A stretch of 58,567 bases of DNA, taken from positions 1 to 58,567 of IMG/VR virus record IMGVR_UViG_3300030331_003634; one strand, written 5' to 3'. A program made the translations under genes and the position numbers. The notes under the pieces are model-generated. The model saw only the letters and a program-made list of their open reading frames with translations, had not been told where the DNA came from and searched no databases. The DNA is from a virus. Taxonomy: Duplodnaviria; Caudoviricetes. Shown one piece after another: positions 1 through 58,567 of the stretch. How positions within the stretch are numbered: position 1 is the first letter of the stretch; each line of letters starts with the position of its first letter.

Positions 1-19
1 TTGGCTAATACACAAATTT
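1..19. repeat. Terminal direct repeat (circular assembly overlap) identical to 58549-58567
   Basis: ttggctaatacacaaattt occurs at both ends of the window. Confidence 0.95.
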
Positions 20-3000
20 TATTGTTTCAGGCTGATCAACTTAATGCGTCTTTACAATCAATGATAGATGATTTTAACAATCAAGTTACTATAACTTCAG
101 TGGAGCTTGTTTCAGACCCGACCCTTAACACTGATATTGGTTTTACTCAACCACAAGGTACTTTTTTCTCTCAGTCTGATGGTTCTATAAAGTTTTCTCA
201 AACTGCAGCTAATGGCTCAGTTTACGATGGTTCCTTTAAATCTGCTCACTTTCCAATAAATAATGACATTAATATACCTTCTTCACAGGTACAAAATCTT
301 AGATTAATTATTAACGTACCTTTTTGTGTGCATCCTTTTACTGTTAGAGTGGGAAGATCGAGTACAATGCCTTACTTTTATTTTCCTACAATATCAGAAC
401 CTGGTGTTTATGTTCTTGAACCTCCATCTGATCTTTCACCTGAGGAGATAGTTAGCGTAATAGTTTTAATACAGACCGAAGGAGCTTTATCAGATGAAGC
501 TTTAAATACTGAAGGTCCTTTATTTGTTATAGAGAGTATGTCTATAGCTTATGCTGAAAGTGTTTCAGGACTTTCTCAAGAATTTTTACAAGATTTACAA
601 AACAATTTGTCTAGCCTCCAAGAAGAAGTTGAGGTTGTAGATGAGGCTGCAGAGAGTGCTATAACAGATTTATCTTCTGGTCTTGAGGTTATTAGTGGGC
701 AAATACAAGAGTATGCAAATTTATTAAATCAATTTAACGCCTCATCCGCTTTACTTCAAGCTCAATTAGAGGCTTCCATTGACGAGTTAGGATTAACAAG
801 CACTATAGATCAATTTTACATAGATAATGTGACAAGTTCCTTTCAAAACAACGAAGCTAACCTTAATGATGATATAGATGCTTTAACTAATTTTACAGGT
901 TATATTCAAAATGTAATTGATTCTTCAGGTGTTGATTCAACATTTAATAGCGATAATGTAGGTTTTTTGTTTAATATCAGTATAAATAGAGCCACTGCAG
1001 TAACTCGACAATATGTAAATAGTCTTCCAAATGGAATTTCTCATACTAATAATAGTACAGGGGTTTATGTTCTTGCTCTTAGAAATACATCTCTGCATGG
1101 TAGTAGTTCATCTTTTAGTAATCCTGATTTATATTATAATATTGGGACTATTATAAATAGAGATCATTTTCGTCCAGACAATAGAAAAAATCTTCAAGGT
1201 ACTGCTAGTTTTTGGGATAGTAACGTTAATCAAGATGGTGCTCCGTTTCAAAATGTTGTAAAAAATGTTATAAAAGATAGCTATTTATATAATAATGGGG
1301 TAGATGGAAATGTTATTCAGATGTATAGTGGAGATGGTTCTAATTATGATTCTAATACATCTTGGCTTTTAAATCCTGGAGTTTATTATTACCAAGTAAC
1401 TATTGGAAGTGAATCAATACCAATGGTTGTAGATTTTAATGCTGGATCTGGAGTGGACTATACAAATTATGCAGTATCAATTTCAGATACAACCGATGAT
1501 GTTAGTTGGGAAGCTTCAGCAGATAACACTTATGAGTTTAGTATTCAGGTTGTAGATCCTAGACCTGGATGGGAAATTGTTTTAATTCAATACACTAACA
1601 ATGGTAGTTATAGAAGTTACGATAATCTTAATGATACTTCTGTAAATATGATTGAATACAGAATTGTTGGTAATAAAGCTTTTGCAGACTTTACAACTTC
1701 TGGTAGTAATAGTAATCATGTTGATGACGGTACTACAATTGATATTTCATGTGTAGTAACTGATTTAAATGCTATAAATATCCCACAACCACATCAGTCA
1801 GGCACTGTAGAGAGATTTGTTAGGGCAGTATCTTCTGATAGTTATGGTGGTTACAGTCTAGATGCCCCATCAACAATACCATCTTCAGATTCTGATATTA
1901 TAGTAAATAAATCTATAGATGAAAGCCCTACTATAACAAAGGGTGTTAGAAGATATGTTTACAACTCAATATTAAATAAAAACAGATCTATTAGTTTAGC
2001 TAGTGAAGACTTTGTTTGTATTGGATCTTATGAAGATAAGCCTTTGAGTAGAATATACTACTTTGTTCATGACACATCTGTAAACAACTTTGACTGTATA
2101 TTGGAATATGACCTAGCACTAGACAGTATTAAAACCGTATATCAAGATGGTAGATTAGGTTCTAATGGTCAGGTGGAAACTGTTCTTAACTTTAGTAGAT
2201 CTAACTTAATTACAGGTGTTAATAAGGTTGACGATATTTTATATTTCACAGACAACCTTAATAGACCTAGAAAAATTAATGTTGAGTTAGGCAAAAAGAA
2301 CGAGGAAAATATAAAAAATGCTGTTAGGATTGAAGATGTATTTTTTCCTGGTGGATTTGACAAGTCAGCATTTTTATGTTTTGATGATGAAAAAATTAGA
2401 TCATTTAAAATTGGTGATAATGTATTTTCACATATTGGTAACGAAAATCAAGTTGAGGAGGAGCAAACTCAAATTCAGTTTAATGGTTGGTCTGAAGTTA
2501 TTGGTATTGTTAGAAGAATTTCAAGTTCATTTACTTTTAATGTTACTAGTGGTAGCAATGAAATAACTGTTAGTCCTACAATACTTAGTGACAACACTTT
2601 AGCTGAAGGAGAGTTTATTGGGATTATGGATAATGGTAATTTTCCTAGATTCTTTAAAGTTATAGATAGATCTGGAGCTACCATAACAGTTGAGACACCA
2701 CCTAACTTTACGTCTCCTACTGAAGGATCAAAGCCTTTTAATATACTAGTAAACGATATAGAAACAAGTATAGGTGCTATACTAACTAACTGTCCTTTTG
2801 AGTCTGGTGCTGTAGCTTCAGGTATCCTAATGCACGCAGATCCTGATGATGCTTACTCACCTTTAATTAGTTTTGGTGATCGTGATAATAAAGTAAAATA
2901 TTTAGATGCTGTTAAGCATCAACCTGAGCTAAGACCTCAGACTGAGTTGAAAAAAGATCCTTCTAATTTAAAGAATAATATACTAGATAATTTATTTCAG

Positions 3001-6000
3001 TTTAAGTATAGGTACATACATTACGATAATGAAAACACATCATATAGTGGTATATCTGATATAAATCCAGACACCTCTTTTTCAAGAAATGTACCTGTAA
3101 AATTTAACGAGTATCAAGAAATAAAAAATATTATTGAGGTAGAGTATTTTGATACTATATCAGATGTTAAAAAAATAGAGATAGTAGCTAGAACAGGAAA
3201 CGATGGTGAGTTTGTTTTAGTAGATACTGTTCAAAACAACTTTACTAGTTACTTAAAAGAAATTAAGAATAGTGTTATATCAGACCCTGCATTTCACTTT
3301 GACGTTCCTAAGTCTATAATTAAATTTAAAAATAATGGTGTTTATCCTTTTATAGACAGAGCTGATTCTAATAAGTTATTTGATTCTGTACCTAAGCTTG
3401 CAAAAGCACAAACAATTTTATCTAACAATAGAATTGCTTATGGTAACGTGGTTGAAGGTTTTGATAACACACCTATGGTAGTTGAAAGTAAATTTTCACC
3501 TGTAGAAAACTCTATTATTACTACAGACACTACAAATTTAACTGTGTTTGCTAAAAGCGATGGAAGTTTCCCAATAGAAAATGGTTTTACACAGACTGGA
3601 GAAACTGGGGCGGGTTTTATCTCTAACGCTAGTGCTGCAAATACTAATTTAGCAACTGTTATTACAAATGATCTACCAAATGAGGATTCCGCTTGGGGAA
3701 GTAATGACAACAATAAATGTAAAGTTAGTTTGTTTTTAGATCTTAGTCCTATTGATTTAAACGATACAGATAGTCAAATTATATCTATAGATATAGGTTG
3801 GATGTTAAAAAGAACGAATGGAGATATTAAGCAGAGATCTGGTAGGTTAGCAATGGATGTTGACCTCACAGGTGCAACAACTATAAATCAGGCTAGACAA
3901 GCGATTATAGATCAATTTAATAATGAAGCTTATGAGGGTGGAGGAAGTGTAATTACTGGGGCTCAAATTGCTGATGCAAATGAATCGGGTCTATCTGAAA
4001 ATGGATTAACTGTTCAGGTTAGCGGCACTGATATGTTAAAAATAAAGTGGAAGCTTTTACCTAACAGTCAAGGTTCAGGATCAAGTAATTCTCCTTATGA
4101 TCCAGTTTTAGGTGGTTGGATTAAAGTTGTAACTAATATTAATGTTGTTTACACTAGTGGTTCTTCAGCTATTAATTCTTTTAAAACTGGTTCTTTTCAC
4201 GATTTTGGTATAGCATACTTTGACGAGACAAACAGATGTTCTTTTGTGAATGTAGCTCCTGATTTTGGAAGTGAAATAATACTAGAACAAGGTTTTGGAA
4301 CAGAGTCTATATCTCCTAATTTAAATGGTACTAGATGTTATAATTCTTTTGTTACTGAATCTGAGGCCCCTATTTCAGGTCAGCTATCAGCTCCTACTTT
4401 TAGTATATACAACAAGCCTCCTAAATGGGCTACTCATTATCAAATGCTTTATGCTGGCAACACTTCTGTTGGGGAGTTTATACAAGTTACAATAGCTAAA
4501 ACTGTTGCTGGAGATGGTAACGATACTCAAATGTATTTAGGTTTAGAATCTTTAAAAGACGAAAATAAAGGTTATATAAACTCTTCAGGTGCTTTAGTAG
4601 ACTTTGATGTTGCCAAGGGAGATAGAATTAGGTTTATTAGTTGCGTAGAAGGTGGTGAAAGAAAGTTATTTACTGAATATTTAGATTTTGAAATTACAGG
4701 ATTTGATCTTCACGATGAACTAAACCCTATATCAACATCAGAAAATGGAGACGGATTTTATTTAAGAATTGCTAATCCAGCTAGTGATGGTGACAACGTT
4801 TCTATTGAAGGTAATAGCTCTGTAAGTATATCTCATACAGGATTCTCTCTTTCTACTAGTGGTTACAATAAGCTTATAGCTGAAATATATAGACCTAGGT
4901 TATCTCAAGAAGAGGAGAACTTAGTTTATTATGAGATTGGCGATAAAATTGAAATTGGAAACCCTGGTGAGCCAAGTAGATATCATAGTGGTCAGGTAAA
5001 TCAAGTTCCTGAATATTTTTATTCTAAAGATGTAAATACAGAGGTTTCTTTAATTCCTGCTGAAGTGACTTTAGACGGTGGAGATGTTTATTTGAAGTCT
5101 AGAACTATGTATACTGAGACAAACGGAGATTCTATAGAAGCCTTTGCTTGTGAAGACTATTTCTTAAATGATTTTCATAAAACCAATCATTACGATAAAG
5201 GTCGTATAAACGTAGTTAATAATAACTCAGAAGAAAGAAGACTTAAAGCTTCTATATTCTTCTCTGAGCCTTATGTAAGCACAGGTGCTATAAATGGTTT
5301 AAGTAACTTTAATTTAGCAAATACACCTTACTTTGATTATAATAAAGACTTTGGATCTATTCAATATTTAAGTAATCAAAACAACGACCTGATTATATTC
5401 CATGAAAGCAAGGTTGGTAGAGTTTTAGTAGGTAAAGATATACTTAACACAGCTTCAGGAGAAGGTCTAGTTTCTTTATCTAATAAGATTATAGATAATT
5501 ATGCTATAGTTTATTCAGGTCAGTATGGTTGTAGTTTAAACCCTGAGTCTGTAATAAAACAAGGTAACGTATTCTATTTTACAGATATACAAAGAGGATC
5601 TGTTCTTAGACTATCTAATGATGGTATTACAGTTATATCTGACAATGGTATGAAGGATTACTTTAGAGATCTAGGTGAAATGTTCTTAAAGTATAACCCA
5701 GAGTACAATGACGATTTAGAGTTTACTCCTTCTATTGTTGGTGGTTATGACCCTAAATATAATGAGTATATAGTTACATTCCCTTCAATAATTAGCAATC
5801 CAGACTCTGGATATGCAGCTGAAACTTATGTTTGGAGTGATAGCATCGCTACTTGGAATGAGATAACAACTAAACCTGAAAATGCTTTTGATGATAAGGT
5901 TGTTATATTTAATCCTGTTACTGTAGCGTTTAGTGAAGAATCAAATAGATGGACATCGTTCTACTCTTATATTCCTGAGTATTACTCTAAGGTAAACAGA

Positions 6001-7173
6001 CAATTTGTCACCTTCAAGCAAGGTAGATTATACAGACATAACGACTCAGATAAATATTCTAGAAGTAATCAGGCTTTCAATAAGTTTTACGGGAACAATA
6101 ACCTATCTTATATTGACTTTGTATTTAACGCAGAGCCTTCATCTATTAAGACTTATAACGCTATATCATTAGAGAGTGATACAAAATTTATTACGGGTCT
6201 ATTCTCTAACATGGGTCAACACTATGGTAATTATGATGAAGTTATAACTACAAACATTGCTTTTAAAAAGGTTAAAGGCAAGTGTAGTAACAATTTAACT
6301 GTTTCTAATTTTGAGATACAAGGCATAGACACTAAGTTTTATGAAGACGTATCTCCAGGTGATTTAATTAAAGTTATTGGAAACGCATCTGAAGAGCAGC
6401 ACATAGTATCTAAAGTAATATCAAATACTCTAATAGAGGTTGAAGAAGAGATGGATATAAGTTTAGATAATAATACTATGTTAGTTATTGACTATAAAAC
6501 TAAAGAGGGTATACAATATGCTGATATTCCTTTCTGCACATCAGATATAGAATCTAGAGGGGAAAACTTTAATTTTGGTGACGGATCAGATATACAAGGT
6601 GTTGGTATAGTATCAGGCTTAGATGATGATAACGAAAACTTATCTATAGTCACAAGTCTAACAACTACTGCAAATCTGAACAAACCAATATCACCAAGTG
6701 ATATGATTAATGGAGCAAGTTATGTTATAACATATATAGCTCCAGGTGAAGAAGATTTGATCTCTGCTTCTGACTCTTCTTACGGATCTAATCAAGCATC
6801 TGTAGGTGATGTTATAACGCATAATGGTTCTAGTTCAGCTACAGAAAGTTTAGTTGTAAGTGCTAATCTTAGCATATACATAAAAAAGACTGATTCAACA
6901 ACTGAATTTTTAGGGTATCCATACTCAATAATTAGTGGTACTTTTAATGGAGAATCTGCAACTAAGATACTTATCGCTGGTAATTATAGTTATGACTCTA
7001 GCTACGATGGAGGCTTTTTATTTATGACTAAAACAGGCTCTATAGAAGGTGAGAGAATGAAGGGTAGTTATATGAGAGCTATATTAGCTACTAACTCTAA
7101 TCAGTCTAAAAAGAAGTTTAATCTTTACGCTGTAAACGCAGACGTAGACAAGAGTGAGCTCAGTAATAGATAA
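1..7173 (+). CDS. C-terminal 2,390 aa of a giant tail stabilisation (muzzle/nozzle-like) virion protein; N-terminus lies at 55429-58548
   Basis: Same frame as the open ORF running off the window end through the 19-nt overlap. Contains CIGSYED..IYYFV, LNF..LITGVNKVDDILYFTDNLNRPRKIN, FQFKYRY, NRIAYGN, YGCSLNPES, YFTD..RGSVLRLS, GGYDP, WTSFYSY, blocks typical of Bacteroidota podophage stabilisation proteins. Confidence 0.75.
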   Translation: MANTQILLFQADQLNASLQSMIDDFNNQVTITSVELVSDPTLNTDIGFTQPQGTFFSQSDGSIKFSQTAANGSVYDGSFKSAHFPINNDINIPSSQVQNLRLIINVPFCVHPFTVRVGRSSTMPYFYFPTISEPGVYVLEPPSDLSPEEIVSVIVLIQTEGALSDEALNTEGPLFVIESMSIAYAESVSGLSQEFLQDLQNNLSSLQEEVEVVDEAAESAITDLSSGLEVISGQIQEYANLLNQFNASSALLQAQLEASIDELGLTSTIDQFYIDNVTSSFQNNEANLNDDIDALTNFTGYIQNVIDSSGVDSTFNSDNVGFLFNISINRATAVTRQYVNSLPNGISHTNNSTGVYVLALRNTSLHGSSSSFSNPDLYYNIGTIINRDHFRPDNRKNLQGTASFWDSNVNQDGAPFQNVVKNVIKDSYLYNNGVDGNVIQMYSGDGSNYDSNTSWLLNPGVYYYQVTIGSESIPMVVDFNAGSGVDYTNYAVSISDTTDDVSWEASADNTYEFSIQVVDPRPGWEIVLIQYTNNGSYRSYDNLNDTSVNMIEYRIVGNKAFADFTTSGSNSNHVDDGTTIDISCVVTDLNAINIPQPHQSGTVERFVRAVSSDSYGGYSLDAPSTIPSSDSDIIVNKSIDESPTITKGVRRYVYNSILNKNRSISLASEDFVCIGSYEDKPLSRIYYFVHDTSVNNFDCILEYDLALDSIKTVYQDGRLGSNGQVETVLNFSRSNLITGVNKVDDILYFTDNLNRPRKINVELGKKNEENIKNAVRIEDVFFPGGFDKSAFLCFDDEKIRSFKIGDNVFSHIGNENQVEEEQTQIQFNGWSEVIGIVRRISSSFTFNVTSGSNEITVSPTILSDNTLAEGEFIGIMDNGNFPRFFKVIDRSGATITVETPPNFTSPTEGSKPFNILVNDIETSIGAILTNCPFESGAVASGILMHADPDDAYSPLISFGDRDNKVKYLDAVKHQPELRPQTELKKDPSNLKNNILDNLFQFKYRYIHYDNENTSYSGISDINPDTSFSRNVPVKFNEYQEIKNIIEVEYFDTISDVKKIEIVARTGNDGEFVLVDTVQNNFTSYLKEIKNSVISDPAFHFDVPKSIIKFKNNGVYPFIDRADSNKLFDSVPKLAKAQTILSNNRIAYGNVVEGFDNTPMVVESKFSPVENSIITTDTTNLTVFAKSDGSFPIENGFTQTGETGAGFISNASAANTNLATVITNDLPNEDSAWGSNDNNKCKVSLFLDLSPIDLNDTDSQIISIDIGWMLKRTNGDIKQRSGRLAMDVDLTGATTINQARQAIIDQFNNEAYEGGGSVITGAQIADANESGLSENGLTVQVSGTDMLKIKWKLLPNSQGSGSSNSPYDPVLGGWIKVVTNINVVYTSGSSAINSFKTGSFHDFGIAYFDETNRCSFVNVAPDFGSEIILEQGFGTESISPNLNGTRCYNSFVTESEAPISGQLSAPTFSIYNKPPKWATHYQMLYAGNTSVGEFIQVTIAKTVAGDGNDTQMYLGLESLKDENKGYINSSGALVDFDVAKGDRIRFISCVEGGERKLFTEYLDFEITGFDLHDELNPISTSENGDGFYLRIANPASDGDNVSIEGNSSVSISHTGFSLSTSGYNKLIAEIYRPRLSQEEENLVYYEIGDKIEIGNPGEPSRYHSGQVNQVPEYFYSKDVNTEVSLIPAEVTLDGGDVYLKSRTMYTETNGDSIEAFACEDYFLNDFHKTNHYDKGRINVVNNNSEERRLKASIFFSEPYVSTGAINGLSNFNLANTPYFDYNKDFGSIQYLSNQNNDLIIFHESKVGRVLVGKDILNTASGEGLVSLSNKIIDNYAIVYSGQYGCSLNPESVIKQGNVFYFTDIQRGSVLRLSNDGITVISDNGMKDYFRDLGEMFLKYNPEYNDDLEFTPSIVGGYDPKYNEYIVTFPSIISNPDSGYAAETYVWSDSIATWNEITTKPENAFDDKVVIFNPVTVAFSEESNRWTSFYSYIPEYYSKVNRQFVTFKQGRLYRHNDSDKYSRSNQAFNKFYGNNNLSYIDFVFNAEPSSIKTYNAISLESDTKFITGLFSNMGQHYGNYDEVITTNIAFKKVKGKCSNNLTVSNFEIQGIDTKFYEDVSPGDLIKVIGNASEEQHIVSKVISNTLIEVEEEMDISLDNNTMLVIDYKTKEGIQYADIPFCTSDIESRGENFNFGDGSDIQGVGIVSGLDDDNENLSIVTSLTTTANLNKPISPSDMINGASYVITYIAPGEEDLISASDSSYGSNQASVGDVITHNGSSSATESLVVSANLSIYIKKTDSTTEFLGYPYSIISGTFNGESATKILIAGNYSYDSSYDGGFLFMTKTGSIEGERMKGSYMRAILATNSNQSKKKFNLYAVNADVDKSELSNR

Positions 7174-7187
7174 TAAAAAAAATTTAG

Positions 7188-7195
7188 TACATTTG
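7188..7195 (+). promoter_or_regulatory. Bacteroidota -7 promoter box (TAnnTTTG)
   Basis: tacatttg in the intergenic gap, 15 nt before the ATG at 7211. Confidence 0.6.
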
Positions 7196-7210
7196 TAAAA
7201 ATTCAAATCA

Positions 7211-8485
7211 ATGGCACGTAGAGTAAAACCCAAGATAAAATATAATAAGAAGAATAAAACACCTAAAGCAGTTGTTGGAGCTGCAACAGCTGCACTTGGA
7301 TTAGGTAAATCTATATTTGGAGCTGTGCAAGCTAGAAGAGCTAGAAAGGCAGAGAGAGATTTTGATAAGAGCAGGTTAGAGAGAGGAGTTAGCTCTGCAT
7401 CACAAAAGATGGCTGATCAACCTATAGATCAAAGTTATATAAATCAACTTCAACAACAGCAGGCTGCTGATAGAGCATCTGCTATGGGTGCTTTAGCTAA
7501 GGACCCTAGAAACGTCTTAGCAGGAGTTCAATCTTTAGAAACTCAGGCTGCAAAACAAAGAACAGATCTTTTAGGTATGCAGCAGGATGCTAAAACTAGA
7601 GCTATGGAAAACCTAGCTAGGGAACAGCAAATGGCTGAGACTCAAAGACTAGGTGTTGCTGAAGCAGAACTTAAAGGTATAGTAGATCAAAAAGCTGCTG
7701 CACAGCAAAATATATTTGGTGGTATTGAAGATATAGCTTCTGGTATCGGTGCTATGAATTTTGGTGATGATAGTAATAATGCTAATGATAACTTTAGTAA
7801 TCCTACAGGTAGAGATATTAATAAACAAAAAAGAAATCAAAGAACTACACCAGGAAGTGGTGAGTTACCTTCTGGGGAAAAAGGTGGTAAAATAGATAAG
7901 GATGGTGGCGTTACACCAGGTGAATTTGACCACGACAGCAACCCAATAGATATGGTTCAAGATGGTGAAAAGATTGGTGAGGCTACAGGCGGAGAACTCA
8001 TACTACCTCCTGATGATGTCCAAGAAATTAGGATGGCTCTAAATGATGGTGATAAAAACGCTGCTTTTAAATTAATGAAAGATTTAGTTGCTAAATACGA
8101 CAGCAACGTTATAGGTGATGATGATGATAGTGAAGCTCAGGAAGGTGCTAAAATGCAAGACCCTACTGTACCACCTCTAAAAGAGGGCAGGGCTCAAGAG
8201 ATTGTAAAAGTGATGAAGGAAAATTCTGACCAGGTTAGAAACGTTGGAGAGCTTCCTTTTGATGAGGATCCAACAAATCCTGCAGGACTTATTAAGTATA
8301 TTGGTGATAAGCTTTCTTTTGACATTGACTCAACCAGTAAAGCTGAAATTGAGTTTATAAAAAACTATAGAGAGTTCTTAGTAAAAGAAAAAGGAAGATC
8401 TGACGCACCTCAAACCAAAATGATGAATGGTGGATACTTAGAAAAGTTAAAAGCTAAACTAGGTGCTTACATAAAACCAAAATAA
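7211..8485 (+). CDS. Putative internal virion (ejection) protein 1
   Basis: Gly/Ala-rich hydrophobic N-terminal patch, Gln-rich coiled coil, second IFGGIEDIASGIGAM patch, PGEFDH..GEATGGE domain; lies between the tail gene and the giant protein. Confidence 0.6.
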   Translation: MARRVKPKIKYNKKNKTPKAVVGAATAALGLGKSIFGAVQARRARKAERDFDKSRLERGVSSASQKMADQPIDQSYINQLQQQQAADRASAMGALAKDPRNVLAGVQSLETQAAKQRTDLLGMQQDAKTRAMENLAREQQMAETQRLGVAEAELKGIVDQKAAAQQNIFGGIEDIASGIGAMNFGDDSNNANDNFSNPTGRDINKQKRNQRTTPGSGELPSGEKGGKIDKDGGVTPGEFDHDSNPIDMVQDGEKIGEATGGELILPPDDVQEIRMALNDGDKNAAFKLMKDLVAKYDSNVIGDDDDSEAQEGAKMQDPTVPPLKEGRAQEIVKVMKENSDQVRNVGELPFDEDPTNPAGLIKYIGDKLSFDIDSTSKAEIEFIKNYREFLVKEKGRSDAPQTKMMNGGYLEKLKAKLGAYIKPK

Positions 8486-8491
8486 TAAAAG

Positions 8492-10081
8492 ATGAGTGAC
8501 GCTTTATTTTTTACGGGTCAAGTTCTTAAAAACAATAGGAATCTTATTCAGGAGGAGGCTACTAGACAACAATTAGCTATTCAAAAAGAAGAGTTAGAAC
8601 TCCAAAGACAGGAGTCTATAAGAAGAAGAAAAGATGCTAGGTCAAAAGGGGTAGAAGCTGAATCTTATGAAGTGTCTGGAATGGATCCTTTTCTTCAAGA
8701 GCAGTTTCAAACTCAAGTAGGTGATTATCAACGATTTGTAAGTGAAAATAGTATATCTATTTATGATGGTGATATTAATTTACGAAATCAAAAAGATGCA
8801 CTTGAAAGGGGATTATCATCTAGTAAAAATTTATACGATAATTTAAGTGATGGTCTAACTAGTTTAAATAATGCAGTACTTGAGGGTAGGGGAAATACTT
8901 TGAAGTTAGCTGAAGATGGTGAAACTTACCTTTACCAGTATAATTATAATAAGATAAAGGAGGAAGTTAATAGTGGGAATATGACTCTTGAGGAAGCTTT
9001 GAGAGCTTATTCTATAGATCCTACATCTATGATTAAAAAAAGTGACTTTATTCCTTTTTATAATAATAGAGATCTTTATTTTGAGAATGATGATAAAAAC
9101 TTTAGAGTAGTTATAGGTGTAGATGAAAATGGATATAATATAACAGAAATTGATCCAAACAGAAAAAAAGTAACTACAAATGAAATTATTAGTAAACTAA
9201 AAGTTAACGCTAATAATAAACATAATGATTCTAATGCTGCTGCTGTTTATAAAAACGAACAAATTGAGGTGGATGGTGTTAGGATTCCTGCTATGGATGC
9301 TTTTTTTGAAGAAGCTTACGTTGATCCAGATACAGGAGTTATTGGAGGCGTAGTGTCTCCTAGTGTAGATTTAATTGAACAGTTAGACCCAGAAAGTGAT
9401 AAATTTAATAAAGAACTTTCTGATAAGTATGCTGAGTATTTAGGTCAAAAAATTGCTGATAGAGGGTATAAAGATAGAGATCAAAAAAGAGGTAAAAAAG
9501 CAACAACTGACACAGAAAGAAAAAGAAAAGAGAGAGAGGCGGCTCAAAATAAATATAATGTAGATACATATAACTACATGCAGAATAATGAAGCTCAGGA
9601 TAAGCATAGAACTGGTGTTTCTCAATACACTGGAGAGAGCACATCAAAAAGTATAACTGGTGCTGATATTAAAGTTAAGGTAAGTGCTGCTGATCTTCAC
9701 AGATCTATTAGCGATGAATCTGTGTTAGCATTTAAAGAGAGACAGCTTGAGAGAATGGGTCAGATAAAAGGTGAAGAGGGTAGTAGCGAAAGAGCAGAAT
9801 ACGATGCTATTATTGCAGATAACTCTAACTTTACAGGTATAGAAGTAAACCTTATAGAGGTTGCTTTAGATGGTAGTGGTGAACCTATAGGGGTTGTTCA
9901 ATTAGGAGGAGAAGATGGTCCTAAAGTTGTTGTGCCATGGGATCAGTTGACATCAGCAGAACACGATACAGCCTTAAAACAACCTGGTGTGCAACAGCTT
10001 ATAAATTATCAGCAACCACAATTAAAAACTGAAGAAAATAGTGGTGAAAAGAAAAAAACACCAATATCACCAGAAGAATAA
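8492..10081 (+). CDS. Putative internal virion (ejection) protein 2
   Basis: 529 aa, N-terminal coiled coil; middle gene of the small/medium/giant trio typical of podophage ejected proteins. Confidence 0.55.
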   Translation: MSDALFFTGQVLKNNRNLIQEEATRQQLAIQKEELELQRQESIRRRKDARSKGVEAESYEVSGMDPFLQEQFQTQVGDYQRFVSENSISIYDGDINLRNQKDALERGLSSSKNLYDNLSDGLTSLNNAVLEGRGNTLKLAEDGETYLYQYNYNKIKEEVNSGNMTLEEALRAYSIDPTSMIKKSDFIPFYNNRDLYFENDDKNFRVVIGVDENGYNITEIDPNRKKVTTNEIISKLKVNANNKHNDSNAAAVYKNEQIEVDGVRIPAMDAFFEEAYVDPDTGVIGGVVSPSVDLIEQLDPESDKFNKELSDKYAEYLGQKIADRGYKDRDQKRGKKATTDTERKRKEREAAQNKYNVDTYNYMQNNEAQDKHRTGVSQYTGESTSKSITGADIKVKVSAADLHRSISDESVLAFKERQLERMGQIKGEEGSSERAEYDAIIADNSNFTGIEVNLIEVALDGSGEPIGVVQLGGEDGPKVVVPWDQLTSAEHDTALKQPGVQQLINYQQPQLKTEENSGEKKKTPISPEE

Positions 10082-10087
10082 ATAGTT

Positions 10088-13000
10088 ATGGATGAAATTA
10101 AAGCTCAAGAGCTATATGACTTTTTTAATAAAGAGGGATACGATTTAGGTGACTTTAATAACTTTACCTCTTCACTTGAGGACGAGTTAAAGAGAAAAGA
10201 GTTGTATGACTTCTTTAATAAAGAGGGATACGATGTTGGATCTTTAGAGAACTTTAACTTAAAAAAAAAAGACCCTTCACAGGTCTCTACTTCTCCTTCA
10301 GAGGTTGGAGAATCGGTTTCTGGAGGAACTGAATCTCTTGATCAATCAATACAAGATCGCTTAAATAAAGGCAGTCAACTAGACTTATCAGTATTTACTA
10401 CTAGCTCAGATCAAGAGGCTATGAAGTCTAATCTAGAAGATGAGAGATCTAGAGTTTATGATGCTTTTGGATTAAACTACAGTGAGAGGCAAGCCCTTTT
10501 AGATAGAAAGTCACAAATAGAATTAGAGAAAGAACAAGCAAGAAAAGATCTTACCAATGCTAAGATGACTCGTGTTGGTATAAAACAAAAGGAAGGTTCT
10601 GATCGGTACTATATACCTACAGATAAAGGTTTATTTTCTGGTAACTTTTTACAAAATTTAGATCAAGCTTTTACTGGTTACGATTACGATGACGAGAGTG
10701 AGTTTAGACTTGGTAGTAAAGAAGAAGCTGAGGAGTATGCTATAAAGAACTATAAGAAATCAGATAGTGTTATAGATACAGAGATTGAGGATCTTGAACG
10801 TAAAGCTAAGCCTCTTTCTAATCTAGACGAGAGTGATGTTTACAAAGCGTTAGAAGAGCAAGAAGAGGATGCTATTAAAGCTGAGGAGTATGTCAATACT
10901 AACCTTATGAACTCTTTTATTGATCAAGGCTTCAGGGGAGAGAGGTTAAATCAATTAGTAGAGCAATCTGGAATAAACACAGCATACGTTAAATCAAAAG
11001 CATTTATGGTTAATGGCCAGGAGACTTCTCCTGCTAATTTAGAGCAACAAGTTTACGATAGAGATTTTATAACTGGACTTCAAAATGGCTCTATAAAAGT
11101 TTCTATAGACCCTGCTGTCGCTGAAACAGAGTATGGTAAATTTTTGAAGGCTACCTTAGATGTTCAGTCTAACGCTGGTAGCGAAGTTTATGATATAGTA
11201 GAAGAGTTTTTAGCTGGTGGAGCTAGTATGGGTGCTGGATTACTTGAAGTTGGTGAAGTTCTTGAAGCTCCTTTTAGTGATGAGTATATTAAGACTGGAG
11301 GTTTTTTAGCTAATCACGTTCAAGATTACGCTGAACAACTAAGGGATATGCAGAGAATGTATAAGTACCCAGGTGTAATGGAAGCCATAAGAGCTGGTGC
11401 TTGGGATGATGTTCCTGCATTGTTTGGTAAGTCTATAGCTGGATCATCAATGCAGATAGTTGTTATGGCTATGGCTAGAAGATTAGGCATTAATCCTAAG
11501 ATTATTCTTGGTGGTCTTGGTGTTTCGGCTGCTGGTCAAAAATCTTTAGAGCTTAAGGAGCTTAGAGAGTCAGGCAAGATAGATATTAATAATTTTAATT
11601 TAGCTTTAAATTCTATTGCTAGTGGTGGATTTGAAGTTTTATATGAAATACCTACCTATCAAATGATTGGAGCTGTTCAAAAAACATTAAGAAATGCTGG
11701 AAAAAAAGCAGCAAAACAAGTTGCTAAAGAGGTTTCTGAAAATGCTTTTAAAGATATATTTATAAAAGAACCAGGGTCAGAGATGCTGACAGAGATTTCT
11801 ACTATGTTAGTAGATCATGTTACGTTAACAGAAAAGACTAATGACGCTGGTATATTAGCTAAAAGCTTTGATGATGTTGTGAATAGGGTTGCTAATGCTG
11901 GTATAGCTGGATTTGGTATGGCTGCTGGTATAAGAACTGTTGGTGGTGCAGGTGCTGTAGGTGTCTCTGCGTTAAACTCAATTAAAGGTACAGATCTAAC
12001 AAATAAGATTGTAGCTACATATCAAGTTGTTAATGAGGATGGATCTCTAGGTGAAACTAAAGAGCTTACTGGTGCTGAGTATAAAGAGTGGAGTAAAGAC
12101 CCTAACAATATAGCAGGCGAAATTAATGGTGATATTAAAGTTAATAGGTATAACTCTGACATAGCTGACGCTATAGATGATATAGCAAACACTAATTCTG
12201 AAGATGTTGTCCAAGCCAATAATGATGTTAACGAGGCAGGGTCAGAGGCTAACTCTTTATTAAATCAGATAGAAAATGATTTGCAAGAATCTACTGATAA
12301 AGCACCTTCAGATAAGATAGCCAAAGTTAAGGGACTTCTTAATAGAATGAGTGAGATAATTAAGGAGACTGGTGCTAAAGGTTCTCAAGACTTGAAAGGT
12401 CTTACAGATAAACTTAATAATATTATTAATAAGGCTGGGTTATCTTTAAATGATAATGTTCTTAATCAAAATACTGATAACGCAAACATACAGGGAACAG
12501 AAACAATAACAGAGATACAAACTGAATCTCAAGCTAGAGCTTTAGAAAAAGGATTAAAAGATGGTTCTAACCCGTCTGTAGTTTTATCTCAAGACGGTGT
12601 TGGTATATCTAAAGATGGTAAAAGTATTTCAGAGAATAACATAACCTTAGGTAAGTTTAAAAGTAAAGCTGCAGCTAAAAGGGCTTTAAATAATTTTAAT
12701 AAACAAAATTCTAAAGCTGCTGTAGAAGAAAGAAGACACGCTGAAACTCAAAAGAAAAATAATAAAGCTTTCAACAAGGTAGATAAAAAGAATCTTGACG
12801 AGGTTTCTCAAGATGATTTATCTAATGATTATAACATAATATCTGCATCAGTAGGTGGATTAGGTAAGGCATCTAATCAACAAAGAAATGATAAACTAGA
12901 GAAGGTACTTAAAAAGAAAGGATTAAAGTACAAGAAAGTTCAGGTTGTAGAAAATGGAATATCCAAGACAGCTTTTATGGTTGAGGGAATGGAAAGTTCT

Positions 13001-16000
13001 GCAGCTTTAGATCTAGCAGTTGGATTTGGACAAAAAACTATAACCTCTAGTAAAGATGGTATCCTTCATAGAGATGGTACAATAGAATCTTTAGATGGTA
13101 ATGTTTACACTGGTCCTAATGCAAGAAACGGTGCTAGAATAGTTGTTATGAATGTTAATGGTAGAAAGGTATCTGTAAGACTTGGAACCAATAAGGCTTC
13201 ATACAGTAAAGATTTTAACGCTAATAACATAGAAGATATAAATCCCTTCATAGAGAATCTACCTGACAATCAAAAGAAAATACTTGGTCACGTGTTAAGA
13301 TTCTTCTCTAATATAAAAGGACTTAACATTAGAGTTGTTAAGACAGATTCAGCTATGAAAAAGCAACTTGAGTCTGAGGGTTATTCACCTGAAAGAATAA
13401 ACTCAATAGCATCTAATAGAGCTTTTTATAGAGCTAAAGATGGGACCATGGTTCTTAATCTGCAGAAGATGAATCTTAATACTCCATTTCACGAGATAAC
13501 TCACCCTCTTGTGGATTTTATAAAAAGAGAAAACCCAGATTTATATTCTAGAATAGAGCAGATGGTTGAAAAGTCTGATTCTAATATACCAGGATCTCCA
13601 TTTAAAAAGAGATGGTATAAAAACGGTAGAAGACAATCTGGTAGCTATATGAGTTGGGCTGAGTCTAACTACCCTGGTAAGTCTAGAGCAGCACAAATAG
13701 AAGAGGCTTTTGCTGAGATGATTGGTGACGCTGCTGCTAATCAGTTTATGAAAGACAACTCTAAGCTAAAGCAAATAAAAGATTTTATTGCTGAGATATT
13801 AGAATACTTTAATATAAATGCAGAGTTTTTAAAAGAGAAAAACTTATCAGATCTTAAGTTAGATGACGTAAAAGATATAGGTCAACTAAGGAGTAACCTT
13901 GGTGCTGCTCTTGCTAAGGGTAAGACTGTTAGTGTTGGTGGTGTTGACTTCAACGTATCAAAGCCTAAGAATAGTAAAGAGGTAGATAGCTCTATACGAG
14001 AACAGGTTGATAGCCAACAACATGGTGATGACCTTGGTGTTACTGAGGTAACAAACATGGAGGGCGTAGAAACTCAAGAGATTAGATTTCAGCCTGGAGA
14101 CTACACCCCAAACTTTGATTTGTCAAAAGTAAAAAGAGGTAGTATAAAAGAGTTTAATGATCAGAAGGCTATGCTTATGTGTATAGACAGGTCTGTATCT
14201 GGAACTGTAGAGTCTCCATCTGGAGTGGTTAAAGAGTTTAATGGTGGCATGTATTACTCGTATCAAGATGGTACAGGGGTATGGGCATTTGCATCGAAAG
14301 GTGCAGCATCTAAAGTACTTAATAAAGCTAAGGAGAGTGGTGGTCTAGTATTACTTGTAGCGATGTCACCTCAGTCTATAGATGGTTCTGTAGAAATGTT
14401 TGATTACGTAATGGATGAGATTGACAACTCCATTAAAAAGAAAAGAGTAAAGAAAAAGATTGTCCTAGATTTTATTAATAAAAAATTAAATCTAAAAAAA
14501 GTTCAAGATAAATTAAACAAAGAGGGTATATCAAAGAAAAAGGTTAAATCAATAAATGAGTTTAGAGAACTTATAATGTCTCTTGATGGTGCTTTTGAGG
14601 TTAGAAAAGATTTAGTATCTAAAATGATTAAAGGTAAAGATTTATCTAGCTGGGGCATACCTACAAGAGAAGAGATGTATTCTATTGTTAATCAATCAGA
14701 TATAAAAGACCTAACTGGTAATCCTGTTGTTGCTGCTATAAGGATTGACACTGAGTCTGAATTTATAGACTCAAGAGAAAACTCTAACATAAAAGATCAC
14801 CCAACATATCCATACGTTGTTAAAGGAGAGCCTTTAATGGTATTTAATGAGGCTGTTGATGCTAGTGAACTTTGGGGTGATTTAAATCTTGCAGATAAGT
14901 ATTTAATAAACCCTGAGACAGGTCAACCATACAGCGAAGCTACAACAACAACAAGAAGAAACGCTGCTATAATGATGGCAACACCTATTGTAAATATTAG
15001 AGCTCAGGCTGATGATAGTTTTACAGGTGGTAGAAACCAGTATGGTAGGTTTAACGTTACACCTTCTGAGGATAGGATTACCGCAACCCCTCAGGACTTA
15101 TTTTTAGAAAATGTTTCTGGCTTATCATCTAAAGGTAATTGGTCTATAATAACAGGTACTGTTGAAGCTGATGGTAGTTACGATGCTGATGTTAACGTAT
15201 CCAACAATGCTAGATTATACAAAGAACTTGTTGAAGAGTTTGGTGCTGAGAATATAGTTGTAACAGATGGTGTATACCTTAATAAAGATCAGGGTCCTAG
15301 CTACTTTATATCTGGTATTACAGAGAATAGAGCCATGCAAATTGGTAAAAACTTTGACCAGGAAGGTGTCTTAACAAGAAGAGGTAACATCTTTACTGAT
15401 GGTTCAGGAATGAACCCTGCCTCAGAAAAGGTTTACGTTGGCAAGGAAGCTTTAGCTCAAGATGGTAATTCAACAACACCTGATGGTGTAACCTTTTCTT
15501 TAGATATAAATTGGAAGAGTAAAGTTCCTTTATCTACTGGAATTAGATCACAAGTAGTTTCTGGAGAGGTTAACACTATAACTGAAGATCAATTAACATT
15601 GTTAAAGTCAACATATTCAGAAATAGAATCTAAGTATCCAGACATTCAAGTTGAAGATGGTATGATAAAGATGTATCATTACTCTGATATGGAACTTGAC
15701 GTTATTGATCCAAGATCTGCAGTAATGAACTCTTATTCTAGGAAAGAATACAAAACCTGGGGTAGATCTAGAGTATTCTTCTACACAGATCCTAATATAA
15801 AAGAAGGCATTGTTGGAGGTCATTACAAAAACACCACAGTATTTCCTATAGATAGACTATACCCTTTAACTGAAGACCCTTTAGGTTTAAACGATTTAGC
15901 ATCAAGAGCTATAGAGATTAAAAGAAATAGTGGTGATAAAACTCAAGCTACAATAAAATTAAATGCTACTACTATAGATAGTGCTAGTATGGCAATATCA

Positions 16001-19000
16001 AAACTACAGTCTTTACTTAAAGATATGGGTGTATTAGACTCAGTAGATTTTGGTTCTGTTACTGAGAACTTTAGATATAATAAGAACGAAGATGGAACTT
16101 TTGAAAAGGCTGGTATTGAAAGTATTAGTTTTTCACTTAATTATCCACTTGGATCTGAAAATATAAACTCTTTAATAAGAGATACGTTTGATAGTCCTTT
16201 CTTTGAAAAGATAAGCCCTAAAACTCAACCTATAAATACGTTTGAAGAAGTTGCAAGGGTTGCAGAGTTACTTGGTTTTCAAGGATTCATATATGACCAT
16301 GTTGGTGGTAAGACAGTTACAGCATGGCAACCAGTTGAAATTGTTGATGATAGATTCCAAGTTAACGATCAGGATCAGAGTGATGTTTATGTCTCTGGAC
16401 TTGGTGCTATAATGTGGGACTTAACAAAACCTATTATAGATGCAGATTACGAACTTGGAGAATGGGCCACAAGAATTAAAGATAAAGACAGACCTTACCC
16501 TATCAGAGCTACTCAGTTGTTTGGAATACCTAAAGGTATGCACTCTAACGCTGAGATAAAAGAGATGGTTATTCTATCTAGAGGTAAACTTGATGAGCAA
16601 ATGCTTATAGCTAACAAAAATCAAAAGAACCTTAAGAAAGTTGTAAACCAAGAGATAAAAAGAATAAAAGATACCCCTGAATATAAACAAGCTACAGCTC
16701 AAGAACAAGAGGCAATGCTATCTAATTTAACACCTGAAGGTCTAAACGACCTTGTAGGTGATATAAATAAAATAATGGAGTTACCTGAACAATCCAAGGT
16801 TAGACAAGCTTTACTTCAGGTTAGAGATCACATAGATACATTAAGTACATACCTATACGAGAATGGTTTAGTTAGTGGACCGATGAGGTATACCATAGAG
16901 GGTAATCTTGGGTTCTATTTAACCAGAGCTTATAAGAAATATGAAAGTAGCTCTTGGAGACAGACAGATCAAGAGGTTATAAGACGTGCTGAATTATTTA
17001 TAGCTGACAAACTTATGTCTGATAAAAACATGAGTAAAGAAGATGCTATGATTCGTGCAAGACAAATGGTTGATAATCTTATTAAAGATAAGATTAGTGT
17101 AACATCATTTAAAAGAAATACAGGTATTGGTGGTTCTATGACCAGAGTGAATGATATATTTAAAGAAAGAAATGAAGATCTTCCTAAAGAGATTAGAGAT
17201 TTACTTGGAGAGATAAACGAACCTTTTGAAAATTACATAAATACAATATCTAAACTATCTAGAACCGTAGTATCTAATCAGTTATATGAAGATCTTATAC
17301 AGATGGGTATGGGTAAGTTTGTAGCCGATCCAAATTTAGATGATGATAAAACATCTCAGATTCCTGGAATATCAAATAAATTAGAGGGAAAAAAATGGGG
17401 TCCATTAGAAGGTAAGTTTGTAGATAATGAAATGTTTGCTATGCTTAACGCTTATGAAAGTAATTCACTTTTTGACTCGTTGGCTTACAAAGCTTATATG
17501 ACTTTTATTTACGGAACCAAAAAGTTTGCCACAGTCCATAACCCAGGGACTCACGCTGTGAACTTAATAGGTAACACATACTTCTCTTTAGCTAATGGTC
17601 ACGTGAATCCTATTAAATTTTTTGACGCTGCTAGAACAGCTATTGGTGAGATAACAAACCTTAGTGGTAAAGAAAGAGAAGCCTTCTATCAAGAATTAAT
17701 ATCTCTTGGTGTTGTTAGCTCATCTGCTTCTTTAGCTGAGATAGTACAAATAGGTCAAGATATAGCTGGAGGTAAAGATGTAACAGCATTTTTAGATAGA
17801 ATGAATCAGGGTAGAGTTAGAAAGGTAGCAACAATACCTTTAAAAGGATTAAGAGGTATAGACAGAGGTTTAACTGCTGCTTATCAAGCTGAAGATGATG
17901 TGTTTAAGATATTTGGTTTTATAACTGAAAAGGCTAGATATATGGAAACAGGTATGAGTGAGGCTGAGGCTAAGGCTATGGCAGCAAGAAACACTAGAAA
18001 CCTTTACCCTAATTATGATATGGTCCCAAACTTAGTTAGAGTTCTTGGTCGTAACCCTTTTGTTGCTACCTTCGTTGCTTTTCAATCTGAAGCCATAAGA
18101 TGCACTAAGAACGCTTTACAATTAGCGTTTCAAGAGATGGGTAATCAAAACCCTAAGGTAAAATTAATGGGTGCTAAACGATTAGCATTCTCTTTATCTG
18201 CCTTAACTTTTATGGAAAACATAACATCTACAGCTATGTCAATGTTGTTTGGATCTGGATCAGATGATGAAGATGACGATATAGAAACTTACGGATTAAG
18301 ACATCTAACAGCTCCTTGGGATAAAGACTCTAAGTTAACGCCTATAGAGAAAGGATATATTACTCCTGATCACGAGGCTTATAATGGTGAGAACAATGGT
18401 AACGCTTATGTTCAATATATGAACGTTTCAAGATTGTCTGGTGGTGGACTTGTAAAAGATATGTTAAGAATTGCTTTTACAGATATGAATACTCCAGAAC
18501 AACAGAGTTCGTTAATGAGAATAGCTTTTACCCTTGGAAGAACATTTTTAAGTCAAGACATGGCTCTTGAAGTTGTTGAGGAGATAAGACAAAATAAAGG
18601 CAATAAAATTTATAACCCTACAGATAATTTCGCATCTAAAATTACAGACATAGCATTACATTTAGGTAAGAATTTAGGTCCTGGTGTTTTAAGAAGAGCT
18701 AAGATTATCAACGACTCTTTAAAAGATAATAGTGATAAGATAACTAATCACGAGCTACTAGCTATGATAGGACTTAGAATTACTACTATTGATGTTAATA
18801 AAGCGTTATTCTTTAGATCTAGGGATATTTATTCTAGTATGAGAAGTAGATCCGAAGGTAAAGGTTATGATCTTAGAGATTCAGGTGTTAAACTTACAAG
18901 GGCTATAGATCCTGGAAGTGAAAGCTTTGATTCTGATATGGCTATTTATTTTAACAGTCTTGTTGATGTTGTAGCTACAGCTAGAAGGTATGGTGTTCCA

Positions 19001-19132
19001 TTAAGTGAAGGAGATAATAACTGTAGAGAGATACTTAGAAAGTCTGGTGTACCATCAAATGTTATAGATAAAGTTATGTATAACGTGTATAATGGAAAAA
19101 ATAAAGATTCTTTATTAATAATGTATAAATAG
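10088..19132 (+). CDS. Giant polyvalent ejection protein (zincin HExxH, two SAM-lyase/DUF3293-like domains, ART-like domain, helical C-terminal region)
   Basis: 3,014 aa; PFHEITH...EEAFAE; YHYS...VFFYTD...GFQGFIY; glycine-rich hydrophobic helices near the N-terminus; RNLYPNY..PFVATFVAF near the C-terminus. Confidence 0.7.
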   Translation: MDEIKAQELYDFFNKEGYDLGDFNNFTSSLEDELKRKELYDFFNKEGYDVGSLENFNLKKKDPSQVSTSPSEVGESVSGGTESLDQSIQDRLNKGSQLDLSVFTTSSDQEAMKSNLEDERSRVYDAFGLNYSERQALLDRKSQIELEKEQARKDLTNAKMTRVGIKQKEGSDRYYIPTDKGLFSGNFLQNLDQAFTGYDYDDESEFRLGSKEEAEEYAIKNYKKSDSVIDTEIEDLERKAKPLSNLDESDVYKALEEQEEDAIKAEEYVNTNLMNSFIDQGFRGERLNQLVEQSGINTAYVKSKAFMVNGQETSPANLEQQVYDRDFITGLQNGSIKVSIDPAVAETEYGKFLKATLDVQSNAGSEVYDIVEEFLAGGASMGAGLLEVGEVLEAPFSDEYIKTGGFLANHVQDYAEQLRDMQRMYKYPGVMEAIRAGAWDDVPALFGKSIAGSSMQIVVMAMARRLGINPKIILGGLGVSAAGQKSLELKELRESGKIDINNFNLALNSIASGGFEVLYEIPTYQMIGAVQKTLRNAGKKAAKQVAKEVSENAFKDIFIKEPGSEMLTEISTMLVDHVTLTEKTNDAGILAKSFDDVVNRVANAGIAGFGMAAGIRTVGGAGAVGVSALNSIKGTDLTNKIVATYQVVNEDGSLGETKELTGAEYKEWSKDPNNIAGEINGDIKVNRYNSDIADAIDDIANTNSEDVVQANNDVNEAGSEANSLLNQIENDLQESTDKAPSDKIAKVKGLLNRMSEIIKETGAKGSQDLKGLTDKLNNIINKAGLSLNDNVLNQNTDNANIQGTETITEIQTESQARALEKGLKDGSNPSVVLSQDGVGISKDGKSISENNITLGKFKSKAAAKRALNNFNKQNSKAAVEERRHAETQKKNNKAFNKVDKKNLDEVSQDDLSNDYNIISASVGGLGKASNQQRNDKLEKVLKKKGLKYKKVQVVENGISKTAFMVEGMESSAALDLAVGFGQKTITSSKDGILHRDGTIESLDGNVYTGPNARNGARIVVMNVNGRKVSVRLGTNKASYSKDFNANNIEDINPFIENLPDNQKKILGHVLRFFSNIKGLNIRVVKTDSAMKKQLESEGYSPERINSIASNRAFYRAKDGTMVLNLQKMNLNTPFHEITHPLVDFIKRENPDLYSRIEQMVEKSDSNIPGSPFKKRWYKNGRRQSGSYMSWAESNYPGKSRAAQIEEAFAEMIGDAAANQFMKDNSKLKQIKDFIAEILEYFNINAEFLKEKNLSDLKLDDVKDIGQLRSNLGAALAKGKTVSVGGVDFNVSKPKNSKEVDSSIREQVDSQQHGDDLGVTEVTNMEGVETQEIRFQPGDYTPNFDLSKVKRGSIKEFNDQKAMLMCIDRSVSGTVESPSGVVKEFNGGMYYSYQDGTGVWAFASKGAASKVLNKAKESGGLVLLVAMSPQSIDGSVEMFDYVMDEIDNSIKKKRVKKKIVLDFINKKLNLKKVQDKLNKEGISKKKVKSINEFRELIMSLDGAFEVRKDLVSKMIKGKDLSSWGIPTREEMYSIVNQSDIKDLTGNPVVAAIRIDTESEFIDSRENSNIKDHPTYPYVVKGEPLMVFNEAVDASELWGDLNLADKYLINPETGQPYSEATTTTRRNAAIMMATPIVNIRAQADDSFTGGRNQYGRFNVTPSEDRITATPQDLFLENVSGLSSKGNWSIITGTVEADGSYDADVNVSNNARLYKELVEEFGAENIVVTDGVYLNKDQGPSYFISGITENRAMQIGKNFDQEGVLTRRGNIFTDGSGMNPASEKVYVGKEALAQDGNSTTPDGVTFSLDINWKSKVPLSTGIRSQVVSGEVNTITEDQLTLLKSTYSEIESKYPDIQVEDGMIKMYHYSDMELDVIDPRSAVMNSYSRKEYKTWGRSRVFFYTDPNIKEGIVGGHYKNTTVFPIDRLYPLTEDPLGLNDLASRAIEIKRNSGDKTQATIKLNATTIDSASMAISKLQSLLKDMGVLDSVDFGSVTENFRYNKNEDGTFEKAGIESISFSLNYPLGSENINSLIRDTFDSPFFEKISPKTQPINTFEEVARVAELLGFQGFIYDHVGGKTVTAWQPVEIVDDRFQVNDQDQSDVYVSGLGAIMWDLTKPIIDADYELGEWATRIKDKDRPYPIRATQLFGIPKGMHSNAEIKEMVILSRGKLDEQMLIANKNQKNLKKVVNQEIKRIKDTPEYKQATAQEQEAMLSNLTPEGLNDLVGDINKIMELPEQSKVRQALLQVRDHIDTLSTYLYENGLVSGPMRYTIEGNLGFYLTRAYKKYESSSWRQTDQEVIRRAELFIADKLMSDKNMSKEDAMIRARQMVDNLIKDKISVTSFKRNTGIGGSMTRVNDIFKERNEDLPKEIRDLLGEINEPFENYINTISKLSRTVVSNQLYEDLIQMGMGKFVADPNLDDDKTSQIPGISNKLEGKKWGPLEGKFVDNEMFAMLNAYESNSLFDSLAYKAYMTFIYGTKKFATVHNPGTHAVNLIGNTYFSLANGHVNPIKFFDAARTAIGEITNLSGKEREAFYQELISLGVVSSSASLAEIVQIGQDIAGGKDVTAFLDRMNQGRVRKVATIPLKGLRGIDRGLTAAYQAEDDVFKIFGFITEKARYMETGMSEAEAKAMAARNTRNLYPNYDMVPNLVRVLGRNPFVATFVAFQSEAIRCTKNALQLAFQEMGNQNPKVKLMGAKRLAFSLSALTFMENITSTAMSMLFGSGSDDEDDDIETYGLRHLTAPWDKDSKLTPIEKGYITPDHEAYNGENNGNAYVQYMNVSRLSGGGLVKDMLRIAFTDMNTPEQQSSLMRIAFTLGRTFLSQDMALEVVEEIRQNKGNKIYNPTDNFASKITDIALHLGKNLGPGVLRRAKIINDSLKDNSDKITNHELLAMIGLRITTIDVNKALFFRSRDIYSSMRSRSEGKGYDLRDSGVKLTRAIDPGSESFDSDMAIYFNSLVDVVATARRYGVPLSEGDNNCREILRKSGVPSNVIDKVMYNVYNGKNKDSLLIMYK
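10109..10234 (+). repeat. Intragenic direct repeat, 2 x ELYDFFNKEGYD, 90-nt period
   Basis: gagctatatgacttttttaataaagagggatacgat vs gagttgtatgacttctttaataaagagggatacgat. Confidence 0.9.
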
Positions 19133-19146
19133 TTAATTATAATTAT

Positions 19147-19154
19147 TAAATTTG
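19147..19154 (+). promoter_or_regulatory. Bacteroidota -7 promoter box upstream of candidate sRNA
   Basis: taaatttg 14 nt after the stop of the giant gene; no convincing + ORF before the terminator. Confidence 0.55.
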
Positions 19155-19159
19155 TAGTA

Positions 19160-19262
19160 CTTTTCTAACGTTCCATTCTGGAACAGTTTGCTTTTTTGTT
19201 CGCATTCATAGATTAGTTTTTTGGTTGTTTAAGAAGGAGGGGTAGTTCCCTCCTTTTTTTTT
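19160..19262 (+). ncRNA. Candidate ~100-nt small RNA complementary to early-gene translation leaders
   Basis: Bounded by a promoter box and an intrinsic terminator; 5' hairpin gttcca/tggaac; contains ttcatagattagttttttggttgtttaa, with a 16-nt exact match to 24065-24080. Confidence 0.5.
19234..19262 (+). terminator. Intrinsic terminator
   Basis: aaggaggg-gtagtt-ccctcctt followed by a T run. Confidence 0.85.
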
Positions 19263-19276
19263 ATTATATTAGCTCT

Positions 19277-19408
19277 ATGGAAATAGGTATACAATTAGTT
19301 AATGGAGTCGTGTTTGGATTTAGGTTATTCGCCCCAACAGAATCCATGCCATACAACGAACTCCAGCTATTTGCTGGAGTTATATGCTTTTATGTTATTT
19401 GGGATTAG
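19277..19408 (+). CDS. Small hydrophobic hypothetical protein (43 aa), not in ORF track
   Basis: MEIGIQLVNGVVFGFRLFAPTESMPYNELQLFAGVICFYVIWD; follows a tatattag promoter-like box; stop overlaps the convergent ORF by 4 nt. Confidence 0.55.
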   Translation: MEIGIQLVNGVVFGFRLFAPTESMPYNELQLFAGVICFYVIWD

Positions 19409-19551
19409 TCCTCGCAAGTAGAGCAGTCATCCTCTTCTCCACAGCATTCTTCATCTTCAGGGTCAACCACCCAAGATTCAAATAATTTTTCTTTAGATTC
19501 GTCTGATCTTTTTAACGCTTCTCGTAAAGCTTTGTCTCTGTCGTGTAACAT
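19405..19551 (-). CDS. Small acidic protein with C-terminal CC..CxxC (48 aa), not in ORF track
   Basis: MLHDRDKALREALKRSDESKEKLFESWVVDPEDEECCGEEDDCSTCED; AT-rich leader. Confidence 0.65.
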   Translation of the reverse strand: MLHDRDKALREALKRSDESKEKLFESWVVDPEDEECCGEEDDCSTCED

Positions 19552-19673
19552 TACTATATTATTTTAAAAAAGTATTAGGGGTGCAGACGACCAAATCTTT
19601 AACCCCCGAATACAAGAACAACCTAGCCCATATTGCTAAAGCTAGGATTTTAATTATGCAGCACTCACGCAGC

Positions 19674-20138
19674 TTACTCTCGTTTTTTAGAACCCCGACC
19701 TAAGATGGTATCGACTGCAATATCGACCTCCTTTTGATTTGATGGGACATATACGTCTAATTTTTGATCGGTATCATGAAGATACTTTAAAAACAGCTTG
19801 AATCGCATCTTAAACTCAGGGGTTCTTATTCCTTTTGTTTCTATGATAAAACCTTTTTCTAAATTAATAAAGTCTGGCGTATAAGATATATTTCTTATAT
19901 TACCAGGTTTTTTTTTAAAGGTAGTTTTACCTTTTGTTTTTCCCTTATCCATAAGGAGTCCTTCAAACTTGAATTTCTCTACAAGCTCAAAAGTTTTTCC
20001 TTCGTATTGATTTGGGATCTTTGCTTTTTTAAGGGCTCTATAGCAGTAAAGCTCTAGACCTGAGGCAAATGTGATTCCATCTGCGTTGTGTTTCTTAGCT
20101 TTAGTTATCTGCTTTCCTTTTCTTCTCTTGAATCGCAT
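19674..20138 (-). CDS. PD-(D/E)xK endonuclease, T7 endonuclease I/DUF1064-like (Holliday junction resolvase)
   Basis: FASGLE...YE...YTPDF...IIETKG motif order. Confidence 0.8.
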   Translation of the reverse strand: MRFKRRKGKQITKAKKHNADGITFASGLELYCYRALKKAKIPNQYEGKTFELVEKFKFEGLLMDKGKTKGKTTFKKKPGNIRNISYTPDFINLEKGFIIETKGIRTPEFKMRFKLFLKYLHDTDQKLDVYVPSNQKEVDIAVDTILGRGSKKRE

Positions 20139-20158
20139 TAAGCTAAGATATGAAATAA

Positions 20159-20398
20159 TTACTTCTTACCTCTATTCCTAGCCCTATTTTTGGACTGACT
20201 CTCTAAAACAAGTTTGCCAGACTTAGTGTGCGAGGCATCTTTTCCATCACCTTTCTTACCATTCTTTCTGTTAAAAAGGTTTAGCTTAACACGATACTTC
20301 TTTCTCTGTTCAGATGAAGAATATTCGGAGTCGTACTTTTTTTTCTTATTATACGACTCCTTATTCTTTTTGTAATGCTTAGTGCTTTTACTTGCCAT
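20159..20398 (-). CDS. Small basic protein, degenerate HNH-like
   Basis: KGDGKDASH...SKNRARN resembles short phage HNH-derived proteins; very Lys-rich. Confidence 0.5.
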   Translation of the reverse strand: MASKSTKHYKKNKESYNKKKKYDSEYSSSEQRKKYRVKLNLFNRKNGKKGDGKDASHTKSGKLVLESQSKNRARNRGKK

Positions 20399-20428
20399 GC
20401 TATATTATTGTAGCCTGCAAGATACGAA

Positions 20429-20620
20429 TTATTTCTTTTCTTTTGGAGGAGTTGGTATGCCAAAAACGTATTTAGCAAGTTTATCTGCATTCTCTAAAAG
20501 AGATTTAGCATTCTTACTTGTTGATAGTCCTGAGGCTATCTCTAATACTCTAGCTCTCATCTCACAGTCAAACTTTAAATACTTGTACTGTTGCTCTTGA
20601 TCTTTTTGTTGCTTGTTCAT
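20429..20620 (-). CDS. Hypothetical protein
   Basis: 63-aa ORF co-directional and abutting its neighbours. Confidence 0.6.
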   Translation of the reverse strand: MNKQQKDQEQQYKYLKFDCEMRARVLEIASGLSTSKNAKSLLENADKLAKYVFGIPTPPKEKK

Positions 20621-20622
20621 TT

Positions 20623-21066
20623 CTAAAATTTAATTATAGTTAGTAAATCTAAATCTATATAGAATAATAATTCTCTATCCCATATAGATCCTGGTCGTGG
20701 GTTTTTCATGCCACCCCACTCAACTGTGGCTTTTGTTATTTCGTGCATCCAAATATATCCAATTCCATCAAGAAATCTCCAGGCTATACACAAAGGTAAT
20801 TGCTTTTGAAGTGCTTCCTTTTGACAATGCTGTATCTTTCTAACTGAGGTCCTGACCCTCTCAATGTCCTTCATGTCAAGGCTCATAGTTTTAACCTCAC
20901 AAAGAGAGACAACCTTCATAGTTTTATTATCTATAATCTCAGCATCTACTGGAGCATATCTATCTAATTGCTTAAAGGTTAAGTCCTTACCCTCTAGAAG
21001 TATAAGAAGAGTCTCAGCTTCTCTGTTTCTATCTTCTTGACTCTCAAATCTAGGCTCAACCCTCAT
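20623..21066 (-). CDS. PD-(D/E)xK nuclease-like protein (likely start MRVEPRFE at 21066)
   Basis: APVD...CEVK...WRFLDG pattern; the shorter start avoids a long overlap with the upstream gene. Confidence 0.6.
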   Translation of the reverse strand: MRVEPRFESQEDRNREAETLLILLEGKDLTFKQLDRYAPVDAEIIDNKTMKVVSLCEVKTMSLDMKDIERVRTSVRKIQHCQKEALQKQLPLCIAWRFLDGIGYIWMHEITKATVEWGGMKNPRPGSIWDRELLFYIDLDLLTIIKF

Positions 21067-21403
21067 CTTTTCCGTTACTGGATATTTCGTAATCAAACGG
21101 TGTCTCACCCTCATGATAAGCATCAGTAGACTTAATAGTCTCACTCATTCTTCTATCTACTTCATCCATGTAAACCTGAAGAAGTACAAGATAACCAGTG
21201 AGATCCATTAGATCGTTCTCACTCATGTAAGTTTCCTTGCTCTTAATTCTATTAAGCTTGTCGTTTATACGAGCTTGAATAGCATACATAGGATCAACAT
21301 TAAACAAAACTCCTTTGTCGAATACTGAATTACCATAGGATTTGTTTTTCTCTATGAGAAGATCCCTGATCTCATCACACTTTTTTCTTATTTCTTCCTG
21401 CAT
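21056..21403 (-). CDS. Nucleotide-modification-associated domain 1 (DUF1599-like) helical protein
   Basis: LLIEKNKSYGNS...RINDKLNRI...DLTGYLVL signature. Confidence 0.7.
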   Translation of the reverse strand: MQEEIRKKCDEIRDLLIEKNKSYGNSVFDKGVLFNVDPMYAIQARINDKLNRIKSKETYMSENDLMDLTGYLVLLQVYMDEVDRRMSETIKSTDAYHEGETPFDYEISSNGKDEG

Positions 21404-21635
21404 TTTTCTTTACTTTAGATTCGATAGCCTTTTTCTTAGCACTTCTATACTTACGTTTATTCGATACTTGATCTTCAGAAACCTTTGAACTACGTTTAGT
21501 TTTAGCTTTTTCTTTCTTGAGAGTGTCAAGAAGTCTGTTATTATGTCTTTCATTTTCTTTAATTTTTTGGGAATACTTTACCATGTTCCACGCTATAAGA
21601 ATAAATATAACGCAGATTACTGCTAGTGAGATCAT
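21375..21635 (-). CDS. Membrane-anchored basic hypothetical protein
   Basis: N-terminal hydrophobic helix, Lys/Arg-rich tail. Confidence 0.6.
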   Translation of the reverse strand: MISLAVICVIFILIAWNMVKYSQKIKENERHNNRLLDTLKKEKAKTKRSSKVSEDQVSNKRKYRSAKKKAIESKVKKNAGRNKKKV

Positions 21636-21646
21636 TTTAATTTAAT

Positions 21647-21832
21647 TTAACTGTTTAACTTATTTGATTCTTCTTTTAATAATGCTCTGTTTAATTCAGC
21701 CATAGTTTCTACATGATTTTCTTTTGGCTTACCTTCATTGTATCTTTTGAGTAAAAAAGCTATGTGATCTTTACTTCTCATACCCATTGGAGATTGTTTT
21801 TCCCATCCCCACTCAATTACTTTGGTTTCCAT
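21647..21832 (-). CDS. Hypothetical protein
   Basis: 61-aa ORF with AT-rich leader in the - strand run. Confidence 0.6.
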   Translation of the reverse strand: METKVIEWGWEKQSPMGMRSKDHIAFLLKRYNEGKPKENHVETMAELNRALLKEESNKLNS

Positions 21833-21889
21833 AATTTAAAATTTAATTAACAATTTTATTGTAAAGTTAATAAATTTATATTTATAACT

Positions 21890-22153
21890 TTAATATACAT
21901 CGTGAGACATACATATAAACTCATAGTCAGTTACCTTATCTATCTTTATTTGTATGTCGTTAGTTGATTTATGTTTTATCTCTAAGCCTCTTGTAAAATG
22001 CCTAACGTTCTGTAATTTTTCAGGATCAAGTTCACTAATACAGGTCATGTGAGTAGCTTCTTTCCACTTCTTAGCAGGCTTCTCCACTCCTTTTACAAAT
22101 CTTACTGTCCTCCATCTGTAATGAACTGTAGCGTGATATATTTCTTTTCTCAT
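21890..22153 (-). CDS. Hypothetical protein
   Basis: 87-aa ORF, ATGA-coupled to the upstream mini-ORF. Confidence 0.6.
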   Translation of the reverse strand: MRKEIYHATVHYRWRTVRFVKGVEKPAKKWKEATHMTCISELDPEKLQNVRHFTRGLEIKHKSTNDIQIKIDKVTDYEFICMSHDVY

Positions 22154-22251
22154 TTTCTAATAATATTATGTAAAGATCCCGCAAAGCAAATAATACAATA
22201 TATCCAAACTAGAACTGATAATAAATCTATTATTACATCAACTATCTCCAT
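22150..22251 (-). CDS. Small single-TM protein (33 aa), not in ORF track
   Basis: MEIVDVIIDLLSVLVWIYCIICFAGSLHNIIRK; fills the gap after dnaB. Confidence 0.55.
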   Translation of the reverse strand: MEIVDVIIDLLSVLVWIYCIICFAGSLHNIIRK

Positions 22252-22253
22252 AA

Positions 22254-23576
22254 CTAAAAAGATTCTGATGGTTGAGCAGATATAAACTTCTCAGTATAAT
22301 CCTGAGGGTCTATAAACTTAGTGTACTCTTTCTTAAACTTAAGAGGTAGTGTGCCAGTTCCTATATTCCTACCTTTAGCAAATATAAGGTCCACAAGGCC
22401 TTCGGTAGACTTTCCACTATCATCAGACATAATACCATAGTATTCAGGTCTGTATACAAGCATAACAATATCAGATGCCTGTTCTATCTCTCCACTTTCA
22501 CGAAGATCAGATAGGCTAGGTCTACAACCATCTCTACGTTCTACACCTCTACTAAGTTGTGACAGAGCTACTATTGTTATGTTTAACTCCTTAGCTAAGT
22601 TTTTTAACTCACGAGCCACCATAGCAACCTCTTGCTCTCTAGATGTACCACTACCCTTAACAAGTTGCAAGTAATCTACAAGAACAAACTTAACATCTTT
22701 AGTTATAACGTACTGTCTTATCTTATTAAGAAGATACCTAAGAGATGAATCCTTACACTCATCTATAAACAGATTAACACCCTCTAGCTTTCCTATAGCC
22801 TTATCAACTCTGTTAAGCTCTCCACTCTCTAATGCACCCTTCATTATGTACCTGTTATTAACCTCACTCTCTAAGGAAACTAATCTTTGTAGTAACTGAG
22901 TATCCCCCATCTCGTAAGAGAATACTGCAGATGGAATACCTACCTTAGCACAGTTATAGCAGAAGGCTAAACCAAGTGATGTCTTACCCATAGATGAAGC
23001 ACCACCAATAACAATAAAATCAGTCTCTTGCCACCCACCAGTGAACTTGTCTACTGATTGAAATCCTGTAGGTAGACCAACCATGTTTTCAGAGTCCATT
23101 CTTCTTCTTATATCATCATGCAGTGTCTTTAATTGCTTTTTAATATCAGGTATGTCACTACCCCTGACCTCAGATATAGACTTCATTTGCTCTTCTACGA
23201 ACTCTATAACGTTAAATAAGTCATCACCATTATCAATCTTCTTTGTAGTAAGCTCTGCTAGTTTTTTAAGTCTTATCTTTTTATCCTCTTGAGATAAATA
23301 TAGAACCATGTTCTTTGTTATGTAAGCATAATGATCAGAACTCATGCACTCAGCTACCCTGAGGTCCACAAGAGGATCTTTAATAGCAGATGATATTATA
23401 ATCATATCAACTTTATCACCTTTGTCTAGCCTTTCAGATACAACTTTATATATCTTCCTATTTAAAGGATCGGTAAATATCTCCTCAGATATAAGGCTAT
23501 GACAGTCGTAATAGTCTCTTGGACTAGACATTATCTTACCGATAAGCCTCATCTCCATATCCATATTATCTTTCAT
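22254..23576 (-). CDS. dnaB: Replicative DNA helicase (DnaB family)
   Basis: GASSMGKT Walker A, FSYEM, VDYLQL, ALSQLSR, DLRESGEIEQASD, AKGRN. Confidence 0.95.
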   Translation of the reverse strand: MKDNMDMEMRLIGKIMSSPRDYYDCHSLISEEIFTDPLNRKIYKVVSERLDKGDKVDMIIISSAIKDPLVDLRVAECMSSDHYAYITKNMVLYLSQEDKKIRLKKLAELTTKKIDNGDDLFNVIEFVEEQMKSISEVRGSDIPDIKKQLKTLHDDIRRRMDSENMVGLPTGFQSVDKFTGGWQETDFIVIGGASSMGKTSLGLAFCYNCAKVGIPSAVFSYEMGDTQLLQRLVSLESEVNNRYIMKGALESGELNRVDKAIGKLEGVNLFIDECKDSSLRYLLNKIRQYVITKDVKFVLVDYLQLVKGSGTSREQEVAMVARELKNLAKELNITIVALSQLSRGVERRDGCRPSLSDLRESGEIEQASDIVMLVYRPEYYGIMSDDSGKSTEGLVDLIFAKGRNIGTGTLPLKFKKEYTKFIDPQDYTEKFISAQPSESF

Positions 23577-24060
23577 CTGTAATATATTTAGGTTTAACGT
23601 ATCGGTTAGATTTCTTTTTATTTACATTAACTTCATCTTCCCATCCTCTAGAATTAAGCCAAGTTCTAGGAAACTTTCTATAAGTTCTATCAGGTGTTGA
23701 TTCAACATAAACCTTAACTCCTTTTATCGCCTCTCCCATTTCATTTAAGGTTAAATTCATAAACGATTTCCTTGTGTTGGGTTTGTCTTTTTTGTAATCA
23801 TACAAATTCCAAAACATCTCAAATGCTTTTTCTTTTCTTTGATTTTCAGTCTTAGGCTTAGACTTTCCAGTGAGCCTTAAATCTATAGTGTTAAAGTGAT
23901 TAACAATATTATTAAAAACACAACTAGATTCTATCTCGTTATTATATACAGATCGGTGTGTATTAGTTGAGGTGTGAAAGTTTATACAACTACCATCTAC
24001 CTCAATAAATTCTACCTTATCTATACTTATAATGTCTGTGTCTGATATTCTGTACTTCAT
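23566..24060 (-). CDS. Putative replication initiator/helicase-loader protein (start MKYRISD)
   Basis: FEMFWNLY..KKDK...FPRTWLNSRGWEDE, typical of phage replication-protein C-termini; directly upstream of dnaB; canonical leader at 24061-24080. Confidence 0.65.
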   Translation of the reverse strand: MKYRISDTDIISIDKVEFIEVDGSCINFHTSTNTHRSVYNNEIESSCVFNNIVNHFNTIDLRLTGKSKPKTENQRKEKAFEMFWNLYDYKKDKPNTRKSFMNLTLNEMGEAIKGVKVYVESTPDRTYRKFPRTWLNSRGWEDEVNVNKKKSNRYVKPKYITDER

Positions 24061-24084
24061 AGTTTTTTTTGGTTGTTTAAAAAT

Positions 24085-24181
24085 AAAAGAGGCTGACTTG
24101 CATACTGGCGGTAGACACATAAGATCTACCTCAATAGACGTACACTTATACAAGAAAAATCTTCATACGCCAGCCTCTTTT
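24085..24181 (-). promoter_or_regulatory. Structured intergenic RNA element / terminator-attenuator
   Basis: Minus strand: aaaagaggctggc pairs gtcagcctctttt; inner cttgtata/tatgcaag and ggtaga/tctacc stems; U-rich tail. Confidence 0.6.
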
Positions 24182-24184
24182 AAA

Positions 24185-24457
24185 TTAGAATGGTAAGTCG
24201 TCAGCTACTGCTTCTTTCTTAGCTTCAGGTTTCCAAGTGTCTACCTCAACGTAGTGTGTTTTACCATAATCATCAGCACCATTACGTTTTTTTACAACCT
24301 TTAAGGTTACAAATTTATCACCTGTTTTACCATCGAAGATATAATCTCCAGCTTCTTGTTTCAATTTAGTTAAATTCAAAGAGAACTGTACTAAATCTCC
24401 ATCAAATTTTTCTACTCCGTTTCCAACGTAGATTTTTTCTTTTGTTTTGTTACTCAT
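24185..24457 (-). CDS. Single-stranded DNA-binding protein-like
   Basis: Small beta-rich protein with acidic DDLPF C-terminus next to recombination genes. Confidence 0.7.
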   Translation of the reverse strand: MSNKTKEKIYVGNGVEKFDGDLVQFSLNLTKLKQEAGDYIFDGKTGDKFVTLKVVKKRNGADDYGKTHYVEVDTWKPEAKKEAVADDLPF

Positions 24458-24659
24458 AGCTTTCAGCTTTTATAAAATAATTAACTAGTGCCTTCCTTTC
24501 TGTTGTTTTTATATACTTAGCAATCCTTCTAAGATGTTTAACTTTAAACTCATCAGGTTTCTCTAAGTATTTGTCTAGGGTAGGTCGGCTTAACCCTAAT
24601 CTTTCTGCAAGCCAAGGCTTGTATATTTTACTTTCTTTTAATTTATCTTTCAATGTCAT
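24450..24659 (-). CDS. Helix-turn-helix (XRE/Cro-like) regulator
   Basis: WLAERLGLSRPTLDKYL. Confidence 0.75.
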   Translation of the reverse strand: MTLKDKLKESKIYKPWLAERLGLSRPTLDKYLEKPDEFKVKHLRRIAKYIKTTERKALVNYFIKAESYE

Positions 24660-25423
24660 AGCGTTTCCATTATTAAATGTTGTTCAACGATCTCCTCGTT
24701 ATCTATGAAGAATCTTCTGTAAACATCTAGTAGATACTTATACTCTTGTCTACCCCTCTTTACAAACTCATCTCCAGCATAAAATATAGAAACATTATAA
24801 GGTCTCTCTTTTTCCTGAGTTATAAATACAAACTCATCACAACCAAAACCATCCATATAAAAGGCTGATTGTCTATCATATCCATACTTCTTACAAGAGT
24901 TAGAGAATCCATAGAAGCTACCATCTGCAGTAGTTTTTAAGTCTACCAACAACTTATCATTACGATAGTCTGCTTTACCCTTACAGAAAACATTTGTATC
25001 ATCATCCTTCCAAGCGTTAGCTATCTCCCTCTCTCCTTCTGATTGAAGAAGATCTCTAACTTCAGAATGACTAAATAATACATCTTGCATATACATAATC
25101 TTATCGTATTCTTTTTGTAAGATTATTGTAGGTGCTTTAGGGTTATTTTCTTTGAACTCTTTAAAGCCTTTAGTAGTTCTTGTAGCAGAATCAAAAACTA
25201 AAACTTTATTGTTAAAGTCATTAGGCTCTAACATAGCTACATGATATGCTCTACCAAAGATCATAGGCATAGTCTCCTTGTTAAGTTCAGGATTATCCCT
25301 CATCATCTTATAAGTTCTAACATCCTTCTTTATTAACCCTAACTGCGAGTTCGTTACAAACTCGTAGTCAGAGTAATAAAAGGAGTCATCGACTAGTTTC
25401 TTTATAAACTTATCTAAACTCAT
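24656..25423 (-). CDS. RecE/exonuclease VIII-like PD-(D/E)xK nuclease (DUF3799-like)
   Basis: FGRAYH, CKGKAD, VDLKTT, YGYDRQSAFY, FVFITQEK. Confidence 0.85.
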   Translation of the reverse strand: MSLDKFIKKLVDDSFYYSDYEFVTNSQLGLIKKDVRTYKMMRDNPELNKETMPMIFGRAYHVAMLEPNDFNNKVLVFDSATRTTKGFKEFKENNPKAPTIILQKEYDKIMYMQDVLFSHSEVRDLLQSEGEREIANAWKDDDTNVFCKGKADYRNDKLLVDLKTTADGSFYGFSNSCKKYGYDRQSAFYMDGFGCDEFVFITQEKERPYNVSIFYAGDEFVKRGRQEYKYLLDVYRRFFIDNEEIVEQHLIMETL

Positions 25424-25995
25424 TACACTAAAGTCTTAGATATTTTAAGGACTTTATCAAGATTATCTTGTTGATTCTTAGTCATAGTGTATCCAGCCAT
25501 CTTTTGCTCTACTACACTACCTTTACCATCCTCAATAGCCTTCATCATACTCTTGTATTGAGAGTCCGTTAGCTTAGGTTTAGATGTAATTTTCTTATTT
25601 GAACTCATACGAGTACCTTTAACAGCCATGTTGCCATCATCATCATCTCCTGTAACTACACCAACAAATGATGCAAGTGCGTACCTTCTAGCATAAGATA
25701 TAGCAGAGCCTACACCATGTGCATCTTCTTTTGCAGGTATATAACATGTTGATGCTAGGTACTCTCCACTAGAATGTGATAGGATTGTTGTTACACCACC
25801 TACATCAGTAGGCATTTGAATAATTGCTAACTCGTTATCTGCTAGTAGCTTACGAACAGAGTCCCATACTGATCCAAGATCGGCATAGCTTGACTTGAAG
25901 AAAGGGTTTTTTGAGTTTTCTTTTGCAGGTCTTAATTGAGACTGCACTTTCGATAAGGCAAGGGTTAGCTTGCCAATTGTTTCTGACTTTTCCAT
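25423..25995 (-). CDS. erf: ERF-family single-strand annealing recombinase
   Basis: KNPFFKSSYADL, HSSGEY, GSAISYARRYALASFVG..DDDDG. Confidence 0.9.
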   Translation of the reverse strand: MEKSETIGKLTLALSKVQSQLRPAKENSKNPFFKSSYADLGSVWDSVRKLLADNELAIIQMPTDVGGVTTILSHSSGEYLASTCYIPAKEDAHGVGSAISYARRYALASFVGVVTGDDDDGNMAVKGTRMSSNKKITSKPKLTDSQYKSMMKAIEDGKGSVVEQKMAGYTMTKNQQDNLDKVLKISKTLV

Positions 25996-26030
25996 AGTTT
26001 TTGGTTTTTAAATTTAATTAACTTCTGATG

Positions 26031-26038
26031 CAAATATA
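26031..26038 (-). promoter_or_regulatory. Bacteroidota -7 promoter box for the recombination/replication operon
   Basis: tatatttg on the minus strand 35 nt upstream of erf. Confidence 0.6.
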
Positions 26039-26106
26039 GTAAATTATTTTACATATTACTATATTATTTCTAAAATATTATAAGATATATCTTTAGGCAT
26101 TAATGT

Positions 26107-26445
26107 TTAAGTAAGTTCTCCAGCATTTCTTTTTCGTATTGCATAGACTTTGTAGATAAATTCTATTAAAGATAATTCTTTTTCTAGTAATTCCTCAAGG
26201 TCTTTGTTGCTAAAAGATCTATCTACTGCATCTATTATGTTATATATTTTAACTTTATTATTTGATGTGTCTAACTTAAATAGTTTTTTACCTTTCAAAA
26301 GGGATTGTATATTATTTATATCATTAATTATAGGGTTTATATATTTCCTCTGTATTTTAGCGTATAGAACATACTTAGTACAGGGGTCTTTCTCTCCCCT
26401 CATCCAAACTTGGTCTACATCAATTGTCCTTACTTGGTTGTTCAT
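26107..26445 (-). CDS. Hypothetical protein
   Basis: 112-aa ORF in the early cluster. Confidence 0.6.
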   Translation of the reverse strand: MNNQVRTIDVDQVWMRGEKDPCTKYVLYAKIQRKYINPIINDINNIQSLLKGKKLFKLDTSNNKVKIYNIIDAVDRSFSNKDLEELLEKELSLIEFIYKVYAIRKRNAGELT

Positions 26446-26456
26446 CTTATTTAAAT

Positions 26457-26720
26457 TTATGATTTAAGGTGTTGTAAAATTGGGTTAGTAGGGTCAAGAC
26501 CTTTAATTACACTTACTAACTCATCAATGTCCATCTCCAAGTCCGTAACGATACTACGTTTGATTTCGTTTTCTAATTTAAGCTCTGCCTTGAGTTCTTT
26601 ATTTTGTTTTTCTAAAGCCTCTATTCTTATTCTTTGAAATTCTTCTACTTCCATAATTATTTTTTTTACTTTGTTTATATTTCCTTGATGCACCCATGGG
26701 TGATTATTAAAGTCCACCAT
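26457..26720 (-). CDS. Coiled-coil hypothetical protein (start may be internal MEVEEF)
   Basis: RIRIEALEKQNKELKAEL heptads. Confidence 0.55.
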   Translation of the reverse strand: MVDFNNHPWVHQGNINKVKKIIMEVEEFQRIRIEALEKQNKELKAELKLENEIKRSIVTDLEMDIDELVSVIKGLDPTNPILQHLKS

Positions 26721-26995
26721 TATTCTAGTTTTCTAATTATTTTGTTAAACTCTGTCTCTGTTTTTAAAGATATATCTTTTGATATTTTTTTGAAGTAATC
26801 AGACCTACCTACCTCTCTAGATTGCATATCTAAAAAGTCTACTATCAAATCTCTAATTTGTTTTAGAACTTGAGCATCCCTCATCTTTAGTTCAAACTCT
26901 AGCATAGGTAGGGAGTCAAGGGAGTTGAATTTAGATGAGTCTACTTCCCTTACCATCCATATCATCCTACTTATAAATTGTTGTCTAGTTTCCAC
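26720..26995 (-). CDS. Hypothetical protein
   Basis: 91-aa ORF with 1-nt overlaps to both neighbours. Confidence 0.6.
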   Translation of the reverse strand: METRQQFISRMIWMVREVDSSKFNSLDSLPMLEFELKMRDAQVLKQIRDLIVDFLDMQSREVGRSDYFKKISKDISLKTETEFNKIIRKLE

Positions 26996-27267
26996 TATAA
27001 ATGTCCCCCATATATTTTTTTACCCTTAACAACAACATCATACCTCATTTCTTTTTCAGTGTTTTCACACATACCTTTGTATTTATCCAAACCATCTCCG
27101 AATATAGCCTCTTTCTTTTTCATTTCTTTATCAATCAGATAATCAATATCTTCATTGAGCCAAAGCCAATTTTCTATATCTTCTATTTCTACACCTTTAG
27201 GTACTTTAACTTCGATTTCTACATATTTGTGAAAGACTCTCCTTTCACTTACTATTACTTTTCTCAT
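26995..27267 (-). CDS. Hypothetical protein
   Basis: 90-aa ORF ending YGGHL. Confidence 0.65.
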   Translation of the reverse strand: MRKVIVSERRVFHKYVEIEVKVPKGVEIEDIENWLWLNEDIDYLIDKEMKKKEAIFGDGLDKYKGMCENTEKEMRYDVVVKGKKIYGGHL

Positions 27268-27284
27268 GTCTTTTAGTTTTAAGG

Positions 27285-27662
27285 TTAATTTAATTCTACT
27301 TTTATGTATATATTAAACACATCCCCATAGTCTCCTATATCTGAGTGTACTACGTTATCTTCTCCAACACATACAATACACCTATCACCATCTAATGCCA
27401 TTTCTATAAATGAATTTATCTCTTGAACATCTTTATATTCTTCATACCACTTAAGGCTACTCGCTTGATATAAGATAATATCGTTAGACTTGTCTATCGT
27501 AGTACCATTACTAATTTCCTTCCACCTCTGTGTGTGGTGTTTCTTTTTAAACTTATAACTATACTCACCCTCTGCCATAAGGTTATGTCTAGTTAAAAGT
27601 ATATCCATCTTTTCTTCATCTTTCTTTGGTACTGCTATATGTACCTCGCTTGTATATCCCAT
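27285..27662 (-). CDS. Hypothetical phage protein
   Basis: MGYTSEV...KWYEEY...VGED pattern seen in phage early proteins. Confidence 0.65.
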   Translation of the reverse strand: MGYTSEVHIAVPKKDEEKMDILLTRHNLMAEGEYSYKFKKKHHTQRWKEISNGTTIDKSNDIILYQASSLKWYEEYKDVQEINSFIEMALDGDRCIVCVGEDNVVHSDIGDYGDVFNIYIKVELN

Positions 27663-27664
27663 AA

Positions 27665-27763
27665 TTAAATGTATTTTCTTATTAGTTTTATTTTTTCTGT
27701 ATCCGTTAGTTCTTCACTATCCAATATATTTATTAGATAACATTCAAACTCTTCGTTGCTCAT
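27665..27763 (-). CDS. Small hypothetical protein (32 aa), not in ORF track
   Basis: MSNEEFECYLINILDSEELTDTEKIKLIRKYI fills the intergenic gap. Confidence 0.5.
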   Translation of the reverse strand: MSNEEFECYLINILDSEELTDTEKIKLIRKYI

Positions 27764-27768
27764 AATTT

Positions 27769-28086
27769 CTAGTTGTTTTGGTTATAATCTTTAATAAATT
27801 TTATTACTGCTTTATATGTATCTGTTATAGACTTTGTATCTAAAGCATTCTCTATGTTCTCCATATTATCTTCATGTTCATATTCTAAATGACGAATTTT
27901 CTCTATCACTGGCATAAGCCAATCCCAAGACTTATCAAAAGATAATTCTTCTCCTTCATACCATGTACAATGATACTTTTCATCATAAACATGATAATCT
28001 GTAAAATGGTAGTTTACTAAGCCACTTTTAAATTCTTTCCTTTTTAACTCTAAAAATTCTGCTATAAGTTTATTCGTCTTCTCCAT
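27769..28086 (-). CDS. SWDWLMPV-family early protein, paralog 1
   Basis: NKLIAEF...KSWDWLMPVI...TYKAVIKFIKDYN. Confidence 0.7.
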   Translation of the reverse strand: MEKTNKLIAEFLELKRKEFKSGLVNYHFTDYHVYDEKYHCTWYEGEELSFDKSWDWLMPVIEKIRHLEYEHEDNMENIENALDTKSITDTYKAVIKFIKDYNQNN

Positions 28087-28288
28087 AACTATTTTCTTTC
28101 ATTGCTTGTTGTGTTTCTCTTACGATCTCCATGTGTTTCTCGTTATCGGGATTGAACTCCTCTTTCTTCTTATATAAGGCGTAACGATATTCTTCATCAG
28201 CCATTCTACCTCTTAGCTCTCTCTCTATGTTTATACCTTCCATAAAGCCTTGAGCCATCTGTATAAATAATTCTTTAGTTTTTCCCAT
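28070..28288 (-). CDS. Hypothetical protein
   Basis: 72-aa ORF beginning MGKTKELF between the two paralogs. Confidence 0.6.
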   Translation of the reverse strand: MGKTKELFIQMAQGFMEGINIERELRGRMADEEYRYALYKKKEEFNPDNEKHMEIVRETQQAMKENSYGEDE

Positions 28289-28568
28289 TGTTATAATCTT
28301 TAATAAATTCTACTACTGCATCATAAGTATCACCCATTTCAGCGACTTGAAGGTGGTGCATTATGTCTGACATCTGACCATCTTCAGCTACATCAAAGCA
28401 TTTATGTATGACAGGCATAAGCCAATCCCAAGATTTGTGGTATTGTAGTTTGTCTGCATACTCACTCCCATTTTTACTTGGAACAGGGCAGTAAATATCT
28501 CCTACTGATTTTATGTGAGTTTTTTCTGCACCCATAAATTCTGCTATAAGTTTGTTATTTTCTTCCAT
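28275..28568 (-). CDS. SWDWLMPV-family early protein, paralog 2
   Basis: NKLIAEF...KSWDWLMPVI...TYDAVVEFIKDYN. Confidence 0.7.
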   Translation of the reverse strand: MEENNKLIAEFMGAEKTHIKSVGDIYCPVPSKNGSEYADKLQYHKSWDWLMPVIHKCFDVAEDGQMSDIMHHLQVAEMGDTYDAVVEFIKDYNNGKN

Positions 28569-28572
28569 AATA

Positions 28573-28785
28573 TTAGTCTTTTGCGTTGTTAATTATTGTA
28601 TGCTCCATATCGTTTACGGAGTTTGTGTTTAAGTAGTCGTATAGGAAGTCTGTAATATCTACTGCACTCATTGTCTTTCTACAATGAAACATAATACTAT
28701 TGACTTCTAAATCTTCGTTGGTAACGTAGGCATCCACTACTACTTCGTAGTCTTTACCCTCTTGCAAAGTTGTTTGTGTATTCAT
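28573..28785 (-). CDS. Hypothetical acidic protein (likely start MNTQ)
   Basis: Canonical aaccaaaaactaaaaactatg leader precedes this ATG. Confidence 0.6.
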   Translation of the reverse strand: MNTQTTLQEGKDYEVVVDAYVTNEDLEVNSIMFHCRKTMSAVDITDFLYDYLNTNSVNDMEHTIINNAKD

Positions 28786-28902
28786 AGTTTTTAGTTTTTG
28801 GTTAGGCAATATTAGTAAATATATTTTACATGTGCAAATTTAATCTTTAATTTCATAATTGTTAATTTTTTTAAATTCCTTGACTTTTTAAAATATTTCT
28901 TG

Positions 28903-29100
28903 TAACTTCGTTTCCCTAAAGTAATGGTGGCAGTTGAGACATACCCCTCAAATGTTAAGAAATATATAACTCTTTTGGTGGCAATGTCCGACCTAAGTGA
29001 GACCACATCGGGTATAGGGAGGAATGCTCACCAAAACTAAAGAGACAACCACACTCATTACGTTTGTGTATAAGCCCATACTATATTCTATTGGTAATAG
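28903..29100 (+). ncRNA. Candidate structured ncRNA on the strand opposite the early genes
   Basis: ttg-20 nt-taacttcg promoter-like signal; stems ttttggtggca/tgctcaccaaaa, atgtccga/tcgggtat (G-U pairs favour + strand), ttgag/ctcaa; GC-richer than flanks. Confidence 0.45.
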
Positions 29101-29103
29101 GTA

Positions 29104-29358
29104 CTATACTTCGTAATAGTATGATTCAAATTGTTGTTTCAAGGCTCTCCCCTCTCTTGTGTTAAACCCATAGTTATGAGAGACTATCCCACTACTTATA
29201 GGTAGTGGTCTATTCTCTACCATAAAGAAGAAGATGTCCTCTGCTTTTATATCGTGTAGGTTTGCAAGTTCTGAACAAGCGTATTCCATATTGTCCATGT
29301 CGTGTACTACCTTACCATAGTTATCCATAAGGTATTTGTGCATTTGTTTTGCTTTCAT
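29104..29358 (-). CDS. Hypothetical early protein
   Basis: 84-aa ORF. Confidence 0.6.
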   Translation of the reverse strand: MKAKQMHKYLMDNYGKVVHDMDNMEYACSELANLHDIKAEDIFFFMVENRPLPISSGIVSHNYGFNTREGRALKQQFESYYYEV

Positions 29359-29362
29359 AGTA

Positions 29363-29584
29363 TTAGTCGTTTAATAGGTTGTCTGTATTGTTTAGTTTTT
29401 CCATTTGTTTGATAGCGTGGAGTAGTCGCCAATGTTCATCTTTTGTACCATTGTTATCAATATAGTTGATAATATCCTGCACAGATGATAGTGAATTGAT
29501 GTCTGCGTTCCAATTCGTGTTTAGGTTTAGAGGCATACGAATCATTTTAGATTGTAGGTAGCCTATTGTTGTGTAACTTCCCAT
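29363..29584 (-). CDS. Hypothetical early protein
   Basis: 73-aa ORF with aaactatg leader. Confidence 0.6.
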   Translation of the reverse strand: MGSYTTIGYLQSKMIRMPLNLNTNWNADINSLSSVQDIINYIDNNGTKDEHWRLLHAIKQMEKLNNTDNLLND

Positions 29585-29587
29585 AGT

Positions 29588-29713
29588 TTATTTAGTATAA
29601 GTATTAATATTTAACTCGTTAGCTTTAAGTCTGAAAAAATATTGTTCAGATGTAATTATGTTTCTAACCCACAAACTTATCAAGTGTTTTGGATTGTTAT
29701 TTTGCTTCTTCAT
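29588..29713 (-). CDS. Small hypothetical early protein (41 aa), not in ORF track
   Basis: MKKQNNNPKHLISLWVRNIITSEQYFFRLKANELNINTYTK, aaactatg leader. Confidence 0.55.
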   Translation of the reverse strand: MKKQNNNPKHLISLWVRNIITSEQYFFRLKANELNINTYTK

Positions 29714-29718
29714 AGTTT

Positions 29719-29958
29719 CTATTTATTTTTGTTATTATTTTCTTCGTGTATTTCCATTAGTTTATCTACAATAAATTCTTCTATCTCATCGTATTTGCAA
29801 TCAGTAAAGTGGAATATTTCACTATTGTGGTCTAACTCAATTCCTAATAGTTCTGAGAACTTATCAAATATTTTATTATCGCTTAATATTTCTTCCACAA
29901 ATAATTGCATTCTAAATTTATTACCTCTTATTTCGTGTGGTTTAAGATTCTGTATCAT
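29719..29958 (-). CDS. Hypothetical early protein
   Basis: 79-aa acidic ORF, aaccaaaaactagaaactatg leader. Confidence 0.6.
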   Translation of the reverse strand: MIQNLKPHEIRGNKFRMQLFVEEILSDNKIFDKFSELLGIELDHNSEIFHFTDCKYDEIEEFIVDKLMEIHEENNNKNK

Positions 29959-29974
29959 AGTTTCTAGTTTTTGG

Positions 29975-30193
29975 TTATTTTATATTGTTTGATTCAAATA
30001 AGTTTATTATTGATTTATTTACTCTATTGTTGTATTCTGATATTAATGTTTTCGCAGTATTATAATCGCACCCCGAATAATCTTGTATCTCGTTATCATC
30101 CCCTACAAAAATTTCTATGTCGCAGTCGTATATATAATCCCAACCGATAAATTCTTGTCTGAACATTCTTGCTTTTTTGTGTAATAGTGTCAT
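29975..30193 (-). CDS. Hypothetical early protein
   Basis: 72-aa ORF, aaactatg leader. Confidence 0.6.
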   Translation of the reverse strand: MTLLHKKARMFRQEFIGWDYIYDCDIEIFVGDDNEIQDYSGCDYNTAKTLISEYNNRVNKSIINLFESNNIK

Positions 30194-30222
30194 AGTTTCT
30201 AATTGTTTAGGTTAAGGGAGCA

Positions 30223-30432
30223 TTACGCTCCCATTGTAAAAGTGTTGTTTTTATAATTTGCATCAATAAACTTGAAACAATTTCTTATTTCGCTTTTATC
30301 ATCCGATAACCATTCCCCTCTAAAATCTGAATCTTTAACCTTAAGAGAGTAAATATATTTGTTGTTAATGAACGATACAGAAATTGTTACATTGTTTCCG
30401 TTGTTAGTGCGAGTTTCGAATTGTTTAGTCAT
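30223..30432 (-). CDS. First early gene, hypothetical (likely start MTKQF)
   Basis: Near-consensus promoter (aatatttg, minus strand, 30466-30473) lies upstream of this ATG. Confidence 0.55.
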   Translation of the reverse strand: MTKQFETRTNNGNNVTISVSFINNKYIYSLKVKDSDFRGEWLSDDKSEIRNCFKFIDANYKNNTFTMGA

Positions 30433-30473
30433 AATAAATAAAGTTTTAATTAATGATTGATGTTGCAAATATT

Positions 30474-30935
30474 ATAATTAGTTTTTACATACACAAATAA
30501 AATGTAAACTTTTTTTACATATTAATATTGAAGATTATATCTAAACTCAACAATAGCAAGGGATTGAGAGGGTAAAATTTTTTTTAGATTGATTGTATAT
30601 TTTCGGGGTTGGTGTGTTTGGTGGGGAGATTATGCCCCCTCTCTCTACTACTTTCTCTATAATAGTAACTGCGATACACTCCATTTAAGATGTGTTAGGA
30701 GCAATGTAAAGCAAAGTTTCGGCATCTTGTTATATATATCTAGTATAGTTAGATATAGTTAGTGTGATGAGCTGAAAATAGAAACGACATTTGTATTCTG
30801 TGTATTGTATTTTAGTTTGGGGACCCCGTTTGCGGTTTCGGGTTTCGGTGTGCGTGTGTCGACCCCTATATACATATATAACCCCCACCTTTTTTACTTC
30901 TCAAAAAATTTTGTACATTGCAAAAAATTTATATC
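30474..30935. other. Largest non-coding region; divergent strand switch; candidate physical genome end/packaging or origin region
   Basis: No credible ORF; G/T-skewed patches, ggggacccc palindrome, cggtttcgggtttcggt, tatatacatatata, aaaatttt. Confidence 0.55.
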
Positions 30936-31133
30936 ATGGCAAAAGCGATTAAAAAAAACAAACCTGTTAAGGGTGTTAGCACAGAGGGTCTTACATCTAG
31001 ACAAGCAAAAACACTTCAAAAACATTCAGTTCACCACACTAAAAAACATATAGCTGCAATGGTTAAGGCTATGAAGGCTGGTGCAACATTTGGGCAATCT
31101 CATAAAAAGGCTCAACGTAAAGTTGGAACTTAA
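30936..31133 (+). CDS. Small basic protein (MAKAIKK...)
   Basis: 65 aa, Lys/His-rich; follows tacattgc promoter-like box. Confidence 0.7.
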   Translation: MAKAIKKNKPVKGVSTEGLTSRQAKTLQKHSVHHTKKHIAAMVKAMKAGATFGQSHKKAQRKVGT

Positions 31134-31297
31134 TGCCTAAATCTGTTAAAAAAACAAAAAGTGTTAGAGCTCCTTTTGGATTTCATTGGATTAGAAAGGG
31201 ATTGGATAGATATAGTCTAGTCAGAAACAAAGGATCTTTTGTTCCTTATCCTGGGGCAAGTCTTACTGTTAAATTCAAAGTAGAAGAAAAAAAATAA
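31133..31297 (+). CDS. Small basic protein (MPKSVKK...), not in ORF track
   Basis: MPKSVKKTKSVRAPFGFHWIRKGLDRYSLVRNKGSFVPYPGASLTVKFKVEEKK; TAATG coupling. Confidence 0.7.
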   Translation: MPKSVKKTKSVRAPFGFHWIRKGLDRYSLVRNKGSFVPYPGASLTVKFKVEEKK

Positions 31298-31298
31298 A

Positions 31299-31592
31299 AT
31301 GCCTAGAGCTGTTAAGAGAGATCCAAAGGTTGGTACTGGTAAAAAACCAAAAGGTTCTGGTAGACGACTCTACACTGACGAGAATCCTAAGGATACTGTT
31401 AGTATTAAGTTTGCTACTCCTTCAGATGCTAGGGCAACTGTTGCTAAAGTAAAGCGTATTAATAAACCATACGCTAGAAAGATACAGATATTAACTGTAG
31501 GTGAACAACGTGCTAAGGTCATGGGTAAAAGTGAAGTTGCTAGTATATTTAAGCGTGGTAAAGAATCTATAAGGAGAAATAGAAATGCCTAA
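31299..31592 (+). CDS. Small basic protein (MPRAVKR...)
   Basis: DPKVGTGKKPKGSGRRLYTDENPKDTV block. Confidence 0.75.
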   Translation: MPRAVKRDPKVGTGKKPKGSGRRLYTDENPKDTVSIKFATPSDARATVAKVKRINKPYARKIQILTVGEQRAKVMGKSEVASIFKRGKESIRRNRNA

Positions 31593-31698
31593 AGCTTTGA
31601 AAAAAAAGTTATACAAAAGAGCAAAGAAAAAGTTCCCTAAAGACAAGAAGCTTCAAGATAGGTATGTATACGGAACTTTAAATAAAATTAATAAATAA
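31585..31698 (+). CDS. Small basic protein (MPKALKK...), not in ORF track
   Basis: MPKALKKKLYKRAKKKFPKDKKLQDRYVYGTLNKINK. Confidence 0.65.
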   Translation: MPKALKKKLYKRAKKKFPKDKKLQDRYVYGTLNKINK

Positions 31699-31820
31699 TG
31701 TTTGGAAGTATTTACAGTATGATATACAACGTATTTTGGATTACTGATGATTTATGTGTTGTAGTGTGTCAAGATACTTTTGGAAACGTTATTAGTATAT
31801 CATCTAACGATGAGTGTTAA
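31698..31820 (+). CDS. Small hypothetical protein (40 aa), not in ORF track
   Basis: MFGSIYSMIYNVFWITDDLCVVVCQDTFGNVISISSNDEC; TAATG coupling. Confidence 0.45.
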   Translation: MFGSIYSMIYNVFWITDDLCVVVCQDTFGNVISISSNDEC

Positions 31821-32190
31821 AGACACAAAGACAGAGCAGCTAGGAATGAATCCTGGAACTGCTTCAAATAGACTTAAGAAAAACCTACTATTTGAGTTTG
31901 CAAAGAGACTAGATATGCACTGGTGTTATCAGTGCGGTGCAGAAATAAAGGATTGTGACGATTTCACTATAGAACACAAAACCCCTTGGCTTCATTCAGA
32001 AGATCCCAGGGGTTTATTTTTTGATATTGACAACATAGCTTTCTCGCACAAGAGTTGCAACTATAAAGCAGCTAGAAACAGAAAGGGTAAACCTTGTCCT
32101 TCAACGACAGCTTATAGAAATGGCTGCCGATGTGAAGGATGTGTAAAGGTTCAAAGTGATTATAGAAAGTCTTGGGAAAAGAAGTCTTAA
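31810..32190 (+). CDS. HNH endonuclease with C-terminal Cys-rich Zn finger
   Basis: CYQC...TIEHKTPW...DNIAFSHKSCN; CPSTTAYRNGCRCEGC; ATG start at 31810. Confidence 0.8.
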   Translation: MSVKDTKTEQLGMNPGTASNRLKKNLLFEFAKRLDMHWCYQCGAEIKDCDDFTIEHKTPWLHSEDPRGLFFDIDNIAFSHKSCNYKAARNRKGKPCPSTTAYRNGCRCEGCVKVQSDYRKSWEKKS

Positions 32191-32585
32191 GCTTCTGTAC
32201 CAAATACCATAAACTCAACTATAGTTCCACTAGTTACAGCAAAAGCTTTTAAATCTATAGAGTTATTTACAGGCATAAAAGCAAACTCTCCACCTTGTAA
32301 TTTTAATAGTATAGGGTTTCCAGATGTAGTAGCATCATATATTAATACGTGATCTGTAGTAGTAGTATCTGTGTTTTTTATGTATACATAAGCAGGGGCT
32401 GTAAAGTCTGCTGCTGTGTGTATTGTAACCTGACCAGATGCTGTACCTTTAGCTGTAGATGTTATAGCTTTACGAGCTAAACCTGTAGTTGCAGTTGCAG
32501 ATATAGACTTGTTTAAGTTTAGACTTAGAGACTGAGATGTTAAGTCTGAACTTGATATTGTTAATTTTGTTGTTACTGTTGCCAT
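32187..32585 (-). CDS. Hypothetical beta-rich, probably structural protein
   Basis: Thr/Ser/Ala-rich, YVYIKNT..LQGGEFAFMP; own tatatttg promoter box at 32610-32617. Confidence 0.6.
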   Translation of the reverse strand: MATVTTKLTISSSDLTSQSLSLNLNKSISATATTGLARKAITSTAKGTASGQVTIHTAADFTAPAYVYIKNTDTTTTDHVLIYDATTSGNPILLKLQGGEFAFMPVNNSIDLKAFAVTSGTIVEFMVFGTEA

Positions 32586-32641
32586 TTTATTTTAAATTAT
32601 GTGTGTTTGCAAATATATGAAATTATTTTTATTGTTTCTTA

Positions 32642-34291
32642 TTAAGGATTAGAATCATATTCAGCACTTGTTGTACCCAAATATGTTCCCCAATCATACT
32701 CAACTACTGTGCTTACATACCAAAAAGTATTACCACTTAAGTCAGTATCATTCTGTATTGATATAGTCACTAAGTCTCCTGAGTCAAAATGTTTAGCGTT
32801 ACTAAATGCAAAGTGAAACACATGATAATCATCAGTAGACGTAACAGCTAATGTTTCTGTTTCTTCTTCTGTCCAATTTGATGTGCTAAATTGATTAATG
32901 TTTGGTGCTATAGTATTAACACCTATAGTCATATTACCAGAACCTGTAATACTTGATGTTCTAACAGTTACAGAAACAATTCTACCGTCACAAGGCATTA
33001 ACATTGCAGCTTCTTCTTGATATATTGTAGTTTGTTCATTAATATCTTTAAATGGTAAAAAATGTTTTGTTGTACCTAAATCATCAAGAAAACTTTGTGA
33101 GTATATTTCTCTTTGCTTTCCTGTTATTATACCTGTAACAGTTAAATTACCTGATTGGTCTAAATCTAAAGTTGTTGTGGCATTATTAGCCATTTTAACT
33201 TTAAAGTTACCCTCATCATTTCTCATTACAAGGTCATCCCCTGTACCAACCATACCAATGGCATTTGTTCCAGCAGTTGAGTTATCTGAAACCCTTACCA
33301 TACAATCAGCATCTGTACTAGAAGCGTTAATAGCTACATTACCTGTAGTTGAGTTTATAGTTAACGCATTGGCTGCTCCTGTTATATCTAAGTCTGCACA
33401 AGATAAAGTTCCACCTATAGATGTATTACCACTAGAATCAAAGGTTATACAGGTAGTACCATCATCGTCTTTTATATCGTTACCTGTAACAGTAAGATCT
33501 CCGTTTACAGTAAAGTTTCCTGCAGATGCAGTTGCTGTAGCAGCATTACCAGTTGTGCTTTGATTTAATGTAGGAACATTGTCAGCGTGAATATTTCCAT
33601 CTCCACTTACAGTTAAATCAACTGGTATATCGTTTACAACTAAATCTATTGTACCGTCACTATCCTGGTATGTAGCGGATATTCTTGTTTCTGTATTTCC
33701 AGTAAACATTGCACCAACAATATCCTGAACCTCTTCATTTGTAAGTTGAGTATTGGTATCAGCTGTCATGTCATCTACCACAAGATCAATAGTGCCATCA
33801 CTGTCTTCATAGGTTGCACTTATCCTAGTCTCAGTGTTAGATGTAAACATAGCACCTACTATGTCTTGAACTTCTTCAGTAGTAAGTTGTGTGTTGGTGT
33901 CTGTAGCTACAAGGTCTATTGTTCCGTCAGAATCTTGATAAGTAACTGTAATGTTGGTTTCAGTATTACTACTAAACATGGCTCCAACAATATCTTGAAC
34001 TTGTTCTGTAGTTAGCGTGGCTCCACTAGAGCTAAGTTCAACCTCTGAAACCTCGTTACTTTTAAAGTATAGCTTTCCGTCTGCAGACTTAATATATACT
34101 ACACCACCATCTCCATCTACTGGAGTTCCTGGCACTGAAGATGATTCTTTTATCTTTACAGAGTCAGCTTTAATATCTCCGTAAAAATCAAAAAGGCTAC
34201 GTTGTAGTAGCCCTTTCTTAAAAATCCTCATCACTCTTCGACCATAGTCGGTGACTACCTCACCTATACCATTTTTCTTTGGTGATTTCAT
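32642..34291 (-). CDS. Tail fibre/receptor-binding-like protein
   Basis: ADGKLYFK, three ~43-aa repeats, LNQSTTGNAATAT, GDLTVTGNDI trimeric-fibre motifs, C-terminal beta domain. Confidence 0.7.
   Translation of the reverse strand: MKSPKKNGIGEVVTDYGRRVMRIFKKGLLQRSLFDFYGDIKADSVKIKESSSVPGTPVDGDGGVVYIKSADGKLYFKSNEVSEVELSSSGATLTTEQVQDIVGAMFSSNTETNITVTYQDSDGTIDLVATDTNTQLTTEEVQDIVGAMFTSNTETRISATYEDSDGTIDLVVDDMTADTNTQLTNEEVQDIVGAMFTGNTETRISATYQDSDGTIDLVVNDIPVDLTVSGDGNIHADNVPTLNQSTTGNAATATASAGNFTVNGDLTVTGNDIKDDDGTTCITFDSSGNTSIGGTLSCADLDITGAANALTINSTTGNVAINASSTDADCMVRVSDNSTAGTNAIGMVGTGDDLVMRNDEGNFKVKMANNATTTLDLDQSGNLTVTGIITGKQREIYSQSFLDDLGTTKHFLPFKDINEQTTIYQEEAAMLMPCDGRIVSVTVRTSSITGSGNMTIGVNTIAPNINQFSTSNWTEEETETLAVTSTDDYHVFHFAFSNAKHFDSGDLVTISIQNDTDLSGNTFWYVSTVVEYDWGTYLGTTSAEYDSNP
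33635..34015 (-). repeat. 3 tandem repeats LT[TN]E[EQ]VQDIVGAMFxxNTETxIxxTYxDSDGTIDLV
   Basis: Visible in the translation; DNA differs mainly at third positions. Bounds approximate. Confidence 0.9.
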
Positions 34292-34297
34292 TTAGAT

Positions 34298-35329
34298 TTA
34301 CTTTTTCATTTTAGCACCGTACATTGCTTTTTTTTTCATCTTAGCACCATACATAGCTTTCTTCTTCATCTTAGCACCGTACATAGCTTTCTTCATAGAA
34401 GCACCATACATCATTTTGCCTTTTGCTCTTACCATTTTAGCCACAGCTTGCTCACGAGACATCCCTCCACCAGCTTTTGACATATAGTATTTTACTAATT
34501 GTGGTCCTGATGTTGCTTTTTCTGCAATTCCTTCTTTAGCTTGAACAGCTTCTCCTCTTCTTGAGGATTTTACTTTTGGAGTTGAAAGCAATGGATTTTT
34601 AGGTTTGCTATCTTTTTGAAGTTTCTTAGCCTTAGCATCCATTTCTGCTTTTTGCTTCTTAGTAATCTTACCACCATTCTTTAGCATTTTGTCGTCTTTC
34701 TTCATACTTTCCATCATCTCTTTACTTCCCATACGACCACCTATTTTCATGTAACCCATTTTATTTCGTACACTAGTTGGTAGCTTAGATAGACCTTTGG
34801 CATTAGAAGGAACTGGTTTTAGCTTACCACCTTTTTCCATCATCTTCATTTTCATTTTACCCATTGCTGCACCGCCTGGTGCTTTTTTTACTGCTTTCAT
34901 TTTTTTTGTTTTTACAGGTGCAATCATTATAGCTAGAGCACCACCATTTCTAGCGTTAATATCTTTTTGTTTACGTTTAATCATTTTTTTTGTAGTACCA
35001 TCAGCCATCATTCTTTCGTATACTTCTCCAAACCCAACACTTGCTCTAGACTTTTTATTAGCTATAGCTCTTTTAGTTGTAGCTTGATCTTTCTTCTGCT
35101 GCTCTCTAAATTTTTTCATTTCAGCTGATTTCTTAGCAGACTCCTCTGCAGAAGCTAATCCAGACATTCCAGGACTCATAGCTTTTTTAACTTTAGCAGC
35201 TTCTCTTCTAACTTTTAAGTTCGCCTCTCTTTTAGCTCTATTTTTAGCTCTTAACTCTTGTAAAGAAGTTTTTTTAGCTAACTCTTCTGCTTGTTTTCTT
35301 GCTCTTCTTTTTTTTAAAAGTTTTACCAT
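34298..35329 (-). CDS. Highly basic Lys/Met/Ala-rich low-complexity protein (likely start MVKLLKK)
   Basis: Recurrent xxGG/xxGA motifs; C-terminal KKAMYGAKMK repeats. Confidence 0.7.
   Translation of the reverse strand: MVKLLKKRRARKQAEELAKKTSLQELRAKNRAKREANLKVRREAAKVKKAMSPGMSGLASAEESAKKSAEMKKFREQQKKDQATTKRAIANKKSRASVGFGEVYERMMADGTTKKMIKRKQKDINARNGGALAIMIAPVKTKKMKAVKKAPGGAAMGKMKMKMMEKGGKLKPVPSNAKGLSKLPTSVRNKMGYMKIGGRMGSKEMMESMKKDDKMLKNGGKITKKQKAEMDAKAKKLQKDSKPKNPLLSTPKVKSSRRGEAVQAKEGIAEKATSGPQLVKYYMSKAGGGMSREQAVAKMVRAKGKMMYGASMKKAMYGAKMKKKAMYGAKMKKKAMYGAKMKK
34301..34412 (-). repeat. 30-bp tandem repeat (3 copies plus partial) encoding KKAMYGAKMK
   Basis: ttcatcttagcacc[ag]tacatagctttc units. 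Confidence 0.9.
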
Positions 35330-35330
35330 T

Positions 35331-35654
35331 TTATATTTCTTCTGTCCCTTCAAGGACGTTATAAAATTTATTAATCAACCTGTGTGTTTTACTTGTTACA
35401 CGATATTGATTAGGTTGATTTGAGTTCCAAGCTCGTTTTTCAAAAACAAATATGTAGTCACGTTTAACTAACTCAGGAAACATCCTATCGTTAAAGTTTT
35501 TACTAACGTACATATTTTCTCGTATAAACCTTTTGGTAAAAGATCCTTTCTCATCATTTATAAAAAGAAGGAACCTCATTTGATTATCCGTAAGGTCGTA
35601 CTTTCTTTGGAAGGAGTACAGGGTATCACTAAGATACTTCAAGTAATTCCTCAT
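35331..35654 (-). CDS. Putative winged-helix (MarR-like) regulator
   Basis: YDLTDNQMRFLLFI...ELVKRDYI...YRVTSKTHRLI spacing matches wHTH. Confidence 0.6.
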   Translation of the reverse strand: MRNYLKYLSDTLYSFQRKYDLTDNQMRFLLFINDEKGSFTKRFIRENMYVSKNFNDRMFPELVKRDYIFVFEKRAWNSNQPNQYRVTSKTHRLINKFYNVLEGTEEI

Positions 35655-35674
35655 TGTCTTAGATTAAATTAGGT

Positions 35675-35720
35675 CAAAGATAATAATTTTATTATAATTA
35701 AAAAATTATCATTACATTTG
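35675..35720. promoter_or_regulatory. Back-to-back divergent Bacteroidota promoters
   Basis: tatctttg (minus, 35675-35682) and tacatttg (plus, 35713-35720). Confidence 0.65.
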
Positions 35721-35752
35721 CGTATAAAATAAAAAATTAAAATAAAAATATT

Positions 35753-36358
35753 ATGTCTCAATTTAGAGGAAAATACAGAACAGTAAAAGTTTCACCAAAA
35801 TGTGTAGCAGCATCAGTAGCTAATGGAAATATAATATTTCCTCCAACTGAGATACCTGGAGCATGTCATCCAGGTGGCACATCTTTATTAAAGCAAATTA
35901 GAGTTTTTGATAAAGATGATTTAGCCGCAGATTTAGAGTTGTTATTTTTTGAAACCTTAGCAGATACAGAGTTTGTTGATTATTCAACTTCTACAACATC
36001 TGTAAATTTTACAATAAGTGGAGGTAACGCTACAGATACAGAGGTTGAAGAAGCTAATCCATTAGCTTTCTTAACTATGGATATATCAGAATATGCTGAT
36101 ACAACTGTAGCTGGGGGCACCATTATAAAGAATAAAGTAGATTTTTCACAAAGTAGATCTACTTACGATTCTGGTAATTTAGACATATTTGTTAAATCTA
36201 ATCCAAGTCAAGCTTTAATAGATACAACTATTACTCGTGATAGTCAAACAATACCTAAAGGAATACCAGGTTCCATATTTTTTATGGGCATCTCTACAGC
36301 TACTAAAACATACACTAATACATCTTATACTTTTGAGTTTGTATTTGAAATATATTAA
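35753..36358 (+). CDS. Hypothetical beta-rich, possibly structural protein
   Basis: 201-aa ORF, first gene of the main + operon. Confidence 0.6.
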   Translation: MSQFRGKYRTVKVSPKCVAASVANGNIIFPPTEIPGACHPGGTSLLKQIRVFDKDDLAADLELLFFETLADTEFVDYSTSTTSVNFTISGGNATDTEVEEANPLAFLTMDISEYADTTVAGGTIIKNKVDFSQSRSTYDSGNLDIFVKSNPSQALIDTTITRDSQTIPKGIPGSIFFMGISTATKTYTNTSYTFEFVFEIY

Positions 36359-36360
36359 TA

Positions 36361-36573
36361 ATGGAAATATTTAAAAACGATAACGCTTGGAATGAGAAGG
36401 CTATCGTAGGTTTTATAGCATTTGCTATTATGTGTCTTATAATGATAGCTGACCTTGTTACAGGATGGGTAGGGTCAGACCTAGTAATAAACGAGTTTGT
36501 ATACGACTCCTTCGTGTGGGTTGTGTTAGGCTCGTTTGGCATTTCTGGCGTAGAAAAATTTGCTAAAAAATAA
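36361..36573 (+). CDS. Small two-TM membrane protein (holin-like)
   Basis: Two hydrophobic helices, basic C-terminus. Confidence 0.6.
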   Translation: MEIFKNDNAWNEKAIVGFIAFAIMCLIMIADLVTGWVGSDLVINEFVYDSFVWVVLGSFGISGVEKFAKK

Positions 36574-36887
36574 TGGCGAAAGCTGTAAAGAAAGATAATA
36601 GATTAAAAAAAGCTGGAGTATCTGGATACAATAAAGCTAAACGTACTCCTAATCATCCTACTAAATCACACATAGTTGTTGCAAAGGAAGGTGATAAGAT
36701 TAAAACTATACGTTTTGGTCAGCAAGGTAAAAAGGTAGGGTCATTGTCTGGAACTGCAGGTAAACCAAAAAAAGGTGAGTCAGATAAAATGAAGAAAAAA
36801 AGAGCCTCATTTAAAGCACGTCATGGTAAAAATATAGCTAAAGGTAAAATGTCTGCAGCTTATTGGGCTGATAAAGTTAAATGGTAA
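36573..36887 (+). CDS. Small basic protein (MAKAVKK...)
   Basis: KTIRFGQQG...KRASFKARH...SAAYWADKVKW, a recurrent viral basic-protein family. Confidence 0.75.
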   Translation: MAKAVKKDNRLKKAGVSGYNKAKRTPNHPTKSHIVVAKEGDKIKTIRFGQQGKKVGSLSGTAGKPKKGESDKMKKKRASFKARHGKNIAKGKMSAAYWADKVKW

Positions 36888-36888
36888 T

Positions 36889-37089
36889 ATGGCACAAGCA
36901 ATAAAAAAAGCTAAAAAAGGTAGCACTGTAAATAAAGCAGGTAACTATACAAAACCTGAAATGAGAAAGCGTATATTCAATAGAATAAAGGCTGGAGGAA
37001 AAGGTGGAGCTCCAGGTCAGTGGTCTGCTAGAAAAGCTCAGATGTTAGCTAAAGCTTATAAAGCTGCAGGAGGTGGCTATAGAAACTAA
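36889..37089 (+). CDS. Small basic protein (MAQAIKK...), resembles the N-terminal part of DUF5872-containing proteins
   Basis: YTKPEMR...KGGAPGQWSARKAQMLAKAYK..GGGY. Confidence 0.75.
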   Translation: MAQAIKKAKKGSTVNKAGNYTKPEMRKRIFNRIKAGGKGGAPGQWSARKAQMLAKAYKAAGGGYRN

Positions 37090-37337
37090 TGAAGGCTTTA
37101 AGAAAATCACAAAAAAGTTTAAAAGATTGGGGAGATCAGGATTGGGATTATGTCAGTAAAGAAGATGAAAAAAAGCCTGTAAGCCAAAGAGGTAGATACC
37201 TTCCTAAATCTGTTAGAGAATCTTTAAGTCCTAGTGAAAAAGCTGCTACAAATAGAGCTAAAAAAAGAGCTAGAAGAAAAGGTAAGCAATTTGCAAAATA
37301 CAGTAAAAAAGTAGCCCGAAAAGTAAGAAATGCGTAA
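37089..37337 (+). CDS. Small basic protein (MKALRK...), resembles the C-terminal part of DUF5872-containing proteins
   Basis: SQKSLKDW..QDW...RYLPK...LSPSEKAAT..KK..GKQF. Confidence 0.75.
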   Translation: MKALRKSQKSLKDWGDQDWDYVSKEDEKKPVSQRGRYLPKSVRESLSPSEKAATNRAKKRARRKGKQFAKYSKKVARKVRNA

Positions 37338-39742
37338 TGAAAAAAATATTTTATATAATACTATTTATAAGTTTAAACGCAAATTCTCAAGATAGTTTAT
37401 TTGTAGATTGTGCAGGAAATGAAGCTCCTGAAAACTGGTTGGGTGATGGATTTTGTGATGATGGTTCTTATTCTTTTGATGGTGTCCCTATATATTTTGA
37501 TTGCCCTGAGTTTCAGTTTGATGCTGGTGACTGTGATCCTCCTATAGATAATTCTGTAATACAGGGTTGTACAGATCCTGAGGCAATAAACTACAACCCA
37601 CTTGCACAGGTAGATAATGGTGGGTGTGCTAATGTTTCTTGTGATGATGGTGAAGTAAAAATGTTATTAGAGGTTACGCTAGATCAGTATCCAGGTGAAA
37701 CAGGATGGATACTTACAGATATATCTACGGGAGAGCCAGTAGAAAGTGTTATGGCAGGAGAATATTCTTTTGACCAGGCAAACTCTATGATACCTTATCA
37801 AATATGTGTGCCCGAAACAGGTGTTGAACTTATAGTAAGTGATTCATACGGTGATGGGTTAGCTGGATCTCAATGGGGTGGAACTGATGGTAACTTTGTT
37901 ATTATGGGTGACCTAGAGCCTTGTGGTAGTCCTGATATTATATGGGAGCTGACTGAACCTAATTTTGGAAATGCTGCATACTCAGGAGTTATACAACTAG
38001 AGTATTGTGACATACCTGAAGTTTACGGTTGTACTGACAATACTTACTTTGAGTTTAATCCTTTTGCTACGCAAGATGATGGTAGCTGCGAAACACTACA
38101 TATTTTAGGTTGCATTAACTGGACATCTTTTAATTACAATCCAGAAGCTACATTAAATGAAATAATTCCTGTTTGTGACTACAAGCTTGTAATAGAGGAT
38201 GATGCTGCAGACGGGTGGGGTGAATCACACTTAGCCTTATTTCAAGGAGATAGTTTAGTTGGTATATATACAATGGGTCCTGGATATTATAGTCAAGAGT
38301 TTGATTTACAGCTTAAAACAAATAAGCCAATTGATGTGTATTATTTTGAAGTTGGACAACAACAACAACCTCAAGAAGAGGTGGAGTTTCAAACAATGCA
38401 CAACTCTTTTTATTTAGAAAATTCAGAGGGTGTATACTTAATGCAGGGTGGTACTAATCCTTTTGCTAACAATGGTCAAGGAGCTTTGCAGCCTTTTCAA
38501 CCTCCATTTTGGACAGTATATAGTGCTATGCCTTATTGTGGTGATTACTGTATACCAGTTATAGAAGGTTGTATGGAGCAGGATGCTTTTAATTACGATG
38601 AAGAAGCTAATACAGATAGCGGAGATTGTCTACCTGTAATCGAGGGCTGCACAAACAGTTTAGCATATAATTACAATGAAGAAGCAAATGTAGATGATGA
38701 CTCATGTCAGCCTTATGTTTATGGATGTATGGATGCAAGTGCTTGGAATTACAATCCTTTAGCTAATGTTGCAGATGAATCTTGTCTTTATTTTGGGTGC
38801 ACCGATCAGTTAGCTCTTAATTATGATAGCCTTGCTAATGTAAATAATGATAACTGTATATATCCTGTACCTGGATGTACAGATCCAAACGCCTTTAATT
38901 TTAATGTAGAATCTAATGTTAATGATGGTAGCTGCATTCCTGTAGTGATAGGATGTATGGACCCTACAATGTATAATTATAATGAAGAAGCAAATACAGC
39001 AAGCGATAATTGTATCCCTTTTATATTTGGGTGTACTGATACTACTGCTTTTAATTACGACCCTGTCGCTAACACTAATAATGAGTCTTGCATTCCAATA
39101 ATTTATGGGTGTACAGATCCTAACGCTTTTAACTACGACTTAGAAGCAAATACAGAGGACTTCTCTTGTATTGATATAATGTATGGCTGCACTGATAGTA
39201 CAGCCTTTAATTATGATACACAAGCAAATACTGATAATGGTAACTGCATAGATGTATTAGAGGGATGTATGGATCCTTTTGCTCACAATTATGATGCTGT
39301 ATATAATACAGATGATGGAAGCTGTTTGTATGATGCAGGTTGTGTTGGAGGTCCTGGGGTTCCTTACTGGCTAAATGATACGTGTTATGCTTGGGTTATT
39401 ATGGTTGACCCATATTGTTGTAATAACAACTGGGATGACAAGTGTCAACAATTGTATTGGAGTTGTAGCGGAGATAGCGATCTTTATACTAGAGATTTAC
39501 TTAGAGGTCATAACATAGTTATGTATCCTAATCCTATGAATGACGTATTAAATATATTAACAAATGGTCCTGTAGCAATAAAAGTACATGATGTATCAGG
39601 TAAACTTGTTGTTAAAATAAAACAAAGTCAAACACATAAAGGTTTAAACCAGCTAGATGTAAGTTTACTACCTTCTGGGATTTATAATTTTAGTATAACG
39701 TATGAAGGTAGAACGACAACTGCAAAAGTATTAAAGAGATGA
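37337..39742 (+). CDS. Secreted Cys-rich repeat protein with T9SS type A C-terminal sorting domain
   Basis: Signal peptide ..ANS/Q; WLGDGFCD..C..FQFDAGDC (LNR-like); DSYGDG; 13 GCxDxxAxNYxxxAxxDDGSC-type repeats; YPNP..LNI..DVSGKLV..LDVSLLPSGIY..KVLKR. Confidence 0.85.
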   Translation: MKKIFYIILFISLNANSQDSLFVDCAGNEAPENWLGDGFCDDGSYSFDGVPIYFDCPEFQFDAGDCDPPIDNSVIQGCTDPEAINYNPLAQVDNGGCANVSCDDGEVKMLLEVTLDQYPGETGWILTDISTGEPVESVMAGEYSFDQANSMIPYQICVPETGVELIVSDSYGDGLAGSQWGGTDGNFVIMGDLEPCGSPDIIWELTEPNFGNAAYSGVIQLEYCDIPEVYGCTDNTYFEFNPFATQDDGSCETLHILGCINWTSFNYNPEATLNEIIPVCDYKLVIEDDAADGWGESHLALFQGDSLVGIYTMGPGYYSQEFDLQLKTNKPIDVYYFEVGQQQQPQEEVEFQTMHNSFYLENSEGVYLMQGGTNPFANNGQGALQPFQPPFWTVYSAMPYCGDYCIPVIEGCMEQDAFNYDEEANTDSGDCLPVIEGCTNSLAYNYNEEANVDDDSCQPYVYGCMDASAWNYNPLANVADESCLYFGCTDQLALNYDSLANVNNDNCIYPVPGCTDPNAFNFNVESNVNDGSCIPVVIGCMDPTMYNYNEEANTASDNCIPFIFGCTDTTAFNYDPVANTNNESCIPIIYGCTDPNAFNYDLEANTEDFSCIDIMYGCTDSTAFNYDTQANTDNGNCIDVLEGCMDPFAHNYDAVYNTDDGSCLYDAGCVGGPGVPYWLNDTCYAWVIMVDPYCCNNNWDDKCQQLYWSCSGDSDLYTRDLLRGHNIVMYPNPMNDVLNILTNGPVAIKVHDVSGKLVVKIKQSQTHKGLNQLDVSLLPSGIYNFSITYEGRTTTAKVLKR
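38567..39325 (+). repeat. 10 tandem ~26-aa Cys repeats (GC[TM]DxxAxNYxxxANxDDxSC)
   Basis: Counted in the translation; three further dispersed copies upstream. Confidence 0.9.
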
Positions 39743-40773
39743 AAAAATTATTACTAATATTGTTATTCATTCCTTTAATAGGAAACTCTCAGAGTTTACA
39801 TAAAATATTTAAATATTCTACATTTTATGCTGCAGTCAATGGTGGAACATCTTTAGGGGATAATCAAGTTTGGTCTGTAACATCAGGATCTCTTGAGGAG
39901 AATGTAATAGAAACTCCATTTGATTATACTTTTTCTATAGGTATAAGAAAAATAAAACGATTTGGATATGAGAATAGAGCTTTAACTTTTTATAACGGTA
40001 CAGAAAATTCATACAGTGATGCTGCTACAATTGGTAGAGTAGATGGTTTTGAGTATTTATTTGAAGCTGACTTTGTAAGACGTTTAGGTGTAAATTATAC
40101 TAATCAGCATCATTTTGTAAGGTATGTAGCTGACAATTGGGTTGCTAAGGTAGAATATTTAGAAGATGGTTTTGCTGATATAAAATATTTTGAAGCCTCA
40201 CAAAGATACAGAAAACAAGTAAGGGAGGGCAAGCTTTCGTTCAACGGGGGTTTAGTGCAAAGACTTGCCGAACCTTACGGGTTTGATCCTTTATCTGACT
40301 GGGTACTTGATAATGGTACACTTCATTATACATACCTTGCTCTTCAAGAAGGATACAACATTACCCTAGGGGGAGAGTATTTTTCACCTGACGGAGAGCT
40401 TGTAGCAAACAGTCAAGAGGTATGGGAAGAGGTTGTTATACCACAAGTTATAAATAATTATGTAGAAAAACAAAGAAATTCTATATCTAATATTGTAGAG
40501 TACTCTTTTGTTTTAGGTTTAGACTATTATCATTTTACAAAAGATTTTTGGTTTCATACTTGGGGAAACATTATGCCTTACCACTTAGACACTGATAATA
40601 TATACTCTTATCACAAGTTTAATAATGGTCAATGGATAGACTACTCTCTTGGTTTAATATACGGTTATAGATTTAATAAAAGTTTAGGTATATTTGTAGA
40701 GGGTAGATACAATAAGTATTGGAACAGACAGTGGCACAACTTTAGTGTTGGCCTTAATTATGTAATATTTTAA
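39739..40773 (+). CDS. Putative outer-membrane beta-barrel protein
   Basis: Signal peptide ..GNS/Q; many amphipathic aromatic-rich strands; C-terminal FSVGLNYVIF beta-signal; ATGA-coupled to the T9SS cargo gene. Confidence 0.7.
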   Translation: MKKLLLILLFIPLIGNSQSLHKIFKYSTFYAAVNGGTSLGDNQVWSVTSGSLEENVIETPFDYTFSIGIRKIKRFGYENRALTFYNGTENSYSDAATIGRVDGFEYLFEADFVRRLGVNYTNQHHFVRYVADNWVAKVEYLEDGFADIKYFEASQRYRKQVREGKLSFNGGLVQRLAEPYGFDPLSDWVLDNGTLHYTYLALQEGYNITLGGEYFSPDGELVANSQEVWEEVVIPQVINNYVEKQRNSISNIVEYSFVLGLDYYHFTKDFWFHTWGNIMPYHLDTDNIYSYHKFNNGQWIDYSLGLIYGYRFNKSLGIFVEGRYNKYWNRQWHNFSVGLNYVIF

Positions 40774-40775
40774 TC

Positions 40776-41060
40776 ATGGCAAAAGAATTAAGCGAAGAAA
40801 CATCATTTAATATAAGTTTAAAAACACTAGCAGGTATTGCTGTTCTTATATTTACATTGGTTGGGATGTGGTTCACACTTCAAAATGATATAGCAGATGC
40901 TAAGGAACTACCTCTTCCTCCTGATCCTGAAATTACTCGTATGGAGTATGATATGAAAGATCAGCTTATTAGACAAACTATTATGACCACTCAAGAAGAT
41001 GTAAAAGAGATAAAAAGTCAAATGATTAGAATGGAAGAGAAGATTGATAACTTAAGATAG
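40776..41060 (+). CDS. Single-TM protein with C-terminal coiled coil
   Basis: LAGIAVLIFTLVGMWFTL, then Pro linker, then heptads. Confidence 0.65.
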   Translation: MAKELSEETSFNISLKTLAGIAVLIFTLVGMWFTLQNDIADAKELPLPPDPEITRMEYDMKDQLIRQTIMTTQEDVKEIKSQMIRMEEKIDNLR

Positions 41061-41064
41061 GGTT

Positions 41065-41403
41065 ATGAAAAACTTACTAATTACATTTTTCTTTATATCA
41101 TTATTATCTTTTGGTCAAGACTTTCCTGATGGAATGGTGGCTGTTGAGTTTAATGCTAGTTTTAATAAGTCTAACGAAGTTAGTTGGCTTCCTAAGCTTA
41201 CGGACTGTGAAATAGAAAGAGTTGATATAACAGCAGACGCAAGGTGGTCTAAAGAATATAAGATAGTAGTTGTTCCTACTATTGTAATATTTAATAACAA
41301 TGAAGAAGTAAAAAGATTTCAAGCAAATATAATGATGACTATGGAAGCTACTAAGAGTGAAGTTCAGAACTCTATAGACGAAATAGTAATGGAAGCATTT
41401 TAA
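41065..41403 (+). CDS. Exported thioredoxin-fold protein lacking CxxC
   Basis: Signal peptide ..SFG/Q; VAVEFNASFN in place of F-x-A-x-WCxxC; RVDI..EYKIVVVPTIVIFNNNEEVKRF cis-Pro loop. Confidence 0.7.
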   Translation: MKNLLITFFFISLLSFGQDFPDGMVAVEFNASFNKSNEVSWLPKLTDCEIERVDITADARWSKEYKIVVVPTIVIFNNNEEVKRFQANIMMTMEATKSEVQNSIDEIVMEAF

Positions 41404-41412
41404 ATTTAAATT

Positions 41413-41862
41413 ATGAGTTTAAGTAAAAATTTTTCTCGCTCAGAGATAGAACACAGTAACACAGCAAAAAGATTAGGTATTAGTAATGAAATGTCTGAAA
41501 AACATTTGGAAAGCATGCAAAGGCTTATTGATAATCTCATTCAACCTATGCGTGACGCTATTGGTCCTATTCGTATTAGTAGTGGTTATCGCAGTCCGAA
41601 ACTCAATAAAGCTATTGGGGGATCATCTCGCAGTCAGCACAGCAAAGGTGAAGCTTTGGATTTGCAGTTTTGGGAAAAAGGAAAAATGAATAACAAAGTT
41701 ATTTATGACTGGGTATTAGAATCAGGTGTAGAGTTTGATCAAATGATAAACGAATTTGATTTTTCTTGGATACACATATCTCTTAAATCGAGAGAGAATA
41801 GAAGTCAAGTTCTTGAGGCCTACAAAAATGAAAAAGGAAAGACTGCTTATAAACTAGTTTAG
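41413..41862 (+). CDS. Endolysin, peptidase M15A family
   Basis: LSKNFS, ISSGYRS..LN.AIGG..SQHSKGEALD, FDQMI.E, WIHIS. Confidence 0.9.
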   Translation: MSLSKNFSRSEIEHSNTAKRLGISNEMSEKHLESMQRLIDNLIQPMRDAIGPIRISSGYRSPKLNKAIGGSSRSQHSKGEALDLQFWEKGKMNNKVIYDWVLESGVEFDQMINEFDFSWIHISLKSRENRSQVLEAYKNEKGKTAYKLV

Positions 41863-41864
41863 TT

Positions 41865-42251
41865 ATGAGTAAATTATTAAACTTTTTAGGTGGTGGTGTT
41901 GTAAAACAGGTTGGAGATGTAATAGATAATCTTAGTACATCTGAGGAAGAGAGATTAGAAGCAAAGCGTAAAATGGAGGAAGTTCTTATGCAGGCTGAAT
42001 CGCAAGCACAAGAACAAGTTACTAGACGATGGGAGGCAGACATGAAGTCTGACAACTGGTTATCTAAGAATATTAGACCTTTGATATGTATATTTTTAAC
42101 TGCAATTTTTGTAGTTTTGTCAGTGTTTGATGGTAATATAGGGGAGTTTGTTATTCAAGAAAGCTACATACCTATATATCAAACATTATTAATAACAGTA
42201 TATGGAGCTTACTTTGCAGGTAGGTCTATAGAAAAAATAAGAAAAAAGTAA
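41865..42251 (+). CDS. Holin (3TM/GTA-holin-like)
   Basis: RWEADMKSDNWLSKNIRPL + TM helices + YGAYFAGRSIEK; follows the endolysin. Confidence 0.8.
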   Translation: MSKLLNFLGGGVVKQVGDVIDNLSTSEEERLEAKRKMEEVLMQAESQAQEQVTRRWEADMKSDNWLSKNIRPLICIFLTAIFVVLSVFDGNIGEFVIQESYIPIYQTLLITVYGAYFAGRSIEKIRKK

Positions 42252-43802
42252 ATGAGTAATTTAAAAGGAAAATCTATATCCTCCACTTATAAGAATCTAT
42301 TACAAACTTCTGTAGAGTTAACAGATGGTAAGTTAAAAGATGTAGAGACAGGTGCTGGTAACATCACTTCATTGAAGGTGTCTACAGATAAAGTTTCTGT
42401 AACTAAATTAGGTGTAGGTACAGGATCATCAACTCCTGATGGTTTACTTCATGTTTTATCAGTTAGTGCAGGGGCAGTAAATGCTAGCTCTTTTGCTAAC
42501 CAGGTAGTTTTAGAAAACTCTTCAGATTCTGGAATGTCTATATTATCTGGCACATCAAATTCTGGTAATATTTATTTTGGAGATGTAAACAAAAACAATG
42601 CAGGTCAGGTATTTTACGACCACTCTAGTGATTCTTTATCTTTTGCTACAAATGGATCTGAAAAAGTTAAAATTGATAAAGATGGAAATCTTAAAGTAAG
42701 TGGTACAGTATCTCAGTCAGATGATAGATTTGAACTTGTAGAGTACTTTGAAAAAGTTCCAAGCTTAGGCATAACAGATGCTCAAGTTAGTCAAGCTACT
42801 GACGCTACAACTGCAGTTACTTTAAATGCTAAATATGGTATAATAACAATGCAGTCAGTTGACTTAGCTGCTACAGATACTGTAGAGTTTACTTTTAATA
42901 ATGCTCACATATACGGAGCAACATCTCAAGTTTTAGTTACTTTACAAGATGGTGGTACTATAGTTGATAACGCTATGGTTAATGTTATCGTACATGATAT
43001 AGCTGATGGTAGTTGTAAAATTAGAGTTGGTACTAATGGTACTGACATTGCAGCTCAAGTATTTAAATTATTTTTTATAGTAGATCCTTACATTATTCCT
43101 AATCAAAACTTTGTTTTAGGAGGAGTTAGTGGTGGTTCTTTACAAGTGTCTTCTGGATCTGGAAGACCTACAAATTTTGCTGGTATTAAACTAGCTACAG
43201 GAACAACTGATAATGATTTTACTGTTTTAACACCTAGAGATGCAGAAACTGAAATGCCATCTGGTCATGATTCTTCTGCTTGGTCTTCTGTTCCTTTCGG
43301 TACAGAAAATAAAATAGAGTTTTCTTGTGGTATATCTACATCAGTAACTATAACTGAAACTGCTATATGGGCTGGGTTAAAATTAACAGAAGTTGGTACT
43401 ATTGCTACAGACGCAGATCAAGCTTATTTTTTATACTCTAGTGATGATGATGCACAAACAGGGACTTTAACAACAAATGGTAATTTACATTTTGTATATA
43501 GTGTAGGTGGAACAGATTTTATAACAAACTTAGGAATAACAGTTACTACCAATACTGTTTATAGGTTAAGAATATCTTTTGATGAAAATAGAAAGATTAG
43601 TGTTTTTGTAAACAATGTTCAATATGGTTTAGTTACCACTGCAACAGCAGGTGGAGGAACTCAGTCAATAAGTACAACAAAATCTTTAGCTATGACTGAC
43701 GACATAGATTTAGTACCTTTTGTTGGTATTCAAACTTTAACTACTGCAAGTAGAGGTATGCAGGTAGGATATGTAAAACTATCTAGAGATTTATTCGAGT
43801 AG
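42252..43802 (+). CDS. Tail fibre/spike-like structural protein
   Basis: N-terminal LKGKSISSTYKNLL, LGVGT..PDGLLHV, GMSILSG..GNIYFGD, FATNGSEKVKID fibre motifs; lectin-like C-terminus. Confidence 0.7.
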   Translation: MSNLKGKSISSTYKNLLQTSVELTDGKLKDVETGAGNITSLKVSTDKVSVTKLGVGTGSSTPDGLLHVLSVSAGAVNASSFANQVVLENSSDSGMSILSGTSNSGNIYFGDVNKNNAGQVFYDHSSDSLSFATNGSEKVKIDKDGNLKVSGTVSQSDDRFELVEYFEKVPSLGITDAQVSQATDATTAVTLNAKYGIITMQSVDLAATDTVEFTFNNAHIYGATSQVLVTLQDGGTIVDNAMVNVIVHDIADGSCKIRVGTNGTDIAAQVFKLFFIVDPYIIPNQNFVLGGVSGGSLQVSSGSGRPTNFAGIKLATGTTDNDFTVLTPRDAETEMPSGHDSSAWSSVPFGTENKIEFSCGISTSVTITETAIWAGLKLTEVGTIATDADQAYFLYSSDDDAQTGTLTTNGNLHFVYSVGGTDFITNLGITVTTNTVYRLRISFDENRKISVFVNNVQYGLVTTATAGGGTQSISTTKSLAMTDDIDLVPFVGIQTLTTASRGMQVGYVKLSRDLFE

Positions 43803-43834
43803 TAAAATATATAATAAATTTAAATTAAAGAAAA

Positions 43835-44110
43835 ATGGAAGCAATAAATCCTATTATAAGAAAAATAACAATAGGGGACTTAAAGCAAGGACTGACTTAT
43901 CAGGTAGGTCAAAAGATGCTTGGAGGTTCACTAGAAGTCACCGCAATAATTCAAGACGAAGCGGCTTGGTATAAGCATCAACAAGTAGTGTATGATGTGT
44001 ATATAAAAAAAGATGAAGAGGAGTTTTCAAGACCTTGGAAAAGGTTTTTTTCTCAGCCAACAGCAATAGAATACAATACTGCTGTTTTAGATGAGTACGA
44101 AGTAAAGTAA
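43835..44110 (+). CDS. Conserved phage hypothetical protein
   Basis: IIRKITIG..YQVGQ..WKRF..AIEYN; upstream of the GroES-like gene. Confidence 0.65.
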   Translation: MEAINPIIRKITIGDLKQGLTYQVGQKMLGGSLEVTAIIQDEAAWYKHQQVVYDVYIKKDEEEFSRPWKRFFSQPTAIEYNTAVLDEYEVK

Positions 44111-44128
44111 ACTTAAATATAATCAAAA

Positions 44129-44704
44129 ATGAAGCCAATTAAAGACATATACTGGATAGAGGTAGAAAAAGAAACAGAAGATACCATAATGTTAAACGGT
44201 GTAGAATTGTATAGAGATACCTCTTATGATCCTATGAGATTAGCAAGACAATATGGTACGGTGTATAAAACACCAATGCAAGACACTAAAGAAACTGGAA
44301 TACAAGAGGGTGATAAAGTTTGGTTTCACCATTTTGTAGCAACAGATACGAATCATGTCAAGCATGCTGATAAGGATAATATATATCAAGCTTTTGCAGA
44401 GCAGATATACCTTGTTAAAAGAGAAGATGAGTATATTCCTGTAGGGGTATGGAATTTTATGGAGCAAGAAATGAAGGAACCAGAAAAAACTGAGTCTGGT
44501 ATATTTTTAGAAACTTCAGCATCTGAAGTAGAGCTTCATGGAAAGGCAGTTATAATAAATGACTGGATGAAAGATCAGGGAGTTAAAGAAGGCGACAGAG
44601 TTATGTGGAGTGAAAACTCTGAATATGACATGAATATAGATGGACAAAAACTTCTTCGCATGCGTAACTTTGATGTCTTAGCAGTTTATGAAGGAGCAGA
44701 ATAG
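44129..44704 (+). CDS. GroES-like co-chaperonin (two tandem GroES-like domains)
   Basis: MKPIKD..., GIQEGDKVWF, EKTESGIFL, GVKEGDRV, DGQKLLRMRNFDVLAV. Confidence 0.75.
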   Translation: MKPIKDIYWIEVEKETEDTIMLNGVELYRDTSYDPMRLARQYGTVYKTPMQDTKETGIQEGDKVWFHHFVATDTNHVKHADKDNIYQAFAEQIYLVKREDEYIPVGVWNFMEQEMKEPEKTESGIFLETSASEVELHGKAVIINDWMKDQGVKEGDRVMWSENSEYDMNIDGQKLLRMRNFDVLAVYEGAE

Positions 44705-44975
44705 AGATTATGCTCTTAAAACTTTAGAGAAGTTAATAGAAGCAAGTAAGGGAGCTGTAGATCTTCTTATAGAAGAGATAGGCAAACCTTTAATAGAAGA
44801 AGATGACGCTAAAAGAAGACAGGCTATAAAAGCAAAAAGAGAATGTTTTGAGGACTGTCAAGAAATTCTTTTAGGAATAAAAAACCTTGAAGATAGAATC
44901 AAGGAAGGAGAATCCTTAATAGAAGAGAAAAAAGATTTTAAAGGATCTTTTGCTGAACGGTATGCAAAAAAGTGA
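44688..44975 (+). CDS. Putative terminase small subunit
   Basis: Small helical protein overlapping the TerL start; call rests on position. Confidence 0.5.
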   Translation: MKEQNRDYALKTLEKLIEASKGAVDLLIEEIGKPLIEEDDAKRRQAIKAKRECFEDCQEILLGIKNLEDRIKEGESLIEEKKDFKGSFAERYAKK

Positions 44976-47043
44976 TACTATATATCTAATAGAGGGCAGT
45001 GAAGGAGAGGTATTAGAGTTTGAAAACTTAAATATAATTTTACCTAAAAAACCTAGATATAAAAAAGATATACTATATCACAACCTACCTAAAAAACAAC
45101 AAAGATGGGTTAGGCAGGATATACCAAAGGGGTTGACAAGAGAGAACGCTACAGATTATGTAGACTATATAGAGGAGGAGTTTAGAAGAAGAAGGGATGG
45201 TTTATGGTTTTACAACAATGGTGTTCCTACTTATATTACTGGATCGCATTATATGTTTATTCAGTGGAGTAAAATAGATGTTGGTTATCCTGATTACAGG
45301 GACGCTAACAGAACGTTCTTTATTTTTTGGGAAGCGTGTAAAAACGATAAGAACTCATACGGTATGTGTTTTCTTAAAAACAGACGTAGTGGTTTTTCTT
45401 ATATGGCTAGTAGTGAGATAGTTAATCAAGCTACTCAAGTTTACGATAGTAATTTTGGTTTACTTTCTAAAACTGGTGCTGATGCTAAAACTATGTTTAC
45501 AGATAAGGTAGTTCGTATATACAGAAACTATCCATTCTTTTTTCAACCTATACAGGATGGTTCTAGTAATCCTCGTGTTGAGCTTGCTTTTAGAGAGCCT
45601 GCAAAAAAGATTACTAAAAACCAAAAGCATATAGAAAAGTCTGAAGCTTTAAATTCTATAATAGATTGGAAAAATACTGCTGATAATAGTTACGATGGTA
45701 TGAAGCTTAAACTTTTAGTACATGATGAAGCTGGTAAGTGGACAGGTCAAAACTCTATAAAGAAAAACTGGAGTGTAACTCAAACGTGTCTTTTATTAGG
45801 TAGAAAAGTGGTTGGTAAATGTATGATGGGTTCTACTGCTAATAAACAACAAGATGGTGGTGCAGAGTTTAAAGATATATTCTATGACTCAGATATGGGA
45901 GAAAAAGATCTTAACGGTAGAACAAAGAGTGGCTTGTACAAATTATTTATACCTGCTTATGATAACCTTGAAGGTTTTATAGATGAGTATGGATATAGTG
46001 TTATAGACACTCCTGATAAGCCAGTTATGGGTATTGACGATATGTATATTGATACTGGTGCTAGAGATTATATACAAAATAGAAGAGATGTTTTAAAAAA
46101 TGATACTACTGCTTTATCTGAATTTAAAAGACAGTTTCCATTTACTGTAGAGGAAGCATTTAGAAATGACACACAAAGTTGTATATTTGATGTCGAAAGG
46201 ATTTATCAGCAGATGGATTATAACGAAGTTAATAATACTCCTACAACAAGAGGAGAGTTTGTTTGGAAAAATGGCGTACAAGACAGCGAAGTTATATGGA
46301 TACCTCACAGAAAAGGTAAATGGGAGATTACTTGGGTTCCAGAGATTCAAAACCAAAATGTTATTACATCTAGGTATAACAAGAAGTTCCCTGGTAAATC
46401 AGATGCTTTGGTTGCAGGATGTGACCCTTATGATCATGATACCACTACGGATGGTAGAAGGTCTGATGCTGCTGCTCATGTATTCCATAAGTTTAGCATG
46501 GCAAGTGATGCGTCTATGCAGTTTGTGTGTGAGTACATTAATAGACCTCCTAAAGCGGAGATATTTTACGAAGACATGATTAAGATGTGTGTGTTTTATG
46601 GATGTCAAATATTAGTAGAGAATAATAAAGTAGGAATACTAAAGTATTTTGAAAACAGAGGATACTATGAGTATTTAATGGATAGACCAGATATGACTCA
46701 CACAGAGTGGAGTAGAGGAAAGCAAAAGACAAAAGGAATACCTGGATCAGGTGCTGCAGTAATAAATGCTCAAGCAGAGGCTATAGCAACATATATATAT
46801 GACCACGTTGGTTATAATGCAGACACAGGAGAGATTGGAAGATGTTTTTTTAACACGCTTTTAGATGATTGGAGTAGATTTGAAATAGATAATAGAACAA
46901 AGTACGATGCTAGTATATCGTCATCATTGGCTTTACTAGCGTCACAGAAATATATAAAACCTAAAAAAGAAATAAAAAAAGCACACCCTATAGTAAAAAA
47001 ATATAATGTTAAGGGGATGTATAGTAAAAGAATTAAGGCATGA
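44962..47043 (+). CDS. terL: Terminase large subunit
   Basis: LKNRRSGFS Walker A-like, LLVHDEAGK Walker B, GST coupling motif, AGCDPYD nuclease, ENNK, terminal YDA. Confidence 0.92.
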   Translation: MQKSDTIYLIEGSEGEVLEFENLNIILPKKPRYKKDILYHNLPKKQQRWVRQDIPKGLTRENATDYVDYIEEEFRRRRDGLWFYNNGVPTYITGSHYMFIQWSKIDVGYPDYRDANRTFFIFWEACKNDKNSYGMCFLKNRRSGFSYMASSEIVNQATQVYDSNFGLLSKTGADAKTMFTDKVVRIYRNYPFFFQPIQDGSSNPRVELAFREPAKKITKNQKHIEKSEALNSIIDWKNTADNSYDGMKLKLLVHDEAGKWTGQNSIKKNWSVTQTCLLLGRKVVGKCMMGSTANKQQDGGAEFKDIFYDSDMGEKDLNGRTKSGLYKLFIPAYDNLEGFIDEYGYSVIDTPDKPVMGIDDMYIDTGARDYIQNRRDVLKNDTTALSEFKRQFPFTVEEAFRNDTQSCIFDVERIYQQMDYNEVNNTPTTRGEFVWKNGVQDSEVIWIPHRKGKWEITWVPEIQNQNVITSRYNKKFPGKSDALVAGCDPYDHDTTTDGRRSDAAAHVFHKFSMASDASMQFVCEYINRPPKAEIFYEDMIKMCVFYGCQILVENNKVGILKYFENRGYYEYLMDRPDMTHTEWSRGKQKTKGIPGSGAAVINAQAEAIATYIYDHVGYNADTGEIGRCFFNTLLDDWSRFEIDNRTKYDASISSSLALLASQKYIKPKKEIKKAHPIVKKYNVKGMYSKRIKA

Positions 47044-49439
47044 TGTATAATAATACAAAAGATAAGTTAAATGGCTATCCTTCTCCGTTAGCTACGAATG
47101 AAGAGAAAGCTGACATTAAGTATGGTCTTGATTACTTTAAGGCTATGTATTATGATCATAGTAAAAATTCAGATGTCTACCATAGAGATAGAAAGATAAG
47201 GTATTCTAGAAATAGAGCATACGCTGAGGGTAGTCAAGACATAGGAAAGTATAAAGACCTATTAGATGTACAAGGTGATACTGCTTATCTTAATATAGAT
47301 TTTACTCCAGTATCAATAATACCAAAGTTTGTTGACGTTATAGTTAATGGTATGGTTAATCAGGAGTACGATATAAAAGCCAAATCTATAGACCCTATAG
47401 CTGCAGAAGAAAGATTAAATAAAAAGAAGCAGATGTATGCTGACATGATTACCAAAGACTTTGTAGAAGGTCTAGAAGATCAAACTGGTATACCTCTTGC
47501 TCCTAAAGGTTTTGTTGCTAAAAGCTCTGAAGAGATAGATATGTTTATGGCTATAAACTACAAGCAAAATGTAGAGATAGCATTAGAAAAAGCAATAGAA
47601 TATACTTTAGATATAAACGATTACGATGAAGTTAAAAGATTAATGATTCGTGATTTAGTTGTTTTAGGTTTATGCTCTTCTAAAATTGAGCTATCTCCTT
47701 CTAGAGGTGTTACAATTAGACACGTAGATCCTGCTAATCTTATTACTTCATATTCATCAAAGCCTGACTTTAAAAACGTTAGACATGCGGGTGAGATTTA
47801 CTCAATGACTATAGCTGATCTTAAACAGCAAGCTGGAGATCAGTTTAGTGAAGATGATTATCAGAAGATAGCTAAAGAGTATGCAGGTAAGAATAACAAC
47901 CCTATGACTTATGGTGATAGAGCTTACTATGACAATGGTAACGAAACTTATGATTATGATAAGTTTAGTGTTAATGTTTTAGATGCTGAGTTTATTACAA
48001 GTCACTCTTTAAATTACGAGAAGAAAGAAAATAAGTTTGGTGGTTTTTCTGTAAATAAAAAAGCATCTAACTATAAGGCTCCTAAAAACTCAAAAACTAA
48101 AAGAGAGAACATAGGATCTACAGTAAAGGTAGTTTATACTGGTAAGTATATAATAAATACAGATTATATATTTAATTATGGTATGATGGAAAACATGCCT
48201 AGATCTAAATCTAATTTATCAGAAACTAATTTATCATATATTATATATCAACCTAATCTTTATAAGATGAAGAGTAAGTCTTTGGTTGATAGAATGATTC
48301 CTTTTGCTGATCAGATACAATTAGCTCACCTTAAAATACAACATGTTCTTGCTAAGGCTAGACCTAAGGGTGCAGCCTTTGAGATAGGTTCTTTAGAGAA
48401 CGTATCAAAAGGTGATGGTGGTACATTTACTCCTTTAGAGCTTCAAGAAATATACGATCAAACTGGTAATATATACTATAGACGTATAGATGATGAGGGT
48501 AACATGACAGGTGCAGTACCTATTGCTGAGTTAGAAAATGGTATAGGTAGAGATTTTGGAACTTTAATAAATGTTTATAATCATAATCTACAGATGATTC
48601 GTGATGTGACTGGTATTAATGAAGCACGTGATGCTTCTCAGCCATCTAGCGAAGCACTTGTAGGTGTTCAGAAGTTAGCTTTACTAGCATCTAACAACGC
48701 TACAAGAGATATAAATGACGCTTACCTAAATGTTACAAAAAGAACTTCTCAGTGTATATCTATGAGAATGCAAGATCTTTTAAATTATAAGGGTCTACAT
48801 AATATGTATAGTAATGTCATAGGTGACACTGCAATGCACAGCATAGATATGATGAAGAAGATGTCTATACATGAGTTTGGTATAACTCTAGAGGTTGCAC
48901 CTAGTGAAGAGGAAAGACAAATGATGGAGCAAAACATTCAAGTTTCTTTAGCTCAAAAAGAACTTAGACTTGAAGATGCTATAATGATACGTTCTATTAG
49001 AAATATTAAGATGGCTAATCAGATGCTTGTTCTTCGTAGAACTAAATATCAAGAAGAACAGCAAGCTCAAGCAAGACAAGCTTCAGAGCAAAATGCTATG
49101 ATGCAACAACAGTCATCACAGCAGGCTGCACAGTTAAGACAGCAAGAGATGCAGGCTGAAGTTCAAATGGAGCAAGCACGTATTCAAGCTAAGAATCAGG
49201 CAGAGATGCAGTTAAAGCAATTAGAGTTTCAACTAAAAGAACAGTTTGAGCAAGCTCAACATCAACGAAGGTTGAGGGAAATAGAGTTAGGTAATTTAGG
49301 TAAAGAAGGTACTGCTTCCATACAGGGAGAGGTTCGTAAAGATATTCAACAACAGTCTGCTATGAATCAATCTCAACTTATAGAACAGAGAAAAGATCGT
49401 AGAGGCCCTTTAGGTGAAGAGCAAAACATATCTCAATAG
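47040..49439 (+). CDS. Portal protein
   Basis: Follows TerL; IIPKFVDVIVNG, IRDVTGINEARD, Gln-rich C-terminal coiled-coil barrel. Confidence 0.88.
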   Translation: MMYNNTKDKLNGYPSPLATNEEKADIKYGLDYFKAMYYDHSKNSDVYHRDRKIRYSRNRAYAEGSQDIGKYKDLLDVQGDTAYLNIDFTPVSIIPKFVDVIVNGMVNQEYDIKAKSIDPIAAEERLNKKKQMYADMITKDFVEGLEDQTGIPLAPKGFVAKSSEEIDMFMAINYKQNVEIALEKAIEYTLDINDYDEVKRLMIRDLVVLGLCSSKIELSPSRGVTIRHVDPANLITSYSSKPDFKNVRHAGEIYSMTIADLKQQAGDQFSEDDYQKIAKEYAGKNNNPMTYGDRAYYDNGNETYDYDKFSVNVLDAEFITSHSLNYEKKENKFGGFSVNKKASNYKAPKNSKTKRENIGSTVKVVYTGKYIINTDYIFNYGMMENMPRSKSNLSETNLSYIIYQPNLYKMKSKSLVDRMIPFADQIQLAHLKIQHVLAKARPKGAAFEIGSLENVSKGDGGTFTPLELQEIYDQTGNIYYRRIDDEGNMTGAVPIAELENGIGRDFGTLINVYNHNLQMIRDVTGINEARDASQPSSEALVGVQKLALLASNNATRDINDAYLNVTKRTSQCISMRMQDLLNYKGLHNMYSNVIGDTAMHSIDMMKKMSIHEFGITLEVAPSEEERQMMEQNIQVSLAQKELRLEDAIMIRSIRNIKMANQMLVLRRTKYQEEQQAQARQASEQNAMMQQQSSQQAAQLRQQEMQAEVQMEQARIQAKNQAEMQLKQLEFQLKEQFEQAQHQRRLREIELGNLGKEGTASIQGEVRKDIQQQSAMNQSQLIEQRKDRRGPLGEEQNISQ

Positions 49440-49470
49440 TTTGATATTAATATAAAAAAAATTATATTTG
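49440..49470 (+). promoter_or_regulatory. Full Bacteroidota promoter (-33 TTTG / -7 TAnnTTTG)
   Basis: tttg 49440-49443, 19-nt spacer, tatatttg 49463-49470. Confidence 0.75.
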
Positions 49471-49499
49471 CGAAAATAAAATAAATTAAATTTAAGACA

Positions 49500-50573
49500 A
49501 TGGATATAAGAGAAGACTTATTAAGTAAACTTGGTGGAGAGGTTGTTCAACCACAAAACCAACAAAATATTGTAGACTTGACTGGTGATGAAAACCAACC
49601 AGCTGAGTCTCAACCTACAACGCAGGAACCTTCCAACGTTGTAGATTTAACACAAGAGAGTTCTTTAAATACTGAGGAGACTAACGTTGATGAATCTGAA
49701 GTTAGTCAACAGCAAGAGGGTGAGGAAATCAGTGATGACGAAGTTGTCTTACAATACCTTAGCGAAAAGCTTGGGCGAGACCTAACATCATTTGATGATC
49801 TTAACACAACAAGTGAACAAACAGACTATGAAGACTTTGCTAGCGATCAGCTTCGAGTTATCAATGAGTATGTTAAAAACACTGGTCGTACAGTTCAAGA
49901 TTACCTAAACACTCAAACTGTTGATTTATCCAACGTGTCTGATGATGCAGTCTTAAAGGAGTATCTAAGATTAGATAATCCTAATTTAACTGAAGCTGAG
50001 TTAAATGATTACATGGCTACAACATACAAGATGGACAAAGAGGAGTATAACGAGAGACAAATGAACGCTGGTAAGGTCCAGCTCATGAAGGACGCTAAAG
50101 CTGCTAGAGACTACTTTAACGAGGTCAAAGAAGAGTATGCTATGCCTACAGAGTCAGAAGATTTTTCTGTATCCCAAGAGGATAGAGAAGAATGGATCGG
50201 CACTATGAGTGCTGAGGTTGATGACTTGGATGGTATATCATTCGCTATGAACGATCAGGGTGAAGAGTTTGTTTATCAACTTGATGATGACGCAAGGAAT
50301 GAAATCAAGGGGTACAACTCAGACCTAGAAAGCTTCTTTGATCAGTATGTAGACGAAGGTGGTAACTGGGACTTTGACAAGCTCAATACAGATATGTATA
50401 TCTTGAACAATATAGATAAGATTGTTCGAGGTGTCGCTAATCAGTACAGAAGCAAAGGAACAGAAAGCGTAATTAATGAGATTAAGAACCCATCATTTGC
50501 ACAAGACAAGCAAGATGCACCTCAGAAGCAACAGACAACTCTTGAGATGTTAAGAAAACAAATTTTAGGTTAA
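49500..50573 (+). CDS. Putative capsid scaffolding protein
   Basis: Very acidic, disordered N-terminus, helical; between portal and capsid genes. Confidence 0.7.
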   Translation: MDIREDLLSKLGGEVVQPQNQQNIVDLTGDENQPAESQPTTQEPSNVVDLTQESSLNTEETNVDESEVSQQQEGEEISDDEVVLQYLSEKLGRDLTSFDDLNTTSEQTDYEDFASDQLRVINEYVKNTGRTVQDYLNTQTVDLSNVSDDAVLKEYLRLDNPNLTEAELNDYMATTYKMDKEEYNERQMNAGKVQLMKDAKAARDYFNEVKEEYAMPTESEDFSVSQEDREEWIGTMSAEVDDLDGISFAMNDQGEEFVYQLDDDARNEIKGYNSDLESFFDQYVDEGGNWDFDKLNTDMYILNNIDKIVRGVANQYRSKGTESVINEIKNPSFAQDKQDAPQKQQTTLEMLRKQILG

Positions 50574-50611
50574 AAAAGAAAATTAATTACTTTATTTAAA
50601 ATTATAAAAAA

Positions 50612-52003
50612 ATGGCAACAGTAAGTTTAGCCTCAGGAATGGTGCCAACACCTTCTAATGTGGCAGTTGCAACTACATCAAACTATGTAGGTACATCAAC
50701 GTTAATTAACGCTGACCGTACAGATGGTATTCCATTACATAAACGTGATGTAGATGAGCAACTAATTAAGCGATACGGTAATCAAGGGATTACTGGATTA
50801 ATGGAATTGTTGGGTAATAAAAAAGAAACAACAAACCAAACTTTTGAACACTATGAAGAAACTTTCCTTCACAATCACTTTACAGGTGTTATTGGCGGTG
50901 GTTCAGGTGTTGTTAATATAGATGACACTTTTGATGACTTAGCTAATGGTAATGGTAGAGTTGCATTAAGAGTAGGAGATTTAGTTTTAGGTGGATCAGG
51001 TTCTATGTACTATGTTTCTGCTGGATCTGGAGATGACTATACTTTAAAAAATCTTTCAGATAATAATACAGCTAGTAATGATGCAGACACAAAGTTTACT
51101 ATTATTGGTAATGCTTATGCTGAAAGAACAGAGCAGCCAGTTGGTATTACACCTCGTGTAGATCAATACCAAAACAAGTGTCAAATTATTAAAGAATCAT
51201 TTACTGTTTCAGGATCTGAAGCTACGAATGTTATTTATGTAAAAGTAAGCAACCAAGAATTTGGTACTGGTTACTTATGGTACTTACAAGGTGAGGCTGA
51301 TACTTACCAAAGATTTATGGACTACTCTGAGCTTGCAATGATTGTGGGTGATGCTGGTGGTGGATCTTTAACTGACGCTTCATCTAACTCTGTTGTAACT
51401 ACAGAAGGTTTATTAAAGTTTATCGAGAACAAAGGTCAAACTATGGATCTTGGTTCTTCAGCAATTACAATGGCTGACTTTGATGCTGCTGTAAAATCTT
51501 TAGATAAACACAGAGGTGCTAAAGAAATGGCTCTTTACGCTGGTATTAACTTATCTTTAGATATTGACGACTTATTAGCTTCACAAGGAGCTTATGCTGC
51601 TGGTGGTGCTAACTATGGTACTTTTGCTAACAGCAAAGACATGGCGTTGAATTTAGGCTTTAATTCTTTCCATCGTGGTGGTTACACTTTCCACAAGAAA
51701 ACTTATGACCTATTTAACCGTCCTGACTTATTAGGTGGTGATGGATTTAAATTCAATGGTTTCGGTATGTGTATCCCTATGGATAATCAAAGAGATCCAC
51801 GATCAGGAGAAAGCATTCCTTCTTTACGTATGCGATACAAAGCTGCGAATGGTTACTCTCGTGAGATGGAGCACTGGTTAACTGGATCTGCGGTTCTACA
51901 AAACAGAACTAACGAGAAAGACGAGTTGCGATCTCACTACCGTACTGAACGTGGTTTTGAAGGATTTGCTCCTAACCGTTTCTTATTGTTCAAAAAATCA
52001 TAA
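50612..52003 (+). CDS. Major capsid protein
   Basis: 463 aa after the scaffold; RYGNQ, N..QIIKE, TEGL..FIE, NLGFNSFHRG.YTFHK; biased codons; terminator two genes later. Confidence 0.85.
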   Translation: MATVSLASGMVPTPSNVAVATTSNYVGTSTLINADRTDGIPLHKRDVDEQLIKRYGNQGITGLMELLGNKKETTNQTFEHYEETFLHNHFTGVIGGGSGVVNIDDTFDDLANGNGRVALRVGDLVLGGSGSMYYVSAGSGDDYTLKNLSDNNTASNDADTKFTIIGNAYAERTEQPVGITPRVDQYQNKCQIIKESFTVSGSEATNVIYVKVSNQEFGTGYLWYLQGEADTYQRFMDYSELAMIVGDAGGGSLTDASSNSVVTTEGLLKFIENKGQTMDLGSSAITMADFDAAVKSLDKHRGAKEMALYAGINLSLDIDDLLASQGAYAAGGANYGTFANSKDMALNLGFNSFHRGGYTFHKKTYDLFNRPDLLGGDGFKFNGFGMCIPMDNQRDPRSGESIPSLRMRYKAANGYSREMEHWLTGSAVLQNRTNEKDELRSHYRTERGFEGFAPNRFLLFKKS

Positions 52004-52029
52004 TTATTAATATATAAAGACATAAGAAA

Positions 52030-52416
52030 ATGGAGAAATATTTTTATTTTAGAAAAGATGCTACTACAGCTAATGATGATGATCAAGTAAATGGATCTAA
52101 CTTAGTTAAGGTATCAGATCTTATTAGTATGGAAGCCACAGGAAACACTAGTTTAGTTTTAAGATTCCATCCTCGTATGAACGCTTTTGCTGCTGGTGGT
52201 AATGCTGCTGCTGATGCTGATAATCTTACGGATACTTTAACATTGACTGTTGGTACTAATGCACAGAGAACTGTTATTGAAACTATTTGTGCTGCTATTG
52301 CTAAACCAATGATTGCAGGTGCACCAAACTTAATTGTTTTGTTTGATGCAAATTCAAAAGATGGATTAGATGGTATTACAGATGTTGTTACTGCTGTAGC
52401 TGCTGCTCAAGCTTAA
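52030..52416 (+). CDS. Putative capsid-associated structural protein
   Basis: Co-transcribed with the capsid gene up to the terminator. Confidence 0.55.
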   Translation: MEKYFYFRKDATTANDDDQVNGSNLVKVSDLISMEATGNTSLVLRFHPRMNAFAAGGNAAADADNLTDTLTLTVGTNAQRTVIETICAAIAKPMIAGAPNLIVLFDANSKDGLDGITDVVTAVAAAQA

Positions 52417-52443
52417 TAGCTAACAACTATTAATTATATTACT

Positions 52444-52468
52444 GGAAGGGGCTTGTCCCCTTCCTTTT
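52444..52468 (+). terminator. Intrinsic terminator
   Basis: ggaagggg-cttgt-ccccttcc-tttt. Confidence 0.85.
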
Positions 52469-52503
52469 ATAAAACTTTAAGTTAATTTTAGAAAATAATT
52501 ATT

Positions 52504-53382
52504 ATGACACCAACAAAAACACGTAAGGCTGTTACGCCTCCTACGTCCACTAAGGTCGAAGCTAAAGCTCCCGTAGTAGAAAAAAAATTCACTCCTCAAT
52601 TTACTAATAGAAAACAAGAGTTTAAACCTACTGTTTACGAATTAATATCAAAAGCAAAAAGAAAAAATGGTATGCCACAGTATCCTATAGTTTCTTTATT
52701 GAAGGCTGAAGATATTATTTTTGACCCTACAACTGGTGAGAATAGAAAAATTAGATATGTTCCTGGTGAGACATCTATATTTGCTGATGAACAGCCAGAA
52801 ACTGCTAGAATGAGAGAGCCTATTGCTTTTAATAATGGTTATCTTTTTGTAGATCATACTAATCCTACTCTTAAAAAATATTTAGATACTTGCAACGCTA
52901 ATGGTAGCAATCCACATAGAATAAAGTCTAAAAATATCATGTTTAAAATAAGGGATAATGAAAAATCTGCTAAAGATAAAATATCAAAGGTTAATGATAC
53001 CATGGATGCTGTTCAAGCTGCCCTTAAAATGCCTTTAAATGAGCTTGTAGGATATGCTAAGGTTCTAGGTGTAAACACTGATAAGAGTGTTGATGAAATT
53101 CGTTGGGATATGAAAATACAAGCAGAGAATAATCCTAAAGGTTTCTTAGCTGGTATGAATGATCCTAGAACAGAAATGAAGCAATTATTATTAATGGCTC
53201 AAGAGTCAGGAATAATAAGAATGGATAAAAAAGCTATTACTTGGGTATCTTCAGGAAATACAATTTGTGTTCCTGCTATAGGAACTAAACCTATTGACAG
53301 AATGGTAGACTTTTGTTCTGAAGGTGAGGGAGAACAGATATATGCTGAGATAGAACGTAGGCTACAAGCCCTTAATGGATAA
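52504..53382 (+). CDS. Conserved phage protein downstream of capsid
   Basis: RKIRY..GETSIFADEQ..IAFNNGYL. Confidence 0.65.
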   Translation: MTPTKTRKAVTPPTSTKVEAKAPVVEKKFTPQFTNRKQEFKPTVYELISKAKRKNGMPQYPIVSLLKAEDIIFDPTTGENRKIRYVPGETSIFADEQPETARMREPIAFNNGYLFVDHTNPTLKKYLDTCNANGSNPHRIKSKNIMFKIRDNEKSAKDKISKVNDTMDAVQAALKMPLNELVGYAKVLGVNTDKSVDEIRWDMKIQAENNPKGFLAGMNDPRTEMKQLLLMAQESGIIRMDKKAITWVSSGNTICVPAIGTKPIDRMVDFCSEGEGEQIYAEIERRLQALNG

Positions 53383-53404
53383 TACATTAAGACTATATAT
53401 ATAG

Positions 53405-53433
53405 AAGGGGGACTTAACGGTCTCCCTTTTTTT
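53405..53433 (+). terminator. Intrinsic terminator
   Basis: aagggggac-ttaacg-gtctccctt followed by a T run. Confidence 0.8.
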
Positions 53434-53460
53434 GATATACGGATTTATTTCGTACTTTTG
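53431..53460 (+). promoter_or_regulatory. Bacteroidota promoter for the tail operon
   Basis: tttg 53431-53434 and tacttttg 53453-53460. Confidence 0.6.
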
Positions 53461-53482
53461 CTAGGGAATAAAATACACAATA

Positions 53483-54208
53483 ATGACGATTGATGAAGTA
53501 TATAAGCTAGTTCAGGTGTTTGCAAATAAGGAGCAGAGAGGGTTTATAAGTCCGTCTGACTTCAACCTTTTAGCAAAGCAAGCTGAACTTGAGCTATACA
53601 ATAAACGACTTTCTATAATAAAGCAAAAATCACCTACAAGAAAATCTCAAGGATTATACGCAGAAAATTTAGCTCCAGAGCTGGCAAGACAAGATATAGC
53701 TACTTTTTTAACTAGATCTGATATGAATGTAACTACTAAGACAATTCCATATTTAGGTGTAACTGTAGCTGTAACTTCTGATTATGTAGAATCTATGTTT
53801 ATTAATGTAGATGAGCATCATGACATCTCAACTAATATTCCTGTAGATATTGTAGAGCCAAAAGATATAAATCAAATACTCAGAAGTAGTTTAGTGAAAC
53901 CATCCATGGAGTATCCTATAGCTTTACTTGGATCAGAAGGTGGGACGTCAAAAGTATTTAGTGTGTTTCCTGATACTATAACTAAAGTTATAGCTTACCA
54001 TTACATAAACACTAACACTCCAAAATGGAGTTACGTTACTGTAGCGGGTAAGCCTGTTCATGATTCTTCGTCATCAAATGGATTTAAAATATCTAACAGA
54101 TGTCATGGAGAGATTGTAGTAAAGATATTAGAATATTTAGGAGTTTCAATTAGAGAGGCTGATGTTGTTCAGTACGCACAGGCTAGTGAGATAAAAGCAG
54201 ATAGTTAA
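53483..54208 (+). CDS. Tail ring / head-tail adaptor protein
   Basis: IDEVYK.V...ANKEQRGFISPSDFNL.AKQAELE...PKWSY...ILEYLGVSIREADVVQ. Confidence 0.7.
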   Translation: MTIDEVYKLVQVFANKEQRGFISPSDFNLLAKQAELELYNKRLSIIKQKSPTRKSQGLYAENLAPELARQDIATFLTRSDMNVTTKTIPYLGVTVAVTSDYVESMFINVDEHHDISTNIPVDIVEPKDINQILRSSLVKPSMEYPIALLGSEGGTSKVFSVFPDTITKVIAYHYINTNTPKWSYVTVAGKPVHDSSSSNGFKISNRCHGEIVVKILEYLGVSIREADVVQYAQASEIKADS

Positions 54209-54210
54209 TT

Positions 54211-55422
54211 ATGGCAATAGATTACACAAGTATAGACGAGGTCGTAAATGACTTTCAGTTAATGATGGATGACACGTCTTATGATAAAGACGCAGAAATT
54301 TATCAATTAAGATTATTAGCACTTCAAGGGTTAAGAGAGCTTAAGTTTGATGCAGAACAGGAGGTTAAAATAGATGAATTATTTGTAAACTCTAGCACTC
54401 TTCAATGTACTTTACCTAGTGATTTTGTTAAACTATTAAGGGTTGGGTATAAAAACAGTGCTGATGAGTTTGTATCTTTGGGTTATAAGTCTAATTTATC
54501 TTTAGATGCTCGTGTAACATCTCAAATAAGTGAAGACCCTTATGATGAGAACAATCCTTATTTTCACACTGACATGGGTAGAAAATATGGTGTAGGTGGT
54601 GGACAAAACGCTTTAGGATATTATAGATTAAATAGAAATCTTAATAGTATATCTTTTTCCTCAGAACTTGCTGGTAAAACAGTATTTGTAGAGTACATTT
54701 CTGATGGTATAGGCTCTACTCAACCAAGAGATCATGTTATTGAGCTTACATTTAACAAGTCCTCACTTACTGCCTCTGGTGCAATTGTTTCTGGAGCTAT
54801 ATTAAAAACACCAAAACCTGATGGTACTGGTGTTCATGAATTTACTTTTACAACTGGTTCTCCGTCAAGCTCTAGTCTTATTCAAATTGGTCCGAATGAT
54901 TCTAGTCCTATTGTAGCAGAAAAATTTTCTACTGTCATAAATGAAGGTTATCCTAATTTAGGTATATCACCTGTAGACACTAGAATAACAGCATCTCAAA
55001 ATACAAGCTCAAACATAGTTACTTTAACGTATAAAAATATAATTGTAAATCCTCTTTCTCTTGAAAATTTAACTTTTGCAATTAATACAGATCAAGATGT
55101 AGTAGTATCTGATGAAGTAACTATTACAGGTGTCAAAGTATTAGCTGATTCAGGTGGAGTTCCTATAGAAGCTAAATTAATTCAAAAAGGTGTTATAGGG
55201 GAGGGTCCTAGAGTTCACAAATTTTGTGAGGAGGCTCTTCGTTGCTACATATATTACAAATACATTCAAAGAAAACGTGGCGTTCCTGCTAACGAAAAAC
55301 AAATGGCTAAGAGAGCATATTACAACGAGAAAAGATTAGCTAGAGCTAGAATGATGAACTTTAATAAAGAGGCTGCTATGCAGATTTCTAGAAAAGCATT
55401 TAAGCAATCTCCTAAGATATAA
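54211..55422 (+). CDS. Tail ring / tubular protein with internal insertion
   Basis: GLRELKFD, LPSDFVK, EYISDG...VHKFCEEAL..YI, RLARARM. Confidence 0.7.
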   Translation: MAIDYTSIDEVVNDFQLMMDDTSYDKDAEIYQLRLLALQGLRELKFDAEQEVKIDELFVNSSTLQCTLPSDFVKLLRVGYKNSADEFVSLGYKSNLSLDARVTSQISEDPYDENNPYFHTDMGRKYGVGGGQNALGYYRLNRNLNSISFSSELAGKTVFVEYISDGIGSTQPRDHVIELTFNKSSLTASGAIVSGAILKTPKPDGTGVHEFTFTTGSPSSSSLIQIGPNDSSPIVAEKFSTVINEGYPNLGISPVDTRITASQNTSSNIVTLTYKNIIVNPLSLENLTFAINTDQDVVVSDEVTITGVKVLADSGGVPIEAKLIQKGVIGEGPRVHKFCEEALRCYIYYKYIQRKRGVPANEKQMAKRAYYNEKRLARARMMNFNKEAAMQISRKAFKQSPKI

Positions 55423-55428
55423 TTTACA

Positions 55429-58400
55429 ATGGCACAAGACAAGAAAGTTTTTACAGGTGGGATGGATAAAGATTCTGATCCTCGCTTGATCAAACAAGGT
55501 GATTACAGAGATGCTTTAAATATAAGAAGTGTATCATCATCAGATTCTACAGCAGGTTCTGTTGAAAACATAGAAGGTAATACCTTAGTTCCTTATAATT
55601 TTATTACTGAAAATAATGAGTATGTAAATGTAGAATCAGGTATAGGTGTCAACGGTACAGGTGTTAGTATAGATGATGTTCAGCCTGATCTTGTAAATCT
55701 ATCTCAAACTATTGTGTTTTCAGGAACAGAGTCAATAAACTATTTCTCTAATTTTACAATAGGTTATGAGAGTGATGAATCTTCTGATCCTGTTTTTATA
55801 TCTACATCTTTTACAACATGGTTTGGTAGTGCACAGTTAACTAATACCTCGCAGACACTTTATGATAAGTTTGGACCAGGAGGTCCTTTATCTTCTTTTA
55901 GCGTAGTAGATCTTATTACAGGTCTTCCTATAAACATAAATGCTTCAGTAGATTTTCTTCCTGGTGATTTATTTGATGGATCAAATAGTTTTTCAATAAC
56001 ATTTACATCTAGTCAGCCTGGTGCTTCTTTTAATTTAATTATAAAAAGCACTTTCTCAAACACAGACTATCCTCAAGGAGAATACGATATAGGGGAAGAT
56101 TACAGTGATCTTAATAATTACTATATTGGGCAAAACACTATTATTAATGGTTCTACTGGATTTTCTCAATCTGATAATGACACTAATGTAGATGATGATG
56201 GAACTACGTTTGGCCCTGGTCCTGCGGATGGTGTAGGATCAACAGTATATGAATTTAACGTTGATGGTGAGCAAGGAACAACTACTCCTGGTGATCCTGA
56301 AAATAATGTTAATATGTATTCTTATGATCAAACTGCTGGAGATGGACTATCTACTGATGATTATATTATAACAGAAGTTTTAAATTTAACTGAGTCAATT
56401 GATAAATTTAACAGTGGTGGTGAGTTTGAGTTTGGTCCATCTCAAGATAGTATATCTCAATTTCTTGTTGACGCTATATCTAATGATAAATTTGGAGAGG
56501 TAATAATAGAAGGTAGTAATGGTAGTACCACTGAGCTATCAAGTATTACAACTAACTTTGTTAAAACTACAAGTCTTGGTGGTAAGTCTTCTAACTTAGG
56601 TAGAAACAACCCAGATGCTGTTCCATACTCTCAGTTAGAATTTTATTTTAATAGTGAAGAAGTTTCAGAGGGTGATGGTTTTAGCATTAATCAAGGTACT
56701 TTAACTTTTAGTGGGGAAGAGGTAAAAGCTGTAAACACTTACAGTCTTAGTGCAAATATAATAGAAGGTAAAAACTTTAAGTTAGATTTAACGGTATCAG
56801 GATTACCATCTGGCAATAGCTTTACTGTTAATGTAGGTAATGACACTTTTGGTACAATAAGTGCTGACGGGTCTCATAGTATATTTATAAACGACCCTAA
56901 CAATTCTTCTGTTATATTTTTACAATTTGATAAAGATTTTACATCTTCTGACACCCTTACCTTAACAAATGTTAGATTATTTTTAGAAAACGAACAGGTA
57001 GATAGACTAACTGTAAGGTTAGCTTCTCCAAACTTTACAAGGTTTAAGTTAGCATTTGCATCAAGTGAGACTGAGCTAAGAAACGACTTAGTAGCTGGTA
57101 GTCCAGTCACTAGTTTATCATCTTGGTATAGTGGTACTGGAATAGAACTTATTAATAAATCTGCTGGAACAACTGATTTATCTTCAGTTAGTGACGATTA
57201 TCAAGAGTTATTATTAGAACTGCAAGAAGCTGAGAATACAATACGTTTGTTGCGGGCTCAAATAAATTCAATAACAGATACATATAATAATCAAATAAGT
57301 ATATTGGAGCAACAATTAGCTGTGGCTAATTCAAATTTAGCTCAAGTTGAGATTGAATTGGCTAATGCAATTCATGCTGAAGATACACTTAGACGTGAGA
57401 ATGAAACACTTAGACAGTCTCAAAGACAATTGCAAAATGTTATTGCAACTTTTATAGACCAAGCAATAGATCCAAAGCCAGAAATACTTGTTAATCTTTA
57501 TGCTGGAAACATAGATACTATCAAGGAGTCACTTAATTTAATAGCTGCAGATTTAGTTAACCTAACTACAACTACTATTGTTAACTCTGAGCTTCAAGAT
57601 AAAGTAAATGATTTGACAGCAGATAATGCAAATTTACAAGCTCAGTTAGAGGAGTTATCGAATATAATTATTACCGAAAATGACACAGATATAAGTTTAA
57701 TTCAAGCTGCAACTGAACTTAAAAATAAAAATACTCAATTAGATGAAGAACTTTCTACTCTTCAAAACAACATAAATATTGTATTGTTTGGTGATGCAGA
57801 TGATCTAAATAATGCAGGTGGTTTGTATAGTGAATTAGGATTCCCAGTTTCTCAATCTGAATTTACTTTAACCAGTCTTGCTACTTTAATTTCTAGTACT
57901 CTTTCTGCTCAACAATCCTCTTATGAATCACAAATTGATATTCTTAATGTTGATTTAAGTAATGCTCAATCTTTAGCAACTTCTGCAGAACTTTCTGCTG
58001 CCTTTGCAGAAGGTGCTGCTTCAGTAGACATTACTTCAGATAACGCAATTTTAGCTGCTGCTGCCTTTGCAGATGGTGTTGCTTCAGTTCCAGTTATCAC
58101 TCAAGAAAATTTTGATACTGCTATAGAACTTGCTAATGCTGATGTTTTATTTGCACAAGAAGCTGTAGTTAACACCCAACAAGCTTTAGATGATGCTCAG
58201 GCAGCACTGGATGCTGGTATTGAAGATTTTGGTGACACTAATGTTGGTCCTATGCCTGGTCTTAGGTTAGCAGTAGATAACGCTATTGCTAACCTTGCAG
58301 CTGCTGAGTTACAAGTTAATATAAACCAAGCTTTTTTTAATGGTGTTCAATCAATAACAGCGGATGATGGGATTAGTCAATCTGATGTTGAAGCTGCTTA

Positions 58401-58567
58401 TTTAGAGGGTGTAGCTTCAGTAATTCCTGATGATGGTATAACGCAGGATGATGTAGATGCTGCTGTTGCTAATGCTGCTGAGGCTGTTGCTGCTGCTGAA
58501 GCTGCTGCTGCTGCTGCTGAGGAAGCAAAGGTGTTAGCTCAAGGTGAATTGGCTAATACACAAATTT
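55429..58567 (+). CDS. N-terminal 1,040 aa of the giant tail stabilisation protein (continues at position 1); not in ORF track
   Basis: MAQDKKVFTGGMDKDSDPRLIKQGDYRDALNIR..GSVENIEGN; frame apparently open to the window end and in frame with 1..7173. Confidence 0.85.
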   Translation, partial: MAQDKKVFTGGMDKDSDPRLIKQGDYRDALNIRSVSSSDSTAGSVENIEGNTLVPYNFITENNEYVNVESGIGVNGTGVSIDDVQPDLVNLSQTIVFSGTESINYFSNFTIGYESDESSDPVFISTSFTTWFGSAQLTNTSQTLYDKFGPGGPLSSFSVVDLITGLPININASVDFLPGDLFDGSNSFSITFTSSQPGASFNLIIKSTFSNTDYPQGEYDIGEDYSDLNNYYIGQNTIINGSTGFSQSDNDTNVDDDGTTFGPGPADGVGSTVYEFNVDGEQGTTTPGDPENNVNMYSYDQTAGDGLSTDDYIITEVLNLTESIDKFNSGGEFEFGPSQDSISQFLVDAISNDKFGEVIIEGSNGSTTELSSITTNFVKTTSLGGKSSNLGRNNPDAVPYSQLEFYFNSEEVSEGDGFSINQGTLTFSGEEVKAVNTYSLSANIIEGKNFKLDLTVSGLPSGNSFTVNVGNDTFGTISADGSHSIFINDPNNSSVIFLQFDKDFTSSDTLTLTNVRLFLENEQVDRLTVRLASPNFTRFKLAFASSETELRNDLVAGSPVTSLSSWYSGTGIELINKSAGTTDLSSVSDDYQELLLELQEAENTIRLLRAQINSITDTYNNQISILEQQLAVANSNLAQVEIELANAIHAEDTLRRENETLRQSQRQLQNVIATFIDQAIDPKPEILVNLYAGNIDTIKESLNLIAADLVNLTTTTIVNSELQDKVNDLTADNANLQAQLEELSNIIITENDTDISLIQAATELKNKNTQLDEELSTLQNNINIVLFGDADDLNNAGGLYSELGFPVSQSEFTLTSLATLISSTLSAQQSSYESQIDILNVDLSNAQSLATSAELSAAFAEGAASVDITSDNAILAAAAFADGVASVPVITQENFDTAIELANADVLFAQEAVVNTQQALDDAQAALDAGIEDFGDTNVGPMPGLRLAVDNAIANLAAAELQVNINQAFFNGVQSITADDGISQSDVEAAYLEGVASVIPDDGITQDDVDAAVANAAEAVAAAEAAAAAAEEAKVLAQGELANTQI
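58549..58567. repeat. Terminal direct repeat identical to 1-19
   Basis: ttggctaatacacaaattt. Confidence 0.95.

Follow-up and report, generated by a model that had tools for sequence, protein, structure and literature searches.

RESULTS

A box-to-terminator unit lies at the end of the late operon

The stretch of DNA analyzed here (the window) is the whole of virus record IMGVR_UViG_3300030331_003634, which is 58,567 nt long, with a G+C content of 34% and an estimated completeness of 93%. Its plus strand carries a late block comprising terminase, portal, and virion proteins, followed by giant proteins of >2,390 aa and 3,014 aa, that ends at position 19132. Convergent to this block, the minus strand from ~30.4 to 19.4 kb carries small early genes together with replication genes, a set that includes Erf, a PDDEXK nuclease, a replication-initiation protein, DnaB helicase, and DUF1064. 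The replication-initiator protein matches phrog_270 (replication initiation protein, 6e-12). Scanning 50 protein queries revealed no integrase or repressor family, and a search of the window for tRNA and tmRNA genes found none. Against deposited phages, blastn of positions 18900 to 19700 returned no matches, and tblastn with the end of the giant protein and with DnaB returned distant matches only (<60% identity; no cultured close relative); distant protein matches include the Cellulophaga phages phi19:3, phi13:2, and phi18:3. The sequencing runs listed with the stretch are all marine metagenomes, none of them on record as RNA. We regard the phage as probably marine, with Bacteroidota-type hosts.

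Directly 3′ of the 3,014-aa late virion gene (stop codon at 19130 to 19132), the plus strand holds a box, then ~75 to 100 nt with no conserved open reading frame (ORF), and then a terminator. A first-pass annotation made from the letters alone had proposed that this unit encodes a trans-acting small RNA (sRNA) antisense to the translation leaders of early and replication genes, and the anatomy it described at 19147 to 19262 is indeed all there on the plus strand. The features of the locus are as follows.

19147 to 19154, plus strand: TAAATTTG box, a putative promoter that fits TAnnTTTG (T1, A2, T5, and T6 invariant in 24 aligned variants)
19159 to 19262, plus strand: predicted small RNA of ~104 nt, with a putative 5′ end and the T run as its 3′ end
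19170 to 19184, plus strand: hairpin 1, GTTCC-ATTC-TGGAAC, inside the 5′ domain
19201 to 19233, plus strand: predicted anti-start-region segment, consisting of CAU (19207 to 19209) and an unpaired U-rich GGUU linker (~19217 to 19233)
19231 to 19262, plus strand: intrinsic terminator with a 12-bp stem (19231 to 19258), a UAGU loop, and nine T residues up to 19262, shared with the late operon
19277 to 19408, plus strand: gene for a 43-aa protein (MEIGIQL...), whose start is 15 nt past the T run and which has no box of its own

The terminator is clear, the box is conserved, and neither strand of the unit contains a conserved ORF. The unit is embedded in a 3′ untranslated region: it lies between the stop codon of the late gene and the terminator, with no other terminator between, and the same is true of loci L001 to L004. 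The predicted 104-nt RNA folds at −28.1 kcal/mol (z = −3.8), leaving unpaired the U-rich stretch UUUUUUGGUUGUUUAAG, which is preceded by CAUAG. The first-pass annotation had also pointed to a 16-nt identity between 19217 to 19232 and 24065 to 24080, at the start of the replication-initiator gene. This identity is exact, with further same-strand copies expected at ~2e-4 from base frequencies, and the gene-start strings quoted at 25993, 28780, and 29956 are likewise all present.

The sequence TAnnTTTG, which we take to be the −7 promoter consensus of Bacteroidota, is not by itself enriched in the window (86 matches versus 79 ± 9 expected). Eleven of the 86 boxes fall in the 4% of the DNA that is intergenic (p = 7e-4), and eight of these 11 stand 16 to 50 nt upstream of a co-oriented ATG. 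From this intergenic bias and the position before ATGs, it seems evident that the phage uses such boxes as promoters. A TAnnTTT(G/A) box is retained in all variant types of the unit, and the case for the box at 19147 as a candidate promoter is made by conservation and position, not by occurrence.

The unit is conserved in related phages

Searching with the C-terminal 499 aa of this giant protein yielded four loci (77, 37, 37, and 34% identity), all of which keep the unit directly after the gene. The layout they share consists of the box, a 5′ stem-loop, an unpaired U-rich GGUU stretch, and the terminator. A pattern scan for the GGTT stretch plus terminator returned 41 stretches in viral contigs, among which the invariance of the terminator is by construction because the pattern fixes its sequence. 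The same scan returned no stretches from 185,579 prokaryote species genomes and hence no host or prophage copy. Because the 2-kb flanks of the pattern matches fell short of the motif-bearing early genes, we chose the helicase as an anchor and ran a covariance model (R1), built from 24 variants (alignment A1), over 69 viral-contig loci and 70 metagenome loci, each with a related helicase. In the window, R1 found one copy only, at 73.9 bits. It also added variants with other 5′ stems and with other terminator stems (GGGGGA/TCCCCC, GGGAGGA/TCCTCCC, and the GGGGAAG type). Rfam 15 gave no match at the gathering score across the whole window; the best matches by E value between 19100 and 19450 scored 12.8 to 19.6 bits against thresholds of 42 to 100 and were driven by the terminator.

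Nucleotide identity was 0.68 to 0.78 for the element and 0.64 to 0.66 for the neighboring coding DNA, a weak contrast that we do not count as evidence.

The unit has covarying stems and is asymmetric between strands

All 13 stem pairs of alignment A1 were 100% paired, and five of them had changed on both sides in a compensatory manner; none of 500 shuffles reached this level of pairing, and slid controls were 54 to 90% paired. The five pairs of hairpin 1 were formed in all 10 sequences having it, with two pairs altered on both sides. Its stem occurs as GTTCC/GGAAC, GCTCC/GGAGC, GCACC/GGTGC, and GTCCC/GGGAC, and in L141 and L142 as GACTCT/AGAGTC and TTGTT/AACAA, and all of these stems enclose a conserved (A/G)TTC loop. 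Further stem versions occur in L090 and L084. Eight pairs of the terminator were 100% paired in 24 sequences, three of them with changes on both sides.

Twelve variants were folded. The 5′ stem-loop and the terminator appeared in every one, and the GGUU stretch was unpaired in 11, the remaining variant (L005) pairing GGUU internally. No alternative anti-terminator pairing was visible in these 12 folds. Shorter lineages (60 to 70 nt) are without hairpin 1, and their 5′ end, ACUUCAAAAC, folds onto the stretch 3′ of CAUA. Of the seven short variants folded, five (L040, L082, L098, L065, and L030) had CAU in the loop so formed; this loop was UUCAU in four and CAU alone in L030. L010 is without CAU, and L005 has it in an internal loop.

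The T run is found on the plus strand only, and G-U pairs are present, as at the loop-closing pair, which is GU in 24 of 24 sequences. The plus strand folded better than its complement in 33/33 variants (30/33 for the 5′ domain alone), an advantage that is partly compositional, the plus strand being rich in G and U. An alternative raised in the first-pass annotation, in which the motif is simply the leader of a minus-strand micro-ORF, failed on the nonconservation of the peptides. The micro-ORF (ATG at 19209; 14 aa in the window) was rejected: its ATG is missing from 7 of the 33 variants, and the other 26 would encode 15 distinct peptides of 2 to 32 aa that are very different between lineages, with frameshifts occurring within the window’s own lineage. 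A separate idea, based on the Shine-Dalgarno-like GGAGG arm of the terminator and the way the 3′ end resembles the 16S tail, was dropped, since any G-rich hairpin reads so on both strands. By sequence comparison, dozens of related phages share the unit as an RNA gene that is conserved, structured, and strand asymmetric.

The predicted RNA is complementary to a subset of early start regions

To define early and late start regions we used crude ORF calls that took the first ATG and required 40 aa or more, and duplex energies were computed between the stretch 19193 to 19233 and positions −30 to +9 of each start region. The mean energy was −14.0 for early genes (n = 31) and −10.6 for plus-strand genes (n = 33; Mann-Whitney p = 0.005). 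An energy of at most −16 kcal/mol was reached by eight of the 31 early start regions; 200 shuffled seeds gave 1.3 ± 1.4 such regions, and only one of these seeds reached eight. At −19 kcal/mol or lower, the count was 7/31 early starts versus 7/668 windows taken from these transcripts outside the starts (Fisher 4.6e-7) and 1/27 late starts (Fisher 0.041). The pairing with start regions that had been proposed from the letters alone thus exceeds both shuffled seeds and background windows. Counts of ungapped motif patterns were not above shuffles (5 versus 3.3 and 1 versus 1.4) and are uninformative, since the copies differ by indels. The predicted targets, all on the minus strand, are as follows.

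24052 to 24090, minus strand: start of the replication-initiator gene (ATG 24060), duplex −24.9 kcal/mol; predicted main target
29350 to 29388, minus strand: start of an 84-aa early gene (ATG 29358), duplex −25.7 kcal/mol; predicted target
28560 to 28598, minus strand: start of a 97-aa early gene (ATG 28568), duplex −23.7 kcal/mol; predicted target
29950 to 29988, minus strand: start of a 79-aa early gene (ATG 29958), duplex −21.4 kcal/mol, repeats D1 and D10; predicted target
28777 to 28815, minus strand: start of a 70-aa early gene (ATG 28785), duplex −20.3 kcal/mol, repeats D8 and D10; predicted target
26712 to 26750, minus strand: start of an 87-aa early gene (ATG 26720), duplex −20.0 kcal/mol; predicted target
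27755 to 27793, minus strand: start of a 32-aa early ORF (ATG 27763), duplex −19.1 kcal/mol, repeat D1; predicted target

The strong predicted duplexes engage 27 to 35 nt of the sRNA (27 to 33 in six of the seven); on the target they begin at −27 to −20 and end at +5 to +9 relative to the AUG. Predicted folds and duplexes together place an accessible seed opposite the ribosome-binding region, as is looked for in a trans-acting sRNA. A leader cassette, AAC..AACCAAAA..ACUAUG, which the unpaired stretch of the predicted RNA mirrors, lies directly 5′ of the replication-initiator gene and of about six other early minus-strand genes, and repeat families D1, D8, and D10 show this common cassette at several early starts. 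The minus strand contains nine copies of AACCAAAA, of which six, those at five early gene starts and in the element itself, have an ATG within the next 20 nt; this holds for one of eight copies on the plus strand. The cassette ends in AACUAUG, which puts A at −3, and we set this beside the translation context of Baez et al. as support.

Several claims of the first-pass annotation held in part. It had suggested that the RNA could mask the leaders of many early mRNAs; pairing is strong for 7 of the 31, but the rest of the early genes are not strongly complementary. The string quoted for erf is present at 25993, yet this start pairs weakly (−14.4). As for the expectation that late genes escape by using different leaders, none of the 27 late leaders ends in ACTATG (8 of the 31 early leaders do), although one late start, at 37337, reaches −19.4.

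The seed covaries with the replication-initiator leader

In 8 of 10 lineages, the pairing of the cognate seed with the phage’s own early starts beat 100 shuffles (zero or one shuffle reached it); in the other two, L076 and L115, there was no enrichment over shuffles. With row and column means removed, seven of eight lineages favored their own early start regions (permutation p = 0.0066). For the initiator gene, local alignments were made between the 32 nt before the terminator and the region around the initiator start in 13 lineages. The cognate residual was favorable in 11 of the 13 (permutation p = 0.00016), a value to be read with the relatedness of the lineages in mind, as cross-lineage tests are not fully independent; before normalization, the raw cognate score was the row maximum in just 3 of 13. 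The unit with covarying leaders in related phages, which the first-pass annotation had named as a check on its proposal, was found by this measure. Lineage-specific features common to the seed and the initiator leader include TAATGGTT (L082), TTATTGGTT (L065), GGTTTTTGGTT.GG (L086), and GGTTTTGGTTAA (L131). CAU, the anti-AUG element, is absent in several lineages. The similarity between seed and leader, its lineage-specific part included, could come from gene conversion or a shared DNA-binding site as well as from selection for pairing.

In many relatives, the likeness extends beyond the leader into a GGAGGGG hairpin beside it, which is the minus-strand terminator of the preceding gene, and R1 matches these initiator-leader sites at 23 to 34 bits. 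The window itself has at this position a longer stem with an insert of ~80 nt in place of the GGAGGGG hairpin. Because the likeness runs into the hairpin and R1 matches there, these data suggest that the RNA gene probably arose as a duplicate of the region comprising terminator, leader, and ATG of the replication-initiator gene, read in the opposite sense.

A conserved small gene follows the terminator

The 43-aa gene is real, as shown by 32 distinct protein variants with conserved columns, and its product has no Pfam or PHROG family. The element stands upstream of it in 40/40 distinct upstream regions, with the gene starting 10 to 25 nt past the T run; L004 alone keeps the element without the gene. 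Having no box of its own, the gene would be reached by read-through from the 19147 box or from the late operon. These observations suggest a bifunctional locus, RNA plus 43-aa gene. The first-pass annotation had missed this conserved gene 3′ of the terminator, and with it the attenuator or leader role that the unit may have.

DISCUSSION

We favor, at a probability of roughly 0.55, the reading that the unit encodes a trans-acting sRNA directed against start regions, which would damp translation of the replication initiator and of some early genes. It draws on the anatomy, conservation, stem covariation, complementarity beyond controls, and covariation with the initiator leader that we computed, and the proposal of a trans-acting antisense RNA came through every computational test run, though with a partial early set, weak pairing to erf, and loss of CAU in some lineages. 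The further suggestion that it serves as a lytic/dormant switch found no support, there being no integrase or repressor among the 50 protein queries scanned.

From these sequence data we infer the transcription start of the sRNA, its expression, its pairing and repression in vivo, and its timing, as follows. The gene, located within the 3′ untranslated part of the late virion operon, would yield a small noncoding RNA of ~100 nt from the plus strand. This RNA could be transcribed from a TAnnTTTG promoter of host type that belongs to it alone, or be left as the 3′ tail of the late mRNA, and both routes would stop at one terminator. Its 5′ part would form a stem-loop domain and its 3′ part a strong terminator hairpin, with an unpaired U-rich stretch between the two. 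This open stretch would nucleate on the AACCAAAA leader, and the duplex would then zip over the AUG. According to PMC6847099, Bacteroidota do not use Shine-Dalgarno pairing, and initiation is tuned by the openness of the leader, with a dependence on open, A-rich leaders. Since their ribosomes depend on such leaders, a duplex of ~30 bp reaching from roughly −22 to +5 would be expected to block 30S binding on the initiator mRNA and about six other early mRNAs, and a duplex of this length may also be a substrate for RNase III. The RNA would build up with late transcription and genome copy number, lowering translation of the initiator and the early set.

We also considered that the unit may be only the promoter and 5′ leader of the 43-aa gene, the terminator acting as a regulated attenuator, like that of the lambda pR′-6S-tR′ unit or of attenuated leaders, and the short RNA being a by-product inactive in trans. 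The invariable presence of the element in the 40 distinct upstream regions of a gene that is real (32 conserved variants) fits this at least as naturally, and so does a start 10 to 25 nt past the T run with no TAnnTTTG box, where other genes have one 16 to 50 nt upstream. However, L004 has the element without the gene, the 12 folds show no alternative anti-terminator pairing, no antiterminator gene was recognized among the 50 protein queries, and both the complementarity to early starts and the covariation with the initiator leader would be left unexplained. As the whole account we consider it unlikely, although the attenuator and trans-acting roles are compatible and not mutually exclusive. 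The unit could instead encode a real sRNA whose main targets lie elsewhere, either host mRNAs with A-rich leaders (shut-off) or a host factor that binds U-rich RNA and is sponged by it. The architecture is that of a seed-bearing sRNA, and U/G-rich seeds would match A-rich Bacteroidota leaders generally; the lineage-specific covariation with the phage’s own initiator leader and the ~30-nt duplexes with phage start regions, which exceed typical seed matches, make such targets quite unlikely as the main ones.

Two further explanations would do without RNA pairing. In one, the shared motif is a site in double-stranded DNA, an operator or an initiator binding site. Replication initiators often bind near their own gene, the two copies are identical in sequence and orientation on the DNA, and a coevolving DNA-binding protein would also produce lineage-specific similarity. 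Yet the ATG is part of the motif and always falls in the same register within it, and a DNA site would not explain the covarying stems, the T run on the plus strand, or the strand asymmetry, so that we hold this to be improbable. The related idea of iterons was rejected, as neither site has a tandem iteron-like array. In the other, the unit is the decaying relic of a minus-strand gene start beside an ordinary late-operon terminator. The segment closely matches an early leader, ATG included (this opens the 14-aa ORF in the window), and relatives carry the leader plus GGAGGGG hairpin upstream of the initiator gene, where R1 scores 23 to 34 bits. But a relic would not persist in lineages whose neighboring proteins are only 34 to 37% identical, nor gain compensatory stem changes; the micro-ORF peptides are not conserved, 7 of 33 variants are without the ATG, and downstream on the minus strand there is only the antisense of the giant gene. 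This explanation, already disfavored, retains very little credibility.

Under the trans-acting sRNA reading, the candidate is closest in logic to c4 of P1 and P7 and the CI RNA of P4, to plasmid antisense RNAs against rep leaders, and to sRNAs embedded in 3′ untranslated regions. c4 and CI are short phage RNAs that act in trans on repeated sites before the phage’s own early or anti-repressor genes. Their pairing blocks ribosome binding or causes termination, and they are immunity factors processed from the leader of the operon that they control. The RNA described here would likewise be a short phage RNA, predicted to act in trans on repeated early-gene sites. The layout that defines c4 and CI differs, however: there is no integrase or repressor among the 50 queries, and the late operon, which runs toward the early one, carries the RNA gene at its 3′ tail. 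The candidate also has its own box and terminator, and its predicted targets are A-rich leaders without Shine-Dalgarno sites, plus the AUG.

CopA/CopT of R1 and RNAI of ColIb-P9 are cis-encoded plasmid antisense RNAs directed against rep mRNA leaders. Our candidate resembles this type in being a small structured RNA complementary to a replication-initiator start region and in the YUNR-like recognition loop, UUCAU, of the short phage variants. In contrast to the cis overlap of that type, the RNA gene lies 4.8 kb from its target and the copies are co-oriented on the DNA. It is a diverged copy of that target, identical to it over 16 nt and predicted to form a gapped duplex involving 33 nt of the sRNA, and it matches several other genes as well.

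Among enterobacterial sRNAs, DapZ, MicL (from an internal promoter), and CpxQ (by processing) are embedded in 3′ untranslated regions. The unit, too, lies between a stop codon and a terminator that it shares, and it may likewise have an internal promoter or be derived from the parent mRNA; it differs in being a phage RNA in a Bacteroidota-type system, with the phage’s own genes as predicted targets. We know of no Hfq in Bacteroidota. In GcvB of enterobacteria, one G/U-rich single-stranded region pairs with a C/A-rich element before many start codons. The logic of one open region set against many start regions is shared, whereas sequence and structure are unrelated (Rfam negative) and the duplexes here, at 27 to 35 nt, go well beyond a short seed. 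The lambda pR′-6S-tR′ arrangement, in which a short terminated RNA lies upstream of genes that need the antiterminator Q and a qut site, offers a parallel in the order promoter, short RNA, terminator, gene, which is present here with a putative promoter and the 43-aa gene following in all 40 regions. No Q-like protein was recognized among the 50 queries, and only one small gene lies downstream.

We know of no earlier report of a regulatory RNA encoded by a phage of Bacteroidota, and a literature search of full-text listings returned no description of such an RNA in these phages. The unit may represent a new phage sRNA family, a one-to-many silencer of start regions in hosts without Shine-Dalgarno initiation, derived from its target, providing feedback from the late operon, and part of a bifunctional locus with the 43-aa gene; we put this broader proposal forward tentatively, at somewhat short of even odds. 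As such a silencer, it would maintain its complementarity to the initiator leader while both evolve, and read-through would yield the 43-aa protein. The apparent birth of an RNA from a duplicated target region would be of evolutionary interest. Translation control is unusual in Bacteroidota, and the trans-acting sRNA reading, if true, would provide a direct example of RNA-based control of A-rich, non-Shine-Dalgarno leaders through masking of leader and AUG, and it would give an abundant group of marine phages a simple means of early-to-late timing and replication control.

Genes flanking the predicted small RNA

The open reading frames on either side of the predicted small RNA are as follows:

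17633-19129, + strand: C-terminal 499 amino acids of the 3,014-amino-acid virion protein
19277-19408, + strand: gene for a conserved 43-amino-acid protein, with 32 distinct variants in relatives
19405-19551, − strand: acidic 48-amino-acid open reading frame, at the early operon's end

Among deposited phages, the top match of the virion protein's C-terminal segment was a gene of Pseudoalteromonas phage vB_Pun_Y3 (27.8% identity), which is annotated as an ADP-ribosyltransferase; the PHROG match was solely "virion structural protein". On the other side, the 43-amino-acid gene always lies directly 3′ of the RNA's terminator, and its product, which has the conserved pattern MEIGIQL..PYNE.Q.F.G..C.Y..WD, matched no family in Pfam or PHROG. 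A reading frame related to the 48-amino-acid one is visible in L001 and L002, two of the related loci that carry the RNA unit after the giant virion-protein gene; a third such locus, L004, is without it and likewise without the 43-amino-acid gene.

Repeats in and around the early operon

Repeats and a long stem lie in these regions:

24081-24185: long stem AAAAGAGGCTG ... CAGCCTCTTTT, upstream of the replication-initiator leader
23983-24007 and 24112-24136: 25-nt repeat D16, inside the initiator gene and in the insert upstream of it
27769-28086 / 28070-28288 versus 28275-28568: early gene pair, proposed duplicated parts
30729-30944: short tandem repeats of periods 10 and 19, in the gap that separates the minus-strand early block from plus-strand genes
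34293-34411: 30-nt tandem repeat (3.3 copies, 85% match), at the junction of two minus-strand genes (32642-34291 and 34298-35329)

A further array, (TGC)n in about 21 copies, lies inside the last open reading frame near the record end (58458-58519).

The long stem encloses approximately 80 nt, an insert that holds the second copy of D16. At the corresponding place, relatives have a compact GGGAGGGG hairpin with a T run, which serves the preceding gene as its terminator on the minus strand. Farther upstream in the operon, direct repeats D2, D3, D4, and D6 (27760-28600) are spaced about 482 to 509 nt apart, which indicates that a small pair of early genes was duplicated in tandem. The tandem-repeat gap, beyond which the plus-strand genes start at 30936, may have a regulatory role or serve as an origin.

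A conserved loop in the predicted small RNA

In hairpin 1, a stem-loop in the RNA's 5′ domain (19170-19184, + strand), the loop (A/G)UUC(U) is kept between the window and its relatives, and the stem is completely different between lineages. This comparison suggests that a protein or another RNA recognises the loop.

Follow-up and report, generated by a model that had tools for sequence, protein, structure and literature searches.

Two-component spanins of the lambda Rz/Rz1 type are encoded next to the endolysin and the holin; one of the two has a membrane span at its N-terminus followed by a helical periplasmic part, and the other, encoded immediately downstream, is an exported, short, Pro-rich lipoprotein. 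When divalent cations are present at millimolar concentrations, the arrest of spanin mutants as spherical cells has been reported. Phages may also encode outer-membrane barrels, as exemplified by Lom of lambda, and the BFVD holds porin-like and OMP-like open reading frames of both uncultured and cultured phages. Cargo proteins of type IX secretion systems (T9SS) are already known from phages as well, since open reading frames with T9SS sorting domains were found on phage contigs from the gut (de Jonge et al. 2019, PMC6949934) and a cargo with a type-A C-terminal domain (CTD) in 'Cryophage' (Bellas et al. 2020, PMC7468147). The parts of these two reports available to us describe glycoside hydrolases, a PA14 protein and proteins with BACON repeats as cargos; they mention neither a barrel nor a bitopic protein, nor any thioredoxin-like partner. 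The cargo described here, g1, has in common with them an N-terminal leader, a TIGR04183-type CTD, the presumed use of the host T9SS and a variation of cargo between related phages. Unlike them, it is a protein with Cys repeats in which no enzyme domain was recognised, and it is translationally coupled to a phage barrel beside the lysis genes. For the trio of genes that follows it, g2, g3 and g4, no earlier description was found in the literature searched.

The window, by which we mean the whole analysed stretch of 58,567 nucleotides, belongs to an IMG/VR record that is a phage, 93% complete. The initial annotation had also taken it for a phage, with no recognisable integrase, and both points stand: terminase, portal and capsid proteins are among its open reading frames, and a search of the record for tyrosine and serine integrases found neither. 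It is a lytic-type podophage with marine, Flavobacteriia-like hosts, and this widespread marine phage is uncultured. As the same annotation had it, endolysin and holin have four tightly coupled open reading frames directly upstream, at 37337-41403; the endolysin is of the M15 type (Table 1). The overlap between g1 and g2 measures 4 nt (ATGA), and gaps of 2 nt, 4 nt and 9 nt separate g2 from g3, g3 from g4 and g4 from the endolysin. The coupling is not due to chance, since it recurs over the 93 related loci surveyed, where the 4-nt overlap is found in 76 of the 81 loci with both g1 and g2, and a g2-g3 gap of at most 4 nt in 77 of 87. Read from the sequence, g1 (NANS|QD), g2 (IGNS|QS) and g4 (LSFG|QD) each begin with a hydrophobic leader of 17 residues followed by Gln, a pattern that persists across relatives. 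As had been proposed, it agrees with the Q-rule for Bacteroidetes, as given in the portions of the sources at hand (PMC5837995, PMC10653852).

Table 1. Features of the lysis region, with window coordinates and the basis of each assignment
Feature	Coordinates	Strand	Basis
70-aa two-span membrane protein, upstream of g1	36361-36573	+	
g1, exported Cys-rich T9SS type-A CTD cargo, 801 aa	37337-39742	+	TIGR04183, PF18962, CTD fold
g2, predicted exported outer-membrane beta-barrel, 344 aa	39739-40773	+	AF2, Foldseek, VIA
g3, predicted bitopic membrane protein, 94 aa	40776-41060	+	sequence, alignment
g4, probable exported thioredoxin-fold protein, 112 aa	41065-41403	+	PF00085, TIGR01068, PDB thioredoxins
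Endolysin, M15 peptidase	41413-41862	+	PF08291 59.9 bits; phrog_894 E 2.2e-35
Holin, three-TM GTA type	41865-42251	+	phrog_3427 E 1.5e-29; PF11351 30.9 bits

More than 90 independent phage contigs carry the four-gene set, and its gene order is the same in 78-80 of 80 independent viral contigs. Among 80 loci retrieved with g2, an endolysin was detected in 67, and in 54 of these it follows g4 at a distance of 11 nt or less. In an independent sample of 25 relatives, retrieved via the terminase, the gene order of the cassette is present in 16 loci. With so many other phage contigs sharing the genes, a chimeric insert is ruled out. An assembly artefact or host-derived chimera, for which nothing speaks except that the source record is a metagenomic assembly, is refuted by this synteny and retains practically no probability: the G+C content is uniform over the region (0.33-0.35), near-identical DNA is found in sequencing runs from several studies, and a search of 400 other genomes of the host family did not find the barrel. 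Nor was the four-gene set found in these 400 Flavobacteriaceae genomes. Of 401 genomes of the family, the barrel profile matches 1, which contains the phage contig, apart from one marginal match; the g3 profile gives 1 true and 7 marginal matches, and with the g4 profile 398 of 401 genomes show ordinary thioredoxins, at about 30 bits. All 13 genome_contigs matches are MAGs of incoherent taxonomy. All four genes are therefore restricted to phages, where they lie in the late block beside endolysin and holin.

The initial annotation had described a single cassette built around the cargo, and this does not hold. The 25 terminase-retrieved relatives all have endolysin and holin, but the occurrence of the four genes falls stepwise, from 23 for g3 and 21 for g4 to 17 for g2 and 16 for g1, and g1 is always accompanied by g2 (16 of 16 g1-bearing loci). 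One locus has g3 and g4 without g2 or g1 (L183), and another has a g3-like open reading frame alone, which overlaps the endolysin start (L186). Barrel, g3 and g4 lie without cargo directly 3' of the M15 endolysin in L090, where barrel identity is about 30%, and barrel and g3 occur without cargo in L093, where a g4-like open reading frame was read. All four genes are missing from two close relatives with 90% identical terminase, L177 and L178, and the lineage can thus dispense with the set. In L177 the endolysin is preceded by a 77-aa open reading frame that, by eye, has a hydrophobic span at its N-terminus and a tail that looks helical. The stepwise occurrence, the constant presence of endolysin and holin, and the lack of a canonical spanin, for which the window was searched, together lead to a reading in which g3, g4 and g2 would form a lysis-associated envelope module, while g1 would be an added surface protein exported by T9SS. 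We hold it tentatively: it is the likeliest of the readings considered, though it falls short of being probable.

g1 consists of the leader (residues 1-17), a Cys-rich N-terminus (25-66), beta-sandwich domains at about 106-219 and 279-371, two-Cys repeats, a Cys-rich helical piece (669-711) and the CTD (729-801). Earlier figures of about 40 Cys and 13 Cys repeats compare well with the counts of 42 and 13; the two-Cys repeat of about 26 aa occurs once at residue 77, twice at 231 and 258, and ten times in tandem at 411-668. The label 'LNR-like' for the N-terminus is dropped, because PF00066 gives no match at E<=0.1 and the stretch has only four Cys. TIGR04183 matches the C-terminal 73 residues over the whole profile (1-72 of 72) with 43.5 bits (cut-off 23), PF18962 matches them with 50 bits (cut-off 27), and 14 of 16 diverse g1 homologues pass the TIGR04183 cut-off. 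In the AF2 model of g1 (mean pLDDT 71.7) the CTD resembles that of NucA (8glk_D; TMt 0.81, rmsd 1.8 A, 31% identity), and its fold also matches the CTDs of RgpB, PorZ, mirolase and RemA. By HMM and by fold, this is a true T9SS type-A CTD, as had been claimed. The candidate host family has PorP_SprF in 26 of 26 genomes and can thus supply a T9SS. With its pair of beta-sandwich domains and its disulfide-rich repeats, g1 would seem to serve binding rather than catalysis.

The initial annotation proposed a remodelling of the infected cell's surface. A real T9SS cargo with domains of binding type may be taken to mean that barrel and cargo, aided by g3 and g4, bring such a change about, with lysis uninvolved; the purpose could be receptor masking, superinfection exclusion, keeping progeny from sticking to debris, or gluing cells to particles. 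The recurrent g1-g2 overlap agrees with this, as does the length of full-length g1 copies, which spans 654-1114 aa as for surface proteins under selection; phage outer-membrane proteins are a known kind, and dispensability is a trait of accessory fitness genes. Yet g3, g4 and g2 are found without cargo, most outer loops of the barrel have 2-4 residues, conservation is lower in its outer half, and there is no PADLOC match. The late-block position by the lysis genes, together with the lack of an integrase, makes long-term lysogen conversion unlikely. Barrel-plus-cargo surface remodelling accounts for less of the distribution than lysis-linked g3, g4 and g2 with g1 as an add-on, and we consider it rather unlikely.

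g2 is predicted, in line with the initial annotation, to be an outer-membrane beta-barrel; it falls outside the known families. Its AF2 model (30 sequences; pLDDT 78.7, pTM 0.71) predicts 14 strands, with a helical insertion of 74 residues at 178-251. In the PDB, Foldseek and VIA rank outer-membrane barrels highest, in a flat list of Z values from 10.7 to 8.2 that includes OpcA, CymA, OmpG, TamA, Tsx, OMPLA and PorV. No family in Pfam, NCBIfam or PHROG matches, and the only close structural relative is the unnamed viral protein A0A516LKJ4 (TM 0.74). g2 shares with other phage outer-membrane barrels the Sec export, the beta-barrel and an aromatic residue at the C-terminus (...NFSVGLNYVIF); it differs from them in strand number, helical insertion, lack of a family and fixed neighbour genes. 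In the orientation assigned to the barrel from charge and strand parity, the basis also of the g3 topology, positions conserved at >=0.9 number 12 of 79 in the periplasmic strand halves and 2 of 82 in the outer halves, and the sequence-conserved loop 72-102 (31 residues, modelled at pLDDT <50) lies on the periplasmic side.

The g1-g2 pair resembles the pairs of cargo and PorP/SprF genes, in which an outer-membrane barrel gene adjoins a T9SS cargo gene. The trio could then be helpers of the cargo, with g2 as a PorP/SprF-like anchor or a PorV-like shuttle, g4 as a chaperone for the 42 Cys and g3 as an assembly factor, and the absence of g1 without g2 from the terminase-retrieved set would fit. 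However, g2, g3 and g4 occur without g1, the CTD is type A and not type B, g4 has no redox cysteines, and the match to PorV (Z 8.6) is tied with many unrelated barrels. g2 shows no sequence or profile similarity to PorP/SprF: PF11751 is matched by none of 30 barrel homologues at E<=0.01, and hhalign against 14 PorP/SprF proteins gives a probability of 3%. Such a helper role is very unlikely.

g3 has a short N-terminus, followed by a single hydrophobic span (about 18-36), a stretch rich in Pro and, at 55-94, a helical part that is conserved. Its homologues number at least 8000, with a length of 94 aa in 80 of 88; an alignment of 17 sequences has a mean column identity of 66% and 15 invariant positions, and conservation is unusual in that g3 is 55% identical where the barrel is 29%. 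PHROGs give weak matches only, all to function-unknown families. To judge from its sequence, g4 is an exported, redox-dead thioredoxin fold, which agrees with the export and Trx fold claimed earlier. It has the fold-level signature of the thioredoxin family (22.5 bits against PF00085, cut-off 23.5; TIGR01068, E 7.4e-5; PDB thioredoxins, E 0.0018), including the cis-Pro loop. In contrast to thioredoxins, both active-site Cys are replaced in an invariant N34-x-x-N37, whose columns align with WCxPC of 8 host thioredoxins, and the protein is exported and ends in F112, which like the cis-Pro P71 is invariant among homologues.

In T4, holins are known to be regulated by small periplasmic and membrane proteins. 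By this precedent g3 and g4 could control the timing of lysis, as an antiholin or a sensor for lysis inhibition, with the outer membrane not attacked and the barrel a later addition with a separate role. These two genes are indeed the most widespread and the closest to endolysin and holin, and strong g3 conservation goes along with a strongly conserved holin (85-100% identity in many loci). But there is no similarity to any known antiholin, the window would still be without an outer-membrane lysis function, and the recruitment, beside g3 and g4 in most genomes, of a barrel with a conserved periplasmic face would be unexplained, so we regard holin control as improbable. The 70-aa two-span protein is also kept with the lysis region (24 of 25 terminase-retrieved relatives, identity up to 100%); it has no family match in Pfam, PHROG or PADLOC.

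For a lysis role of g3, g4 and g2 speak their position beside endolysin and holin in both sets of loci, the stepwise variants L183, L186, L090 and L177, and the lack of a rival lysis gene, no spanin being found among about 65 window open reading frames scanned against PHROGs and no lipoprotein open reading frame embedded in g3 or g4. Conservation on the predicted periplasmic strand halves and loop of the barrel points the same way. As for lambda Rz/Rz1, a membrane span with a helix (g3) is followed by an exported protein (g4) adjoining endolysin and holin, and no other spanin is recognisable in this genome. Unlike spanins, g4 is a thioredoxin fold of 95 residues rather than a short Pro-rich lipoprotein, outer-membrane anchorage would have to come from g2, g2-g4 are without sequence similarity to any spanin family, and the set is missing in some close relatives. 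Against a lysis role, g4 is not a lipoprotein, and with no Cys at its cleavage site it lacks the defining feature of an o-spanin. The 58 or so residues of g3 past the membrane span are short for an i-spanin, and g3 matches no spanin-annotated PHROG. Its conservation would equally fit the binding of a conserved host target. Furthermore, the set is dispensable, and in some loci the trio is split from the endolysin by tail-fibre-like genes (L058) or g3 from g4 by two genes (L078).

If g3, g4 and g2 do belong to lysis, g3 would be the inner-membrane anchor with its helical part in the periplasm, g4 a periplasmic adaptor, and g2 an outer-membrane anchor supplied by the phage, its conserved face towards the periplasm. 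Jointly they would act at the envelope step of lysis, after holin and endolysin. The module is possibly a lipoprotein-free analogue of the two-component spanins, which may have been assembled stepwise in evolution. g1 would have been added later, in translational coupling with g2; exported by the host T9SS, it would either coat the infected cell or be set free from it.

The four genes, denoted g1 to g4, lie upstream of the endolysin and holin genes with coordinates, overlap and gaps exactly as described in the initial annotation, inside a block extending from position 35753 to the right-hand end of the window in which all called genes are on the + strand. The 58,567-base IMG/VR virus record, 93% complete according to CheckV, encodes a large terminase, a portal, capsid-type structural proteins, a DnaB helicase, Erf and an exonuclease, and neither a tRNA nor a tyrosine or serine integrase was found in the window. 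The nearest cultured relatives of the terminase occur in Flavobacterium, Cellulophaga, Tenacibaculum and Maribacter phages, with 37% identity for the Flavobacterium phages among the matches listed. Since these are phages of Flavobacteriia, the terminase sequence points to Flavobacteriia as hosts. PADLOC returned no matches for g1 to g4, for a 70-aa protein, or for ORFs of 201 and 516 aa. The promoter and terminator scan gave the same counts as shuffled sequences; its coverage does not extend to Bacteroidota promoters.

The neighbourhood has several other features (see table). The 70-aa protein with two hydrophobic spans, up to 100% identical among the terminase-retrieved relatives, is situated upstream of the lysis region in every case; no family is matched, and a second holin or an antiholin would be possible identities. 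The DNA that encodes the three small, very basic proteins between it and g1 shares 70-83% identity with DNA of pelagiphages, roseophages, Methylophilales phages, Puniceispirillum phage HMO-2011 and cyanophages, and such conservation across phages of unrelated hosts is unusual. When the record is joined head to tail, the open ends of the first and last giant ORFs are out of frame, which means that sequence is missing between them.

Coordinates of features in the window and in related loci (L-numbers). The last column gives occurrence among the 25 loci retrieved through the terminase.
Feature	Locus	Coordinates	Strand	Remarks	Terminase-retrieved loci
Giant ORF	window	1-7173	+	2390 aa; 5' end open; crAss muzzle C-terminal domain, 27.6 bits	
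Giant ORF	window	10088-19132	+	3014 aa; DUF3293	
HNH endonuclease	window	31810-32190	+	phrog_23251, E 3.2e-34; short + strand island within early region	
Lys-rich protein	window	34298-35353	-	351 aa; C-terminal tandem AMYGAKMKKK repeats; no family match	
70-aa membrane protein	window	36361-36573	+	two hydrophobic spans	24/25
Three small, very basic proteins	window	36573-37337	+	phrog_7595, 17747, 14910	
g1	window	37337-39742	+	801 aa	16/25
g2	window	39739-40773	+	344 aa; overlaps g1 by ATGA	17/25
g3	window	40776-41060	+	94 aa; 2-nt gap after g2	23/25
g4	window	41065-41403	+	112 aa; 4-nt gap after g3	21/25
M15 endolysin	window	41413-41862	+	directly after g4	25/25
Holin	window	41865-42251	+	after endolysin	25/25
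Giant ORF	window	55429-58566	+	1046 aa; 3' end open	
Exported membrane protein	L007	7323-7625		100 aa; between g3 and g4	
Exported membrane protein	L058	7325-7627		100 aa; between g3 and g4	
Barrel homologue	L080	6001-7050		IITSC in leader	
Variant cargo	L080	7661-9901		746 aa	
g4 homologue	L084	2915-3253		lipobox-like LVALASC	
Stretch with distant barrel	L089	5583-7697			
Gene pair upstream of M15 endolysin	L132 (MW202828.1)	5920-7465		150 aa and 207 aa	
Mini-cargo	L210	5939-6484		181 aa; after g4	

The type IX secretion (T9SS) signal that had been read into the tail of g1 is borne out by profile and by fold. Residues 729-801 match TIGR04183 with 43.5 bits (cut-off 23) over profile positions 1-72 of 72, and the C-terminal domain (CTD) matches PF18962 with 50 bits (cut-off 27); the TIGR04183 cut-off is passed by 14 of 16 diverse g1 homologues, the failing ones being those of L080 and L086. 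The AF2 model of g1 has a mean pLDDT of 71.7, rising to about 85 over residues 727-800, and displays beta-sandwich domains at about 106-219 and 279-371 in addition to the C-terminal one. In this model, and by comparison with the PDB, the CTD has an Ig-like beta-sandwich fold; its closest counterpart there is the CTD of NucA as seen in the T9SS complex of F. johnsoniae (8glk_D; 31% identity, TMt 0.81, rmsd 1.8 A), and further matches are the CTDs of RgpB, PorZ, mirolase and RemA. Leader, C-terminal TIGR04183/PF18962 domain and Ig-like CTD fold are accordingly those of a type-A cargo. The leader itself consists of 17 residues, MKKIFYIILFISLNANS, followed by Q, as identified by eye and by regular expression. 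From its sequence, g1 is probably exported by the host T9SS; all 26 genomes examined from the candidate host family contain PorP_SprF. Phage-encoded type-A cargo has been reported before, in 'Cryophage', where it is called a unique occurrence (PMC7468147), and in gut phage contigs (PMC6949934), so that g1 adds to a known kind.

The remainder of g1 is less easily classified. Its cysteines number 42, and a two-cysteine repeat of 26 residues occurs 13 times; tblastn with g1 against deposited phage records gave matches through single repeats only, one to Synechococcus phage S-CAM3 and one to a marine virus. With the whole model as Foldseek query, the beta-sandwich domains match C2, FN3 and lectin-like folds, all with such low quality that no function is drawn from them. 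The Notch/LNR repeat (PF00066) has six cysteines. An LNR-like N-terminus had been suggested for g1, and this suggestion finds no support: there is no PF00066 match at E<=0.1, and the stretch 25-66 has four cysteines. Variant cargos occur in two related loci. The mini-cargo of L210 has one 'GDGW' beta-sandwich-type domain that by eye resembles one domain of g1, the tail of the L080 cargo fails TIGR04183, and in both the C-terminal tail is shorter than the CTD of g1.

The leader of g2 is of the same kind as that of g1, and Gln follows directly after the leader in g1, g2 and g4 of the window, as expected from the Q-rule that had been invoked for them. A strict regular expression finds this Q in 62 of 69 homologues of g1, 78 of 90 of g2 and 84 of 86 of g4, and inspection by eye of the misses reveals in most of them a Q after a leader end containing Lys or Arg. 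The L089 barrel, in which this Q is absent, departs from the pattern, as do the g1 rows of L020 and L030, the starts of which are apparently truncated or mis-called. Q-rule leaders have been seen in Porphyromonas phages (PMC10367356).

For g2, an AF2 model based on a 30-sequence alignment (pLDDT 78.7, pTM 0.71) contains 14 DSSP strands together with a helical insertion (178-251) and a loop of low confidence (74-101). The top Foldseek matches and the VIA rows listed are membrane beta-barrels that come, with few exceptions, from the outer membranes of bacteria, and the list is flat, including OpcA, CymA, OmpG, TamA, Tsx, OMPLA and PorV with Z values from 10.7 down to 8.2. The protein is thus predicted to be an outer-membrane beta-barrel, clear in its fold class and with no family that can be named. 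Neither g2 alone nor a set of 30 diverse homologues matches any Pfam, NCBIfam or PHROG family; the profile of the barrel alignment A1 finds nothing at E<=1 among PDB sequences, and tblastn with g2 finds nothing among 50,697 deposited phage records. One unnamed viral protein in BFVD is a clear relative (TM 0.74), and the ESM Atlas returns viral clusters only, the nearest named cluster, OMP_b-brl at 0.93, being a weak lead. The sequence ends in an aromatic beta-signal, ...GLNYVIF, in which G338 and N340 are nearly invariant, and the most distant copies (L090, L091, L093) end instead in R, N or K. PorP/SprF (PF11751) was considered as an identity for g2 and rejected: none of the 30 homologues matches at E<=0.01, and a comparison of A1 with 14 PorP/SprF proteins by hhalign yields a probability of 3%, the leader being all that aligns, so that neither profile nor sequence similarity connects the two. 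PorV (8gl6_F), with a Z of 8.6, is level with many unrelated barrels. The L080 barrel, from its leader sequence, may be a lipoprotein variant.

How conservation is distributed over the barrel bears on what g2 might do. In known outer-membrane barrels the N-terminus is periplasmic, and when this is assumed also for g2, 12 of 79 positions in the periplasmic strand halves are conserved, as against 2 of 82 in the outer halves, while the long, conserved and poorly modelled loop is on the same, periplasmic, side. From these conserved halves and loop, the modelled protein fits an outer-membrane anchor for periplasmic partners better than a surface-exposed receptor or adhesin. S256, H273 and D301 are conserved as well, and one may wonder whether the modelled barrel is an OMPLA-like enzyme; the fold match to OMPLA (Z 9.5) is level with those to unrelated barrels.

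In g3, a single hydrophobic span at about 18-36 is followed by a Pro-rich stretch and a helical part of strong conservation. An alignment of 17 diverse sequences has 15 invariant positions and a mean column identity of 66%, and the part after the span, about 58 aa long, would be periplasmic, as inferred from the predicted topology. Conservation of g3 is unusually high, and this would also fit a protein that binds a conserved host target or one that regulates the holin. No PHROG spanin family is matched by g3, tblastn (E<=1) finds nothing in the 50,697 deposited phage records, and the ESM Atlas again returns viral clusters only (nearest named cluster DUF2730 at 0.83, a weak lead).

The last gene, g4, encodes a probable thioredoxin-fold protein. 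PF00085 matches it with 22.5 bits, just under the cut-off of 23.5, and over residues 47-88 only; PDB thioredoxins match it with an E value of 0.0018, and its profile finds ordinary thioredoxins in 398 of 401 genomes. It retains the cis-Pro of thioredoxins but lacks their CxxC redox site: N34 and N37, both kept in 17 of 17 sequences, fall in the very columns of the two Cys (WCxPC) of eight host thioredoxins, and g4 as a CxxC redox protein is thereby rejected. Its leader ends LSFG|Q and has no Cys, and no embedded lipoprotein ORF exists inside g3 or g4. The L084 homologue, from its lipobox-like motif, may be a lipoprotein variant.

To see how the genes are distributed, consider two retrievals, one through g2 and the other through the terminase, the latter being independent of the cassette. 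The IMG/VR scan with g2 gave 92 related stretches, and in the 80 loci kept, some of which are cut by contig ends, g3 and g4 are each detected in 79, with 78 loci for g1, 67 for the endolysin and 55 for the holin. The spacing of g1 to g4 is conserved across related loci. In 23 of 86 loci g3 and g4 lie more than 20 nt apart, and the order is permuted to g3-g4-g1-g2 in L078 and to g2-g3-g4-g1 in L080. At E<=0.001 there are 3534 barrel homologues, and the g3 family, with at least 8000 proteins, is the largest. The terminase scan gave 308 related stretches, of which 25 loci have at least 8.5 kb upstream. In these, occurrence falls stepwise in the order g3 > g4 > g2 > g1 (see table), and the cassette is modular. 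All four genes are present in 16 loci; L210 has g2, g3 and g4 without g1; L183, L191, L195 and L196 have g3 and g4 alone; L186 and L187 have only a g3-like ORF of 109 aa that overlaps the endolysin start; and L177 and L178, both close relatives, have none of the four, with a 77-aa ORF just before the endolysin that by eye shows a hydrophobic span at the N-terminus and a tail that looks helical. Of the initial interpretation, the T9SS cargo, the Q-rule, the phage origin and the co-occurrence in other phages stand, and what falls is the single cargo-centred cassette remodelling the cell surface, as g2 to g4 occur without g1 and the occurrence of the four is stepwise.

More distant loci have their own arrangements. 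In L090, with a barrel of about 30% identity, the order is M15 endolysin, barrel, g3-like, g4-like, with no cargo. A g3-like gene follows the similarly distant barrels (about 30% identity) of L091, L093 and L094, and a g4-like gene comes next in L091 and L094 (by tblastn) and in L093 (by ORF reading); there is no g1 within the stretch of L091 examined, and L093 and L094 end too early downstream to judge. Additional exported proteins are inserted in some loci; the one between g3 and g4 in L007 and L058 matches DUF2279 (36.1 bits) and phrog_26616, a 'lipoprotein'. In L089, the host of which may lie outside Bacteroidota, the barrel comes after a small protein that carries an MscS beta-domain (25.4 bits) and before a longer ORF of g3 type, which has an extension at its N-terminus and a poly-Pro linker; a resemblance of the extension to a T2SSE/MshEN motif was considered and dropped, as Pfam gave no such match. 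In L132, a freshwater relative with a 47.6% identical terminase, the position that g2 to g4 have in the window, directly upstream of the M15 endolysin, is occupied by two proteins: one of 150 aa has several spans, and one of 207 aa combines a membrane anchor at the N-terminus with a C-terminal part rich in beta structure.

Barrel and g3 are close to absent from the host genomes searched. With one genome per species, GTDB gave 13 matches only (L082-L094), all in MAGs, labelled Sphingobacteriales, Flavobacteriales, Parvibaculum, Nitrosopelagicus, Rickettsiales, Maricaulis, Pelagibacter and Woesearchaeota. Because these labels make no coherent taxonomy and a giant ORF like those of the window is present on at least one contig (L093), they look like viral contigs mis-binned into MAGs, with the practical consequence that contigs of this phage appear in MAGs labelled as archaea and alphaproteobacteria. 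Run against 401 genomes from the family to which one of these MAGs belongs, the profiles of the barrel and of g3 find that MAG's own copy only, plus marginal matches, and a search of genome contigs with a distant homologue as query gave no match. Near-identical DNA is found in marine metagenome runs of several studies (none of the 20 runs listed is an RNA run). From the recurrence and synteny in phage contigs, the near-absence from host genomes and the multi-study DNA it follows that a chimeric host insert is ruled out.

What, then, might g2 to g4 do? The order of co-occurrence, the lack of any PHROG spanin among the roughly 65 window ORFs scanned and the conservation pattern of the barrel together favour a lysis-associated envelope module, which would act in a spanin-like manner without being a spanin. 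The bitopic helical protein of g3 type is the most constant companion of endolysin and holin (23 of 25 loci). In two-component spanins, the i-spanin has an N-terminal span, a helical periplasmic domain and a place in the lysis cassette; the architecture and position of g3 would be compatible with this under its inferred topology, the periplasmic part then being only about 58 aa. The o-spanin is an outer-membrane lipoprotein with a lipobox Cys that is absent from g4 of the window. In the favoured lysis-associated module, g3 would be the inner-membrane, g4 the periplasmic and g2 the outer-membrane component, and g1 would be an addition that is exported by the T9SS and has its translation coupled to that of the barrel. 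Against a spanin-like action count that g4 is no lipoprotein, that g3 is short and that the set is absent from two close relatives. A more specific proposal, possible but on balance doubtful, is that in a large lineage of marine Bacteroidota phages the outer membrane is broken by a device of g3+g4+g2 type, with g4 as adaptor, that replaces the lipoprotein spanin and onto which, in many members, a T9SS cargo has been grafted. If the mechanism is right, the trio would be a new variant of spanin function and not a member of the spanin family. The literature searched, with subscription journals and supplementary tables outside its scope, describes neither a trio of barrel, bitopic protein and NxxN-thioredoxin nor the means by which such phages get through the outer membrane.

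In marine metagenomes the module is very abundant; it is phage-specific and unnamed. The NxxN thioredoxin-fold protein and the 14-strand barrel without family are new protein types with structures worth solving, and g1 is a marine case added to the few reports of phage use of the host T9SS. The stepwise occurrence of g3, g4, g2 and g1 provides a natural 'deletion series' for comparison, and the module would be a concrete candidate for the missing outer-membrane lysis step in these phages.
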